From positions 32,001 to 96,000 of the forward strand of contig JAXDQS010000001.1 in NCBI GenBank assembly GCA_034667725.1: a DNA stretch of 64,000 bases, given 5' to 3'. Under the pieces are notes generated by a model, which was not told the origin of the DNA, did no database searches, and was given only the letters and a program-made list of their open reading frames with translations. Position 1 is the first letter of the stretch; each line of letters starts with the position of its first letter. The translations under genes were made by a program, and so were the position numbers. This DNA is from Thermoplasmata archaeon (GTDB lineage: Archaea > Thermoplasmatota > E2 > JACPAO01 > JAHFTW01). Shown in pieces: positions 1-64,000 of this stretch.

Positions 1-153
1 GAGTGGACCCCCGAGACCGGCGCCCGCGAGATCGCCCTCCAGTTGCGCTCCGGCCGCCTCGCCGACGCCCCGCCGACCCGCACCGTCGAATGGTACAAGC
101 ACCTCATCGCGACGCAACCGCAGGAGCTCGCCGCCGATGGCCCCATCCTCTGA
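1..153 (+). CDS. C-terminal fragment of a probable NAD-dependent epimerase/dehydratase (partial at window edge)
   Basis: Frame +1 is open from base 1: EWTPETGAREIALQLRSGRLADAPPTRTVEWYKHLI...PIL*. It overlaps the rmlD start and sits in a nucleotide-sugar context. Confidence 0.5.
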   Translation, partial: EWTPETGAREIALQLRSGRLADAPPTRTVEWYKHLIATQPQELAADGPIL

Positions 154-988
154 GCGCATCGTCGTCCTCGGCGCCACCGGCCAGCTCGGCACCGACGTCG
201 TCCAGGCCGCCCGCGGGCGCGGCCTGACGGTCGTTGGGCTCGCCACCGCGGGCGCCGACGTGACCCGGCCGGAGAGCCTCGCCGCGGCGTTCGCGGCGCA
301 CAAGCCGACCCTGGTCGTCAACTGCGCCGCGTTCCACCAGGTGGACAAGTGCGAGGACGACCCGGCGCAGGCGTTCGCGGTGAACGCCGTCGGCGCGCTC
401 CACGCCGCCCGCGCCGCCAAGGCGGCGGGCGCGCGGACGGTGTACGTCAGCACCGACTACGTGTTCGACGGCCGCAAGCCCGTGGGCAGCGCATACGCCC
501 CCGAGGACGCGCCCGGCCCGCTCAACGTCTACGGCGCCAGCAAGCTCGCCGGCGAGCAGCTGACCCGGCAAGCCGACCCGGCGGCCCTCGTGGTCCGGGT
601 CGCCAGCCTGTTCGGCAAGGCCGGCAGCCGCGGCAAGGGCGGCAACTTCGTCGAGAACATCTTGCGGAAAGCCAAGGCAGGCGAGCCCGTCAGCGTCGTG
701 GCCGACCAATGGATGAGCCCCACCTGGACCGTGGACGCCGCCGCCCAGATCCTGGACGCAGCGCTTGCCGGCAGGACGGGCACCATGCACGCCACCAGCG
801 GCGGCTCCTGCTCCTGGTGGGCCTTCGCCCAGGAAGCGGTTCGCGCCGCCGGCCTGGAGGTCGTCGTCAAGCAGGGCTCGGTCAAGGACTGGCCCAGCAA
901 GGCGCAACGGCCCGCGAACTCGGCGCTGGCCGGCGGGGACGACCAAGGCTGGGTCCGCGCGGTCAAGGCCTACGTGCGGTCCGGGTGA
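137..988 (+). CDS. rmlD: dTDP-4-dehydrorhamnose reductase
   Basis: GATGQLG Rossmann motif, VNCAA, STDYVFDG, PLNVYGASKLAGE (YxxxK), DQxxSPT. Confidence 0.9.
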   Translation: MAPSSERIVVLGATGQLGTDVVQAARGRGLTVVGLATAGADVTRPESLAAAFAAHKPTLVVNCAAFHQVDKCEDDPAQAFAVNAVGALHAARAAKAAGARTVYVSTDYVFDGRKPVGSAYAPEDAPGPLNVYGASKLAGEQLTRQADPAALVVRVASLFGKAGSRGKGGNFVENILRKAKAGEPVSVVADQWMSPTWTVDAAAQILDAALAGRTGTMHATSGGSCSWWAFAQEAVRAAGLEVVVKQGSVKDWPSKAQRPANSALAGGDDQGWVRAVKAYVRSG

Positions 989-1755
989 CCACCGTGCTTG
1001 GAATCCCGCGGCAGCTCCTGTGGAACCTCGTGCTGCGCGAGGTCCGCCTGAGCCACCGCCGGATGGGGCTCGGCATCCTCTGGACGTTCATCAATCCCCT
1101 CGCGCTCATCCTGATCTATTTCCTGGCGTTCCGCTATGTCCTCGGCGTCCAGCCGACCCCGGAGTACGGCCTGTTCCTGACCTTGGGCATCCTGCACTGG
1201 GACCTGTTCAACCGCATCGTCACGCGAGCGCCGGAGTCCATTGTCGCCAACGGGAGCCTCATCGACAAGGTGGCGTTCCCGCGCATCGTCCTGCCGGCTT
1301 CGGTGGCCGTCTCCGAGCTGGTCCAGCACGGGTTCGTGCTGGCCGCGTTCGTGTTTTTCTACTACCCCTTGGGAGGCAAGCTGTGGGCGGGGGTCGCGCT
1401 GTACCCCGTCATCCTGCTGCTCGGCTGGATGTTCTGCCTGGGCCTGGCGATGCTGCTGGCGGCCCTCACGGTGTTCGCCCGCGACCTCATCCATGTCGTG
1501 GCCATCATGATGCGGGTCGGCTTCTTCCTGACGCCGGTCATCTACGACTTCACCCGGGTCGCGGAGCCTTGGCAGACCATCCTGGCCCTCAACCCGTTCG
1601 CGGGCTATCTGGAGGGCATCCGCAGCGTCCTCTACCGCCAGTCCTACCCGAGCCTTGCCACATGGGCCCTCATGGTCTTTGCCGCGGCCGCCACCCTCGC
1701 GCTCGGCAAGTGGGTCTTCGAACGCACCCAGCGCCGCTTCACGGAGTTCCTGTGA
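985..1755 (+). CDS. wzm: ABC-2 polysaccharide export permease (Wzm/TagG-like)
   Basis: GTG start overlaps the rmlD stop. Motifs LGILWTFINPL, LIDKVAFPR, FFLTPVIY, LNP; multiple TM helices. Confidence 0.88.
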   Translation: MTTVLGIPRQLLWNLVLREVRLSHRRMGLGILWTFINPLALILIYFLAFRYVLGVQPTPEYGLFLTLGILHWDLFNRIVTRAPESIVANGSLIDKVAFPRIVLPASVAVSELVQHGFVLAAFVFFYYPLGGKLWAGVALYPVILLLGWMFCLGLAMLLAALTVFARDLIHVVAIMMRVGFFLTPVIYDFTRVAEPWQTILALNPFAGYLEGIRSVLYRQSYPSLATWALMVFAAAATLALGKWVFERTQRRFTEFL

Positions 1756-2465
1756 TGGAGCCGGTCATCGAGCTGGCGCACGTGAGCAAGCGCTTCGTCC
1801 GCCGCACCGAAGGCAGCCGGCCGTTCCGGGACTTGCTGCGACTGGGCCAGCCCGCCGAGGCCGACCGCTACCTCTGGGCCCTGCGGGACGTCAGCCTCCG
1901 CATCCACCAAGGCGAGGCCGTCGGCATCCTGGGCCGCAACGGCGCCGGCAAGAGCACCATGCTGAAGATCATCGCCGGCACCATGCAGCCGACCTCGGGC
2001 AAGGTCACGGTCCGTGGCACCATCGCGCCCCTCTTGCAGTTGGGCGCGGGCTTCACGCCGCAGCTTTCCGGCCGCGAGAACCTGTTCCTCAATGCCTCGT
2101 TCTACGGCCTGACCCGCCGCCAAGTGGTCGCGCTGTACGACGACATCGTGGAGTTCGCCGAGCTGCGCGACTTCATGGAGATGCCTCTGGGCCACTATTC
2201 AAGCGGGATGCAGATGCGCCTGGGCTTCGCCATCGCGATCCACCTCAAGGCCGACATTCTGCTGGTGGACGAGGCCTTGGCGGTCGGCGACCAGGCATTC
2301 CAGCGCAAATGCCTGGAGAAGGTGCGCGAGCGCCGGCAGGACGGCTGCACTTTGGTGCTGGTGTCCCATTCGCCCGAGACCATCGCGCAGTTCTGCGAGC
2401 GCAGCGTCGTCGTCGAGGGCGGCCTGGTCGTGCCGGGCAAGGCGGGCGGGCCCCTTGGCGACTGA
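1755..2465 (+). CDS. wzt: ABC polysaccharide export ATPase (Wzt/TagH-like, no C-terminal carbohydrate-binding domain)
   Basis: ALRDVSL, Walker A GRNGAGKST, YSSGMQMRLGF signature, LLVDEALAVGD. Confidence 0.9.
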   Translation: MEPVIELAHVSKRFVRRTEGSRPFRDLLRLGQPAEADRYLWALRDVSLRIHQGEAVGILGRNGAGKSTMLKIIAGTMQPTSGKVTVRGTIAPLLQLGAGFTPQLSGRENLFLNASFYGLTRRQVVALYDDIVEFAELRDFMEMPLGHYSSGMQMRLGFAIAIHLKADILLVDEALAVGDQAFQRKCLEKVRERRQDGCTLVLVSHSPETIAQFCERSVVVEGGLVVPGKAGGPLGD

Positions 2466-3549
2466 AGCCCGCGCCGAGCCCCGCAATTTTGGCTTGGACG
2501 TGCTGCGCTGCTTCGCGATCGGCGCAGTCCTCGTCTCTCACCTCGGCACCCACTTTTTTCAGCCCTTCCACCCCGGCTTGCATCCGTTTCTGGTCGGCGC
2601 CTCCGTCGTCGGGGTCGAGGCGTTCTTTGTCCTGAGCGGCTTCTTGATCGGCGGCATCCTGCTGCGGCAGTTCGCGCCCGGCCGCCCCGCGTCGTTGCCG
2701 CAGGCCCGCGACTTCTGGGTCCGACGCTGGTTCCGGACCCTGCCGAACTACTATCTGTTCGTCGCGGTCAACGCCATCGTCTTCTGGACGGGCCTGACCC
2801 CCTACCCCATGCGGCCAGAATATCTGCTGTTCCTGCAGAACCTTTGGACGTTCCCGCCGGGGCCGTTCGGCGAGTCCTGGTCCCTGTCCGTGGAGGAGTT
2901 CTTCTACCTCCTGTTGCCGCTGTTGATCCTGCTGGCCTGCTGGCTCGTGCGGGCCCGCCAGGCCGCGCTGCTCGCTGCCGCCTTCGCCCTCATGGCGGTC
3001 CCGACCGTCGCACGGCTTGCGCTTGCAGCGGCCGGGACGGAGCCGCAGCCTTGGAACGAGGGCACGCGCTCGGTCGTCCTGCTGCGCCTGGACGCCCTCG
3101 GCTACGGCGTGCTGGGCGCCATGGCCGCCGCCTGGCGGCCCGCCCTATGGAACGCCCACTGCGGTGCGAGAGCCGTCGTCGGCGTGGCGCTGGCGGCGGT
3201 CGGGGTCTGGCTCTGCGTGCGACTGTTCTTCGGCCTGGACGCCCCGCTTGCCTACCTCCTGAGCCTTCCGCTCGTCTCGGCCGGCATCCTGCTCACGCTT
3301 CCCTGGCTGGAGGCGATCCGCCCCTGGGGCCGGACGTCACGGGCGGCGGTGACGGCGACGAGCAAGTATGCCTACTCGCTGTATCTCTGCCATACGCCTC
3401 TGGCCTACTTGGTGCTGGCGACCATGGGCGCGGGTCCGCTGCAAAGCCTGGTCTGGTTGGGGGCCGCCTACGCGGTGGCCGCGCTGGTGTTCCACGGCTT
3501 CGAGCGACCGACGACGGCGCTGCGCGAGCGGTTTGCCAAGCGTGCCTAA
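2455..3549 (+). CDS. Acyltransferase-3 (OafA/YrhL-like) membrane O-acyltransferase
   Basis: GLDVLRCFAI..V..SH, GVEAFFVLSGFLI, RRWFRTLP, WSLSVEEFFY, YSLYLCH. Confidence 0.88.
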   Translation: MATEARAEPRNFGLDVLRCFAIGAVLVSHLGTHFFQPFHPGLHPFLVGASVVGVEAFFVLSGFLIGGILLRQFAPGRPASLPQARDFWVRRWFRTLPNYYLFVAVNAIVFWTGLTPYPMRPEYLLFLQNLWTFPPGPFGESWSLSVEEFFYLLLPLLILLACWLVRARQAALLAAAFALMAVPTVARLALAAAGTEPQPWNEGTRSVVLLRLDALGYGVLGAMAAAWRPALWNAHCGARAVVGVALAAVGVWLCVRLFFGLDAPLAYLLSLPLVSAGILLTLPWLEAIRPWGRTSRAAVTATSKYAYSLYLCHTPLAYLVLATMGAGPLQSLVWLGAAYAVAALVFHGFERPTTALRERFAKRA

Positions 3550-5126
3550 CGGCGCCACCGCGGCAACCGGAGCGCCGCCTCCAGGTCGCCGAGCAGGCTG
3601 CCGTCGCCATAGCCCGGCGACGACTGGGCGGCCCGCAGGTGGCGCAAGGCCTTGCGGCGCTTGCCGAGCGCCAGCCACGCCTGGCCGAGGGCGTGGTGGG
3701 TCCGCGCCAAGGTCACCGGCTCCACCGCCATCGCCTGCGGCGGCGCCAGCACTTGCTGGAGCGCCTGGATGGCCTGCTGGGGCCGGCCAAGCCGGAGGTC
3801 CAGCCAGCCGGCGTGGAACAGCGCCCAAGGGAGAAGCTGCTGGGCCTCCGCGGTGAAGAACACGTCGTGGCCCACAAGGGCAGACTGGACGGCGGCCGCG
3901 GCATGGAAGCCGCGGCAGGCGCGCTCTTGGTCGCCGTCGGCGTTCAGGGCCAGCATGGCGTCGTGGTACAGCAGGTTCCCGATGCAGTAAGGCAAGTGGC
4001 GCCCCCAATCGGAGAACGACGTGGCCAGGCGTGCCCGGCGTTGCGCCTCCGCCGGCTCGCAGGCGCCCGGCCCGTGGACCGCCTCTGCGGCGGCCTTGGC
4101 CTCGCGCAGGGCGGCGCGGGTGGCGTCGTGGCGGCCGGCGTGGCCGTGCTCGCCGGCCAGGCGGGTGGCGACGCCCAGGCGCAGGCGGTCAGGAGTCTTG
4201 TCCTCGGCCAGGAAGCGTTCCAGGTACGACAGGTATTCCGGCCCGTGCCCGCCGAGCCGGGGCGTCGCGAACGGCTTGCGGCTGGCGAACGCGATGAGAC
4301 GGTCGTTGCGAGGCAAGACCACGACGTGCGCGAAGCCGGCGCGCCGCAACAGGCCGGCGAGGCTGTCGGCCCCGAACAGCAGGACATGGTAACCGGGCGA
4401 GAGGTTCGGCACCAGGGTGGCCAGGTCCGAGCCAGAATCGGCCACTTGGGCGTTGGGCGTCGTGAGCACCAGCAGCCCGTCGGGCGCCAGGTAGTCTCCG
4501 AGCAGCCGGGCCAGGTCGACCGGGGTGGAAACGTGCTCGATGACCTCGGAGCAGAACACGAAGTCGAACGTGCGGCCATGGAGCGCGGGCACGTCCTGGA
4601 CGTAGGCGTGGTGGATGTCGAGCCCAAGCCGCGCACGCCCTTCGCGGCCGAAGTAGCCTGGCTCGCAGCCGACGACCGCCGTGCCCCAGAGCCGGCGGGC
4701 CGCGTCCAAGGCCAAGCCGTAGCCGCAACCGACCTCCAGCATGGAGCGGAACGGCCGGGCCGCACGGGCCGTGGCGACCAGGTCCACCATGAAGCTGATC
4801 CCGGCGCCCCATTCGACGTAATGCTGCAGGCCGCTCTCCTGCGCGAAGTAGTCCGAGGCCGCTTCGGCGCCTTGGTCGTAGGCGGGCAGCCGGAACGGAT
4901 GGAAGTAGACGCTGCCGCACGGGCAGGCGTAGAGGTCGAGGCGGCCTTGGTCGAGCACGGAGGCGACCGACAGGACCTGGGGCTTTGGCGTGGCGTCGCC
5001 GCACGCCGGGCAGCCTCCGGCAGGCTTCGGGGCCTTGCTTCGAGCCCAGCGCAGCCCGAGCGTCTCGGGCCGCATCCCCACGGAGGACTGCTCCGCCTGC
5101 ACGCCGTCCGGACCCCAGGCCAGCAT
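3546..5126 (-). CDS. Class I SAM-dependent methyltransferase with N-terminal Cys motifs and C-terminal TPR-like helices
   Basis: CPACG/CPCG, LEVGCGYG, FDFVFCSEVIEHV, LVLTTPN. Start uncertain (5126 or 5075). Confidence 0.75.
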   Translation of the reverse strand: MLAWGPDGVQAEQSSVGMRPETLGLRWARSKAPKPAGGCPACGDATPKPQVLSVASVLDQGRLDLYACPCGSVYFHPFRLPAYDQGAEAASDYFAQESGLQHYVEWGAGISFMVDLVATARAARPFRSMLEVGCGYGLALDAARRLWGTAVVGCEPGYFGREGRARLGLDIHHAYVQDVPALHGRTFDFVFCSEVIEHVSTPVDLARLLGDYLAPDGLLVLTTPNAQVADSGSDLATLVPNLSPGYHVLLFGADSLAGLLRRAGFAHVVVLPRNDRLIAFASRKPFATPRLGGHGPEYLSYLERFLAEDKTPDRLRLGVATRLAGEHGHAGRHDATRAALREAKAAAEAVHGPGACEPAEAQRRARLATSFSDWGRHLPYCIGNLLYHDAMLALNADGDQERACRGFHAAAAVQSALVGHDVFFTAEAQQLLPWALFHAGWLDLRLGRPQQAIQALQQVLAPPQAMAVEPVTLARTHHALGQAWLALGKRRKALRHLRAAQSSPGYGDGSLLGDLEAALRLPRWRR

Positions 5127-5134
5127 AAGGCTGC

Positions 5135-6886
5135 TCACTTCAGGCGGGGCAGCATCGGCTCCGACAGGAACCATGCGAGGGCGGGGTTCGCGTACGGGTC
5201 CGCCGCCGGCACCAACGAGCGGTCTGCGCGTGCAGCCTCGTGGAACAGGCCGCCATCGAAGGGGCGCGGCTGGCCCGGGCGGACCGCCTTTGCGCACGGC
5301 GTGAACATGGCGTGCTGGCCAGCTTGGCGGGCCCGCAGGCAGAAGACCGCAAGCATCTCGTCCAGGTCGGCGCTGGCAGGGGTGCCTTGCGCAGCCAGCG
5401 CCGTCGCGGGAATGGCCACAAGGTCGGGCGCGACCACGAGGTGGCGGCGATACCACGTCGTCGAGCCGAACAGGCTGAAGTGGTCCTGCATCCCCTCGAA
5501 CAGCGGCACCGCGGAGCCGGTCGGCCCGAGCACGCGGCCGGTCGCCACGATGTTGCCGTCCGGGTAGTGCACGGCGCCGGCCACGGCCGCGGCGCCTGGC
5601 CGGCGGGTCCAGCGCTCCAGCTCCTCCAGCCAGTCCGCATCCTGGACCAAGAGGTCGTCGGCAAGCAGGGCCACCATGCCGTCGGCCTGGGTGCGGGCTG
5701 CGTCCCACGGGACGGCCGAGGTCGGCTGGACGCGCGGGTCGCCCACGGCCAGCGCGGCCTGCCAGCGGGGGTCGCCGGGCGTGGCGGGGACCAACGCGCG
5801 CCACCGAGGGTGCCGGGTGGTCTTGCACAACGCACGCAGGCAGGCGGCCAGCCGGGCGGGCGGCGACGAACCCCAGACGACGACCAGGACGTTCGCGGGC
5901 GGAGTCGTCCAGGTGGAGCGGATGAGGCCGGGATGGTGGGCGTCCACCTTGGGCTCAGGAACCCCGAGGCGCTCCAAGTGGCGCCGGATGGCGGCCTCTT
6001 GGCTGAGGTAGACCTTTGGCTTGGCCGCGCCGGAGCTTGCCGTCGAGGCGGGCACCATGCGCCAATGGTACAGGACGCGGGGGACATGCGCGACCGCGTC
6101 GGTCCGCTCGGTGAGCCGGAACGCCAGGTCCCAGTCCTGCGACCCGTCGGTGGCGGGGTCGAAGCCGCCCAGGTCCCGCACCAGCCGCGCCCGGAAGACG
6201 GAGTGCATGAGATAGTTGGCGCACAGCAGCGTCTCGGGCGACCAGCCGGGCTTGAACCAGGGCTCCAGATGGCGGGTGCCGTCGGCAGAGACCTTGTCCT
6301 CGTCGACGTACACGATGTCCAGGCTGCGGTCCGCCACGATGCGTTCGGCGACCAGGAAAACGAAGTCGGGCGCGATGACGTCGTCGTGGTCGAGGATGGC
6401 CACGTAGTCGCCCGTCGCGAGGGCCAAGGCGGCGTTGGAGTTGCCCGAGATGCCGAGGTTCTCGGGCAGGAACACGGTCTTGATCCGCCGGTCTTCGGCG
6501 GCATGGCGGGCCATGATGTCGCGCAGGCGCTGGTCCTTGGAGCAGCCGTCGGCCAGGCAGAGTTCCCAATGCGGCGCGCTCTGGGCGCGGACGCTCTGGA
6601 TGGTCGCCTCGAGCACGCTCGGCGCGACGTTCCAGACTGGCGTGAGGAAGCTGATGCGGGGCGGGTCGTCCCAGGACGCGGCCACGCTGGCCTGACGGGC
6701 GAGCTCCGCGGCCGTGGGCTGCTTCTTGGCCAGCCACTCCTCGTAGCGGCGCCACGAAATCAAGAAACGGCGTTGGATCTCCAAGCCGATCCATCGTCTG
6801 GTCTTGCGCGCAAGAGGCCTCGGGCCCTCAGCGCGCAGGACACGCCAGGCTTGGCCTGCCAGGACGGGGAGGTCTCGGAGCCTCAA
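5135..6886 (-). CDS. GT2 glycosyltransferase, two-domain O-antigen-type
   Basis: ISFLTPVWN, WELCLADGCS, NLGISGNSN, ILDHDD, GSQDWDL, VLYHWR. TTG start overlaps the upstream stop. Confidence 0.85.
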   Translation of the reverse strand: MRLRDLPVLAGQAWRVLRAEGPRPLARKTRRWIGLEIQRRFLISWRRYEEWLAKKQPTAAELARQASVAASWDDPPRISFLTPVWNVAPSVLEATIQSVRAQSAPHWELCLADGCSKDQRLRDIMARHAAEDRRIKTVFLPENLGISGNSNAALALATGDYVAILDHDDVIAPDFVFLVAERIVADRSLDIVYVDEDKVSADGTRHLEPWFKPGWSPETLLCANYLMHSVFRARLVRDLGGFDPATDGSQDWDLAFRLTERTDAVAHVPRVLYHWRMVPASTASSGAAKPKVYLSQEAAIRRHLERLGVPEPKVDAHHPGLIRSTWTTPPANVLVVVWGSSPPARLAACLRALCKTTRHPRWRALVPATPGDPRWQAALAVGDPRVQPTSAVPWDAARTQADGMVALLADDLLVQDADWLEELERWTRRPGAAAVAGAVHYPDGNIVATGRVLGPTGSAVPLFEGMQDHFSLFGSTTWYRRHLVVAPDLVAIPATALAAQGTPASADLDEMLAVFCLRARQAGQHAMFTPCAKAVRPGQPRPFDGGLFHEAARADRSLVPAADPYANPALAWFLSEPMLPRLK

Positions 6887-7920
6887 ACGTCGCGGTCGAG
6901 CCGGCGCAAGGCCTTGGACGTTTGCCGCGCGGCCTGCAGGACGCCGCGGCCGGAGAGCAGCAGCCCGCGCCGCCGCAGCTCCTTGTCGGACACCGTTCGC
7001 CTTGCCTGGATCGCGGCCCGTTGCTGCAGCGCCGCCGGCATGGCCCCCAAGCCAGCCAGCGTGCCCCGCAGGCACGCAGCGGCGTGGCGGGGGCGGCCGC
7101 GCGCAAGCAGCGCGGCGGCCCGCGCGAGGTTGAGGCCAACCGACGCGGCCGCGGGCAGCACGGGGCGGGCGCGGTTCTTCAGCAAGGAGGCGAACCGGGT
7201 GCGGGTGCCCCAGTACAAGGTCGTCGCGGACTGCCTGCGGGTGGAGGCGCCGTAGCGGTGCCAGACGACGCTGCCAGGGGCGTGGAGGCAGCGGCCGCCT
7301 GCAAGCCAGACGCGGTGGCAGAAGTCGGCGTCCTCGGTGTAGAGGAAGAACGCAGGGTCGAAGCCGCCGTGGGCAAGGAAGGCGTCGCGCCGGAACAAGG
7401 CGGCCCCGCCGCAGACGGCGCCCGTCTCGCCCACGGATTCCCCTGCATGGGACGAGGCCGGCTCTCCAAGGCCGAGGTCGAGGCCGCCGCCCAAGGGCGA
7501 CAGGACGGCGCCGGCGTGGTGCAGCAACGGCATCGCAGCGGGCCGGTCACGCCACAGCAGGAGCCGAGAGCCCACGGCCGCCGCGTCGGGATGGAGGTCC
7601 GCCGCCTCCACCAACGTTCTCAGCCAGTCCCGCTCGGCCCGCGTGTCGTTGTTCAGCAGCACGACGCAAGGGGTCTGCACCATAGCGATGGCTTGGTTCA
7701 TCGCCTTGGCGAAGCCGAGGTTCTCGCCGCAGTCGTGCAGGCGGACCTTGGGGAACCGCGTGCGGACGAACGCCTGCGAGCCGTCGGTGGAGCCGTTGTC
7801 CCACACCAATACGTCGAACGGTTCGTGGATGTCCTGGGCAAGGACCGCGTCGAGGCACTCCTGCAGGTGGTGGCGGCCGTTCCAGTTCAGGACGATGACC
7901 GTGATGCGCGGCCCGGCCAT
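6883..7920 (-). CDS. GT2 glycosyltransferase (WbbL/rhamnosyltransferase-like)
   Basis: VIVLNWNG, DNGSTDGS, NLGFA, LLNND, FFLYTEDADFC. Confidence 0.85.
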   Translation of the reverse strand: MAGPRITVIVLNWNGRHHLQECLDAVLAQDIHEPFDVLVWDNGSTDGSQAFVRTRFPKVRLHDCGENLGFAKAMNQAIAMVQTPCVVLLNNDTRAERDWLRTLVEAADLHPDAAAVGSRLLLWRDRPAAMPLLHHAGAVLSPLGGGLDLGLGEPASSHAGESVGETGAVCGGAALFRRDAFLAHGGFDPAFFLYTEDADFCHRVWLAGGRCLHAPGSVVWHRYGASTRRQSATTLYWGTRTRFASLLKNRARPVLPAAASVGLNLARAAALLARGRPRHAAACLRGTLAGLGAMPAALQQRAAIQARRTVSDKELRRRGLLLSGRGVLQAARQTSKALRRLDRDV

Positions 7921-7948
7921 GTCGTCGCTTGGGGACGGATGGCGGGCA

Positions 7949-7954
7949 CTTAAG
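7949..7954. promoter_or_regulatory. Palindromic CTTAAG TATA-like box between divergent GT2 genes
   Basis: Main AT-rich core in the ~50-bp gap, ~22-34 nt from both starts. Confidence 0.5.
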
Positions 7955-7970
7955 AGTGGGATGGTTGGCC

Positions 7971-8996
7971 ATGCCCGTGGCAGGGCCCGCGCCGAAGGTC
8001 TCCATCCTCATCGCCACCTACGACGGCGCCCGCTTCATCCCCGACCTGGCCGCTTCGCTGGCGCGGCAGGAGGGTCCGGCGTTCGAGGTCGTCGTGGTGG
8101 ACAACGCCTCGCGCGACGGCACCGCCGACGAGGTCGCGCGCCTCATGCCGACGGCCCGCGTCATCCGGTCCGACCGCAACCTCGGCTTCTGCGGCGGCAA
8201 CAACCTCGCGGCCCGCAACGCGGCGGGCGAGCTCCTGGTGCTGCTGAACCAGGACACCGAGGTCCGGCCGGGGTGGCTTGCGCATCTGGTGGCGGCGGTC
8301 GAGGCCGACCTGACCGTCGGCGTGGCCCAGTCGAAGGTGCTGCTGCACCGCGACCCGACCATCCTCAACTCCGTCGGCTGCGGCTTCAACTACCTGTTCT
8401 TCGGCTGGGCCGACCGCAACGGCCAGAAGGACGACGTCGAGGGGCCGCCGTTCGAGGTGCCGTACTGCCAAGGCGCGTCGCTCATCATCCGGCGGGCGCT
8501 GTACGAGGAGCTGGGCGGCTTCGACGAGCCGTTCTTCATGTACCACGACGACCTTGAGCTGGGCCTGAAGGCGCGGCTGGCGGGGAAGCGCTGCGTCTGC
8601 GTGCCCGACTCCGTGGTGCTGCACAAATACAACGAGGCGTCGCCGCCCCAGAAGCTGTACCTGCTGGAGCGCAACCGGCACCTCATGATGTGGAAATACT
8701 ATGGTCGCTGGACCCGGTTCCTGCTGTGGCCGCTCAACGCCCTGATGGACGGCGGCATCTTCCTGCTTGCCATCCCGCAGCAGTGGTGGCGGGAGAAGCT
8801 GCGGGCCCACCGCGACGCCCGCCGGATGCTCAAGGCCGCCCGCGGCCCCAGCCCGCACCATCCCTACACCGACGCCCAGCTGGTGCGGCTCTTGGGCTGC
8901 CGGTTCGAGGCGGGCGCCGTGGCCCCAAGCTTCAACCAGAAGGTCGCGCGGTTCCTGATGCGGGCCTACTATCCCATCGTCAAAGCCCTCGCTTAA
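7971..8996 (+). CDS. GT2 glycosyltransferase
   Basis: VDNASRDGT, NLGFCGGNN, LLNQD, FFMYHDDLEL. Start at 7971 or GTG 7977. Confidence 0.85.
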   Translation: MPVAGPAPKVSILIATYDGARFIPDLAASLARQEGPAFEVVVVDNASRDGTADEVARLMPTARVIRSDRNLGFCGGNNLAARNAAGELLVLLNQDTEVRPGWLAHLVAAVEADLTVGVAQSKVLLHRDPTILNSVGCGFNYLFFGWADRNGQKDDVEGPPFEVPYCQGASLIIRRALYEELGGFDEPFFMYHDDLELGLKARLAGKRCVCVPDSVVLHKYNEASPPQKLYLLERNRHLMMWKYYGRWTRFLLWPLNALMDGGIFLLAIPQQWWREKLRAHRDARRMLKAARGPSPHHPYTDAQLVRLLGCRFEAGAVAPSFNQKVARFLMRAYYPIVKALA

Positions 8997-10744
8997 TCAG
9001 GCTGGACGGTGAAGCCGCCGAAGGTGAACAGCGCCTTCCACACCAAGCGATGCAGGGCTTCGAACGGCGCCGCGACGCCGGGCAACGTCACGACGGGCTC
9101 GTGGTAGCGCGCCGTGGTGAGCTGGAGGAGCAGTTGCAAGCCGAACGCCAGCGCGACGCCGGCCACCACCAAGTTCCGCGACCAGTCCCGCGCCCACGCC
9201 AGCGACGCCAGGATCGCCAACGCCACCGCCAGCCCGCCGTACCGGAACAGCACCACGTGCTCGCTGGCATGGTTGTAGTCCGACCAGTAGCCGAGCAGCG
9301 CCTGGTGCAGCGCCCAGGTCGGGACGATGGCCAAGGGCAGCAGCGCCGCCACGCCGCCGGCCACCGCCCGCGCCGCCGGCCGCAGCGGCACGCCGGCGAA
9401 CAGGGCTTGGGCGGCGGGCGCGGCCAGCAGCGTCAGCAGCGGCCACAGGGTCGAGGCGTAGCGGATGTCGTAGCCGCCGCCGGGCTCCAGCAGGAACCGT
9501 CCCATGAACAGCACGAGGACGGCGGCGTAGGCCGCCGCGAGCAGCCGCCAGTCGCTGGGCAGCACGCGCCGCCAGGGGCGGTGGGCAAGCGCCGCGAACG
9601 CCAGCACCACGAACGGCGCCACCGACAGGAACGAGAACGCCGGGTCCACGTCGGACAAGCGGGTCCACACCAGGCTCTGCGCGATGGCCGACAAGCCGCC
9701 GGCCGGATCCGCCACCAAGGAATGCGAGAAGTAGCCGCCCTCCTCCAACGCCGCGAGGGACTGGACCGCGTACGCGCCGGCAGGAGGCGCTGTCGCGAAC
9801 ACCGGGAACTGCGGGCCCACCCCTTCCGCCCGCAACAGGTGCTGCTGCGCGACGAACGCGAGGAACCCGAGGCCGAAGCCGGCGAGGGCGGCGGCAGCGC
9901 GCGGCATCCAATGGCGGGGGGCTTGGCGCAGGCCGCGCAGGCCGACGACGCCGAGGCCGAAGGCCAGGAACAGGCCGAGCACCAGCTCGTTCCAGCAGGC
10001 CAAGCCCGCCACCCCGAAGGCCGCGAAGGTGCGCGCGACCGGGGTGCGGTGGCCGTCGCGGTAGAGCCAGGCCGCAAGGGTCAGCAGGAAGGTGGCGAGG
10101 GCGTGGTACTTGGCCGACAGCGCCCAGAACGCCATCGGGGTCGCGAACGCGTACGCCAGGACGAGGCCGAGCCGGACGTTGGCGGACACCCGGCCTTCCA
10201 GGAGGCGCCACAGCAGGGCGGCCGTCGCGGCGTGCGCGGCCAGCGACACCAGCTGGAGGGCCGCGAACTCCAGGAACGGCGAGCCCGGTGCGGGCTGCGG
10301 CCAAAGCATGGGCGTGGCCACGAACAGCAGCGGCACCGCGGGCAGCAGCCGGCCGGCCCGGCCGAGCAGGGACTGCTTTCGCTCCCACGCGGCCGCCACC
10401 ACCCACGGCACGATGCAGGCGAGCGCGATGGCGCCCTGGGTCCCAAGGGCTGCCGCCGCCAGGCGCAGGAGCAGAAGGGCGGGCACGGCGGCCACGCTCA
10501 ACATCGTCGAGGCGATGGGCGCCGCCGGCGGGTCGCCGGGATGCGGCACGACCCATTGGCCCACCACGGGGTCCGCCAGCACAGGCCCGTAGCCGGCCGG
10601 CAGGTCGTCGCGCAGCGCCAAGTGCCCTTCCATGACGCTGGTCAGGCTGGCGGCCTGGACGACCTCGTCGTCCATGAGGATGCCCGGCCGCCACAGCAGC
10701 AGCAGGGCGCACAGGACCAGGAGCCCGAGCCGGCGCGCCTGCAC
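8993..10744 (-). CDS. Polytopic membrane protein, probable GT-C-fold glycosyltransferase
   Basis: More than 10 hydrophobic segments; acidic DDE motif in the loop after TM1; adjacent to the GT cluster. Confidence 0.5.
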   Translation of the reverse strand: MQARRLGLLVLCALLLLWRPGILMDDEVVQAASLTSVMEGHLALRDDLPAGYGPVLADPVVGQWVVPHPGDPPAAPIASTMLSVAAVPALLLLRLAAAALGTQGAIALACIVPWVVAAAWERKQSLLGRAGRLLPAVPLLFVATPMLWPQPAPGSPFLEFAALQLVSLAAHAATAALLWRLLEGRVSANVRLGLVLAYAFATPMAFWALSAKYHALATFLLTLAAWLYRDGHRTPVARTFAAFGVAGLACWNELVLGLFLAFGLGVVGLRGLRQAPRHWMPRAAAALAGFGLGFLAFVAQQHLLRAEGVGPQFPVFATAPPAGAYAVQSLAALEEGGYFSHSLVADPAGGLSAIAQSLVWTRLSDVDPAFSFLSVAPFVVLAFAALAHRPWRRVLPSDWRLLAAAYAAVLVLFMGRFLLEPGGGYDIRYASTLWPLLTLLAAPAAQALFAGVPLRPAARAVAGGVAALLPLAIVPTWALHQALLGYWSDYNHASEHVVLFRYGGLAVALAILASLAWARDWSRNLVVAGVALAFGLQLLLQLTTARYHEPVVTLPGVAAPFEALHRLVWKALFTFGGFTVQPD

Positions 10745-10778
10745 GCCCGGGCCAGCCGGCGGGCCCAGATAAGGCGCG

Positions 10779-11162
10779 TCAGCGGAACTCGCCGAAGTAG
10801 AGCACCGACTCGTCGGGGTCGTGCACCAAGGTCACGGTGCCCGGGCTGCTGCACACCACTTCGTCGCCGGCCTCGATCGGGCCAGCCGGGAGCACGCACG
10901 CCGCCGAGCCGCCCAGCCGGACCTCGGACCAGTCGAGCGGCCCGCCGGGGACCGAGACCACCTGGAGCCGGCCGCCGGGACCGTCCGGGTCCGGGAACGC
11001 CTGGAAGGTCGCCTTCTGCTCGGGGGCGTCCTGCTGGTCAGTGAACTCGTTGGTGAAGAACACCACGGCCACGCCGACGACGACCACGATGCCCACCATG
11101 AGGACGACGGCCACGTTGGCCGAGACCGCCTCCTGGTCGCCGCGGAACCGAGGGGACGCCAC
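10779..11162 (-). CDS. Archaeal type IV pilin (minor/paralogous)
   Basis: Class III signal-like DQEA|VSANVAVVLMVGIVVVV; C-terminal C..P.G...AGD...C shared with the neighbouring pilin. Confidence 0.75.
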   Translation of the reverse strand: MASPRFRGDQEAVSANVAVVLMVGIVVVVGVAVVFFTNEFTDQQDAPEQKATFQAFPDPDGPGGRLQVVSVPGGPLDWSEVRLGGSAACVLPAGPIEAGDEVVCSSPGTVTLVHDPDESVLYFGEFR

Positions 11163-11222
11163 GGCCCGCCGAGGCTGGCGGCTCGTGATAGGCGTTGCTG
11201 GAGGGTTCCGCGTTGCCGCGAC

Positions 11223-11270
11223 ACAAAACAGGGTTGGGAAAGGGAAGAGGGAGGGGGAGAAGGAAACCTT
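11223..11270 (-). terminator. Pyrimidine-rich terminator-like tract after the major pilin
   Basis: Minus strand reads aaggtttccttctccccctccctcttccctttcccaaccctgttttgt directly after the stop. Confidence 0.55.
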
Positions 11271-11282
11271 CACGCCGCGCGC

Positions 11283-11693
11283 TTAGAACTGCGCGGTGTA
11301 GATGAGGGTGTTCGTCGGGATGTAGCGGACGTAGAACGGGCCGTCGCCATCGGTGGCGCTGCAGACGATGACGTCGCCGGCATCCAGGGCGCCGGTCGGC
11401 TTGGTGCAGGCCGCGGTGCCGGAGGTGTTCTTGATCTCGACGTCGCCCCAGACGAGGCCGTTGTCAGGGGCGCCCTGGACGGCGATGACCGTCAAGGTGC
11501 CGCCAGCCAGGCTGGAGTCCGACTGCTTGTTGAACGTGATCGAGGGGCTCTGGTCCTCCTGGTTGCCCGCGAGGCGGGTGACGAGGACGAAGACGACCGC
11601 CGCGAGGACGACCGTGATGGCGACCATCAGGATGACGCCGATGACGGGCGACACGGCCTCGTCGTTGTTGCTGAACGCTTGGTTTGCCTTCAT
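11283..11693 (-). CDS. Archaeal type IV pilin (major; Pilin_N/DUF1628-type)
   Basis: DEA|VSPVIGVILMVAITVVLAAVV canonical archaeal pilin H-domain; GGAGG SD upstream; N-T-S sequon. Confidence 0.92.
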   Translation of the reverse strand: MKANQAFSNNDEAVSPVIGVILMVAITVVLAAVVFVLVTRLAGNQEDQSPSITFNKQSDSSLAGGTLTVIAVQGAPDNGLVWGDVEIKNTSGTAACTKPTGALDAGDVIVCSATDGDGPFYVRYIPTNTLIYTAQF

Positions 11694-11740
11694 TGTGATT
11701 CCTCCCTGGCTTACAGGGCATTCGCGCTGAGTTTCACCCG

Positions 11741-11748
11741 CTATATAG
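11741..11748. promoter_or_regulatory. TATA box (CTATATAG, palindromic) upstream of the major pilin
   Basis: Canonical TATA ~50 nt upstream of the pilin ATG, in the divergent intergenic region. Confidence 0.6.
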
Positions 11749-11894
11749 CGCTTGCTGGATGATTTCGCGTGGAACTCTAGTTCTTCCAGAGGAATCCTCG
11801 GCTTTCGCTTCTCCAGGCGGCGTGCCCTCCTGTTACCCTCTTGCCGAAGCGCCGATGGAAAGCCTTCAAGCCCTGGCACGGAGGAGGGGGGCCT

Positions 11895-12689
11895 GTGACC
11901 AGCGCCGGCGAGGTGGAGCAGTTCGCCTACTGCGCCCACAACTGGCTCCTGGCCCGGCACGGCGTCGAGGGGAACCTGCCCGGCACCCAGCGCGGCATCG
12001 AGGAGCACCGGGCCGCCGGCGCCGCGTTGGCCTCCTCCCAGCGCGAGGAGCGCGACTTCCGCGCCGGCCTTGCCTGGTCGCTGCGCATCAGCCTGGTCGG
12101 CTTGTCCATCCTGCTGGTGGTCCTCGCCGTCGCCCTGTTGGAGAACTCCCTGGTGAGCCTTCTGGCCTTGGCGGTCGCCCTGCTGGTGCTGCTGGCCTCC
12201 AGCGCCTTGCTGACGGTCGCCCTTGCCAGCCAGGTCCGGGCCCGCCGCATCCAGCGCGCCGCCCACCTCGTGCCCGGCCAAGTGCTCCAGGACGACCTCG
12301 GCGCCCAAGCCCCCCTGCTCGAAGACCCGACGTGGGGCATCTCCGGCCGCCCCGACTACCTGCTGCAGACCCGCAGCGGCACCGTGCCCGTCGAGGTCAA
12401 GACCGGCCGCACGCCGGACGCGCCCTACCGCAGCCACGCCCTGCAGCTCGCCTGCTACCTCCGCCTGGTGGAGGCCACCTCCGGCCGCGCGCCGGAGTAC
12501 GGGTTCCTGAGCTACCCGGGCGGGACGTTCCGGGTCGAATGGGACGACGCCTTGCGCGAGGACCTGCGCCAGACGGTCGAGCGGCTCGCCGTCGCCCGCG
12601 CCAGCGGGGTCGCCGACCGCGACCACGACCAGCCCGGCCGGTGCCGCGGCTGCGCGCGCCGGGCCGCCTGCGACCAGCGGCTGGCTTGA
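11895..12689 (+). CDS. Solo Cas4-like PD-(D/E)xK Fe-S nuclease with an inserted two-helix transmembrane hairpin
   Basis: SAGEVEQFAYC (Cys1), ISGRPDY, PVEVKTG, QLACY, C-terminal CRGCARRAAC; two hydrophobic stretches between Cys1 and the nuclease core. Confidence 0.85.
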   Translation: MTSAGEVEQFAYCAHNWLLARHGVEGNLPGTQRGIEEHRAAGAALASSQREERDFRAGLAWSLRISLVGLSILLVVLAVALLENSLVSLLALAVALLVLLASSALLTVALASQVRARRIQRAAHLVPGQVLQDDLGAQAPLLEDPTWGISGRPDYLLQTRSGTVPVEVKTGRTPDAPYRSHALQLACYLRLVEATSGRAPEYGFLSYPGGTFRVEWDDALREDLRQTVERLAVARASGVADRDHDQPGRCRGCARRAACDQRLA

Positions 12690-12771
12690 AGCCCGGCGGA
12701 CGCGCCAACGCCTGCCCGACTTCGCGCCGCCCTGCCGCAGGACCATGCCGGACCCACGGCTGCCTGGGCCC

Positions 12772-13173
12772 ATGCGGTTCCTCACTGTCCAGGAAGTCTT
12801 GTGGATGCACGCGTTCCTGCTGCACCGGGACGGCGGCGAGCCTGGGATGCTCAACCTGGGCCTTCTGGACGCCGCCCTCGACCGCTGCCGGTTCGGCCCG
12901 TTCGCGCAGCCGCCCGACCTGGCCGCCCGCGCCGCCTTCCTGATGCGCGGCATCTGCCAGGACCACCCGTTCGTGGACGGCAACAAGCGCACCTCGGTGG
13001 AAGCCCTGGACACGTTCCTGCGCGAGAACGGGATGCCGCTGGTTTGGTCGCGCCCCGAGGCGGTCGCGTTCGCGCTCTCCGTCGCGTTGGGCATGGACAT
13101 CGACGGCACCACCGCCTGGATTCGCCGCCGGATACCAAACCTCCAAACGGTCGAACGAGGTGATGCCCCATGA
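12772..13173 (+). CDS. doc: Doc-family (Fic fold) toxin
   Basis: HPFVDGNKRT motif; N-terminus FLTVQEVLWMH...GG..G...LGLLDAAL. Confidence 0.88.
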   Translation: MRFLTVQEVLWMHAFLLHRDGGEPGMLNLGLLDAALDRCRFGPFAQPPDLAARAAFLMRGICQDHPFVDGNKRTSVEALDTFLRENGMPLVWSRPEAVAFALSVALGMDIDGTTAWIRRRIPNLQTVERGDAP

Positions 13174-13304
13174 TGACGGGCGCGTTCCAATGCTCTCCCC
13201 AGGAGGAGGCCATCCTGGCCGGGATGGACCCCATCACCCGCCGGCACTTCCTCGAGTCCTACGAGCAGAACAAGGACGCGCTGCGCGACCTGGCGCGCCT
13301 CTGA
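13170..13304 (+). CDS. 44-aa putative antitoxin (not in ORF track)
   Basis: ATGA overlap with the doc stop; GAGGTGA SD; MMTGAFQCSPQEEAILAGMDPITRRHFLESYEQNKDALRDLARL*. Confidence 0.65.
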   Translation: MMTGAFQCSPQEEAILAGMDPITRRHFLESYEQNKDALRDLARL

Positions 13305-13380
13305 TTTCCATCCCGCGCCCCCATCGCTTTCACCGCGCCCTGCCGGACCTTCATCGCCTTTCCGGCGCGATGGGGGTCCC

Positions 13381-14409
13381 ATGCCCGCGGACTACCGCAA
13401 CGACGCCGTGCACCCCATGCTGTCGCGGGCCCGGCCGCTGTCCCAGACCACGCTCGGCAGCGACGGGCCCGGCAGGTCCTCCTACGGCGACTGCGCCATC
13501 CAGGAGTCCACCGGCGCGGGCGGCCTCACCGACTTCACCTTCGGGGGCAGCCAGGCCGGGGTCGCCTGGTCGGTCAACCCCTACGCCGGCTGCCTGCACG
13601 CCTGCAGCTACTGCTACGTGCCCGACACGCTCCATGCCGAGCGCCGCAACTGGGGCACCCGCGTCATCGTCAAGCGCGACCTTCCGACCCGCCTCGCGTT
13701 GGCGGTCGCGCGCAGCGCCAAGCTCACCTGCTACTTCTCCACCGCCACCGACCCGTACCAGAGCGTCGAGGCGGAGCACCAGATCACCCGCCGCTGCCTG
13801 GAGGTCCTCGTCCGCAAGGACTGGCCGGTCGAAATCCTGACCCGCAGCCCATTGGTGCTCCGGGACCTCGACCTCCTCCAGCAGTTGAGCATGGTGCGGG
13901 TCGGGTTCAGCATCCCCACGATGGACGACGGCCTGCGCCGCGTCCTGGAGCCCGCCGCCCCCGCCATCCCGGCCCGGCTGCGCGCGCTGCGGAAGCTGTC
14001 GGACCAAGGCATCCCGACGTTCGCCAACTACACGCCGGCCTGCCCGCCGACGACCCATGACGCGCCCGCGGTCGCCCGGACGTTCCTGGACGCCGGCGCC
14101 CAATGGGTCAACTCGACGCGCTGGAAGCGGCGCGCCACCACCATCGGCCCGCTGTGGGAGCGGCTGCGCGGCACGGAATGGGAGCACCTGCCCGCGTTCT
14201 TCGCCAGCAAGCCCCGCCAGAACGCCTGGCACGACGAGCTGGGCAAGGCGTTCCGCAAGCTCGGCCTGCCGCTCGGCACCTCGTTCTACAACCCGCCGTT
14301 CGAGTTCCTGCAAGCCCAGGACGTCGGCCCAAAGCAGGCGACCCTCCAGGAAATCCGCGTCCCGGTCCACGCCCACCCCCAGCCCCGCCGCCCGCGGCAG
14401 GCGGCCTGA
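13381..14409 (+). CDS. Radical SAM protein, SPL/Rv2578c-like putative DNA repair family
   Basis: NPYAGCLHACSYCY, STATDPYQ, ILTRSPLVLRDLDLL, LEP.AP....RL. Confidence 0.85.
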   Translation: MPADYRNDAVHPMLSRARPLSQTTLGSDGPGRSSYGDCAIQESTGAGGLTDFTFGGSQAGVAWSVNPYAGCLHACSYCYVPDTLHAERRNWGTRVIVKRDLPTRLALAVARSAKLTCYFSTATDPYQSVEAEHQITRRCLEVLVRKDWPVEILTRSPLVLRDLDLLQQLSMVRVGFSIPTMDDGLRRVLEPAAPAIPARLRALRKLSDQGIPTFANYTPACPPTTHDAPAVARTFLDAGAQWVNSTRWKRRATTIGPLWERLRGTEWEHLPAFFASKPRQNAWHDELGKAFRKLGLPLGTSFYNPPFEFLQAQDVGPKQATLQEIRVPVHAHPQPRRPRQAA

Positions 14410-14434
14410 AGAAGGAGCGCCGGCTGGCCGCCGC

Positions 14435-15343
14435 GTGGCCCCGCGCCGCGGCCTCCTGTTGGGAGCCTTCGCCGTCATCTACCTCGTATGGGGCAGCACC
14501 TACCTCGGCATCCTGTGGGCCATCGAGACGATGCCTCCGATGCTGATGGCGGGCGCGCGGTTCCTGACTGCCGGCGGCATCCTGTGGCTGCTCGCGCGCC
14601 CCAAGCCCGGCGAGCCGACGCGCCCGACTCGGCGCGACTGGGCCTGGGCCGTCGTCCTCGGCTTCCTGATGCTGCTCTTGGGCAACGGCCTGCTGTCGAT
14701 CGCGGAGAGCGAGATGCCGACCGGGGTCGCGGCCCTCCTCATCGCCACCGTGCCGCTGTGGATGGTCGTGCTGGAGGCCCTGCACTTGCGCAAGGTCCCG
14801 CGCCCGCTGGTCGCCGTCGGCCTGGCGCTCGGCTTCGCGGGCGTCGCCCTGTTGGCCACCTCGAAGGACGGCTGGGCCAGCGGCGCGGTCAACTTCGCCT
14901 TCGTCGCCGGCGTCCTGGTCGGCTCGCTGGCGTGGGCCATGGGCTCGCTCGTGTCGCGCCGCAGCCCGATCCGCCTGCCGCTGCTGCGGAGCGTCGCGCT
15001 CCAGATGCTGTGCGGCGGCGCCCTGATGCTGGCGCTGGGGCTTGCGCTCGGCGAGCACCGCGGCTTCGACCTTGCGGCCATCACCCTGCGCTCCGCCGCC
15101 GCCTGGCTCTACCTCGTCACCTTCGGCAGCGTCCTCGCCTTCACCGCCTATTCTTGGGTGCTGCGCCAGGTCCCGGCGGCCGTCGCCGGCACCTACGCCT
15201 TCGTGAACCCGATCGTCGCGGTCGCCATCGGCGCCCTCGTGCTGCAGGAGCCGTTCGGGCTGCGCACGGCCCTCGCGGGCGTGCTGGTCGTGGCGGCCGT
15301 GATGGCGATCACCTACAGCAAGGCGAAGGCCGCCCCCGCCTGA
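14435..15343 (+). CDS. EamA/DMT transporter (YedA-like)
   Basis: VIYLVWGSTYLGI, AWLYLVTFGS, TYAFVNPIVAV. Confidence 0.88.
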   Translation: MAPRRGLLLGAFAVIYLVWGSTYLGILWAIETMPPMLMAGARFLTAGGILWLLARPKPGEPTRPTRRDWAWAVVLGFLMLLLGNGLLSIAESEMPTGVAALLIATVPLWMVVLEALHLRKVPRPLVAVGLALGFAGVALLATSKDGWASGAVNFAFVAGVLVGSLAWAMGSLVSRRSPIRLPLLRSVALQMLCGGALMLALGLALGEHRGFDLAAITLRSAAAWLYLVTFGSVLAFTAYSWVLRQVPAAVAGTYAFVNPIVAVAIGALVLQEPFGLRTALAGVLVVAAVMAITYSKAKAAPA

Positions 15344-15386
15344 CGGCAAACACCACCGTTATCCCCCCGTCTTCGTTGCTTGGGCC

Positions 15387-17285
15387 GTGCCTGAGACCCT
15401 CGTGCCCGACACCTCCGTCCTCGTGGACGGCCGCATCACGGAGCTGGTGCTGTCGGGGGAGTTCCCGCGCGCGGACATCCGCGTGCCGCGCGCCGCGCTG
15501 GCGGAGCTGGAGGCGCAGGCCAACCGCGGCCTGGAGTCCGGGGTCGCCGGCCTCGACGAGCTGGCCGCCCTCCAGGAGATGGCCAAGGCCGGCCAATGCA
15601 CCATCGAGTTCGCGGGCGACCGCCCCCACGTCCGGGAGGTGATGGAGGCCCGCTCGGGCGCCATCGACGCCCGCATCCGCGAGCTGGCCGTCGAGGTGGA
15701 CGCCATCTTCGTCACCTCCGACCGCATCCAGGCGCACGCCGCCGCCGCGCAGGGCCTCCGCCACCACTACCTGCGGCCCCGCCACCGCCAGACCGACCTC
15801 ACCACGCTCAAGCTCTGGGAGTTCTTCGACCCGGAGACCATGAGCGTCCACCTCAAGTCGGAGTGCGTCCCGATGGTCAAGCGGGGCCAGCCGGGCGCCG
15901 TCCGCTACGAGCCGCACCGCCGCGGCGCCACCGCGATGCCGCACAAGGACCTGCGCGCCATCCAGAAGGAGTGCCTCGAGTTCGCGCGCCGCGACGACGA
16001 CTCGTTCATCGAGATGGAGAAGCACGGCTGCACCGTCATCCAGCTCGGCCCGATGCGCATCACCATGGCCCAGCCGCCGTTCGCCGACGGCCTGGAGCTC
16101 ACCGCCGTCCGCCCCATCACCAAGAAGTCGATCGAGCACTACAAGCTCGACCGCGAGCTGTTCGAGCGCATCGAAGGCCACAGCCGCGGCGTGTTCATCG
16201 CCGGCCCGCCCGGCTCCGGCAAGTCGACCTTCGCCGCCGCCGTCGCCGAGCACCTGCACGGCCTCGCCCGCGTCGTCAAGACCATGGAGCAGCCCCGCGA
16301 CCTGCAAGTGCCGCGCGAGGTCACCCAGTACGGCGCCTTGGACCGCGACATGAAGTGGACCGGCGACGTCATCCTCCTGGTCCGCCCCGACCACGTCCTC
16401 TACGACGAGGTGCGCACCACCGAGGACTTCCGCGTCTTTGCCGACATGCGCCTTGCCGGCGTCGGCCTCATCGGCGTCACCCACGCCAACCGCGCCATCG
16501 ACGCCGTGCAGCGCCTCATCGGCCGCGTCGAGCTTGGCATGATCCCCCAGATCGTGGACACCGTGCTGTTCGTCGAGGCCGGCAAGATCGCGCAGGTGCT
16601 GGAGCTGACCTTCACCGTCAAGGTGCCGTCCGGCATGACCGACGCCGACCTCGCCCGCCCCGTCGTCCTCGTCACCGACGTCCGCACCGCCCGCCCCGTG
16701 TTCGAGCTGTACACCTACGGCGAGCAGGTCGTCGTCATGCCGCTGGACCAGGAGATGCGCAAGGACCCGGCCAGCCAGCTCGCCGAACGGCAACTCAGCA
16801 CCATGCTCCGCAAGTACGTCCAAGGCCGCATGGAGGTCCAGGTGCGCGGCAACCGCGCCACCGTCATGGTGCCCGAGTCCGAGGTGCCCGGCCTCATCGG
16901 CAAGGGCGGCCGCAACGTCCAGATGCTGGAGAACAAGCTCGGCATCGGCCTCCAGATCCAGGCGCTGCCCGACCGCCCCACCGGACGCTGGGAGCGCAAG
17001 GACGCCAAGGACGACTACCAAGAGGAGATGGAGGCCGCCCGCGCGGCCGCCAAGGAGGACGACCAGCGGGGCGGCGTGCGCATCAAGCGCACCGGCACCA
17101 ATGTGTTCGTCCTCGTGGGCACGCCCGGCCTGTGGCGCATCGAGGTCGAGGGCGCCGTCGTCGGCGAGGGCATCGCCTCGAAGGACGGCAAGGTCCGCTT
17201 CAAGGCCAAGTCCGCCGAGGGCGAGGCCCTGGTCGAGGCCACCAAGCGCGGCTTCATCGTGTCGGCCGAGCGTCTGGAAGACTAG
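15387..17285 (+). CDS. PINA-type ATPase (PIN + P-loop ATPase + KH), archaeal Holliday-junction/fork-processing family
   Basis: VPDTSVLVDG PIN start, GPPGSGKSTFA, DEVR, DMRLAGVGLIGVTHA, KH motif LIGKGG. Confidence 0.88.
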   Translation: MPETLVPDTSVLVDGRITELVLSGEFPRADIRVPRAALAELEAQANRGLESGVAGLDELAALQEMAKAGQCTIEFAGDRPHVREVMEARSGAIDARIRELAVEVDAIFVTSDRIQAHAAAAQGLRHHYLRPRHRQTDLTTLKLWEFFDPETMSVHLKSECVPMVKRGQPGAVRYEPHRRGATAMPHKDLRAIQKECLEFARRDDDSFIEMEKHGCTVIQLGPMRITMAQPPFADGLELTAVRPITKKSIEHYKLDRELFERIEGHSRGVFIAGPPGSGKSTFAAAVAEHLHGLARVVKTMEQPRDLQVPREVTQYGALDRDMKWTGDVILLVRPDHVLYDEVRTTEDFRVFADMRLAGVGLIGVTHANRAIDAVQRLIGRVELGMIPQIVDTVLFVEAGKIAQVLELTFTVKVPSGMTDADLARPVVLVTDVRTARPVFELYTYGEQVVVMPLDQEMRKDPASQLAERQLSTMLRKYVQGRMEVQVRGNRATVMVPESEVPGLIGKGGRNVQMLENKLGIGLQIQALPDRPTGRWERKDAKDDYQEEMEAARAAAKEDDQRGGVRIKRTGTNVFVLVGTPGLWRIEVEGAVVGEGIASKDGKVRFKAKSAEGEALVEATKRGFIVSAERLED

Positions 17286-17288
17286 GCG

Positions 17289-18716
17289 CTACGCGGCGCG
17301 CACGCGGCCGCCGAACAACGACGGCCCCTCCGCCAGGTAGGCCACCGACAGCGTCTGGTCGCGGCTGGTCTGGGCGTCGAGCTGGTCCGGGATGCGGCAC
17401 GCCGCCGAGGTGCAGCCGTCGGTGAACGCGACCCACACCCGGCCGTCGGGCGCCCGCACCATGTCGATGAAGTCCAGCAGGTTGCGGTTGCCGTCCTTCT
17501 CGCCGCGGGCGAGCGCGATGCTGCCACGCTGCACCGGGTCGTTGGACGGCGTCGCCTGCTGCGTCACGAAGGTCGGGTCGGGGCCGTCGGCGTCCAGGCT
17601 GAGGCCGACGAACAGGTGCCACTCGGTCGCGGCGCCCGCGTCGTCCGGCCCCTTGTTGGTCTCGCGGTTGCCCAGGAAGGCGTAGGCGATGCGGCCGTCG
17701 GCGCCGGCCACCAGGCCCGCGAACGCGGCGCCCTTGACGTCCGGCGGCGACACCACGAACGGCCCCTCGACGGTGGCGAAGCCGTCGTGGCTGCGCAGCA
17801 GCTGCATCCGTTGGTCCTCGCCGCGGAACAGGTAGTAGGCCGTGCCGTCCGGCGTCGTAGCCACTTCCGGGTCGAGCTCGCGCTGCACCACCCCGAGGTC
17901 GCGGCGGGCCCAGGTCAGGCCGCCGTCGGTGCTGACCGCGACACGCGCCTCCTGGCACGCGAAGCCATAGGGCAGGTAGATGGTGCCGTCGCCGGCGTGG
18001 TGCTGGACGCCGTTGAGGCCGCCGCAGTCGCCGAGCGGGGCGATGGCCAGCGGCAGCGGCAGGCCGCCGGAGGGGACGTCGTCCACCAGCACGTCCTGGA
18101 GGAAGGTGAGGCCGCCGTCGCGGCTCATGGCGCAGCGGGTCGAGGAGAGGTGGTTGTAACAGAGGCTGACCAGGCGGGGATACGCGCCCGGCAGCGGGCC
18201 CGCCATCGGCCCCGACGCCAGCTTCTGGTGGTCGACGTCGGTCGTCGGGCACACCATCGGCGTCTCGCTCCAGGTCTCGCCGTCGTCGTCGCTCACCGCC
18301 AGCGTGCGGCAGTGGCGCGCGGGGTGGATGTGGACCGCGAACGCGCGGCCGGCCTCCGGGTCCACCCACAGGTAGGGGTCGCGGTTGTCGCCTTGGTCGC
18401 GGATCACGTGGACCGGCTGCCAGCTGTGCCCGAGGTCCTGCGAGCGCACGATGGTCTCGAACGCGAGGGCCAGCACGGTGCCGTCGGAGGTCACTCCGAG
18501 GGTCGGCTCGGCGCCGTCGAACGGGGTCGCGACCAAGGCCAGTCGGAAGCCGTCGCCGAAGGCGGCCGGCAAGTCGGTCGCCACGGCGCGGCCGTCGCGC
18601 GAGCGGTGCACCGTGAGGCGCGCGTCGCTCACCACCGGCGGCGTCTCGACGACGTCGGTGCCGCAGCCCGCCAACAGGAGGGCCAGCACGGCGACGAGGG
18701 CGGGCGCGGCGCGCAC
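17289..18716 (-). CDS. Lipoprotein with BNR/Asp-box repeats (sialidase-like beta-propeller)
   Basis: LLAGC lipobox; SQDLGHSW, SDDDGETW, SRDGGLTF, STDGGLTW, SHDGFAT. Confidence 0.75.
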   Translation of the reverse strand: MRAAPALVAVLALLLAGCGTDVVETPPVVSDARLTVHRSRDGRAVATDLPAAFGDGFRLALVATPFDGAEPTLGVTSDGTVLALAFETIVRSQDLGHSWQPVHVIRDQGDNRDPYLWVDPEAGRAFAVHIHPARHCRTLAVSDDDGETWSETPMVCPTTDVDHQKLASGPMAGPLPGAYPRLVSLCYNHLSSTRCAMSRDGGLTFLQDVLVDDVPSGGLPLPLAIAPLGDCGGLNGVQHHAGDGTIYLPYGFACQEARVAVSTDGGLTWARRDLGVVQRELDPEVATTPDGTAYYLFRGEDQRMQLLRSHDGFATVEGPFVVSPPDVKGAAFAGLVAGADGRIAYAFLGNRETNKGPDDAGAATEWHLFVGLSLDADGPDPTFVTQQATPSNDPVQRGSIALARGEKDGNRNLLDFIDMVRAPDGRVWVAFTDGCTSAACRIPDQLDAQTSRDQTLSVAYLAEGPSLFGGRVRAA

Positions 18717-18739
18717 ACCGACAGAAGCCGGCGGCGCCG

Positions 18740-19471
18740 CTACAATGCTTGCGGTGCCGGACGGCGCAGCAGCGCCACGACCACCGCGGCGATGCAGGTC
18801 GCCGCCAACAGCGCCACGCCGTACACCAGGTTGCCGGCCACCCCGGTCGGCACCGGCGGCGGCGCCACCAGGTCGCAGCGCGCGTCCGCGCCGAGAGCGC
18901 CAGAGGCGCCGCACGCCGGGCCGGCGGGGTCGGGCCCCTGGCCGTCCGCAACACCGTCGCCGTCGGTGTCCACCGTGCGCGGGTCGAGGTTGCGGCCCAG
19001 CTCGTCGCCGTCGGCAAGGCCGTCGCCGTCGGAGTCGGCGCGGTCGGGGTGGAGGCCGCGGTCGGCCTCCCAGCCGTCGGCGAGGCCGTCGCCGTCCGAG
19101 TCCCCCGCGAACGGGCTGGCGTGCGCCTGGACCTCGCGCCACGCCGCCATGCCGTCATGGTCGAGGTCGAGGAAGCTCCAGGCGACGACGCCGGCCACGA
19201 GCACCAGGCTGGCCCACAGCAGGCCCTCCACGACGCGCGTCGGGTCGCGGGCCGGCAGCGCCGCGCCCTCGAACCCGCGGCCCGCGTGGCGCGGGTCCGC
19301 GGTCGGGCGCAGCAGCTCGGCCGGGGTGGTGGTCTCGACCGCCTTCTCCGACTGCCACGCGACCTGGCTGGACACTTGGGGCAGGTCGCCGTTGCACCGG
19401 AGGCACCGCGTCCGCTGGGCCAGCGCGTCGACGCGCGCGCCGCAGTGGGGGCAGTCGTACTCGCGGAGCAA
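18740..19471 (-). CDS. Membrane protein with N-terminal zinc ribbon and DxDxDG (TSP3-like) Ca-binding repeats
   Basis: CPHC...CLRC, TM, DSDGDGLADG x2, DTDGDGVADG, C-terminal TM. Start uncertain. Confidence 0.6.
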   Translation of the reverse strand: MLREYDCPHCGARVDALAQRTRCLRCNGDLPQVSSQVAWQSEKAVETTTPAELLRPTADPRHAGRGFEGAALPARDPTRVVEGLLWASLVLVAGVVAWSFLDLDHDGMAAWREVQAHASPFAGDSDGDGLADGWEADRGLHPDRADSDGDGLADGDELGRNLDPRTVDTDGDGVADGQGPDPAGPACGASGALGADARCDLVAPPPVPTGVAGNLVYGVALLAATCIAAVVVALLRRPAPQAL

Positions 19472-19496
19472 CGGGGCTAGGACCGCGGCCGCCGGT

Positions 19497-21359
19497 TCAA
19501 GACTTCGCTTTCCGGCGCCGCCACCCCGCGGCCGCCGCGGCCCCGATCGGGGCTGCCACCAGGGCGGCGCCAGCCCAGCCGAGCGTGCCGGTGGCCACCG
19601 AGGCGGGCGGCGGGGCGGGCACGGCAAGCGGGGCGGTCGGCGTGAAGGCCCGGGTCGCCGACACGATGGGCTGGAGGTCCGGGGCGATGGTGGCAAACTC
19701 GCCGCAGGCGCGGGTGCCGTTCTCGGGCTCGAACTTGGCGGTCCACACCTCGGCGGCGGAGGCGCCCTCGGCCAGGCGGGTAAGCGGCGCGGCGGGCGGG
19801 CAGGCGAGATAGTCGGACACCGTGCGCCACTCGCTGGGCAGAAGGTAGAGAGAGGCGCCGGACTCGTAGCTCATCATCGACGCGGCGGCGTTGCCCTGGT
19901 CATCCGGCGGCAATCCGGCAAGGCACTCGGGCTCGTGCGGGTGGCAGAGGCCAAGGTTGTGGCCCAGCTCATGGCCGATGACATGGGTCAGCCACGGCAG
20001 GTCGAACTCGGCGGCCGGCGTCATCGGGCGCACCTTGCCGTCGGGCAGCACGAGGACGGGGATGCTGTGCGTCCACCAGCCGTCCCAGGCGGCGTAGGCG
20101 CCACCCCAGTTGGAGCCGCTGACCCGGATTTGCGGCGGGTCGCCCGAGCCCGCGGCCCAGTTGCCCGGCTCGGCCTCCTGGCTGTAGCGCATCGTGAAGG
20201 TGTCGCCGGCGGTGCTGGTGGCCCGCAGCACGAAGGCGTCCGAGTAGTCCGCCGCCGCCAGCATCCCGCGCAACTGGCCGACGCCGGCGTGGCGCACCTG
20301 CGACTGGTCGATGTGCGGGTTGAGGACCATGATGTTGACGTAGGGATGCGCACCGAAGCGGGCCTTCGCGAGCACCGCCTGGTAGTAGGGGTCGGCCACG
20401 TCGAGGCCGAGCGGCGCCAACCGGTCGGAGGGGAGGCTCACGACGGTCTCGGTCCACGACATCGTGATGCCGCCGTCGCGCGCGAACAGCTCCACGACGC
20501 GCTGGTAGGCCGGCGCGAAGCCCTGGCCGCCCGCCATCCGCGCCGAGTCGGGGCCCTGCACGCGCACGAACTCCACCAGGAGGTCGGGGCGGCCGGGCTC
20601 CGGGTCGAAACCGTCCCACGGCACCGGCGGTGCGCCGGTCTCCCATGCGTCCGGGATGCCGTCGCCGTCGTCGTCGCGCGACGCGGGCGCCTGCTGGTCC
20701 GCGAACAGCTTGGTGACCGCGTCCGGCAGCCCCGCGTCCAGCGAGTCGCCCCGAAGCGGGCTGAACGGGGCGGACTCCTGTGCGTCGGACAGGCCGTCGC
20801 CGTCGCAGTCGCTCCGGTGGACGCACGCCGCCGCGCCCTCGGCGCCGTCGAGCACGCCGTCGCCGTCCGCGTCCGGCTTGCAGCGGTCGGCCAGCGCCTC
20901 GTCGGCGTCCGGGCGGCCGTCGGCGTCGTCGTCGGCCTGCACGGCGGCCAGCACGCCGTCGCCGTCGCAATCGACCAGCTCCTGGGCGTCGGACAGGCCG
21001 TCGCCGTCGGAGTCGCCGGCGAGCGGGTCGGTGCCCTCGCCGAGCTCGACGCGGTCCGGCACGCCGTCCGCGTCCGAGTCCGGCCGGCCGACGTCGGTGC
21101 CGGCGGCCCGCTCGTCGCGGTCGCCCACGCCGTCGTCGTCCGAGTCGGCGCGCGCCGGGTTGGACTGGTGGGCAGCTTCGTCGCCGTCGCCAAGCCCGTC
21201 GCCGTCGGAGTCGGGGTAGCGCCAACTGGTGCCGCGGCCCAGCTCCTCGCGGGTGGCGAGGCCGTCGCCGTCCACGTCCGCGAGGTAGAGGGTCCCGCCC
21301 ACGACGAGGCTGGCCAAGGCGAGGGCGGCCACGGCGGCGACGGCGGGGTGCAGGCGCAA
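19497..21359 (-). CDS. Secreted/anchored metzincin-type metalloprotease with multiple DxDxDG repeats
   Basis: Signal anchor; ~10 DxDxDG repeats; HELGHNLGLCH (HExxHxxGxxH); Met-turn SMMSY; C-terminal TM + RRRK. Confidence 0.72.
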   Translation of the reverse strand: MRLHPAVAAVAALALASLVVGGTLYLADVDGDGLATREELGRGTSWRYPDSDGDGLGDGDEAAHQSNPARADSDDDGVGDRDERAAGTDVGRPDSDADGVPDRVELGEGTDPLAGDSDGDGLSDAQELVDCDGDGVLAAVQADDDADGRPDADEALADRCKPDADGDGVLDGAEGAAACVHRSDCDGDGLSDAQESAPFSPLRGDSLDAGLPDAVTKLFADQQAPASRDDDGDGIPDAWETGAPPVPWDGFDPEPGRPDLLVEFVRVQGPDSARMAGGQGFAPAYQRVVELFARDGGITMSWTETVVSLPSDRLAPLGLDVADPYYQAVLAKARFGAHPYVNIMVLNPHIDQSQVRHAGVGQLRGMLAAADYSDAFVLRATSTAGDTFTMRYSQEAEPGNWAAGSGDPPQIRVSGSNWGGAYAAWDGWWTHSIPVLVLPDGKVRPMTPAAEFDLPWLTHVIGHELGHNLGLCHPHEPECLAGLPPDDQGNAAASMMSYESGASLYLLPSEWRTVSDYLACPPAAPLTRLAEGASAAEVWTAKFEPENGTRACGEFATIAPDLQPIVSATRAFTPTAPLAVPAPPPASVATGTLGWAGAALVAAPIGAAAAAGWRRRKAKS

Positions 21360-21460
21360 GCGGGGCCCGCTGGGGGCCGGCAGGCTAGAGCTTGGCGGTC
21401 TGAGGCAGGTTGCCTGCCGCCCGCGCCTTCAAGACCCCTCCCTGTGTCCCGAAGGTCGCC

Positions 21461-22918
<1,458 letters not shown>

Positions 22919-22993
22919 CGGCGTCCAAGCCAACGCCTGCACGGGTTCACCCACCTCCACGCAGACTTAATCCGGGTTCGCCCTCGCCCTCCT

Positions 22994-24562
22994 GTGCCCC
23001 AGGAGGACGTCGGCCGCATCACCGGCGACTCGGTGACCGAGCTGCGGTTCCGCGTCGGCCCCGACGAGCCGGTCCACCTGGGCGAGATTCTGGTGGCCGC
23101 CGGCGAGGGCGCCGCGCCGTTCTACCTTCGCGTCGTGGACTTGGAGTATGGCGCCGAGGCCCGCGACGCCGCCTGGGGCGAGCGCGTGGCCGGCGCCCTC
23201 ATGGCGGCGCCCGGCACGGAGCCCCTGGTGCTGTTCGACCGCGCCGAGCGGCTGTTCAAGGTCGCGGTGGCCGCCCCGCTCGGCTACCTCCAGGCCGACG
23301 GGCGGTTCCGCAAGCCGAAGACCATCCCGCCGCACTTTGCCGCGGTGCGGCGCCCCGTGGCGGGCGACTTCGCGTTCCTGGCGCCGCGGCCCGGCGACCT
23401 GGAGCTTGGGTTCCTCCGCAGCGGCGACGAGGCCCTGCCCGACCGCCTCGGGCTCGACCCGAAGGCGCTCGCGCAGCACTTGGGCATCTTCGCGACCACC
23501 GGGATGGGCAAGTCGAACCTCCTCAAGGTGCTGGCCGCAAGCTGCCTCGACTCCGGCCGCGTGGGGCTCCTGATCCTCGACCCGCACGGCGAGTACGCCG
23601 ACGGCGGCGCGAACGTCCACCCCGACGGCCGGCCGCACAAAGGGCTGCTGCACCACCCGCGCCAAGACCGGCTGCACGTCTACTCCAGCCGCGCGGTGCT
23701 CGGGTTTGCGGGCCGCGTCCATGACTTGGCGGTGAGCGCCGGCGAGATCAAGGCGGCCGACTTCGCCAACGTCTACGACCTCACGGGCCCGCAGGAAGAG
23801 GCCATCTGGGCCGTGTCGAACAAGTTCCGCGACCAGTGGCTGCTGCAACTGGCGAACCTGGACCTCGACCAACTCATGGCATCACTCGGCAACCGCTTCA
23901 TGGAGGGCACCCTCAACGTCCTCCAGCGCCGCGCCCAGCAGGTGCTCCGCCAGCCGTCGATCCACACCGACACGGGCCTCTCGACGACCAAGCAGATCCT
24001 GAACCACCTCGGCGCCGGCCACGTCGTCCTCGTGGACACCTCGGGCCTGTTCCCGCAAGAAGAACTGCTGGTGTCCGCGGTGCTGGCCCGCAGCCTGCTG
24101 GAACGCCACCGCGACGCCGCCCGCCGCCCCGAGGAGTTCCGCGCCCTGCCGCCCGTCTGCGTCACCTTGGAGGAGGCCCAGCGCGTCCTCAACGCCCGCG
24201 GCGGATCGAGCAACATCTTCGCCCAGATCGCCCGCGAAGGCCGCAAGTTCAAGGTCGGCCTCGGCGCCGTCACCCAGCAGCCCCGCCTCCTGTCCGACGA
24301 GCTCCTGAGCCAGCTCAACACGCTGTTCATCCTGGGCCTCGCGGACCCGACCGACCGCGAGCGCGTCAAGGCCGGCGCCCGCCAAGACCTCAGCCAAGTC
24401 CACAAGGAGCTGCAGATGATGGAGCCCGGCGAGGCCTTGGTCACGACCCCCGGCGCCCCGTTCGCGCTGCCCCTGAAGGCGCACCTGTTCGAGGACCGCA
24501 TCCTGGAGGCCAAGCCCGTCGCGCAGCTTGCCGCGCCCAAGGTGGACGCCGGCTTCTTCTGA
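22994..24562 (+). CDS. herA: HerA bipolar DNA helicase/translocase
   Basis: HAS barrel, HLGIFATTGMGKSN, LDPHGEY, EEAQR, IAREGRKF, TQQP; upstream of mre11. Confidence 0.88.
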   Translation: MPQEDVGRITGDSVTELRFRVGPDEPVHLGEILVAAGEGAAPFYLRVVDLEYGAEARDAAWGERVAGALMAAPGTEPLVLFDRAERLFKVAVAAPLGYLQADGRFRKPKTIPPHFAAVRRPVAGDFAFLAPRPGDLELGFLRSGDEALPDRLGLDPKALAQHLGIFATTGMGKSNLLKVLAASCLDSGRVGLLILDPHGEYADGGANVHPDGRPHKGLLHHPRQDRLHVYSSRAVLGFAGRVHDLAVSAGEIKAADFANVYDLTGPQEEAIWAVSNKFRDQWLLQLANLDLDQLMASLGNRFMEGTLNVLQRRAQQVLRQPSIHTDTGLSTTKQILNHLGAGHVVLVDTSGLFPQEELLVSAVLARSLLERHRDAARRPEEFRALPPVCVTLEEAQRVLNARGGSSNIFAQIAREGRKFKVGLGAVTQQPRLLSDELLSQLNTLFILGLADPTDRERVKAGARQDLSQVHKELQMMEPGEALVTTPGAPFALPLKAHLFEDRILEAKPVAQLAAPKVDAGFF

Positions 24563-24568
24563 GGTCCC

Positions 24569-25690
24569 ATGCGCGCCGTCCGCCTCTTCCACACCAGCGA
24601 CACCCACCTCGGGCACTCGCAGTACGCGCGCACCGACGCCCACGGCCTCAACCAGCGCGCCCAGGACATCGCCACCGCGTTCCTCGCTGTCATCGACCAC
24701 GCCGTTGCCGAGAAGCCGGACCTGTTCGTCCATGCGGGCGACCTGTTCGATGGTGTTCGCCCCGGCAACCGCGCCCTCGCCACCGCCATGGATGGCTTCG
24801 CCCGCCTCGCGCGCGCCGGCGTCCCCACCGTCGTCATCGCGGGCAACCACGAGCACCCGAAGCTCCGGGAGACCGGCTCGCCGTTCCGCATCTTCGACGG
24901 CCACCTGCCCGGCGTCCGGTTCGTCTACAAGGGCGCCCGCGAGACCCTGGAGCTTCCCGGCGGCGTCCGGGTCCACGCCGTCCCGCAATGCCAGGACAAC
25001 GACACCCTTGGCCGCGAGATTCGCGAGGCCCCCGTCGCCGCGGACGGCATCGACATCCTGGTCGCGCACGGCGGTGTCGCCAGCCTGCCCGCGTTCTCGC
25101 ACGCCGAGGCCAACGAACTGACCCTGGAGCCCGCCTGGTTCCGGCCGTTCCACTACGTCGCCCTCGGCCACTACCACGGCGCCCAGGAGGTCGCGCCCAA
25201 CGCCTGGTACTGCGGCGCCCTCGAGCGCGTCAGCATCGCCGAGGCCGGCCAGGAGAAGGGCTTCCTCGACGTGCTGGTCACGCGCGCGTCGGCCAAGCCC
25301 GCGTTCCGTCCGCTGCGCACCCGCCCGTACGTCGACCTGCCCGGCCTCGACTGCAAGGGCCAGCCCGCCGACGCCATCCAGCACCAAGCGCTCGGCGCCA
25401 TCGCGCGCGTCCCCGACGGCGCCGTCGCCCGCCTCCGCCTCAAGGAGCTGGACCCGTCGCTCCGCGGCGGCCTCGACCTGCGCGCCCTCCGGCAAGCCGG
25501 CGACCGTCTCGTCCACCTGGAGGTCCGCCCCGAGTGGGCCGACGGCGGCCTCGACGTGCGCGGCGGCACCGAACTGGGTGGCTTGGCGGCCGAGTTCGAC
25601 GCCTTCGCCGCCCACCAGCCGGTCGAAGGCGTGGACCGCGCCCGCCTGCTGGAGCTGGCCCACGCCGCACTCCGGGGGGACCCGCTGTGA
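24569..25690 (+). CDS. mre11: Mre11/SbcD nuclease
   Basis: HTSDTHLG, AGDLFD, IAGNHE, YVALGHYH. Confidence 0.92.
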   Translation: MRAVRLFHTSDTHLGHSQYARTDAHGLNQRAQDIATAFLAVIDHAVAEKPDLFVHAGDLFDGVRPGNRALATAMDGFARLARAGVPTVVIAGNHEHPKLRETGSPFRIFDGHLPGVRFVYKGARETLELPGGVRVHAVPQCQDNDTLGREIREAPVAADGIDILVAHGGVASLPAFSHAEANELTLEPAWFRPFHYVALGHYHGAQEVAPNAWYCGALERVSIAEAGQEKGFLDVLVTRASAKPAFRPLRTRPYVDLPGLDCKGQPADAIQHQALGAIARVPDGAVARLRLKELDPSLRGGLDLRALRQAGDRLVHLEVRPEWADGGLDVRGGTELGGLAAEFDAFAAHQPVEGVDRARLLELAHAALRGDPL

Positions 25691-27741
25691 GGCTGCGCCG
25701 CCTTGTCCTCCAGAACTACCGCCGCTACCGCGACGCCGACCTGGCGTTCCCCGACGGCGTCCTCGCCATCGTCGGCCGCAACGGCAGCGGCAAGTCCACC
25801 CTGCTGGAGGCCATCGGCTTCGCGCTGTTCGGCGCCGACGCGATGCGCACCGCCAAGGAGCACCTGCGCAGCGACCAGGCCGGCCCCGGCGACGCCGTGC
25901 GCGTCGAGCTGGAGGCCGAGGTCGGCGGCCAACGGCTGCGCGTCGTGCGCGAGCTGCGCGGCAAGGGCCTGACCCCGACCTGCACCCTCGAGGTCGACGG
26001 CCAGGTCCTCGTGCCGGGCGGCGGCGGCTCGAACGCGGCCGCCACCCAGGAGGTCGAGCGCCGCCTCGGCGTCGACTGGGAAGGCTTCTGCAGCACCGTC
26101 GTTGCCCGCCAAGGCGAGCTTGCCCGGCTTGCCGCCAAGAAGCCCGCCGAGCGCAAGCAGCTCCTGCTGCGGATGCTCGGCGTCGACCAGGTCCAAGACG
26201 CCATCGCGCGCGCCCGCGAGGCCCGCGGCAAGGCCGAGGCGGCGCTCCTGGCCCTGCGCGCCACCGCCCTCGACCCGCATCACCTCGCCGCCGAGCTCGC
26301 CGCTGCGCGCGGCGAGGCCCAGGCGGCGGCGCTGGCAAGCGACACGGCCGCGCAGCGCGCCGTCGCGGCGCACGCCGCGCGCGAGGCTGCCGAGGCGGCG
26401 CGGCGGGCCGCCGACCAGCTGGCGCAGGCCCGCAAGCAGCGCGACGACCTCGCCGCCTGGGTCGCGGAGGCCACCACGGCGGCCGCCGAGCTCGGCCGGC
26501 TCGCTCCGCTCGCCGAGGCGTTGCCGGCGGCCGAGGCGGCGCTGCAAGCCGCGGTGGCGCAGGATGCGGCGCACAAGGCATGGGCGCAGCAGGCGCGGTT
26601 GGTGGAGCGCCAGCGGCGCATCGTGGCGCAGGCCCAGCCCGCCACCGCGTCGGGCGAGGATCCGGCGCTGCTGCGGCACCGCATCGCGGAGGCGCAGGAG
26701 CGACTCACGCACTTGGCGCACTTGGGCGGCGACGCGCCCTGCCCAACCTGCGACCGGCCGCTTGCGGGCACGGTCGAGGCGCTGCGGGCGCGGCTGGAGG
26801 CCAGCGTGGCCCAGTGGACGGCGGGCTTGCAGGCGGCCGAGGCGCGCCAGCGGCACGAGCGCGAGGCGCGCAAGCTCGCCGACCTGGAGGAGCACCTTGG
26901 ATCCGCGGTCCCGGCGGTGGACCTTGCGCCGCTCCAGTCCGCGGTGCAGCAGGCCCGCGCCGCCCGCGAGGCGCTGGCGCACGCGCAGGCCGGCGCTGCG
27001 CGCGCGGCCCCGCTTGCGGCGCAGCTGCGCGAGGCGGACGAACGCCTCGCCCTTCTGCAGGCGCCGGCCGTGGTGCCGGACCTGGCCGCCGCCCGCGCCG
27101 AGGAGGAGGCGGCGCGCCGGGCCGCCGCGCAGGCGACCGCCCGCGCCCACGCGGCCGGCCTTGCGGTCGCGCGGCTGGAGGAGCGGGTCGCGGTCGCGCA
27201 CCAGCAGCAGGCGCAGGCGCGGGAGGCGGAGGCGGCGCTGCGGCTGTGGACGGCGCTCGCGGACGGGAGGCAAGGCGGGCTGCTGGAGCGGTTCCGCGAC
27301 CATCTGGTGTCCCGGGTCGGGCCGGCGGTCAGCCACGAGGCCAGCCGCCTGATGGGGACGTTCACGGGCGGCCGCTACTCCGAGGTGCTGCTGGACGAAT
27401 CGTTCGAGGTTTACTTGGCGGACGGCGGCACGCACTACACGCTCGACCGGTTCAGCGGCGGCGAGGCAGACCTGGTGCACCTTGCCTTGCGGCTTGCGGT
27501 GAGCCGGCTGCTGGCGGAGCGCTCGGGTGGCGCGGAGCTGCGGATGCTGGCGCTGGACGAGGTGTTCGGCAGCCTGGACCGCGAGCGGCGCGACCTCGTC
27601 GTGCAGGCGCTGCACCAGTTGGGCGGCTTGTATGCCCAAGTGCTCGTCATCTCCCACCTGGAAGGGCTGGAGGAGATGCTGGACGACGCCATCCTCGTGG
27701 AGGAGGCCGCCGGCGCGGCCCGCCTCATGCACAACGCCTAA
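25687..27741 (+). CDS. rad50: Rad50/SbcC ATPase (684 aa)
   Basis: GRNGSGKST, Q-loop RQGE, central zinc hook CPTC, FSGGE, LALDEVFGSLD, VISH. Confidence 0.92.
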   Translation: MRLRRLVLQNYRRYRDADLAFPDGVLAIVGRNGSGKSTLLEAIGFALFGADAMRTAKEHLRSDQAGPGDAVRVELEAEVGGQRLRVVRELRGKGLTPTCTLEVDGQVLVPGGGGSNAAATQEVERRLGVDWEGFCSTVVARQGELARLAAKKPAERKQLLLRMLGVDQVQDAIARAREARGKAEAALLALRATALDPHHLAAELAAARGEAQAAALASDTAAQRAVAAHAAREAAEAARRAADQLAQARKQRDDLAAWVAEATTAAAELGRLAPLAEALPAAEAALQAAVAQDAAHKAWAQQARLVERQRRIVAQAQPATASGEDPALLRHRIAEAQERLTHLAHLGGDAPCPTCDRPLAGTVEALRARLEASVAQWTAGLQAAEARQRHEREARKLADLEEHLGSAVPAVDLAPLQSAVQQARAAREALAHAQAGAARAAPLAAQLREADERLALLQAPAVVPDLAAARAEEEAARRAAAQATARAHAAGLAVARLEERVAVAHQQQAQAREAEAALRLWTALADGRQGGLLERFRDHLVSRVGPAVSHEASRLMGTFTGGRYSEVLLDESFEVYLADGGTHYTLDRFSGGEADLVHLALRLAVSRLLAERSGGAELRMLALDEVFGSLDRERRDLVVQALHQLGGLYAQVLVISHLEGLEEMLDDAILVEEAAGAARLMHNA

Positions 27742-27764
27742 CCTCAAGGCATGGTTGCGCGCGC

Positions 27765-29141
27765 GTGGACGAAGGGGACGCGGTCCAGTTGGCCCGCCGG
27801 ATGGGGGCAAGCCACGCCGAGGTGCGCGTCGAGTCGGTGCGCGAGCAACGGATGCAGTTGCAGGACGGCGACCTCAACGGGCTCACCGCCGGCACCGAGA
27901 CCGGCTTCGCGGTCCGCGTCCTCGTGCATGGCGCCTGGGGCTTCGCGTCGTCCAACGACCTGTCGCGCGAGTCCTGGAAGGCCACCGTCGAGCAGGCCGT
28001 CGCGCTTGCCAAGGCCACGCCGAAGGAGCAGCCGGTCGTCCTGGCCGACGCGCCGTCGCTGCGCGGCTCGGTCCATTGGAAGCCCAAGAAGGACCCGGCC
28101 AGCGTCCCGGTCGAGGAGAAGCTCGCGCTGCTGCGCGACATGGAGCGCCAGGTGCGGGGGTTGCCGGAAATCCGCAACGTCACCACCGCCTACTCCGACG
28201 CCACCATCGAGAAGCGCTTCGTCGACTCCGGCGGCGCCGACCTGCGCTGGAGCCTGGTGCGCAGCGTCGCGCAAGCGCACTTCACCGCCAAGCGCGACGG
28301 CGTCCTGGCAGGCCGCAGCAGCCGGGTGGGCGGCACCAAGGGCTGGGAGCTGTTCGCCGACGAGGACCCGGTGTCGAAGGCCGTGGCCGCCGCTGCCAGC
28401 ACGGTCGCGGCGCTCGGGGCCCCCGCCGCCAAGGGCGGCCGCCGCACCGTCGTCATCGACCCCGAGCTGGCCGGCGTGTTCGCGCACGAGGCCGTCGGGC
28501 ACGCCAGCGAAGCCGACCTCGTGACCGCCGGCGAATCGTGCTTCAAGGGCCGCATCGGCGCCAAGCTCGGCATCGACGGCCTCTCGATCCGCGACGACTC
28601 CACCGTCCCCGGCGCCTTCGGGTCGTTCCCCTACGACGACAACGGGGTCGCGGGCAGCCGCAAGACCATCCTGGAGGACGGCGTCCTGGTCGGCTACCTG
28701 TGCGACCGCGAGCACGCCGCCGCCTTGGGGATCGCGCCCAACGGGGCCGCCCGCGCCCAGGACTTCCACAGCCGCCCCCTCGTCCGCATGAGCAACACGC
28801 TGATCGACGCCGGCGACATGCCCGAGGACGAAGTCTTCGCGGGCATCAAGGACGGCGTCTTCTGCAAGGGCTCGCGCGGCGGCCAGGTGGACTGCGCCCG
28901 CGGCACCTTCCTGTTCAACGCCCAGGAGGCCTACCGCATCGAGGACGGCGCCGTCACGACCCCGCTGCGGGACGTCAGCCTCACCGGCGACATCCTGAGC
29001 ACGTTGCTGAACATCGACGGCCTCGGCGATACCGCCCGGATGGGGGACCCCGGCTACTGCGGCAAGGGCCAGTGGGTCCCCGTGTGCGACGGCGGCCCCT
29101 TGGTGCGCATCCAGAAGTGCCTCCTTGGCGGTGCCGCATGA
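27765..29141 (+). CDS. tldD: TldD metalloprotease
   Basis: GFAVRVLVHGAWGFAS, FAHEAVGH.SEAD, PLVRMSNT, CGKGQWVPV..GGP. Confidence 0.92.
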   Translation: MDEGDAVQLARRMGASHAEVRVESVREQRMQLQDGDLNGLTAGTETGFAVRVLVHGAWGFASSNDLSRESWKATVEQAVALAKATPKEQPVVLADAPSLRGSVHWKPKKDPASVPVEEKLALLRDMERQVRGLPEIRNVTTAYSDATIEKRFVDSGGADLRWSLVRSVAQAHFTAKRDGVLAGRSSRVGGTKGWELFADEDPVSKAVAAAASTVAALGAPAAKGGRRTVVIDPELAGVFAHEAVGHASEADLVTAGESCFKGRIGAKLGIDGLSIRDDSTVPGAFGSFPYDDNGVAGSRKTILEDGVLVGYLCDREHAAALGIAPNGAARAQDFHSRPLVRMSNTLIDAGDMPEDEVFAGIKDGVFCKGSRGGQVDCARGTFLFNAQEAYRIEDGAVTTPLRDVSLTGDILSTLLNIDGLGDTARMGDPGYCGKGQWVPVCDGGPLVRIQKCLLGGAA

Positions 29142-30481
29142 GCGAGGACGCCAGCCTGCTCTTGAGCCGCGCCGAGCGCCTGGTCGAGCGCCTCCGCCGC
29201 CACGCCGACCAGGTCGAGGTCTACCTGGAGTCCGGCGCCAGCCTCGACGTCGAGCTGGAGAAGGGCGCCATCGCCAGCACTGGCTTCAGCCGCAGCGCCG
29301 GCGGCGCTGTCCGCGTCGTGCAAGGCGGCCGTCTCGGCTTCGCCTACTTCACCCAGGACACGCAGGCCCCCGCCGCGCTGGAGCAGGCGCTGCGCCAGTC
29401 GCGCCACGCCACCGTGCTCGGCTACAGCCTCCCGTCCCCGGGCAAGGCGCCTGCCCTCGTCGGCCGCTGGGACCCCGCCGTCGCGGCGCTCCAGGTGCCC
29501 GACGTGCTGGGGCTCGCGCGCGACCTGCTGCAAGGCGCCGCCGAGGCCGCGCCGCAGGCGACGGTCAGCGGCGGTGGCGCCAGCCTGTCGGCGGCCGCCT
29601 GCGCCATCGTCAGCTCGCTCGGCGTCGCGGTCGCGGACCAGGCGACGTCCGCCTCCGGCGGCGCGTCGCTGGTGCTGGAGGAGGGCGAGCGCAGCCTGTC
29701 CGCCAGCGAGTCGCTGGGCTCGCACCGCCTCGACCTCGACGGCCGCGCCATCGCCGCCAAGGCGGCCGAGACCGTGCTGTCGCTCCGCAAGCCCAAAGCC
29801 GTTGACGCCGGCGGGCGCTTCGGGTTGCTGCTGCACCCGGAGGCCGCCAGCGAGCTGGTGGCCGGCCTGGTGGTGTCCGCGGCCGGCGGCGACGACGCGA
29901 TGCGCGGCAAGACCGTCTGGAGCGGCAAGCTCGGCACGGAGGTCGCGCACCCGTCGCTTTCGGTCCGCGACGATCCGCACGCGCCCGGCGCCATCGGCGC
30001 GGTGCCGTTCGATGACGAGGGTGTCCCGTGCGCGCCGCTTGCGATCCTGGACGGCGGCGTGCTGCGGCACTACCTGTTCGACTCGTGGGACGGCCACCGC
30101 CACAAGCAGCCGACGACGGCGAGCGCGGTGCGCGACGACTTCAAGGTCCGCCCCGGCACCGACACGCACCACCTCGTGGTCAGCGCCGCCGGCGCCCGCC
30201 CGTGGGACGCCTTGGTGGCCGGCATGGACGACGGCTTCGTGGTCGAGTCGGTGCTGGGCGCCCACACCGCCAACGTCACCACCGGCGACTTCTCGGTCAC
30301 GGCCCCGAACGTATGGCGGGTCCGCAAGGGCGCCATTGAGGGCCCCGTCTCGGAGATCGCGTTCGCCGGCAACCTGCCCAAGCTGCTGCAGCAACTGGCG
30401 GGCTGCGGCTCGGAGCCCAAGCGGATGTCCGGGATGCAGATGCCGCCGCTGCTGTTCGCGGACGTCGACGTTTCGGTCTGA
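29138..30481 (+). CDS. pmbA: PmbA/TldE
   Basis: ATGA-coupled to tldD; PFDDEGVP, HTANVTTGDFS, FAGN; lacks HExxxH. Confidence 0.88.
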   Translation: MSEDASLLLSRAERLVERLRRHADQVEVYLESGASLDVELEKGAIASTGFSRSAGGAVRVVQGGRLGFAYFTQDTQAPAALEQALRQSRHATVLGYSLPSPGKAPALVGRWDPAVAALQVPDVLGLARDLLQGAAEAAPQATVSGGGASLSAAACAIVSSLGVAVADQATSASGGASLVLEEGERSLSASESLGSHRLDLDGRAIAAKAAETVLSLRKPKAVDAGGRFGLLLHPEAASELVAGLVVSAAGGDDAMRGKTVWSGKLGTEVAHPSLSVRDDPHAPGAIGAVPFDDEGVPCAPLAILDGGVLRHYLFDSWDGHRHKQPTTASAVRDDFKVRPGTDTHHLVVSAAGARPWDALVAGMDDGFVVESVLGAHTANVTTGDFSVTAPNVWRVRKGAIEGPVSEIAFAGNLPKLLQQLAGCGSEPKRMSGMQMPPLLFADVDVSV

Positions 30482-30538
30482 GCCCACGTTCGATTTCCCC
30501 CTAACAAAACGCAAACCGTTATCTCCGCCCAGGAAGGC

Positions 30539-31330
30539 ATGGGGTCCGTGGCCAAGATCACGCTGGACGCCGAGACCTTCCGGGCCCTGGCGAGCAGCAC
30601 CCGCCTCACCGTCCTGCGCGCGCTCGACGTCCGCCGCAAGACCCTGACCGAGCTGGCCAAGGACTTGGCGCTCAACAAGGCCACCGTCCACGAGCACCTG
30701 CAGATCCTCACGCAGAGCGGGCTCGTGGCCAAGAAAGACGAAGGCCGCAAGTGGATTTACTACGAACTCACCTGGCGCGGCCAGAAAATCCTGCACCCGC
30801 AGGAGACCACCACCTTCAGCGTCCTCCTGGGCCTCGGCGTCATCGCGGCCGGCGGCGGCGTCGCCATGCTGGGCCGCGCCCTCGACTTCTGGCTCCAGGA
30901 GCACCCGTTGCTGGACCCCACCACAGACCCGGCCTCCGACCCCACCCAAGACGGGAACGAGCGCGTCGGGCTCGCGATGGACCAGTCGACCAGCGGCACC
31001 TCCACGGCGGCAGCCCCCGCCGCCGGCAGCGGCACCGCCAGCAGCAGCGCGCCCCCGCAGACCTCGACGGGCGCCCAATCGGCCACCGGCACGTACTCCG
31101 ACCACGACGCGAGCTCGAGCGCGGCGCAAGGGTTCGCCGCCGAGACCACGACCTCGCCTCCGGAAAGCCCGCCCGACACGGACGCAGGCTTCTTCGATGA
31201 AGGCGGCTGGCTGGCCATCGCCCTGCTGGCGTTCTCCGCCTTGGCCGTGACCCTGGCGGCCCTGCTGCGCCGCCGCCTGCGGCCGGCGCCGTTCGTGCCC
31301 CCGGCCGGACCGGAAACGGAAACGCCATGA
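30539..31330 (+). CDS. ArsR-like winged-HTH regulator with two TM helices flanking a low-complexity loop
   Basis: FRALASSTRLTVL...TLTELAKDL.LNKATVHEHL..L...GLV...KWIYYELT; TM1, S/T/A/D-rich loop, TM2 + RRR. Confidence 0.75.
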   Translation: MGSVAKITLDAETFRALASSTRLTVLRALDVRRKTLTELAKDLALNKATVHEHLQILTQSGLVAKKDEGRKWIYYELTWRGQKILHPQETTTFSVLLGLGVIAAGGGVAMLGRALDFWLQEHPLLDPTTDPASDPTQDGNERVGLAMDQSTSGTSTAAAPAAGSGTASSSAPPQTSTGAQSATGTYSDHDASSSAAQGFAAETTTSPPESPPDTDAGFFDEGGWLAIALLAFSALAVTLAALLRRRLRPAPFVPPAGPETETP

Positions 31331-31352
31331 ACGGCCCCGGGCTGGGTCGCGC

Positions 31353-31823
31353 ATGGCCTTCGAGATGCAGGTCGTGAGCCACGCCCCGCTCACCGGCGAG
31401 ACCGACCCGCAGCGCCTCGCCAAGGTGCTGTTCTCGATGATCGGCTACACGGCCCGCAAGGGCCCCGACCACGGCATCTCGTTCAAGCTGTTCTACGACT
31501 GCTTCCTGCTGCACCCCACGAAGGAATGGACCGTCGAGGAGCTGGCGGCGGCGTGCGGCACCACGATGCCGAGCATCTACCGCCACCTGAACAAACTGAA
31601 GGACTACGACTTGGTCGAGGACCTGATGGTCGGCGGCGACGAGGAGGAGGGCGGCGGCGACCGCAAGCGCGCCTTCCGGCTGCGCTACGGCGACCTGGGC
31701 AAGGCGTGGAACTTCGCCGAGGCGCACTTCCAGCTCGCGATCGAGAACTACCGCAAGTCGGTGGACCACCTGGAGGCGCTGCTGCGGGACGCGCGCAACC
31801 GGGTGAGCGTGCCGGCGCAGTAG
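31353..31823 (+). CDS. Winged-HTH transcriptional regulator
   Basis: WTVEELAAACGTTMPSIYRHLNKLK..DLVE. Confidence 0.7.
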   Translation: MAFEMQVVSHAPLTGETDPQRLAKVLFSMIGYTARKGPDHGISFKLFYDCFLLHPTKEWTVEELAAACGTTMPSIYRHLNKLKDYDLVEDLMVGGDEEEGGGDRKRAFRLRYGDLGKAWNFAEAHFQLAIENYRKSVDHLEALLRDARNRVSVPAQ

Positions 31824-31850
31824 CCAAAAAAAGGAAAGAGGGAAGGAGGA
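31824..31850 (-). terminator. Pyrimidine/T-rich terminator between convergent genes
   Basis: Minus strand reads tcctccttccctctttcc followed by a T run. Confidence 0.6.
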
Positions 31851-31864
31851 CCGGGGTCGCCTGC

Positions 31865-32506
31865 CTAGCAGGTCGGGGCCTGGGCGTAGGCCGAGGGCGC
31901 GATCGAGACCGTGCCGCCGAGGCCGCTGAAGGCGCGGGTGATGACCTGGACGTTCAGGTTGCTCGGGCACTTCGGGCCGTCGCCGTCGCCCATGATGTCG
32001 AAGCTGGGCTTGTACTCGACGCCGCTGGTGAAGACGTGCGACTGGCCGAGGCAGTGGCCGAACTCGTGGGTGGTGACGCGCAGGAACGAGCCGTAGGCGA
32101 CCAGCATCGGCGCGGTGGCGTAGCAGGTCGGGGTCAGGGCGCTGCCGTTGCCGCCGTTGGTGACGGACATGAAGCCCTGCGGGACGAAGACGATGTCCGG
32201 CGTGAAGTCGGAGGGGGGCACGGTGCCGGAGTCCGCCCAGTAGATGCGGAAGCTCAACTGGCTGCCCAGGGTCGGGTTCCAGTACGAGATGCCGTTCTGC
32301 CAAATCTGGATGGCGCGCTGGATGGAGTAGGAGATGAGCGGGTCGTGGATGTCGAGGATCAGGATGTCGAGGTTCTTCTTCGACCAGTTGAACCAGACCG
32401 GCTCGTCATAGTTCGCGACCGCCGTGGCGGCAGGGGCCATGGTCGGCAGCAGCAGGACGGCGACGACCGGAATCAAGAGCGAGCGTTGGAGTTTCAAAAC
32501 GAACAC
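31865..32506 (-). CDS. Small secreted metzincin-type metalloprotease
   Basis: Signal peptide; HEFGHCLGQSH; Met-turn DIM. Confidence 0.7.
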   Translation of the reverse strand: MFVLKLQRSLLIPVVAVLLLPTMAPAATAVANYDEPVWFNWSKKNLDILILDIHDPLISYSIQRAIQIWQNGISYWNPTLGSQLSFRIYWADSGTVPPSDFTPDIVFVPQGFMSVTNGGNGSALTPTCYATAPMLVAYGSFLRVTTHEFGHCLGQSHVFTSGVEYKPSFDIMGDGDGPKCPSNLNVQVITRAFSGLGGTVSIAPSAYAQAPTC

Positions 32507-32543
32507 ACCCGGCCGTCGGATTCAGGTGTCATCCTTAACGTTG

Positions 32544-33176
32544 CTAGCCATACTGGGTACACGCAGCGGCTTCCCGCACCAGGTCCAAAAACAGGGCGTG
32601 CATCCTGCCATCCCCCGTCAATTCGGGATGGAACGCCGTCCCCAGCACGAGGCCCTTCCGCACCGCCACGATCCCCCGTTCGTTGCGCGCCAAGGTCTCG
32701 GTGGGGGCCCAAGCCTGCGTCACCACCGGCGCCCGGATGAACACGGCCGGAATCCGCCCGACCCCCGCCACCTCCAATTCGGCCTCGAACGAGTCGCGCT
32801 GCCGCCCGAAGGCGTTGCGGTCCACTTCCGTGTCCAGGAGGCCCAAGAGCTGGATGTCCTTGTCCGCCACATCCTTGGTGGCGCGGCTCGACAGCAGGAT
32901 GAGGCCGGCGCAGGTGCCGAACAGCGCCAGGTCGCCGCGCCGGCCGCGCTCGACCACGGGCGCCTGCAGGCCGCTGGAGCGCAGCAGCCGGCTGATGGTG
33001 GTCGACTCGCCGCCTGGCAGGACCAGGCCGTGCACGCCGGCGAGGTCGGCGGGCGTCCGCACCGCGACCACCTCGACGGCGATGCCGCGGGCGCGCCCGG
33101 CGGCCAGGAGGGCGGCGACGTGCTCGTGGACGGCGCCCTGCACGGCCAGCACGCCGACGCGCAGCGGCTCCGTCAT
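32544..33176 (-). CDS. pdxT: Pyridoxal 5'-phosphate synthase glutaminase subunit
   Basis: GVLAVQG, LPGGESTT, GTCAG, RNAFGRQRDSFE, VFIRAP, FHPEL. Confidence 0.95.
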   Translation of the reverse strand: MTEPLRVGVLAVQGAVHEHVAALLAAGRARGIAVEVVAVRTPADLAGVHGLVLPGGESTTISRLLRSSGLQAPVVERGRRGDLALFGTCAGLILLSSRATKDVADKDIQLLGLLDTEVDRNAFGRQRDSFEAELEVAGVGRIPAVFIRAPVVTQAWAPTETLARNERGIVAVRKGLVLGTAFHPELTGDGRMHALFLDLVREAAACTQYG

Positions 33177-34177
33177 GGGGCAGCCACGTCGATGGCCTCG
33201 AGCGCGATCTCGAGCAGGCCGCTGTACTGGACGCCGGAGTAGCTGTCGACGCGGATGGTGTAGTCCCCCAGCGGCATGAAGGCGGCCAGGTTGTCGGGCC
33301 AGAGGACCAGCAGCTCGTCGGTGTACGGTGTGCTCGGGTCCACGAGGACGTTGCCGGCGGCGTCCAGGAGGCGCAGGTCGAGGTCGTCCTTGGGCTCGCT
33401 GTCGGCGAACGCGCCGCGCAGGAACACCCGCAGCCGCTGGGTGCCGTTCTCCAGCGTGAACGGGACGGTCAGGAGGTTGACGCCCTCGATCGCGGGGATC
33501 GCGCCGGTGGGGCCGCCTTGGTTGGCCGGCAGGTTGACCGGGAAGCGCAGGTAGCGCAGCAGCACCCAGGCGTGGTCGGGCTCGCACGCGACCTGGAACG
33601 TGAGGCGGCTGGGCGTGTCGCCGCCGAACAGGATGTCCTCGCCGTCGGGCGACAAGCCGGCCAGCAGCAGGCTTGCGGTGTCGTTGCGCTCCAGCACGAT
33701 GCCGCCCTTGGGCAGCACGAAAGTCTGGTTGGCGACCCAGGCCGTCCCCTCGGGCTCGACCAAGGCGGTGTAGTAGGCCGCCGTCGCCGCCCCGGGGAAG
33801 CGGCTGCTGCCGAACTGGTTGAAGAACCGAAACGCCTCGCCGGGCGCCGCCGGCGTCGGGTAGCCGGCCGACCCGGTGCTGCGCGCGAACAGCTCCAGCC
33901 GCACGTCGCCGACGACGCGCACCGCCATCTCGACCGGCTCCGACCGCCACGGCACCGCGCCGTTGTTGGCGAAGCCTTCCTCGAAGCCGTCGCTGCGCTC
34001 GACGCCGCTTTCGGCCGGCAGCTCCGGCACCAGCGTCCGGCCGGGTCCGAGGTAGAGCGTCAGGTCGCGCGGCGGCTGGTCCTCGCAGGCCACCTCGGGC
34101 GCGGGCGGCTGCGGCGGGTCCGGGCTCGCGCAGCCGGCCACGACGATCAGGATGGCAAGGAGCGCCAGGCGCTGCAT
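33173..34177 (-). CDS. Lipoprotein of unknown function (possible C-terminal PPC-like domain)
   Basis: MQRLALLAILIVVAGC lipobox; DDLDLRL.D..G, GDYTIRV. Confidence 0.6.
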   Translation of the reverse strand: MQRLALLAILIVVAGCASPDPPQPPAPEVACEDQPPRDLTLYLGPGRTLVPELPAESGVERSDGFEEGFANNGAVPWRSEPVEMAVRVVGDVRLELFARSTGSAGYPTPAAPGEAFRFFNQFGSSRFPGAATAAYYTALVEPEGTAWVANQTFVLPKGGIVLERNDTASLLLAGLSPDGEDILFGGDTPSRLTFQVACEPDHAWVLLRYLRFPVNLPANQGGPTGAIPAIEGVNLLTVPFTLENGTQRLRVFLRGAFADSEPKDDLDLRLLDAAGNVLVDPSTPYTDELLVLWPDNLAAFMPLGDYTIRVDSYSGVQYSGLLEIALEAIDVAAP

Positions 34178-34252
34178 GGGCGCGGCGACAGAGGGCCCGG
34201 GCAAGAGCGTTGCGCCCGCGCTTTCAAGTGGGGCGCCAGGGTCGGCCGCCCC

Positions 34253-35161
34253 GTGGCTCCCCGCCCCCGCGACGCCTACGGCATGCTGCTCGCGGTGCAG
34301 CTGCTGTTCGGGCTGTTCCCGGTGGCCAGCAAGAAGGTGCTGCCGTTCCTGGACCCGTTCAGCATCTTGGCCATTCGGGTCGGCGGCGCGGCGTTCTGCC
34401 TCCTCGTCCTCCACCTCCTGCTGGTGCGCAACCCGGTGCCCATCCGGAAGGAGTGGCGGCTGGTGGGCGTGCTCGCCCTGCTCGGCGTGGTGGTGAACAT
34501 GGGGATGTTCATGGTCGGCCTGCAATACACGACCTCGACGGAAGCCGTCCTGGTCATCACCACCATCCCGGTCTTCACCTACGCCATCGCCGTGGTCCTC
34601 GGCCGCGAGCCCATGGGCCCCCGCCGCGCCCTGGGCATCGTCCTTGCCATCGTCGGCATCGCCTATCTCACGCTGGAAGGCGCCCAGCTCGACGGCGCCC
34701 ACGTCCTCGGCGACCTCCTCATCCTCGGCAACGCCCTGAGCTACGCCGCCTTCCTGGTGTTCGCCAAGCCCCTCATCGAACGCCACGACCCGCTCTCGCT
34801 CACCACCTGGGTGTTCCTGATCGGCGCCGTGGTGTTCATCCCGATCGGCCTGCTCGGCGGCCTGCGCGGCGACCTGGCGGCCCTGCCCACCGAGGGCATG
34901 TGGTGGATGGGGTTCATCATCCTCGGCCCTAGCGTCACGACCTACGTCCTCAACACTTTCGCGCTGCGGCACGTCCCCGCCTCGACGGTGGCGTTCTTCA
35001 CCTACATCCAGCCCATCTTCACGGCCGTGGCGGCCTGGCTGCTGCTCGGGGACCCGCTGAACCCCCGCCTCCTGCCCGCCGCGTTGCTGGTGTTCGCCGG
35101 CGTCTGGCTGGTCGCGCGCCGCAAGCCCAAGGTCCTCGAAGGCCAGCTCATCGGCGAATGA
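34253..35161 (+). CDS. EamA/DMT transporter
   Basis: GLQYTTST, TIPVFT, GDLLILGNALSYA, FTYIQPIF; ~10 TM helices. Confidence 0.85.
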   Translation: MAPRPRDAYGMLLAVQLLFGLFPVASKKVLPFLDPFSILAIRVGGAAFCLLVLHLLLVRNPVPIRKEWRLVGVLALLGVVVNMGMFMVGLQYTTSTEAVLVITTIPVFTYAIAVVLGREPMGPRRALGIVLAIVGIAYLTLEGAQLDGAHVLGDLLILGNALSYAAFLVFAKPLIERHDPLSLTTWVFLIGAVVFIPIGLLGGLRGDLAALPTEGMWWMGFIILGPSVTTYVLNTFALRHVPASTVAFFTYIQPIFTAVAAWLLLGDPLNPRLLPAALLVFAGVWLVARRKPKVLEGQLIGE

Positions 35162-35190
35162 GCCAAGAACCCGGCCAGGGATGGCGGCCG

Positions 35191-36462
35191 ATGCGCGCCC
35201 TCGTCGTCGCAGCCCTCCTTCTCGCCCCCGTCCTGCCCGCCTTGGCCTCCGGCGGCGGCTGCCAGGAGTCGTTCCACCCCGCCATCGGCCGGATGTGCGC
35301 GCGCCCCGACGGCCTGTTCGACGTGCTGGGCCCCGACGGCGCCCGCATCGGCGTCGTCCACGGCCTCGACCCGGTCCCCGCCGGCGCGCAGCCCAGCCTG
35401 CCGCCGCCGGCCGGCCCGTACATGGCCGACAACGTCCGCCAGCCGTCCTGCGTGGACATGACGCGCGGCGTGCCCGGCCACGTCGTCATCATGGCCTACG
35501 TCGGCCAGCTCCCGAACGCAAAGTCCCAGATCGACGTCGCCAACTCGATGCGGATGCTCATCACCGCCATCGACAAGGTCGTGGACGACTCGGGGCTGCA
35601 GCGCGGCGACCACGCCGACCTGCGGGTGGCGTGCAGCCAAGGCCAGATCGCAATCTTCCAGGAGTCCATCGGCGCCGTCGGCGGCGGCTACTCCGGCATG
35701 TTCTCGCACGTCAAGTCGTCGCTGATGGCGCGCGGCTACAACGACCCCGCCAAGAAATACTGGGTCTACTACGACGCCCTGGACCCCACCTACTCGGCGG
35801 CCGGCGTCGGCGACCTCTACTACGACGACTCGCCGCTCGCGTCGAACCTCAACAACGGCAACTCCGGCACGCCGACCTACGCCGTCAGCCTCGCCTACTG
35901 GGACGTCCGCGTCCTGCTGCACGAGGCCGGCCACAACCAAGGCGCCGTGCAAGCGAGCGCGCCCCACCACAACTACGGCGGCCACTGCGACGACGGCTAC
36001 GACATCATGTGCTACACCGCGAGCGCCGCCGGCTGCCCCTATTCCTACCCGGACCCGGACCCGTTCGACTGCCACAACGACGACTACTTCGACACCCAGC
36101 CGGCCCCCGCCTCCTACCTGGCGACCCACTGGAACCTCGCCAACCCTGTCAACCGCTACATGCACGTCGGCGCCAGCACCATGGACCAGGTCCTGTGCAA
36201 CCCGGCCGGCCTCCACGCGGCGGCGTGCGTCTTCTACGGTGGCAACCCGGGCGTCGCGGCGGTCGAGTACCGCGTCGACTGGGGCGACGGCACCATCCAG
36301 ACGACCACGGGCCCCGCGCCCGGCGTCCCGTGGGCGCCGAAGCAGGAGGCCGCCACCGCGCACGCCTACCTGGCAGGCGGCACCTACACCGTCCACGTCT
36401 CGGCCCGGGACGCGGACGGCGGCTGGAGCGGCGGCATGCCGTACACCGTCACGGTGGTCTAG
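35191..36462 (+). CDS. Secreted zinc metalloprotease with C-terminal PKD domain
   Basis: Signal peptide; HEAGHNQGAVQASAPH; DIMCY; PKD motifs VDWGDGT and HAY..GGTYTV. Confidence 0.7.
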   Translation: MRALVVAALLLAPVLPALASGGGCQESFHPAIGRMCARPDGLFDVLGPDGARIGVVHGLDPVPAGAQPSLPPPAGPYMADNVRQPSCVDMTRGVPGHVVIMAYVGQLPNAKSQIDVANSMRMLITAIDKVVDDSGLQRGDHADLRVACSQGQIAIFQESIGAVGGGYSGMFSHVKSSLMARGYNDPAKKYWVYYDALDPTYSAAGVGDLYYDDSPLASNLNNGNSGTPTYAVSLAYWDVRVLLHEAGHNQGAVQASAPHHNYGGHCDDGYDIMCYTASAAGCPYSYPDPDPFDCHNDDYFDTQPAPASYLATHWNLANPVNRYMHVGASTMDQVLCNPAGLHAAACVFYGGNPGVAAVEYRVDWGDGTIQTTTGPAPGVPWAPKQEAATAHAYLAGGTYTVHVSARDADGGWSGGMPYTVTVV

Positions 36463-36866
36463 CGCACCGCGTTCGGGTTGCGCCCGTCCGCGTACGCCTG
36501 CTCCATCGCACCCGGCCGCCGGTCCTCCAACGCCGCCCACTCGTTGCCCGACGGATCCGTGAACAGCAGGCACGGCCCGTTCGGCGTCTCGAACCCAGGA
36601 TCCTGGCCCACCCAGCCCAGCTTCTCCAGCTCCGCCCGCGTCGCCTCCAGGTCGGCCACCTCCCAGATCGGCAGCATGGTGCCGGGCTTGCGGTGGTCCG
36701 CGAGCAGCACCAGCGGCCCCTCGCCCAAGTCGACCGCGGCGACCTCGGCCCCGAACGCCCGGAAATGCCACGCCTTGCGGGCACCCATGCGCTGGTAGAA
36801 CGCAGCGTCGCGCGCCGTGTCCGCCGAGCCCACGTAGAGGAAGCGCAGCCGGCCGAAAGGCGTCAT
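36459..36866 (-). CDS. VOC/glyoxalase-family protein
   Basis: LYVGSAD...AAFY, WEVADLEA, FETPNG...FTDPSGN. Confidence 0.78.
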   Translation of the reverse strand: MTPFGRLRFLYVGSADTARDAAFYQRMGARKAWHFRAFGAEVAAVDLGEGPLVLLADHRKPGTMLPIWEVADLEATRAELEKLGWVGQDPGFETPNGPCLLFTDPSGNEWAALEDRRPGAMEQAYADGRNPNAVR

Positions 36867-36887
36867 CGCGGCCGACCCCTTCCTGGC

Positions 36888-36893
36888 CTTAAG
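36888..36893. promoter_or_regulatory. Bidirectional CTTAAG TATA-like box
   Basis: Palindrome located 27-28 nt from both divergent starts (36866 and 36916). Confidence 0.55.
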
Positions 36894-36915
36894 AAGCCGC
36901 GCCCACGGCAACACC

Positions 36916-37266
36916 GTGATAGCCCTTGGACGCCAAACATCCCTCATGAACGTAACCAGACTCGCCATGCTCCTGGTCGGCATGGCCTTGGTGCTCATCG
37001 CCGGCGCCGTGGCCTACTTCCAGACCGACCTGCGCAACTACGTCCCGCTGGGCGTCGCGATTGCCGTCCTCCTGTTGATGGGCGGCATCTTCGTGTTCGC
37101 CCTGTCCAGCCAGTTCCGCAGCAGCCGCATCGTGGAGGAACGGTACGCGGACTCGACCCTCCGGCCCGCCACCACCAACACCACCATCGTGCGCGACCGC
37201 GACCGCCCCAGCCGCCGCTACGACGACCAGGACGTCACCGAGATTGAGACGGTCAGGGCGCACTGA
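36916..37266 (+). CDS. Small two-TM membrane protein
   Basis: Two hydrophobic helices and a charged tail; start at 36916 or 36946. Confidence 0.65.
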   Translation: MIALGRQTSLMNVTRLAMLLVGMALVLIAGAVAYFQTDLRNYVPLGVAIAVLLLMGGIFVFALSSQFRSSRIVEERYADSTLRPATTNTTIVRDRDRPSRRYDDQDVTEIETVRAH

Positions 37267-37288
37267 GCAGCCAACCGCCTTCATTCGA

Positions 37289-37601
37289 GCTACTGCCCGC
37301 TGAGGCCAGCCTGCCAGTCAGTGCGCCTTCGGCGCAACGACGGCCTGCGGCGCGCCGTGCTTCTTGCGCTTCGGGTGGCGCTGCTGCCGCTGAGGCGGGC
37401 AGCAGCTATCCTCGGCGCTTCGCGCGCCTCGGTACCCAAAGCACGAAGCCGTGGAGGCTCGGTCTAGTGCGCCTTCGGCGCACTGACCATCGGCGCTCCA
37501 GCCTTCTTGTGCTTCGGGTGGCGCTGCTGCCCGCTGAGGCGGGCAGCAGCTAACCTCGGCGCTGCGCGCCCGAAGCCCCCAAGGACCGTTTTCAGCGCTG
37601 G
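37289..37601 (-). repeat. Tandem ~140-bp units: palindrome plus diverged copy of the atpB 3' end
   Basis: Copies at 37318-37377 and 37464-37520 translate to HPKRKKHGAPQAVVAPKAH* and HPKHKKAGAPMVSAPKAH* (true end [19 protein letters not shown]). Palindromes at 37380-37406, 37523-37550 and, partially, 37289-37306. Confidence 0.9.
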
Positions 37602-47732: not shown

Positions 47733-47779
47733 GCCCTTTTCCTCTCCTTCTCCCCTTCCTTTGTGCCTTCTGTTTTTTT
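47733..47779 (+). terminator. Pyrimidine-rich terminator
   Basis: cccttttcctctccttctccccttcctttgtgccttctg followed by a T run. Confidence 0.6.
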
Positions 47780-47783
47780 GCGC

Positions 47784-48587
47784 CTACGCCAGCTTGGTGA
47801 CCTTGCCGCACTTCGGGCAGCGCAGGTGGATCGGCCGCTCCTGGGGCGCCAGCAGGATGGTCTCGCAGCCGCCGCACTTGCCGCGCGCCATGCCGTCCGG
47901 CGTGAAGTCCGGGTCGCCGCCCGGCGGCGCGACCTTGGCCAGCACCGCGGCCGGCTCCTTGCGCACCACCATGGCCGCCGCGCGCGGGCTCGACGCCGGC
48001 GCCGGCGACGGCACCATCACGACGCCGCCGTCGTCGGTGCGCGCCAGCGGCACGATGGTCTCGCCGCGCCGCTGCGCCAGCTGCTCGCCGCGCGTGACGC
48101 CGCTCGGGCCCTTGCGCTGCGGCCAGCCCTTGGCGTCCACCTGCATGTTGCGGTTGGGCGGCAGCACCGGCGGCAGGCGCTGGATGGCCGGCCGCGGATC
48201 GCCGCGGGCGGGCGCCTCCTCCACGTCCTCCTCGACCGCGATGGCGTGCTCCTCGTCCCCGCCCGCCTTGGGCTCGAACTCGAACGACAGGGGCCGCCCC
48301 ACGGGCAGCGGCGGCGCGCCCGCCGGCTGCGGCGGCTCCGCCGCGCGCACGGCGGCGGCAGCACCGTCGCGGCGGGCCAGGACCACGAGAAGGAGGCCGT
48401 AGACCGCGACCAGGCCGACGAAGCTGAGGCCGAAGCCGAGCCAGTCGAACAGCGTGCGCGGGTTGCCGTCGGTGCTGGCCTTGCCGAAGGCGTAGAGCGT
48501 CACGACGAGGCCGAGCACGCCGATGGCGGCGAAGACGGTCGCGAGCAATCGGTAGCCGCCACGGCCAATGCCTTCCTGCATCTGCAT
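47784..48587 (-). CDS. Two-TM protein with Pro-rich linker and C-terminal zinc ribbon
   Basis: Two TM helices; CGGC...CPKCG at the C-terminus. Confidence 0.65.
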   Translation of the reverse strand: MQMQEGIGRGGYRLLATVFAAIGVLGLVVTLYAFGKASTDGNPRTLFDWLGFGLSFVGLVAVYGLLLVVLARRDGAAAAVRAAEPPQPAGAPPLPVGRPLSFEFEPKAGGDEEHAIAVEEDVEEAPARGDPRPAIQRLPPVLPPNRNMQVDAKGWPQRKGPSGVTRGEQLAQRRGETIVPLARTDDGGVVMVPSPAPASSPRAAAMVVRKEPAAVLAKVAPPGGDPDFTPDGMARGKCGGCETILLAPQERPIHLRCPKCGKVTKLA

Positions 48588-48735
48588 CCCAGGAGGGCCA
48601 GGGGCGGTCCGGGGATATCTCCGCTTCGGATGGGCAGGCGCGTCCAAAGAATGGGGCGGAATCTGCAAAAGACCGACGTTCTGGCCCAATTGATATTTTA
48701 AAAGGGATGATTGTGGCAAGCTGAGATTGCTGCCG

Positions 48736-49140
48736 ATGGCCCAAGCCTCCACTGGACAATACCCTGCAGACCTGACCAACCAGCTCGGAAGCAGCGAGCA
48801 GGTCCATTTCTTCTCCTGGCTGGCCACCAAGGGCGGCTGCTTCGGGCTGGCGACCAAGCGGGACGAGTACTGGATTGCGCTCACGAACCAGCGTGTCCTC
48901 TACCGCGCCATGGTGCGCGACGAAGCCAACAAGCGCACCATCGAGCGCGAGGGCATGGTTCCTTTCAGCAAGGTCTCCGGCATCGAGGTCACGAACGTCA
49001 AGGCCGACGGGTGCGCCGGCGGCAAGTCCTCGGCGCTGAAGATCGGGTCTTCCGGCGGCGAGGTCATGATTCCGGTCGTGAACCGGGAGAAAGGGCTGGA
49101 AGTGCGCAATGCCTATTCCCGCCTCGCCCACGGCGCTTAG
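48736..49140 (+). CDS. Bacterial PH-domain-like protein
   Basis: IALTNQRVLY...VPFSKVSGIE pattern typical of bPH domains. Confidence 0.55.
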   Translation: MAQASTGQYPADLTNQLGSSEQVHFFSWLATKGGCFGLATKRDEYWIALTNQRVLYRAMVRDEANKRTIEREGMVPFSKVSGIEVTNVKADGCAGGKSSALKIGSSGGEVMIPVVNREKGLEVRNAYSRLAHGA

Positions 49141-49357
49141 GCTCCGTCCTGCCAACCGGGCCGCCGTCTGGGCCATCGGACGCTACCGGCGCGCGACCGC
49201 GAGCCGGGCCCATCGGTGCCTGCATTGGCCCACTTGCTCCAACTATGGGCTGATCGCCTACGAGAAGTACGGGTTCTGGAAGGCTACGGGAAAGACCTGG
49301 CGGCGCGTCCGCCAATGCCACCCCTTCTCCACCCTGCCCTACGAGGACTTCCCGTGA
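49109..49357 (+). CDS. YidD-like (membrane protein insertion efficiency factor/haemolytic domain) protein
   Basis: YR...CLHWPTCSNYGLIAYEKYG...G..WRRV.QCHPF..EDFP matches the three-Cys YidD pattern. Confidence 0.7.
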   Translation: MPIPASPTALRLRPANRAAVWAIGRYRRATASRAHRCLHWPTCSNYGLIAYEKYGFWKATGKTWRRVRQCHPFSTLPYEDFP

Positions 49358-49358
49358 C

Positions 49359-50753
49359 CTACTCGTCCGCGACGTCCAGCACCGGGGTCGGGACCGCCGG
49401 CTTCTGGAGGTTGCCCGTCTTGGTGGTCTTGACGTAGACGCTGGGCTTCTTGAGGACGAACTCGTCCAGGAAGGCGCTCCAGAAGGTCAGGGTCTGGAAC
49501 ATCATGTAGGGGCCCAAGAGCGGGAGGGCGAGCCATTCCCGGAGGTCGTGGCGGACGCCGTCGCGGCGGTCCTGGAGCCACATGCACAGCCAGGCCACGA
49601 ACGGGGCGGCGGAGAAGACGGTCCAGCCCCACATGTCGCCCGGGATGAAGGTCGAGGTGTCGACGCCCATCTGGCCGAGCAGGAACAGCGCGGGGCTGAG
49701 GAGGAACACGATGGGCACGAGGACGTAGGCCAGCGTGTGGTACAGGTCGAGCTTGGCGCCGAGGTGGACGTGCTCCATGCCGTGGACGCGGCCGATGTAG
49801 CGCTTGGTGACCTGCATCCAGCCGCGGCCCCAGCGGCGGCGCTGCGCCCACCAGGCGGACAGCTGGGCGGGGTTCTCCTCCAGGGTGCGGATCTCGGGGT
49901 CGACCAGGATCTGGCCGCCGGCCTCGTGGATCTTGATGCTGAAGTCGATGTCCTCGACCAGGATCTCCTCGTCGAAGGCGCCGAGGCGCTGGAACACCTC
50001 GCGGCGGAAGAACGCCTGGCCGCCGCCGAAGAAGGTGAAGCCGCCGACGACGTCGCGCATGTAGATGTCGCCGCGCTCGATGACGTCGCGCTCGAGCTTG
50101 GTGAGGGCGGCGAGGACGGACTCGTGCTGGTTGATGCCGACGGCGCGGCCCTTGACGCACACCACGCCCGGGTTGGCCAGGAAGTGCTGCACGGCGCGCT
50201 TGACGGCGCCGGGCTCCAGCTCGTGGTCGGCGTCCAGCGACACCAGGATCTCGCCGGTGCACTGCGACAGGCCGAAGTTGCACGCCGCCGCCTTGCCGCC
50301 GCGCTTGTCGTCGCGCTCGACGGCGACGAAGCGGGCGTCCTTGCGGGCGGCGGCCTGGATGAGCGGGCCGGTGAGGTCGGTGGAGCGCTTCTCGTAGACG
50401 TAGACGAAGCGGATGCGGTCGTGGGGGTAGTCCACCCGTTCCATCGAGGCGATGGTGCGCGGCAGCACGGCGCCCTCGTTGTAGGCGACGACCAGGACGG
50501 AGACGGTGGGCCACGCGACGCCGTCGGGCTTGGGCGGCGGGGCGGGGCGGCGGCGGAAGGTCGCGAACGCGGCGAGGTAGACGCGGGCGACGACCAGCAC
50601 GAGGCCGACGAAGATGATGGTGCTGACCACGCGCAGGTAGTCGTGGACGTAGAGCGCGGGCACGAGCGCGAACGCGGTGAGCAGGAGGCCGAGCACGACC
50701 TTCACGAGCGCGTCGCGCAGCTTGCCACCGGTGCCTGAGAGGCTGACTTCCAC
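49359..50753 (-). CDS. Processive GT2 (cellulose/PNAG synthase-like) membrane glycosyltransferase
   Basis: VAYNEG, GGKA, LDAD, VEDID, QRRRW (D,D,D,QxxRW); N- and C-terminal TM helices. Confidence 0.85.
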   Translation of the reverse strand: MEVSLSGTGGKLRDALVKVVLGLLLTAFALVPALYVHDYLRVVSTIIFVGLVLVVARVYLAAFATFRRRPAPPPKPDGVAWPTVSVLVVAYNEGAVLPRTIASMERVDYPHDRIRFVYVYEKRSTDLTGPLIQAAARKDARFVAVERDDKRGGKAAACNFGLSQCTGEILVSLDADHELEPGAVKRAVQHFLANPGVVCVKGRAVGINQHESVLAALTKLERDVIERGDIYMRDVVGGFTFFGGGQAFFRREVFQRLGAFDEEILVEDIDFSIKIHEAGGQILVDPEIRTLEENPAQLSAWWAQRRRWGRGWMQVTKRYIGRVHGMEHVHLGAKLDLYHTLAYVLVPIVFLLSPALFLLGQMGVDTSTFIPGDMWGWTVFSAAPFVAWLCMWLQDRRDGVRHDLREWLALPLLGPYMMFQTLTFWSAFLDEFVLKKPSVYVKTTKTGNLQKPAVPTPVLDVADE

Positions 50754-50900
50754 GGCGTTCCGACCCGATTTGCACGAAAGGACTGGATATATGAACCCCT
50801 CCGTCGCGATTGCCGCGGCCGAAACCGGGCGGCGCGACGGAAGGCGCGGCGGCGGTTCCTTCAAGCAGGCTTTTGGGCATGAGCCCCCTTGCGCATCGCC

Positions 50901-51329
50901 ATGGCGCGGCCCGTCATCCTGGTGGTCGATGACGAGAAGGACATCCTCGATTCGCTGTCCGCCTACCTCACCTCGGTGCTGCCGGTGGACGTCAAGACCG
51001 CGCCGTCCGCCCGCGCCGGCCTCGACATCCTCGTCCAGGGCAACGTGGCGCTGATCGTCACCGACTACTACATGCCCGGCATGGACGGCCTGGAGTTCCT
51101 GCTGCGCGCCGGCTTCATCGCGCCCAAGGTCCCGCGCATCGTCATGACGGCCTACCCGGACCTGAACCTGGCCATGCGCGCCCTCAACGAGCAGCGGGTG
51201 TCCGCGTTCCTCACCAAGCCGCTGGAGCCCGAGACGCTGGTGCGCCAAATCCGGTTCGCGCTGGGGCTGCCGGGCGGGGCGGCGGCCAAGCCGGGGACGA
51301 CGGTCGCGCCGACGCCTGCGAAGCACTGA
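50901..51329 (+). CDS. Stand-alone response regulator receiver
   Basis: ILVVDDE, TDYYMPGMDG, MTAY, FLTKP. Confidence 0.88.
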   Translation: MARPVILVVDDEKDILDSLSAYLTSVLPVDVKTAPSARAGLDILVQGNVALIVTDYYMPGMDGLEFLLRAGFIAPKVPRIVMTAYPDLNLAMRALNEQRVSAFLTKPLEPETLVRQIRFALGLPGGAAAKPGTTVAPTPAKH

Positions 51330-51336
51330 GGCACGC

Positions 51337-52653
51337 TCAGTAGACGTCGAGCGTCCGTTGGCGCCGCAGCATCCCCAACAGCCCCGCGTGCAGCCGCCAC
51401 GTCTTGAGGAGGGCGTGCCGGTCGATGTGCCGCAGCGCCGCGTCCAGGTCCTCGAACACCAACGGCCGGGCCTCCATCGCGACGCGGCTGGCCTCGCGCA
51501 CCACCCACACCCCGAGCGGCGTCGTGTAGGCGTCCGTGACCTCGCGCAGCACGATGGCCGTCGCCTGCCGCCGAATGGCCACGAGGTGCTCCAGCACCGA
51601 CAGCCGGGTCGCGTAGTAGCCGCCCGCCGTCGCCGCCGCGTACGCCGTGCGCTTGCCCGTCGGGTTGAGGGCGGTGTCCTCCCAGTCGTTGGCGGCGATG
51701 GCGTCGGCGCCGCGGCTCCAGAACGCGCCCTTGAGCCAGGCCTCGGTGTTGTCGAAGCCCCAGGAGCGCGGCACCAGCAGCACGAAGAACCGGTTGCCGA
51801 ACTTCTCGCCGAAGTGGACGAGCGGCTTGTCGATGGTGGGGTATCCACGCACCTGCTCGATGAGCCGCTGCCCCACCTGGTCGTCGGTCGCCGTGATGGC
51901 CCACCGCGTCGGCACCAGGCGCCGCTTCTGCCCGAGGCCCACCATGCCCGCCGACAGGATGCGCTCCAACTGGTAGACCGGCGTCCCCGTCGCGTACATG
52001 TTCTGCAGCGCCTCGCCAGCGCGGAGGTCCGTGTCCTGCACCGCCCGCTCGACCGGCGCCTCGACACGCACGTTGTCGGCCAGCCGCGCCCGCTCGACCT
52101 CGACCGTCGGCCCGTGCGGCGGCGTGAACTCGCCGACGGCCGGGTCGCCGAAGCGGGGCGCTCGCCGCAGCCGGACCTCGGCATCGACGGGCCGTGCCGC
52201 GATGGCGAGCTCCTGGCTCAGTTGGGTGATGCGGTCGCTGGAGAACGGCAGGCCGCGCGCCGCGGCGTCCGCGACCTTGACCTTGTGCGTCGTGCGGACC
52301 AGGCTGGCGCGCAGGCCGACGATGTCCGGAATGCCCAGCGTGAGCCAGTCGCGCGGCGAGTCGAGCAGGCGGGCGGCGTCGGCGTCGCGGTGCTCGGGCG
52401 GCAGCATGGGGCCGATGCTGACGTTGGGGTAGCCGTGCCGGCCGACGAACAGGCTGGGCGGGCTGCTGCCGAACAGGTCGCGGCCGAACTTGCCGCCGGC
52501 CTGCACCGTCTTGGGCATCTGGTGGCGGATTTTCTGAAGGAGCGGGCAGGGGTCGATCCCGCACAGGCCCCGGGCCCCCTTGCACGGCACGCACAGCCGG
52601 GGGTCGATGGACGCGATGGTGGCGTCGAGGGCAGCCTCGTCGATGGAGGGCAT
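51337..52653 (-). CDS. nreA: Nre archaeal PCNA-interacting DNA repair protein
   Basis: LCVPCKG...CG...CP, GSSPPSLFVGR.GYP, LVPTRWAITATD, GGYYA.RL, PLGVWVVRE; C-terminal PIP-like QRTLDVY. Confidence 0.9.
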   Translation of the reverse strand: MPSIDEAALDATIASIDPRLCVPCKGARGLCGIDPCPLLQKIRHQMPKTVQAGGKFGRDLFGSSPPSLFVGRHGYPNVSIGPMLPPEHRDADAARLLDSPRDWLTLGIPDIVGLRASLVRTTHKVKVADAAARGLPFSSDRITQLSQELAIAARPVDAEVRLRRAPRFGDPAVGEFTPPHGPTVEVERARLADNVRVEAPVERAVQDTDLRAGEALQNMYATGTPVYQLERILSAGMVGLGQKRRLVPTRWAITATDDQVGQRLIEQVRGYPTIDKPLVHFGEKFGNRFFVLLVPRSWGFDNTEAWLKGAFWSRGADAIAANDWEDTALNPTGKRTAYAAATAGGYYATRLSVLEHLVAIRRQATAIVLREVTDAYTTPLGVWVVREASRVAMEARPLVFEDLDAALRHIDRHALLKTWRLHAGLLGMLRRQRTLDVY

Positions 52654-52682
52654 GGCCACCACACGCTTCAAATAGCCAACGG

Positions 52683-54077
52683 ATGAGGACGGAGCTTGTG
52701 CGCGCGTGGGCCGCGGCCGTCATCGTCCTGCTGGCAGGATGCACGGCGCCACCGCCTCCGGACTCCTCCGTCCTGCCGGCCATCCCTGGCGGACTGCTCC
52801 CCGGCGAGGCGGGCGAGGGCTTCTTCCTGCTGCCCCACGCCGGCGGCGAGCTGGCCTTCGGGGTCGCGGGCACCGCCCACATCGAGCTCTACGGCCCCGA
52901 CGATGTCCGGCTCGGCAGCCTGACCCTCGGCGGCCTGCTCGGCGCCGAGCCGGTGCGCCTCCAGCGGCCCCCCGGCGCCCACGTGCTGCACGTCGCGAGC
53001 CTGGAGGGCAAGCTGCGGGTCGAGTCCGGCGGCGCGGAGGCCCGGCTGCACCCGCTCATCCTCCAGGCCGAGCGCGTCGTGCTGGCCGAGGGGCAAGGCA
53101 GCCTGGTCCCGCCGCTGCCGTTCGCGTTCGGGGCGCCGGTGGCCACCTCCCTGAACGTCAGCTTCAGCCGCGCCCCCGTCGGCCTCCAGGCCCTCGTGCT
53201 GGGCAGCTTCAGCGAGGTGCGCGTCGAGGTGGACGGCGTGGGCCGCGCCTACGAGGCCGCCGCCAGCAGCACCAACCCCTTCGTCTTCACCGGCGACCGC
53301 CAGGACCTCACGGGCAGCTTCGACCCGGAAGGCGTCCGCGACGGCAACCTCACCGCCCACGTGAGCGTCGTGGACCTGCAAGGCACGGTGCTGCTGGAGG
53401 CCACCACCTACGTCCGCAGCCTGCCGCCGGCCGCCCTGCCCAGCGCCCCCGCCACCCAGCCGCCCACGTTCCCCTACGGCTTCCTGCCGCGCGACAAGCC
53501 CGTGCTGTTCCAGGTCGCGCCCGACGCCCGCGCGCTCACCCTCGACGGCGGCCCCGACGGCGCCTTGGTGGCCCTGTTCGGCCCCGCCGACCAGCGGCTC
53601 GGCGCCTACGGCGTCGCGGCCAACGGGCGGCTGGCCATCGCGGTGCCGGAAGGGGGCGACTACGTGGCCGCCCTCCTGACCGGCAACGCCACCCTCGGCG
53701 CCGACGCGGCGCCGGCCGCCTTCGACTTCCGCCCGCTTGCGGTGACGGTCGTGACGGCCCCGGACAATCCCGCGGGCGAGTCGGACAGCTACGCCGCCGC
53801 CGAGCAGCCGCTGCAACCCGCCGGCGTGGTGTATTACGTCGAGGCCACCCCGCTCGCCGGCCGCGACCTGCTGCCGGTGCAATGCAGCGACTCCACCGGC
53901 GTGCGGCTGCGGCAAGGCGGCGAAGGCATCCTGGCGTGGTTCGCGGAGGCCCCGATGGCGCCAGCGGCGGCGTCGAGCGCGCTCCTGGACGGCAGCCCGC
54001 TCATGGTCTGGCACGACGGCCAGGGCGACGACGGCTGCGGCCGGGCCGGGGTCGCGGCCCACGGCTACACGCGGTGA
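52683..54077 (+). CDS. Lipoprotein of unknown function
   Basis: VIVLLAGC lipobox; internal repeat (LYGPDD.RLG / LFGPADQRLG). Confidence 0.6.
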   Translation: MRTELVRAWAAAVIVLLAGCTAPPPPDSSVLPAIPGGLLPGEAGEGFFLLPHAGGELAFGVAGTAHIELYGPDDVRLGSLTLGGLLGAEPVRLQRPPGAHVLHVASLEGKLRVESGGAEARLHPLILQAERVVLAEGQGSLVPPLPFAFGAPVATSLNVSFSRAPVGLQALVLGSFSEVRVEVDGVGRAYEAAASSTNPFVFTGDRQDLTGSFDPEGVRDGNLTAHVSVVDLQGTVLLEATTYVRSLPPAALPSAPATQPPTFPYGFLPRDKPVLFQVAPDARALTLDGGPDGALVALFGPADQRLGAYGVAANGRLAIAVPEGGDYVAALLTGNATLGADAAPAAFDFRPLAVTVVTAPDNPAGESDSYAAAEQPLQPAGVVYYVEATPLAGRDLLPVQCSDSTGVRLRQGGEGILAWFAEAPMAPAAASSALLDGSPLMVWHDGQGDDGCGRAGVAAHGYTR

Positions 54078-54108
54078 GCCTAAGTCCCCGCCCGCCTGAG
54101 GGCCGGCC

Positions 54109-55458
54109 GTGGACCTGGTCTGCCCCCTCGACTTCCGCTACGGCCGCGCCGAGATGAAGGCCCTCTGGACGGAGGAGGCCCGGCTGCGCTACTTGCTCCA
54201 GGTCGAGGCCGCCCTCGCCCACGCCCACGCCGAGACCGGCACCATCCCGAAGGAGGCCGCCAAGCGGCTGCAGAAGGTGGCGGACTCGGGCAAGGTCAAG
54301 CCCGACCGCGTCAAGGCGATCGAGGCCGAGATCAAGCACGACCTGATGGCCGTCGTCAAGGCGATGACCGAGGTGGCGGGCCCCGAGGACGGGAAGTTCA
54401 TCCACCTGGGCGCCACCTCCTATGACATCATCGACACCGCCAACGCGCTCCAGTTCCGCGACGCGCTGGAGCACCTGCGCGCCGGCCTGCGCAAGCTGCG
54501 CGACGCACTCCTGCGGCAGGCGGACGCGCACCGCCACACCACCATGCTGGGCCGCACCCACGGCCAGTCCGCCGTGCCCATCACCTTCGGCCTCAAGATG
54601 GCCGTGTACGCCTCCGAGGTCGGCCGGCACCTGGAGCGGCTGGCCGAGGTCGAGGCCCGCGTCGCCGTCGGCATGATGAGCGGCGCCACCGGCAGCATGG
54701 CGGCGTTCCGTGGCAAGGGCATCGAGGTCCAGGCCGCCGTGTGCAAGAAGCTCGGGCTCAAGCCGGTGACGGCCAGCACCCAGATCATCCAGCGCGACCG
54801 CTACATCGAGCTGTTCTCGTTGCTCGCCAACATCGCGACGTCGCTGGAGAAGTTCGCCACCGAGGTCCGCACGCTGCAACGCACCGAGATCGGCGAGGTC
54901 GCCGAGGGCTTCGACGCCAAGAAGCAGGTCGGGTCGTCCACGATGCCGCACAAGCAGAACCCCATCACCTCGGAGCAGATCTCCGGCCTCGCCCGGCTGG
55001 TGCGCAGCTTCGTCCTCCCGGTGTGGGAGAACGCCATCCAATGGAACGAGCGCGACCTGGCCAACTCCGCCCCCGAGCGCTTCCTCCACCCGCACGCCTT
55101 CATCCTGCTCGACCACATCCTGCACCAGGCGGCCAAGGTGTTCACCGAGCTGCGCGTCTTCCCCGACCGGATGCTGGAGAACATGGAACGCGCCCAGGGC
55201 CTCATGATGGCGGAGTCCGTCATGATCGCCTTGACCGAGAAGGGCGTCGGCCGCCAGGAGGCCCACGAGATGGCCCGCGAAGCCGCGATGCACGCCATCC
55301 AAGGCCGGACGCACTACCGCGACGCGCTCCTGGCGCACAAGCCCATCGCGAAGGCCCTGGGAAAGAAGGGCATCGCCGACGCCGTGGACCCCGCCAAGTA
55401 CGTCGGCCCAGTGGACCGGATCATCGACCAGGTGGCCCAGGAGACCCGCGGCCTGTGA
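54109..55458 (+). CDS. purB: Adenylosuccinate lyase
   Basis: HLGATSYDI.DT, GRTHGQ, GSSTMPHKQNP, ERDL.NS. Confidence 0.95.
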   Translation: MDLVCPLDFRYGRAEMKALWTEEARLRYLLQVEAALAHAHAETGTIPKEAAKRLQKVADSGKVKPDRVKAIEAEIKHDLMAVVKAMTEVAGPEDGKFIHLGATSYDIIDTANALQFRDALEHLRAGLRKLRDALLRQADAHRHTTMLGRTHGQSAVPITFGLKMAVYASEVGRHLERLAEVEARVAVGMMSGATGSMAAFRGKGIEVQAAVCKKLGLKPVTASTQIIQRDRYIELFSLLANIATSLEKFATEVRTLQRTEIGEVAEGFDAKKQVGSSTMPHKQNPITSEQISGLARLVRSFVLPVWENAIQWNERDLANSAPERFLHPHAFILLDHILHQAAKVFTELRVFPDRMLENMERAQGLMMAESVMIALTEKGVGRQEAHEMAREAAMHAIQGRTHYRDALLAHKPIAKALGKKGIADAVDPAKYVGPVDRIIDQVAQETRGL

Positions 55459-56630
55459 ACGGCGCGCGGCCGCTTGCCGTCGTCCTCGCGCTGCTTGCCG
55501 CCGGCTGCCTCGGCCCGGCCGAGCCGGAGCTGCGCGCCGTCGCGATCGTGGCGGACGGCAGCCTCGCCCCGGGTGAGCATCGCGTCGAGGCCGGCGCCAG
55601 GCTGGTCGCCGAGGGCACCGTCCCTTTGACCCTGGCGATCCCGGATGGCGCCGTCCTTGAGCTGCGCGACGGCCGCGCCGAGGGCGGGCACGGCCTGGTG
55701 CTGCGCGTCGAGGCCGGCGGCACGTTGCTGATGCACGGCGTGCAAGCCTCGGCCGTCCGCGTCCTCCTGGAGCCCGGCGCGTCGGCCCGCATCGTGGACT
55801 CGACCCTCGGACTGGGCGCCGGCGGCATCCACGCCCGCAACGCCAGCCTCGCCTTGGTCGGCGGCCTGCTGCACGGCTCCACCGAGGAGTGGCTGCGCGT
55901 CGAGGGCGGGACCGCCACCGTGGCGGGCACCTCCTTTGTGGACTCCGGCGGCGGCCGGCCCGGCATCGCCGCGACCGGCGCCGACCTGCGCATCGCCGAC
56001 GCCCGCCTGGACGGCGCCAAGGGCTACGGCATCCAGGCCCAAGGCGGCCTGCTGCGGGTCGAGCGGACCACGGTCGCCTCCGCCAACGACTACGGCCTCC
56101 AGGCGTCCGGCGGCCGCGTCGAGCTCGCCGACAACCGCTGGGAGGCGTTCTGCGGCGTGTTCTTGGGCCCCGGCGCGACCGGGCGCGTCGAGCGCGACCT
56201 CTTTGTCTCGGCCCACCGCGGCCTGACCCTCGCCCAGGCCGGCAACGTCACGGTCGAGGGCGCGCGCTTCGAGGGCGTCCAGCACGGCGCCCAGATCCAC
56301 GGCGGCACGGCCCGGGTCGCCAACAGCACCTTCGCGCGCAACGACGTGGCCCTGTCGCTGGACGCCGACGGCAACGCCACCGTCGTCGGCAACCGCTTCA
56401 CGGCCAACGGCGGCGCCTTGGAAGTCCATGCCCCGTCTGGCGTCCATGTGCGGGGCAACGGATTCGAGGGCTCCGTGCGCTTCGCGGTCGCGAACCGAGG
56501 CGCGACTCCCCTGGACGCCCGCGGAAACTGGTGGGGCCGCGCCTCCGGCCCGGTGCTCGGCCCGGCCGCCGAGGTCCAAGGCGACGTCAATGCGGACCCG
56601 TGGCTGGAGCAGCCCGAAACGGGTGGCTAG
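55455..56630 (+). CDS. Lipoprotein with right-handed beta-helix repeats
   Basis: LLAAGC lipobox; repeated G-hydrophobic/N-x-F motifs; DARGNWWG..SGP...PW C-terminal motif. Confidence 0.7.
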   Translation: MNGARPLAVVLALLAAGCLGPAEPELRAVAIVADGSLAPGEHRVEAGARLVAEGTVPLTLAIPDGAVLELRDGRAEGGHGLVLRVEAGGTLLMHGVQASAVRVLLEPGASARIVDSTLGLGAGGIHARNASLALVGGLLHGSTEEWLRVEGGTATVAGTSFVDSGGGRPGIAATGADLRIADARLDGAKGYGIQAQGGLLRVERTTVASANDYGLQASGGRVELADNRWEAFCGVFLGPGATGRVERDLFVSAHRGLTLAQAGNVTVEGARFEGVQHGAQIHGGTARVANSTFARNDVALSLDADGNATVVGNRFTANGGALEVHAPSGVHVRGNGFEGSVRFAVANRGATPLDARGNWWGRASGPVLGPAAEVQGDVNADPWLEQPETGG

Positions 56631-56734
56631 GCGGCGTCGGCTACAAAACAACGTCGCGTCGCCCTGGCCGTTCGGGCGGCATCGGAGCCCGTGTCAGGAC
56701 AACCTATTCAAGGGGTCCTTGGCTTGGCGCCGGC

Positions 56735-59494
56735 ATGCGGTCCTCTCGCCTGGCTGCGACCTTTGTCTCGCTCGCCCTTGCGCTGTTCCTGATGTCCGGC
56801 TCGCTGGGCGCCACCCTGCGGCTCCCTGGCCAGGTCGCCCAGGCGATGCAGGCCGAATCCGATGCCCAGCCCCTCCTTGGCCACGCCCAGCAACAACTGG
56901 AGCTGGTGCGCGCCGCCGCCGACCGGCTTGATGGCCCCGGCCCGCTGTCGGACGCCCTCGCGGCGACCGCCGGCATCGCCGTGCCTGCGCCGCTGCCGCC
57001 CTCCGCCAGCCTGGCCGAGGCGCTGTCGCGGCTCGCGGCCGTCGCCGGCCTGCCGGCGGACGTGCCGCAGCCGGCCGGCTTCGCCGCCCTGCCCGCCGAG
57101 GCGCAGGACGCCGTGCGCCGGATGGTCGACGGCATCCTGGAGGCCGACCGCCTCCTCACGCTCGCCTACGCCGGCCTCACCCCTGAGGAGGCTGCTTTCC
57201 TGCGCGCCAACATCCTGCTGCTCGACCAGCCCGGCGCCCTGGACCACGACGCCCAGCAGGAAGAGCTGCGCGCCGAGATGCTGGCCGCCCGCGTCGACGC
57301 CTCGATGGTGCGCGCCGCCGGCCTCGCCCTCGTCGCCGCCGTCGAGGCCATCCCGCCCTTGCCGGCCGCGGCGCCCCTCCCGACCCTCGGCGGCCCCTCC
57401 ACCACGGGCGTCGGCGGCCTGCCGCCCCTGCTGCCCGGCCCCACGCCGATCACGCCGAACGCCTGCAGCGCCTCCACCGGCTCCAGCATCGTGGACCCCA
57501 CCGGCATGATCGAGGTCGGCCTGGCCACTGACAACTCCTACCACACCGAGCGCGTCGGCATCCTGGACCTCGGCGGCAACGACTGCTACGAGAACCACCC
57601 CGCCTCCTTCGGCCCCGGCACGCCCCTGCTGCTCCCGGTGAGCGTCATCGTCGAGCCCGCCGGCAACGACAACTACGTCAGCGCGGACCCTCACCCGGGA
57701 AGCCCGCCCGGCACCACTTGGGCAAGCGGCGTCGGCATCGGCGGCATCGGCTTGGTGATGGACCGCTGGGGCGACGACCGGCACACGGTCTCCCTGAACA
57801 ACGATGCGTCCAACTGCGCCTCCTACGCCGGCAGCAGCAACACCTGGCAGCGCATCTACGGCCAAGGCGTCGGCATCCTCGGCGTCGGCGGCCTGGTCGA
57901 CGCCGACGGCAACGACGGCTACGTCGCCGTCAACACCAACGCCCTGAACGACGCCTTCTGCCACTGGGGCCGCGTGTACACCTTCGCGCAGGGCCTCGGC
58001 GCCCGCGCGGGCATCGGCTTCCTGGTGGACGAGGCCGGCGACGACCGCCTCACCGCCAACGCCTTCGCGCAGGGCAAGAACGACAACAACGCCCACGTCC
58101 ACGCCCAAGGCGTCGCCGCGGCGCGCGGCCTCGGCCTGCTGTTCAACGCCGAAGGGCACGACTCCTACGACGCCAGCTCCCAGGCCTACATCGGCCCGCT
58201 GGCCGGCACGGAGAAGGGCACCTTCGCGTACACCTTCGCGCAAGCCTCCCTCTACGGCGCCAACGAGCCCCGGCTGGAGCAGCTCGGGGCCATCGCCACC
58301 AACGCCGTGACGACCGGCCCGGCAGCACTCTGCACGGCCGTCGTGCGCGTCCCGACCGCGACCGGCGGCGTCGTCGACGCCGGCCTTCCCTGCGACTTCC
58401 AAGCCGTGGCGCTCCTGGTCGACGTGATGGGCCAAGACCGCTACAACGCCTGGTCCGACTCCTCCGACCTGGGCCGCGGCTGCAGCTGGGCCGCATGGGC
58501 CGGCGTCTCCGCGCAAGGCTCCGCGCCCACCAAGGGCCTGGCGTCCCTGCTCGACGGCTCGGCGGACGAGGACAACGCCTTCGACATCCACGCCAACGCC
58601 AACGGCATCGACTGTTCCACCCTCGGCGTGCGCTCCGCAGTGTACGGCCAAGGCTTCGGCGGCGCCATCCTGTGGGACCACTGGGATGCCCCGCCCTTCG
58701 ACCCGCTCATCCTGACCGACGCCGCCGTCGGCCTGCTGCTGCGCGCCGGCGCCTGCGACGGCCCGCGCCTGCTCATCCCGCCGGTGGGCACCACCATCAA
58801 CCTCGCCGCGATCATGAAGACCGTGGACGTGGCGCGCAGGGACCCGTGCGACTCCAGCTGGTCCGATGACACCTACGTCGCCACCAGCACGGCGACCAAC
58901 GGCGGCGCCCGGCTCGCCTGGGCGCAGGCGTTCGTCCAGGGCGCCGGCAACGCGCACACGGGCTACACCTTCTTCGGCAACCCCGTGGACTACGACGCGC
59001 TCGGCATCGGCCTCACCGCCGACGCGGCCGGCAACGACGGGTACTTCGCGCAGACCGCCACCAACAGCGGCGGCGGCACCGAGGACTCCTTCACGGTCGC
59101 GCAAGGCGCCTCCGTCGGAGGCATCGGCGTGCTCGCGAACGTCTTCGACGACGACAGCTATATCGCCGAGGCCCTCGAAGGCGGCGGGCTCCAGCCAGGC
59201 GACACGGTCGCGCAGGCGGACACGCGGGCGACCCCCATCGTGGTCACCGTGTGCGTGCCCCCGGGCGGTGGCCTGTTCTGCAGCGTCAACACCCTGAACC
59301 TCGCCGTGGGCATCCTCGTGGACGTGTTCGGCGACGACTACTACTCGACGGAGTTCTTCTACGTCGTCGGGCCCTGCCCCACCAACGGGCTGCCGCTCCC
59401 CGCCGTGCCGCACTTCTGGGGCAACACGGTGCCGCTCGGGTCGGTCAACTGCCCGAACCCGCCAGGCCTCGTCCTGGGCATGGACACCACCTGA
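56735..59494 (+). CDS. Large secreted protein with ~12 G-x-G-h-h-h-D-x-x-G-[ND]-D-x-Y / QG repeats
   Basis: Signal peptide; repeats such as GVGGLVDADGNDGY, GIGFLVDEAGDDRL, GIGLTADAAGNDGY, VGILVDVFGDDYY. Confidence 0.7.
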   Translation: MRSSRLAATFVSLALALFLMSGSLGATLRLPGQVAQAMQAESDAQPLLGHAQQQLELVRAAADRLDGPGPLSDALAATAGIAVPAPLPPSASLAEALSRLAAVAGLPADVPQPAGFAALPAEAQDAVRRMVDGILEADRLLTLAYAGLTPEEAAFLRANILLLDQPGALDHDAQQEELRAEMLAARVDASMVRAAGLALVAAVEAIPPLPAAAPLPTLGGPSTTGVGGLPPLLPGPTPITPNACSASTGSSIVDPTGMIEVGLATDNSYHTERVGILDLGGNDCYENHPASFGPGTPLLLPVSVIVEPAGNDNYVSADPHPGSPPGTTWASGVGIGGIGLVMDRWGDDRHTVSLNNDASNCASYAGSSNTWQRIYGQGVGILGVGGLVDADGNDGYVAVNTNALNDAFCHWGRVYTFAQGLGARAGIGFLVDEAGDDRLTANAFAQGKNDNNAHVHAQGVAAARGLGLLFNAEGHDSYDASSQAYIGPLAGTEKGTFAYTFAQASLYGANEPRLEQLGAIATNAVTTGPAALCTAVVRVPTATGGVVDAGLPCDFQAVALLVDVMGQDRYNAWSDSSDLGRGCSWAAWAGVSAQGSAPTKGLASLLDGSADEDNAFDIHANANGIDCSTLGVRSAVYGQGFGGAILWDHWDAPPFDPLILTDAAVGLLLRAGACDGPRLLIPPVGTTINLAAIMKTVDVARRDPCDSSWSDDTYVATSTATNGGARLAWAQAFVQGAGNAHTGYTFFGNPVDYDALGIGLTADAAGNDGYFAQTATNSGGGTEDSFTVAQGASVGGIGVLANVFDDDSYIAEALEGGGLQPGDTVAQADTRATPIVVTVCVPPGGGLFCSVNTLNLAVGILVDVFGDDYYSTEFFYVVGPCPTNGLPLPAVPHFWGNTVPLGSVNCPNPPGLVLGMDTT

Positions 59495-59537
59495 GCCAGC
59501 CGGGCAAGCCTTCAAGCCAGCGCGCCCTGCCGCGCCC

Positions 59538-60815
59538 GTGGACCTCCAGCGCCCGATCGGCACCCGCGACTTCGGCCCGGCCGACATGGCCGTCCGCAAC
59601 CACGTCGCGAGCCTGCTGCGGGAGGTGTTCCGCCGCTACGGCTACGCCGAGGTGGGCACGCCGACCTTCGAGGCGCTGGAGCTGTTCACGGCCAAGTCCG
59701 GCGACGGCGTCATTGGCGAGCTCTACAACTTCAAGGACAAGGGCGACCGCGACCTGACGCTGCGGCCCGAGCTGACCGCGCCGGTCATGCGGATGTACTT
59801 CGCCGACCACTTCAACGACCCCAAGCCGCTCAAGTGGAGCTACTTCGGCAACTGCTTCCGCTACGACCGGCCGCAGGCGGGCCGCTACCGCGAGTTCTGG
59901 CAGTTCGGCTGCGAGCAGATCGGGGCCGGCACGCCGCTGGCCTACGCCGAGCTCATCGCGCTGGCGGACGCCTGCCTGCGCGCCGTCGGGCTGCGGCACA
60001 AGGAGCTGCGGATCGGCCATGTCAAGATCCTGGCGCACTGCGTGGACACCTTCGGCTTCGACGCCGCCACCCGCGGCGCCATGATGCGCGCCATCGACAA
60101 ACGCAACGACGTCGAGGTGCGCCGCCTCGCCAGCCAGAAGGAAGGCTGCGCGGCGGCACTCGACCGGCTGTTCCTGGTGATGGACGCGCCCACGGTCGCG
60201 GCCGCGCGCGAGGCGCTCTTGGGCGAGGCGGCGGAGGCGCTCGCGGACCTGGAGGCGTGCCTCGCGCACCTGCACGCGCTCGGCGTGCGCGACGCCAGGC
60301 TCGACCTCGGCATCGCCCGCGGCCTCGACTACTACACCGGCATCGTGTTCGAGGTCCACTGCCCGCTCTTGGGCGCGCAGAAGCAGCTCCTGGGCGGCGG
60401 CGGCTACGACCTGAGCGGCGTGTTCGGCGGCACGCCGACGCCCACCATGGGCTTCGGCCTCGGCTTCGACCGCACCATCGTCGCGCTGGAGGCGCAGGCG
60501 GCCAAGGAGGGCCAGCCGGCGGCGTTCCCGAAGGCGCCGGGCCCGGCGCTCTACGTCGGCCTGCTGGGCGAGGCCGCGGCGGCGCGCGTGCTGCCGATCG
60601 TGGCGCGGCTCCGGGACGCCGGCGTGGCGGTCGAGGTGGACCTGCTTGGCCGCAAGCCGGGCGCTGTTGCCAAGCACGCCGACGCCGTCGGGGCGCGCCA
60701 CCTTGCCATCGTGGGCGACCGCGACCTGGAGTCTGGCGCGGTGCAGCTCAAGGACCTCGCCACCGGCCAGTCGGAGTCGGTCCTCCTGGAGGACCTGGCG
60801 TCCCGGGCCTTCTAG
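59538..60815 (+). CDS. hisS: Histidine--tRNA ligase
   Basis: GTRDF, TPTFE, LRPELTAP, FRYDRPQAGRYREF.Q, RGLDYYTG, GGGGYD. Confidence 0.96.
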   Translation: MDLQRPIGTRDFGPADMAVRNHVASLLREVFRRYGYAEVGTPTFEALELFTAKSGDGVIGELYNFKDKGDRDLTLRPELTAPVMRMYFADHFNDPKPLKWSYFGNCFRYDRPQAGRYREFWQFGCEQIGAGTPLAYAELIALADACLRAVGLRHKELRIGHVKILAHCVDTFGFDAATRGAMMRAIDKRNDVEVRRLASQKEGCAAALDRLFLVMDAPTVAAAREALLGEAAEALADLEACLAHLHALGVRDARLDLGIARGLDYYTGIVFEVHCPLLGAQKQLLGGGGYDLSGVFGGTPTPTMGFGLGFDRTIVALEAQAAKEGQPAAFPKAPGPALYVGLLGEAAAARVLPIVARLRDAGVAVEVDLLGRKPGAVAKHADAVGARHLAIVGDRDLESGAVQLKDLATGQSESVLLEDLASRAF

Positions 60816-60868
60816 GCAGGACCGAAACCTCGCGCACGCCTTTTCCCCACGGCCGCCGTTCTCCCGCC

Positions 60869-61588
60869 ATGCGCTGGCTTGCCTTCCTCGCCCTCGCCCT
60901 GCTGCTGGCGGGCTGCATGCAGTCGGGCAGCAACGGCTCGTCGACGCCGCCGCACACCTTCTCCACCACGACGCCGCCGACCTCCAGCTCGACCACCACG
61001 ACGGGGCCGGCCACGACGGGGCCGCCCAAGCTCGCGGTCCTGGAGATCGGCGGCTGGGTCAACAGCACCGGCCCCTACACCGACGCGAGCGTCAGTTGCG
61101 ACCCCGTCGCCGGCGCCCGCGTCGACCTGGCCGGCAAGAGCCTGCACCTGCCCGCCGAGGCCGACCCCGGCCAGCAGTTGCGCCTCGTGGTGTTCGACCG
61201 CAGCAAGTCGAGCGACAACGGCACCGACGGCGCCCCCGAGTGCCGGCCCAGCGTGCTCGCCGGGTTCGCCGCCGGGGTCCAGAACTACACTTGGAAGATC
61301 GAGACCGGCTCCGGGTGGGTCCCGGGCGACCGCACCTTCAAGCTGCAGCCGGGCACGAGCACGCTCGCCGTCGACAACACCCTGCTGCCCGTCGGCAAGC
61401 CCCGCGCCGTGACCATCGAGTTCAACTGGACCCGCTACGACAGCGCGCAGTACCACTACCAAGGCACGCTCTGGCTGACCTACCACGGCGAGTGGCCGCA
61501 TTCCACCATCCACCGCGACTTCCTGGAGCACCGCCTCGGCCTGGCCGACGACGAGGCCGTCTGGGTGCCCAAGCCCCCGATTCAGTAG
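60869..61588 (+). CDS. Lipoprotein with Ser/Thr-rich linker
   Basis: LLLAGC lipobox followed by an S/T/P tract. Confidence 0.6.
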   Translation: MRWLAFLALALLLAGCMQSGSNGSSTPPHTFSTTTPPTSSSTTTTGPATTGPPKLAVLEIGGWVNSTGPYTDASVSCDPVAGARVDLAGKSLHLPAEADPGQQLRLVVFDRSKSSDNGTDGAPECRPSVLAGFAAGVQNYTWKIETGSGWVPGDRTFKLQPGTSTLAVDNTLLPVGKPRAVTIEFNWTRYDSAQYHYQGTLWLTYHGEWPHSTIHRDFLEHRLGLADDEAVWVPKPPIQ

Positions 61589-62686
61589 CTACCAGCCGTG
61601 CGCGCCGCCGGTGCCCAACAGGGTCCGCACCACCTCGGGCTGCGGGCTGCGCGTGGCCGCGAACGCCGCGTTGGCGCGCGCGTGCGCCGGCGTCCCCATG
61701 CCGACGAGCGCCACCGACACGCCGGGGACGCTGCGGGTGAACTGCAGCGCGGTCTCGGCGTCGCTGGCGGTGCCGAACGCGGCGGCGTACTCCGGCGGGA
61801 TGCGGCCCGCGATGCGCATCTGCATCAGGCTCGCCGACGCCAGCACCACCATGTCCAGGTCGCGGGCGCAGTCGAGGATGGTCTGCGCGCCGAAGCGGAA
61901 CGGCTGCGTCGGCACCATGGCGGCCTCCGGCATCGCGAGGTTGACGGGCAGCTCGAGGACGCGGAAGTGGTGCTCCGACGCGCGGCCGCCGGCCTTCATG
62001 CGGGCCTGGCCGGCGTGGTGGACCAGCTTGACCAGGCTGAGGTGGCCGTTGTGCTCCGGGCCGACGCGGAAGCCGTCCCAGGTCGCGACCCCGTACATGG
62101 CGAGGTGGCCGGCGTCGCAGGCGCGCTCCAACGCCTCGAACGCGGCCTCGACGCTGGGGTAGAACAGGTCGGGCGCGACGCCCCACTCCAACTGGTGCTC
62201 CGGGTTGTGCAGCAGCATCGCGTCCAAGGTCGCGACCCCGAGGTTGCGGCGGCTGCGCTCCAGCTCGTGCAGCAGGTAGGCCGGCGCCAGCGTGTGGCCT
62301 GACAGCAGCTCGCCCGGCTTGAGAATCCCCGCGTGCAGGTACTCCGCCTCGAACCAGGCGTCGTCGTCCGGCTGGTCGCAGTCGCCGTGGACGTAGCCCG
62401 CCTTCGACACCACGACGACGCCGGCGCGGTCGCCGCCGCCCGCCACGAACCGCCGCAGCGCCCGCCCCAGGTCGCGCTCGGAAGCCTGGTCGCGGTAGTT
62501 GGACGAGGTGTCCAGCACGTTGACGCCGCCCGCCAGCGCCGCCAGCGCGGCCTCCTCGTAGCCCTCGCCCGCCAAGTAGGAGCCGAGGCCCAGGCTCGAC
62601 AACGACAGGCCTTGCGCGACCCTCGCGTGGCCGCTGGGCTTCAGGAACGCCGCCGTCCCGGCCGCCGTCGCCCGGCCTGGGATCAT
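61589..62686 (-). CDS. Aldo/keto reductase
   Basis: SSLGLGSY, GVNVLDTSSNYRDQ.SE, SKAGY, LHNPE, ALQFTRS.PG. Confidence 0.85.
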   Translation of the reverse strand: MIPGRATAAGTAAFLKPSGHARVAQGLSLSSLGLGSYLAGEGYEEAALAALAGGVNVLDTSSNYRDQASERDLGRALRRFVAGGGDRAGVVVVSKAGYVHGDCDQPDDDAWFEAEYLHAGILKPGELLSGHTLAPAYLLHELERSRRNLGVATLDAMLLHNPEHQLEWGVAPDLFYPSVEAAFEALERACDAGHLAMYGVATWDGFRVGPEHNGHLSLVKLVHHAGQARMKAGGRASEHHFRVLELPVNLAMPEAAMVPTQPFRFGAQTILDCARDLDMVVLASASLMQMRIAGRIPPEYAAAFGTASDAETALQFTRSVPGVSVALVGMGTPAHARANAAFAATRSPQPEVVRTLLGTGGAHGW

Positions 62687-62904
62687 CAGCCACCGCTGAA
62701 CGCCGACAGCAGCACGATGGTCTCGCCCGGCACCAATGGCGCGTCCTCGGGGATCGGCGTCGGCCCGCGCAACGCAAGGGTCGAGTCCGCGCCCTGGCCG
62801 ACCGCGCGCAGCAGGTCGCCCACCGTCGCGCCGGCCGCGAGCGCCACCGTCCGGTCCTCCTGCCGGCGCGGCCGGAACGACACGGTCACCTGGAGGACGG
62901 GCAC
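62686..62904 (-). CDS. Ubiquitin-like ThiS/MoaD/SAMP sulfur carrier
   Basis: 72 aa; GATVGDLL; C-terminal SGG diglycine. Confidence 0.82.
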   Translation of the reverse strand: MPVLQVTVSFRPRRQEDRTVALAAGATVGDLLRAVGQGADSTLALRGPTPIPEDAPLVPGETIVLLSAFSGG

Positions 62905-62967
62905 GAAACCGGCAAATACCCCCGCCATTTGGCCGCTTCGCCAGGAGACGGGCTCCTGGCGTCTTCT

Positions 62968-63050
62968 GCCGAAGTCGCATAACCCGGTATTGCGCTGGTC
63001 TCGAAAACCAGTGTCCTCTGGATTTGCAGGTTCAAATCCTGCCTTCGGCG
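62968..63050 (+). tRNA. tRNA-Ser(CGA), intronless, CCA not encoded
   Basis: Acceptor GCCGAAG/CTTCGGC + discriminator G; anticodon arm CTGGT-CTCGAAA-ACCAG; long variable arm; T-arm GCAGG-TTCAAAT-CCTGC. Confidence 0.93.
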
Positions 63051-63095
63051 CTCCATTTCGGACAAGACGCCGAAGGCAGGGCGGCCTCGATGGGC

Positions 63096-63398
63096 CTACG
63101 CGCAGAGGGGTTCGGCCCAGCAGTAGTTGGGGTCGTGGGTGGCGTTGCCCTCCCAGATGACCGTCTCGCCGGGGTTGTGGATCTCGTAGCGGACCTTCTT
63201 CTCGCATTGCTCGGTGTCCGGGTTCCAGGTGTAGCCCTCTTGGCAGTGGGCGCACATCACCGTGATGCCCGCCTGGTCGCACGGGGGCGTCTCAGGGCAC
63301 GGGAGCGGGGGGATGCACCACGGCGGCGCGGCCGTGGCGGAGCCGGCCCCCAGGGTCGCAACGATCAGCAGTCCGATGGTCAGGCTCATGGTCTTCAT
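63096..63398 (-). CDS. Small secreted Cys-rich protein
   Basis: Signal peptide ending ATA-A; 8 Cys in the ~77-aa mature part. Confidence 0.6.
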   Translation of the reverse strand: MKTMSLTIGLLIVATLGAGSATAAPPWCIPPLPCPETPPCDQAGITVMCAHCQEGYTWNPDTEQCEKKVRYEIHNPGETVIWEGNATHDPNYCWAEPLCA

Positions 63399-63549
63399 GT
63401 TGGGGTGTCCTGCCCCGAAGGGCATCGCGACGACCTTGGGCGTCTGGCAAAAGGAGCTTGGACGCTTTCCCGCCCGGGCAAAAAAAGACCGTGGACCGTC
63501 GCTTGCGCCGTTCCTGAAAGCTCATCTTCGCCCCCCCGGTCGCCCTCGC

Positions 63550-64000
63550 GTGCGCGCCGCGTGGGCCCTTGCCGTCCTCCTGCTTGTCCTGCCCGCCGTC
63601 GCCGCGGCACCTGGGGAGGGCGAGGGCGTGCGCATCGCCGTGCTCGACACCGGCATCGACGCCGGCCACGACGAGTTCGGGTCGCGCGTGACCCGACGCA
63701 CCTTCGTGGATCCCGTCCCGGTGGTGCCGCCGAACCCGCTGCCGCTGCCGCCCATCGACCCGACCGGCCAGCTGCCCGACCCCGATGGGCAAGGGACCGC
63801 GGTCGCAAGCGTTGCCGCCGGCGCCACCATGGGCCAGGCCCGCGCCGCGCTGCTGCTGGACCTCCAAGTGTCCGCGCAGTACACCGGCACCGCCGCGGAC
63901 CCGGCGCGCGAGGAGGCCGCCGTCGCCGCGATGGACTACCTGCTGCGGGAGGCGGGCGGCAACGGCACCGCCGGCCCGCGCATCGCGCTCCTGACCTTCG
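63550..64000 (+). CDS. S8 subtilase-like secreted protein (partial at window edge), catalytic His replaced by Gln
   Basis: Signal peptide; GEGVRIAVLDTGID..H; DPDGQGTAVASVAAG. Absent from the ORF track because it runs off the window. Confidence 0.75.
   Translation, partial: MRAAWALAVLLLVLPAVAAAPGEGEGVRIAVLDTGIDAGHDEFGSRVTRRTFVDPVPVVPPNPLPLPPIDPTGQLPDPDGQGTAVASVAAGATMGQARAALLLDLQVSAQYTGTAADPAREEAAVAAMDYLLREAGGNGTAGPRIALLTF

Follow-up and report, generated by a model that had tools for sequence, protein, structure and literature searches.

Solo-Cas4 proteins have been reported in about 90% of archaeal genomes (PMC5704561, PMC12501428), and their inheritance is described as mostly vertical, whereas horizontal movement together with the adaptation module is reported for CRISPR-associated cas4 (PMC5704561). 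Stationary phase, but not virus, induces the Solo-Cas4 of M. mazei (PMC12501428). A second point of reference is SNIPE of E. coli, a GIY-YIG nuclease bound to the membrane, which cuts phage DNA as it is injected and turns toxic when untethered (Saxton et al. 2026, PMC13190303); its tether has been proposed to spare host DNA and to put the enzyme at the sites of DNA entry (PMC13190303). Transmembrane Cas4 is not mentioned in the text of PMC5704561 or PMC12501428, and we found no published description of a membrane-embedded Cas4 design in the literature.

The window, by which we mean the whole 64-kb stretch of DNA that was analyzed, encodes a Cas4-family protein with a predicted membrane hairpin. 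The features of its gene, with residues numbered on the 264-aa protein, are as follows.

11895-12689, + strand: gene for a putative membrane-anchored solo Cas4-family nuclease, 264 aa, GTG start (Pfam, PADLOC and PDB profile matches, AF2, Foldseek).
11931-11933, + strand: Cys13, predicted first Fe-S ligand, in the N-terminal motif SAGEVEQFAYC; invariant in two family alignments.
12069-12140, + strand: predicted transmembrane helix 1, residues 59-82 (hydropathy, family conservation, AF2 helix 29-82).
12150-12230, + strand: predicted transmembrane helix 2, residues 86-112, after the three-residue external loop ENS (hydropathy, AF2, positive-inside pattern).
12345-12458, + strand: RecB-type catalytic motifs GRPDY (151-155), EVK (167-169) and QLACY (184-188), with invariant D154, E167, K169, Q184 and Y188.
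12642-12671, + strand: C-terminal Cys triad CxxCxxxxxC (C250, C253, C259), predicted to bind the Fe-S cluster; invariant in two family alignments.

The earlier note placed the start of this gene at TTG 11841. The start is, however, likely to be GTG 11895, and has been corrected to it, because this codon is preceded by GGAGGAGGGGGG, agrees with the N-termini of homologs and yields the 264-aa protein on record; TTG 11841, which would give a 282-aa form, is an unlikely alternative. Pfam matched the ORF to PDDEXK_1 (3e-9) and Cas_Cas4 (1.9e-7), both in excess of gathering cut-offs, and PADLOC Cas4 models matched it down to 6e-15. The 264-aa protein scored 31.7 bits with PF01930 (cut-off 22.7) and 49.8 bits with TIGR00372, under the 65-bit cut-off of the latter. 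Further, a profile of the family matched Pcal_0546 (4r5q) at 2e-5 and SSO0001 (4ic1) at 4e-4, and GRPDY, EVK and QLACY align to the motifs of both proteins. The RecB-type motif set is complete (D; VEVK, E-x-K; QLACY, QxxxY), as is the set of four Fe-S cysteines (N-terminal C13 and C-terminal C250, C253 and C259), and in an alignment of 84 sequences Y12, C13, D154, E167, K169, Q184, Y188, C250, C253 and C259 are invariant and H38 is close to invariant. The intact nuclease with four Fe-S cysteines claimed in the earlier note is thus confirmed. From these residues and the model described below, we infer that the product is a Cas4-family Fe-S PD-(D/E)XK nuclease with nuclease activity and Fe-S binding.

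Two hydrophobic segments (roughly 77-101 and 103-131 on the 282-aa TTG form, equivalent to 59-82 and 86-112 on the 264-aa form) have Kyte-Doolittle means over 19 residues of up to 2.6. The hairpin that they form (residues 59-112) sits between Cys1 and the nuclease core and is conserved across the family. The AlphaFold check suggested in the earlier note was run, and the AF2 model (pLDDT 93.7, pTM 0.87) has a Cas4-like fold with one long helical hairpin, made of helices 29-82 and 86-122; its top Foldseek matches are 8d3q, 8d3l, 7mi4 and 4ic1 (probability 1.0). The two 15-residue flanks contain on average 3.7 and 3.6 K+R, compared with 0.7 in the 5-residue loop. Because the flanks are rich in K/R, both halves of the protein would be cytoplasmic, and the nuclease would not lie at the outer surface beside the pilus fiber. 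Hydropathy, model and charge pattern together bear out the transmembrane hairpin between Cys1 and core, with the N-terminal module and the C-terminal core predicted on the same, cytoplasmic side of the membrane. In the 61 loci examined, the insertion consists of 2, 4 or about 6-8 hydrophobic segments, arranged as repeated hairpin units; sequences and models thus point to an even count of hydrophobic helices of ~20 or more residues with K/R-rich cytoplasmic flanks. A 4-helix relative, which scores 81.7 with TIGR00372 and so exceeds the cut-off, is modeled as two hairpins with the same nuclease core (pLDDT 90.3).

The description of the gene as a solo cas4 likewise holds. No CRISPR-like array is present in the 64-kb window, and the window's own genome (2.32 Mb, 90% complete) contains neither Cas1 nor an array of regularly spaced repeats; thus, neither locus nor genome offers the cas1, cas2 or array that would tie the gene to CRISPR adaptation. 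A PF01930 scan of this genome gave zero matches and missed the studied gene itself, and it is therefore too insensitive to judge paralogs. Within the phylum (named relatives Thermoplasmatota), a homolog (E<=1e-10) was found in 278 of 401 sampled genomes, nearly always as one match, and in 120 of 162 genera. In a tree of the nuclease core, most multi-member taxonomic families are monophyletic (f1 99, f27 99, f14 96, f33 99); a clade of eight bacterial rows was disregarded because these rows are small N-terminal ORFs that form a false long branch. The phylum-wide inheritance is consistent with vertical descent, and the monophyly of families is in line with the mainly vertical descent described for solo-Cas4 (PMC5704561).

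We favor, at a probability of roughly 55%, the reading that this protein is the solo Cas4 that the phylum has inherited vertically, with a tether by which it would meet only DNA near the membrane. The hairpin would interrupt a single catalytic domain between the Cys1 helix and the core, and the N-terminal module (Cys13, His38) and the core (D154, E167, K169 and the Cys triad) would come together in one fold at the membrane's inner face. The tether may keep a potentially genotoxic nuclease off the nucleoid, and the enzyme would then act only on DNA ends that appear at the membrane; we count SNIPE as a precedent for such a tethered nuclease. Its most likely substrate would be linear DNA on its way into the cell, whether viral, plasmid or transferred; the enzyme could trim or destroy this DNA from the ends, an activity that soluble Cas4 enzymes show in vitro. 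The nuclease gene has come to sit beside the major pilin gene and a pilus-assembly operon in the window's order. Vertical inheritance over most of a phylum is atypical of a dedicated defense gene, however, and counts against this reading.

The same vertical-like, phylum-wide inheritance among housekeeping neighbors would suit a membrane-tethered nuclease of housekeeping repair or recombination, which would trim chromosomal ends, for example at membrane-attached sites of replication or segregation, and would have no role on foreign DNA. Of the alternatives this one survives best, but we consider it unlikely. The Cas4 fold is common to AddB, AdnAB, Dna2, MGME1 and Exo5, and the stationary-phase, virus-independent induction in M. 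mazei (PMC12501428) also speaks for it. Further evidence comes from Chloroflexota relatives, in which the gene is split in two at the hairpin turn: a conserved small ORF lies directly 5' of the nuclease half in 28 of 30 loci and, in the 8 loci resolved by profile, carries the Cys1 module and helix 1. There, the order of genes is ssb, DUF3467, an unknown 214-aa gene, Cas4N, Cas4C, NAD kinase, B-box protein and recN, and the split Cas4 is located between ssb and recN in 12-18 of the 30 loci. This run favors repair or recombination over a watch on incoming DNA, but only one bacterial phylum has it, and descent may account for it. No other gene cluster is common to more than 9 of the 61 loci, the Cas4 gene has no phylum-wide neighbor, and neighbors identified in other families are housekeeping genes, including those for deoxyhypusine synthase, Trm1, ribosomal proteins S2 and L15e, and GlmS. 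Against a repair role, the membrane anchor is given no clear reason, and for end resection HerA and an Mre11-like gene are already present in the window.

The neighborhood of the gene in the window bears on a partnership with type IV pili and comprises the following.

8993-10744, - strand: polytopic membrane protein of 583 aa outside known families, on the same strand as the second pilin and 35 nt downstream of it.
10779-11162, - strand: divergent second pilin-like gene, product of about 127 aa, probable GTG start (Pilin_N 6e-4, below cut-off; our own pilin HMM 2.8e-17).
11283-11693, - strand: major archaeal type IV pilin, 136 aa, MKANQAF..DEAVSPVIGVILMVAITVVLAAVVFVLV (Pilin_N 9e-16; arch_flag_Nterm 2e-12).
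11694-11894, no strand: divergent intergenic region, 201 bp, with, all on the pilin side, TATA box at 11742-11747, stem CCCTG..CAGGG and SD GGGAGGA.
12745-13173, + strand: Doc/Fic toxin gene just 3' of the Cas4 gene (Fic 5e-11; TIGR01550 DOC_P1 8e-14, above cut-off).

The earlier note described a ~200-bp divergent promoter region shared with two pilins. The 201-bp gap and the divergent pilins are as described, but a shared bidirectional promoter was rejected: in seven aligned orthologous gaps, conservation is limited to the pilin-proximal ~60 bp (SD, short stem and TATA box) and does not reach the Cas4 side. The palindrome GCGCTATATAGCGC is the TATA box of the pilin and not a shared promoter element. 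Proteins of ~590 aa resembling the 8993-10744 product come after the pilin in relatives, and a Doc/Fic gene is also found downstream of the Cas4 gene in relative locus L001. An AapX-type link was rejected because the radical SAM gene, located at 13381-14409, resembles PA0069/Rv2578c with a score below cut-off and is not kept beside the nuclease in relatives. Similarly, a candidate pilus ATPase at 16149-16601 was rejected, the weak T2SSE match belonging to a PIN-ATPase-KH protein. No ComEC, DprA or ComEA-like protein was found among the Pfam matches of the neighboring genes examined.

All 15 informative genomes of the window's family, and the one informative genome of the sister family, have a major pilin gene no more than about 3 kb from the Cas4 gene. 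In the nine family loci in which the distance was measured, this pilin is 133-3025 bp away and is the most persistent neighbor (9 of 9, compared with at most 5 of 9 for any other gene). The sister family has its pilin directly 3' of the Cas4 gene on the same strand, so that the arrangement has changed and the adjacency has been kept. In 6 genomes of the window's family, orthologous genes for a PilB3-type ATPase and a T2SSF platform protein flank the other side of the Cas4 gene, which places the nuclease gene inside a pilus locus there. Pilin_N matches are, moreover, scarce in the window's own genome (only 6 in 2.3 Mb). In contrast, the 52 loci from 22 other families gave no pilin within 6 kb with our own pilin HMM; because this HMM is narrow and could miss distant pilins, the search was repeated on whole genomes with Pfam Pilin_N, with the same result (no match within 10 kb in 30 genomes of other families, the closest being at 13 kb). 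Nor was a T2SSE ATPase found within 6 kb in the 52 loci. Linkage to pilins or pilus assembly is thus 16 of 16 in the window's and sister families and 0 of 52 loci and 0 of 30 genomes elsewhere. The pilus link claimed earlier holds for these two families and fails in the 22 others: the membrane-anchored Cas4 design is kept across the whole archaeal phylum, and the pilus adjacency is limited to the window's own order. This order-specific adjacency of a membrane Cas4 gene to a pilus locus is the new element here.

Could the tethered nuclease be a partner of the type IV pilus, one that processes or destroys DNA arriving at the pilus anchor through uptake or from pilus-binding viruses? The linkage just described argues for it, and the persistent adjacency (16 of 16) could give a pilus partnership more weight than we allow. 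We nevertheless hold it to be improbable, because the linkage is absent elsewhere and the nuclease persists in two genomes without detectable Pilin_N. Additionally, the Cas4 and pilin genes are not co-transcribed; they are divergent or, in several relatives, separated by inserted toxin-antitoxin genes; the conserved elements of the gap are confined to the pilin side; the catalytic domain is predicted to face the cytoplasm; and the pilus encoded here is an adhesion pilus of the PilB3 type. With ~40 family-level lineages and an estimated chance of ~1.6% in each, a single chance adjacency at some point in the phylum is not unlikely. We read the adjacency as a lineage-specific linkage, possibly functional there, and not as the family's defining partnership. 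Of the membrane-localized nuclease acting at the pilus proposed in the earlier note, the membrane hairpin therefore stands, whereas the coupling to pili does not extend beyond one lineage.

We regard as a similarly long shot the idea that the membrane Cas4 is a constitutive entry-point nuclease that cuts DNA during membrane crossing, either as a counterpart in archaea of SNIPE-type immunity or as the missing nuclease that processes DNA taken up by archaea, and that in this order it is coupled to the base of a PilB3-type pilus, the entry site of pilus-binding viruses or transforming DNA. That the protein serves CRISPR adaptation in trans, with cas1, cas2 and arrays absent from the bin, is very improbable. 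In its favor, completeness of the genome is only 90%, arrays are often lost in assembly and TIGR00372 matches, the 4-helix relative above its cut-off; against it, Cas1 is lacking, the family tracks taxonomy over 120 genera, unlike CRISPR-associated cas4, and a membrane tether is ill-suited to a Cas1-Cas2 complex at the chromosome. Finally, although TM1 averages about one K/R and about one D/E residue, a buried or oligomerizing helical arm of a soluble enzyme is hardly credible in view of the hydropathy, the K/R-rich flanks, the expansion to 4 and about 6-8 hydrophobic helices and the split genes, each of which retains one helix.

A membrane-built Cas4 in most genera of a major archaeal phylum, split in Chloroflexota, provides a testable clue to the role of solo-Cas4, namely that its substrate has to come to the membrane. 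If, as in the reading that we favor, the tether confines the nuclease to incoming DNA, the SNIPE principle would have an archaeal analogue that is fixed in the chromosome; a tether for repair would instead point to DNA-end processing organized at the membrane. The window's order, in which the gene is placed inside a type IV pilus locus, would be a natural setting in which to test for a connection between archaeal pili and DNA entry.

With respect to pili, van Wolferen et al. (2015) reportedly describe Sulfolobales DNA-repair genes (nuclease, helicase) that are kept beside the ups type IV pilus operon; the ups-adjacent nucleases are reportedly soluble, ParB-like and Endo III enzymes, and the pilus a UV-inducible one for DNA exchange. 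That locus resembles the window in having a nuclease gene beside a type IV pilus locus in one archaeal order, and the nucleases differ.

The best structural matches, with a Foldseek E of 4e-5, are CRISPR-associated Cas4 proteins (type I-C 8D3Q/8D3L; Cas4-Cas1 7MI4). Unlike these, the window protein is predicted to be membrane-anchored, falls short of the TIGR00372 cut-off and comes from a genome without cas1, cas2 or CRISPR. Archaeal solo-Cas4 (COG1468/PF01930; Hudaiberdiev et al. 2017, PMC5704561; PMC12501428; Pcal_0546, 4R5Q; SSO0001, 4IC1) is alike in fold, RecB-type motifs and the 1+3 Cys Fe-S "staple," and also in being encoded apart from CRISPR and inherited mostly vertically. However, characterized solo-Cas4 is soluble and about 200 aa long, whereas the window protein has a conserved two-helix hairpin inside its catalytic domain. 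SNIPE (PMC13190303) is alike in concept, combining an N-terminal membrane anchor with a cytoplasmic DNA nuclease, but it is an unrelated protein with GIY-YIG and DUF4041 domains and one TM helix; both domains are absent from the window protein, in which Pfam and PADLOC found only PD-(D/E)XK and Cas4 domains, so that it is not a member. The distributions differ as well: ~500 SNIPE homologues are spread across many bacterial phyla, whereas the membrane Cas4 occurs in most genera of one phylum.

The G+C content of the window is ~71%, and the plus-strand reading frame that encodes the nuclease runs from a TTG at 11841 to a stop ending at 12689. Because the GTG at 11895 has GGAGGAGGGGGG ahead of it and the N-terminus read from that codon, MTSAGEVEQFAYC, agrees with >100 homologs and with the 264-aa protein on record, we took 11895-12689 as the gene. 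The genes in and around this region are as follows.

8993-10744, minus strand: 583-aa polytopic membrane protein without a Pfam or NCBIfam family, 35 nt past pilin 2
10779-11162, divergent, upstream of the nuclease gene: pilin 2 (weak Pilin_N match, 6e-4)
11283-11693, divergent, upstream of the nuclease gene: pilin 1 (Pilin_N, 9e-16)
11895-12689, plus strand: solo Cas4-family nuclease
12745-13304, plus strand, next past the nuclease: region with a Doc/Fic toxin gene at 12745-13173 (TIGR01550, score exceeding the cut-off)
13381-14409, plus strand: radical SAM protein related to PA0069/Rv2578c (1e-42 yet below cut-off), not retained beside the nuclease in relatives
15387-17285, plus strand: PIN-ATPase-KH protein with a weak T2SSE match
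22994-25690, plus strand: HerA (DUF87) and Mre11-like phosphoesterase pair; like the preceding entry, ordinary archaeal housekeeping/repair genes, 3-11 kb downstream of the nuclease gene

The earlier note had described an intact Cas4-type nuclease with four Fe-S cysteines, and the database comparisons agree. The C-terminal 140 residues matched PDDEXK_1 (3e-9) and Cas_Cas4 (1.9e-7), both exceeding the Pfam cut-offs, and the best PADLOC Cas4 model gave 6e-15; the TIGR00372 score, 49.8 bits, lies below the cut-off of 65. A profile of 84 family members matched the solved Cas4 proteins Pcal_0546 (2e-5) and SSO0001 (4e-4). Y12, C13, D154, E167, K169, Q184, Y188, C250, C253 and C259 are invariant in this family, which includes the RecB motifs and the 1+3 cysteine pattern of Cas4, and H38 is nearly so. 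The AF2 model, run with the alignment (pLDDT 93.7, pTM 0.87), has an alpha/beta core, and its Foldseek neighbours are type I-C Cas4, Cas4-Cas1, SSO0001, Dna2, ACE1, AdnAB, MGME1 and Exo5.

The segment that separates Cys13 from the core contains two hydrophobic stretches (residues 59-82 and 86-112; hydropathy means up to 2.6) with a three-residue loop joining them. Across the family, K+R averages 3.7 and 3.6 in the two 15-residue flanks and 0.7 in the 5-residue loop, the pattern that would be expected with both ends inside the cell. In the AF2 model, helices 29-82 and 86-122 form a single long hairpin that extends out from the core. Hydropathy, flanking charge and predicted structure all bear out the two-helix hairpin first proposed between Cys1 and the core, with both halves on the same side of the membrane. 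Our preferred reading, to which we assign a probability of roughly 0.55, is that the solo Cas4 of this phylum is membrane-tethered and restricted to DNA at the membrane: the anchor would put the single catalytic domain at the cytoplasmic face, and the tether would confine the nuclease to DNA arriving there, its substrate most likely being linear DNA entering the cell.

The window's own genome (2.32 Mb, 90% complete) carries one copy of the nuclease, and neither Cas1 nor a regularly spaced repeat array was found in it, nor a CRISPR-like array within the 64-kb window, which extends to the genome the earlier observation that the window has no cas1 or CRISPR. A six-frame PF01930 scan of the same genome returned 0 candidates, yet hmmscan scores the nuclease gene at 31.7 bits; negatives of that scan are untrustworthy for weakly matching families. 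Homologs (E<=1e-10) occur in 278 of 401 genomes and 120 of 162 genera of the phylum, with one match each in nearly all; the named relatives are Thermoplasmatota, Thermoplasmata and Methanomassiliicoccales MAGs. All of the 60 loci retrieved with 6-kb flanks preserve the N-terminal Cys module as well as the nuclease core. Their insertion comprises 2 helices (~264 aa), 4 (~325-380 aa) or about 6-8 (550-730 aa), and the number of matches to the hairpin segment of the profile rises in step with helix class, from one to two to three or four. For a 4-helix member encoded in a closed genome, which scores 81.7 bits on TIGR00372, the model (pLDDT 90.3) has two hairpins and the same core. When 1.84 billion cluster representatives were searched exhaustively with the profile, 256 proteins passed E<=1e-30 and 1125 passed E<=1e-10; they fall into the same length classes.

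On a quick nuclease-core tree most multi-member taxonomic families are monophyletic (SH-aLRT: f1 99, f27 99, f14 96, f33 99, f38 99), and three (f43, f12, f39) could not be resolved into one clade each. This would be as expected for vertical descent, and agrees with the pattern reported for solo-Cas4 in general by Hudaiberdiev et al. (PMC5704561). Relatives found with the same profile in Anaerolineales and Chloroflexia (Chloroflexota loci L132-L180) are split at the hairpin turn (e.g. L159:2953-3750, L133:1437-6721): a ~170-aa ORF encodes helix 2 together with the nuclease core and the Cys triad, and directly upstream, in 28 of 30 loci, lies a conserved small ORF, which in the 8 profile-resolved loci (~80 aa in most) carries the Cys1 module plus helix 1. 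In some loci both ORFs share one frame with a single stop between them. The quick tree places the bacterial cores with the window's family (SH-aLRT 95); since similarity to that family was the criterion for picking the bacterial set, this is a weak hint of transfer between domains. A frequent bacterial run is ssb, DUF3467, a 214-aa unknown gene, the two halves, NAD kinase, a B-box protein and recN, the ssb-to-recN context being present in 12-18 of 30 loci. That context, the phylum-wide vertical pattern and the behaviour of the M. mazei solo-Cas4, which is induced in stationary phase and not by virus (PMC12501428), all speak for the main rival, a role in repair or recombination, which we regard as possible, at about one chance in four.

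A nuclease coupled to the pilus, the function that the earlier note favoured, is conceivable for the window's order only (its family and the sister family) and is unlikely even there. A pilin HMM built from the window's pilins and applied to 61 loci found an orthologous major pilin upstream and divergent in 9/9 loci of the window's family (133 to 3025 bp off), and no other gene persists there in more than 5/9; six further genomes of the family share the arrangement, and in the one sister-family genome the pilin comes immediately downstream of the nuclease gene and shares its strand. In six family genomes orthologous PilB3-type ATPase and T2SSF platform genes flank the nuclease gene on its other side, and the gene therefore sits inside the pilus locus; in the window's own genome, which has six Pilin_N matches only, the PilB3-type ATPase is ~26 kb off on the pilin side, past a glycan gene cluster. 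Elsewhere the link disappears: among 52 loci of 22 other families neither a pilin (same HMM) nor a T2SSE ATPase lies within 6 kb. As a guard against too narrow an HMM, Pfam Pilin_N was scanned across 30 other-family genomes; 28 have pilins, none of which falls within 10 kb (the one closest to the nuclease gene is 13 kb off), and two retain the nuclease without a detectable pilin. Besides the nuclease, no gene cluster recurs in over 9 of 61 loci, and the neighbours identified elsewhere include deoxyhypusine synthase, an NTPase, Trm1, ribosomal proteins S2 and L15e, a TPD protein and GlmS.

In the divergent promoter region that the note took to be shared with two pilins, the conserved elements are on the pilin side only. 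Alignment of seven short gaps (window 11694-11760 and loci L042, L047, L048 and L186-L188 of relatives) limited conservation to the pilin-proximal ~60 bp, with a strong SD (GGGAGGA), a CCCTG..CAGGG stem and a TATA box ~50 nt before the pilin ATG, which suggests a major pilin mRNA with a structured 5' UTR. Toxin-antitoxin-like genes often occupy the gap where the pilin is >300 bp off; the junction gathers such genes, as seen from the VapBC-like and PIN/HxlR genes inserted in two relatives (L043, L046), and a third (L001) has a Fic gene and a 44-aa ORF after the nuclease gene. Neighbourhood counts, gap insertions and gap alignment together establish that the pilin linkage is real and persistent in one order, and is neither co-transcription nor a property of the nuclease family. 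Beyond the pilins, the 583-aa protein may be a pilin-modifying glycosyltransferase, beside the GT2/RmlD glycan cluster at 137-8996; several relatives have ~590-640-aa proteins without a family match after the pilin (587 aa in L047, 590 aa, 640 aa), that of L047 resembling it at the N-terminus.

The solo-Cas4 survey (PMC5704561) does not contain the word 'transmembrane', and its sole 'membrane' concerns another enzyme; a full-text search for solo-Cas4 with 'transmembrane' returned only an unrelated paper, and a recent survey of type IV filament systems in archaea does not mention Cas4 or a nuclease. For a tethered Cas4 nuclease acting on DNA that enters at the membrane, the closest working analogue is SNIPE, which is likewise a membrane-bound nuclease but differs in being an unrelated protein with a GIY-YIG nuclease.
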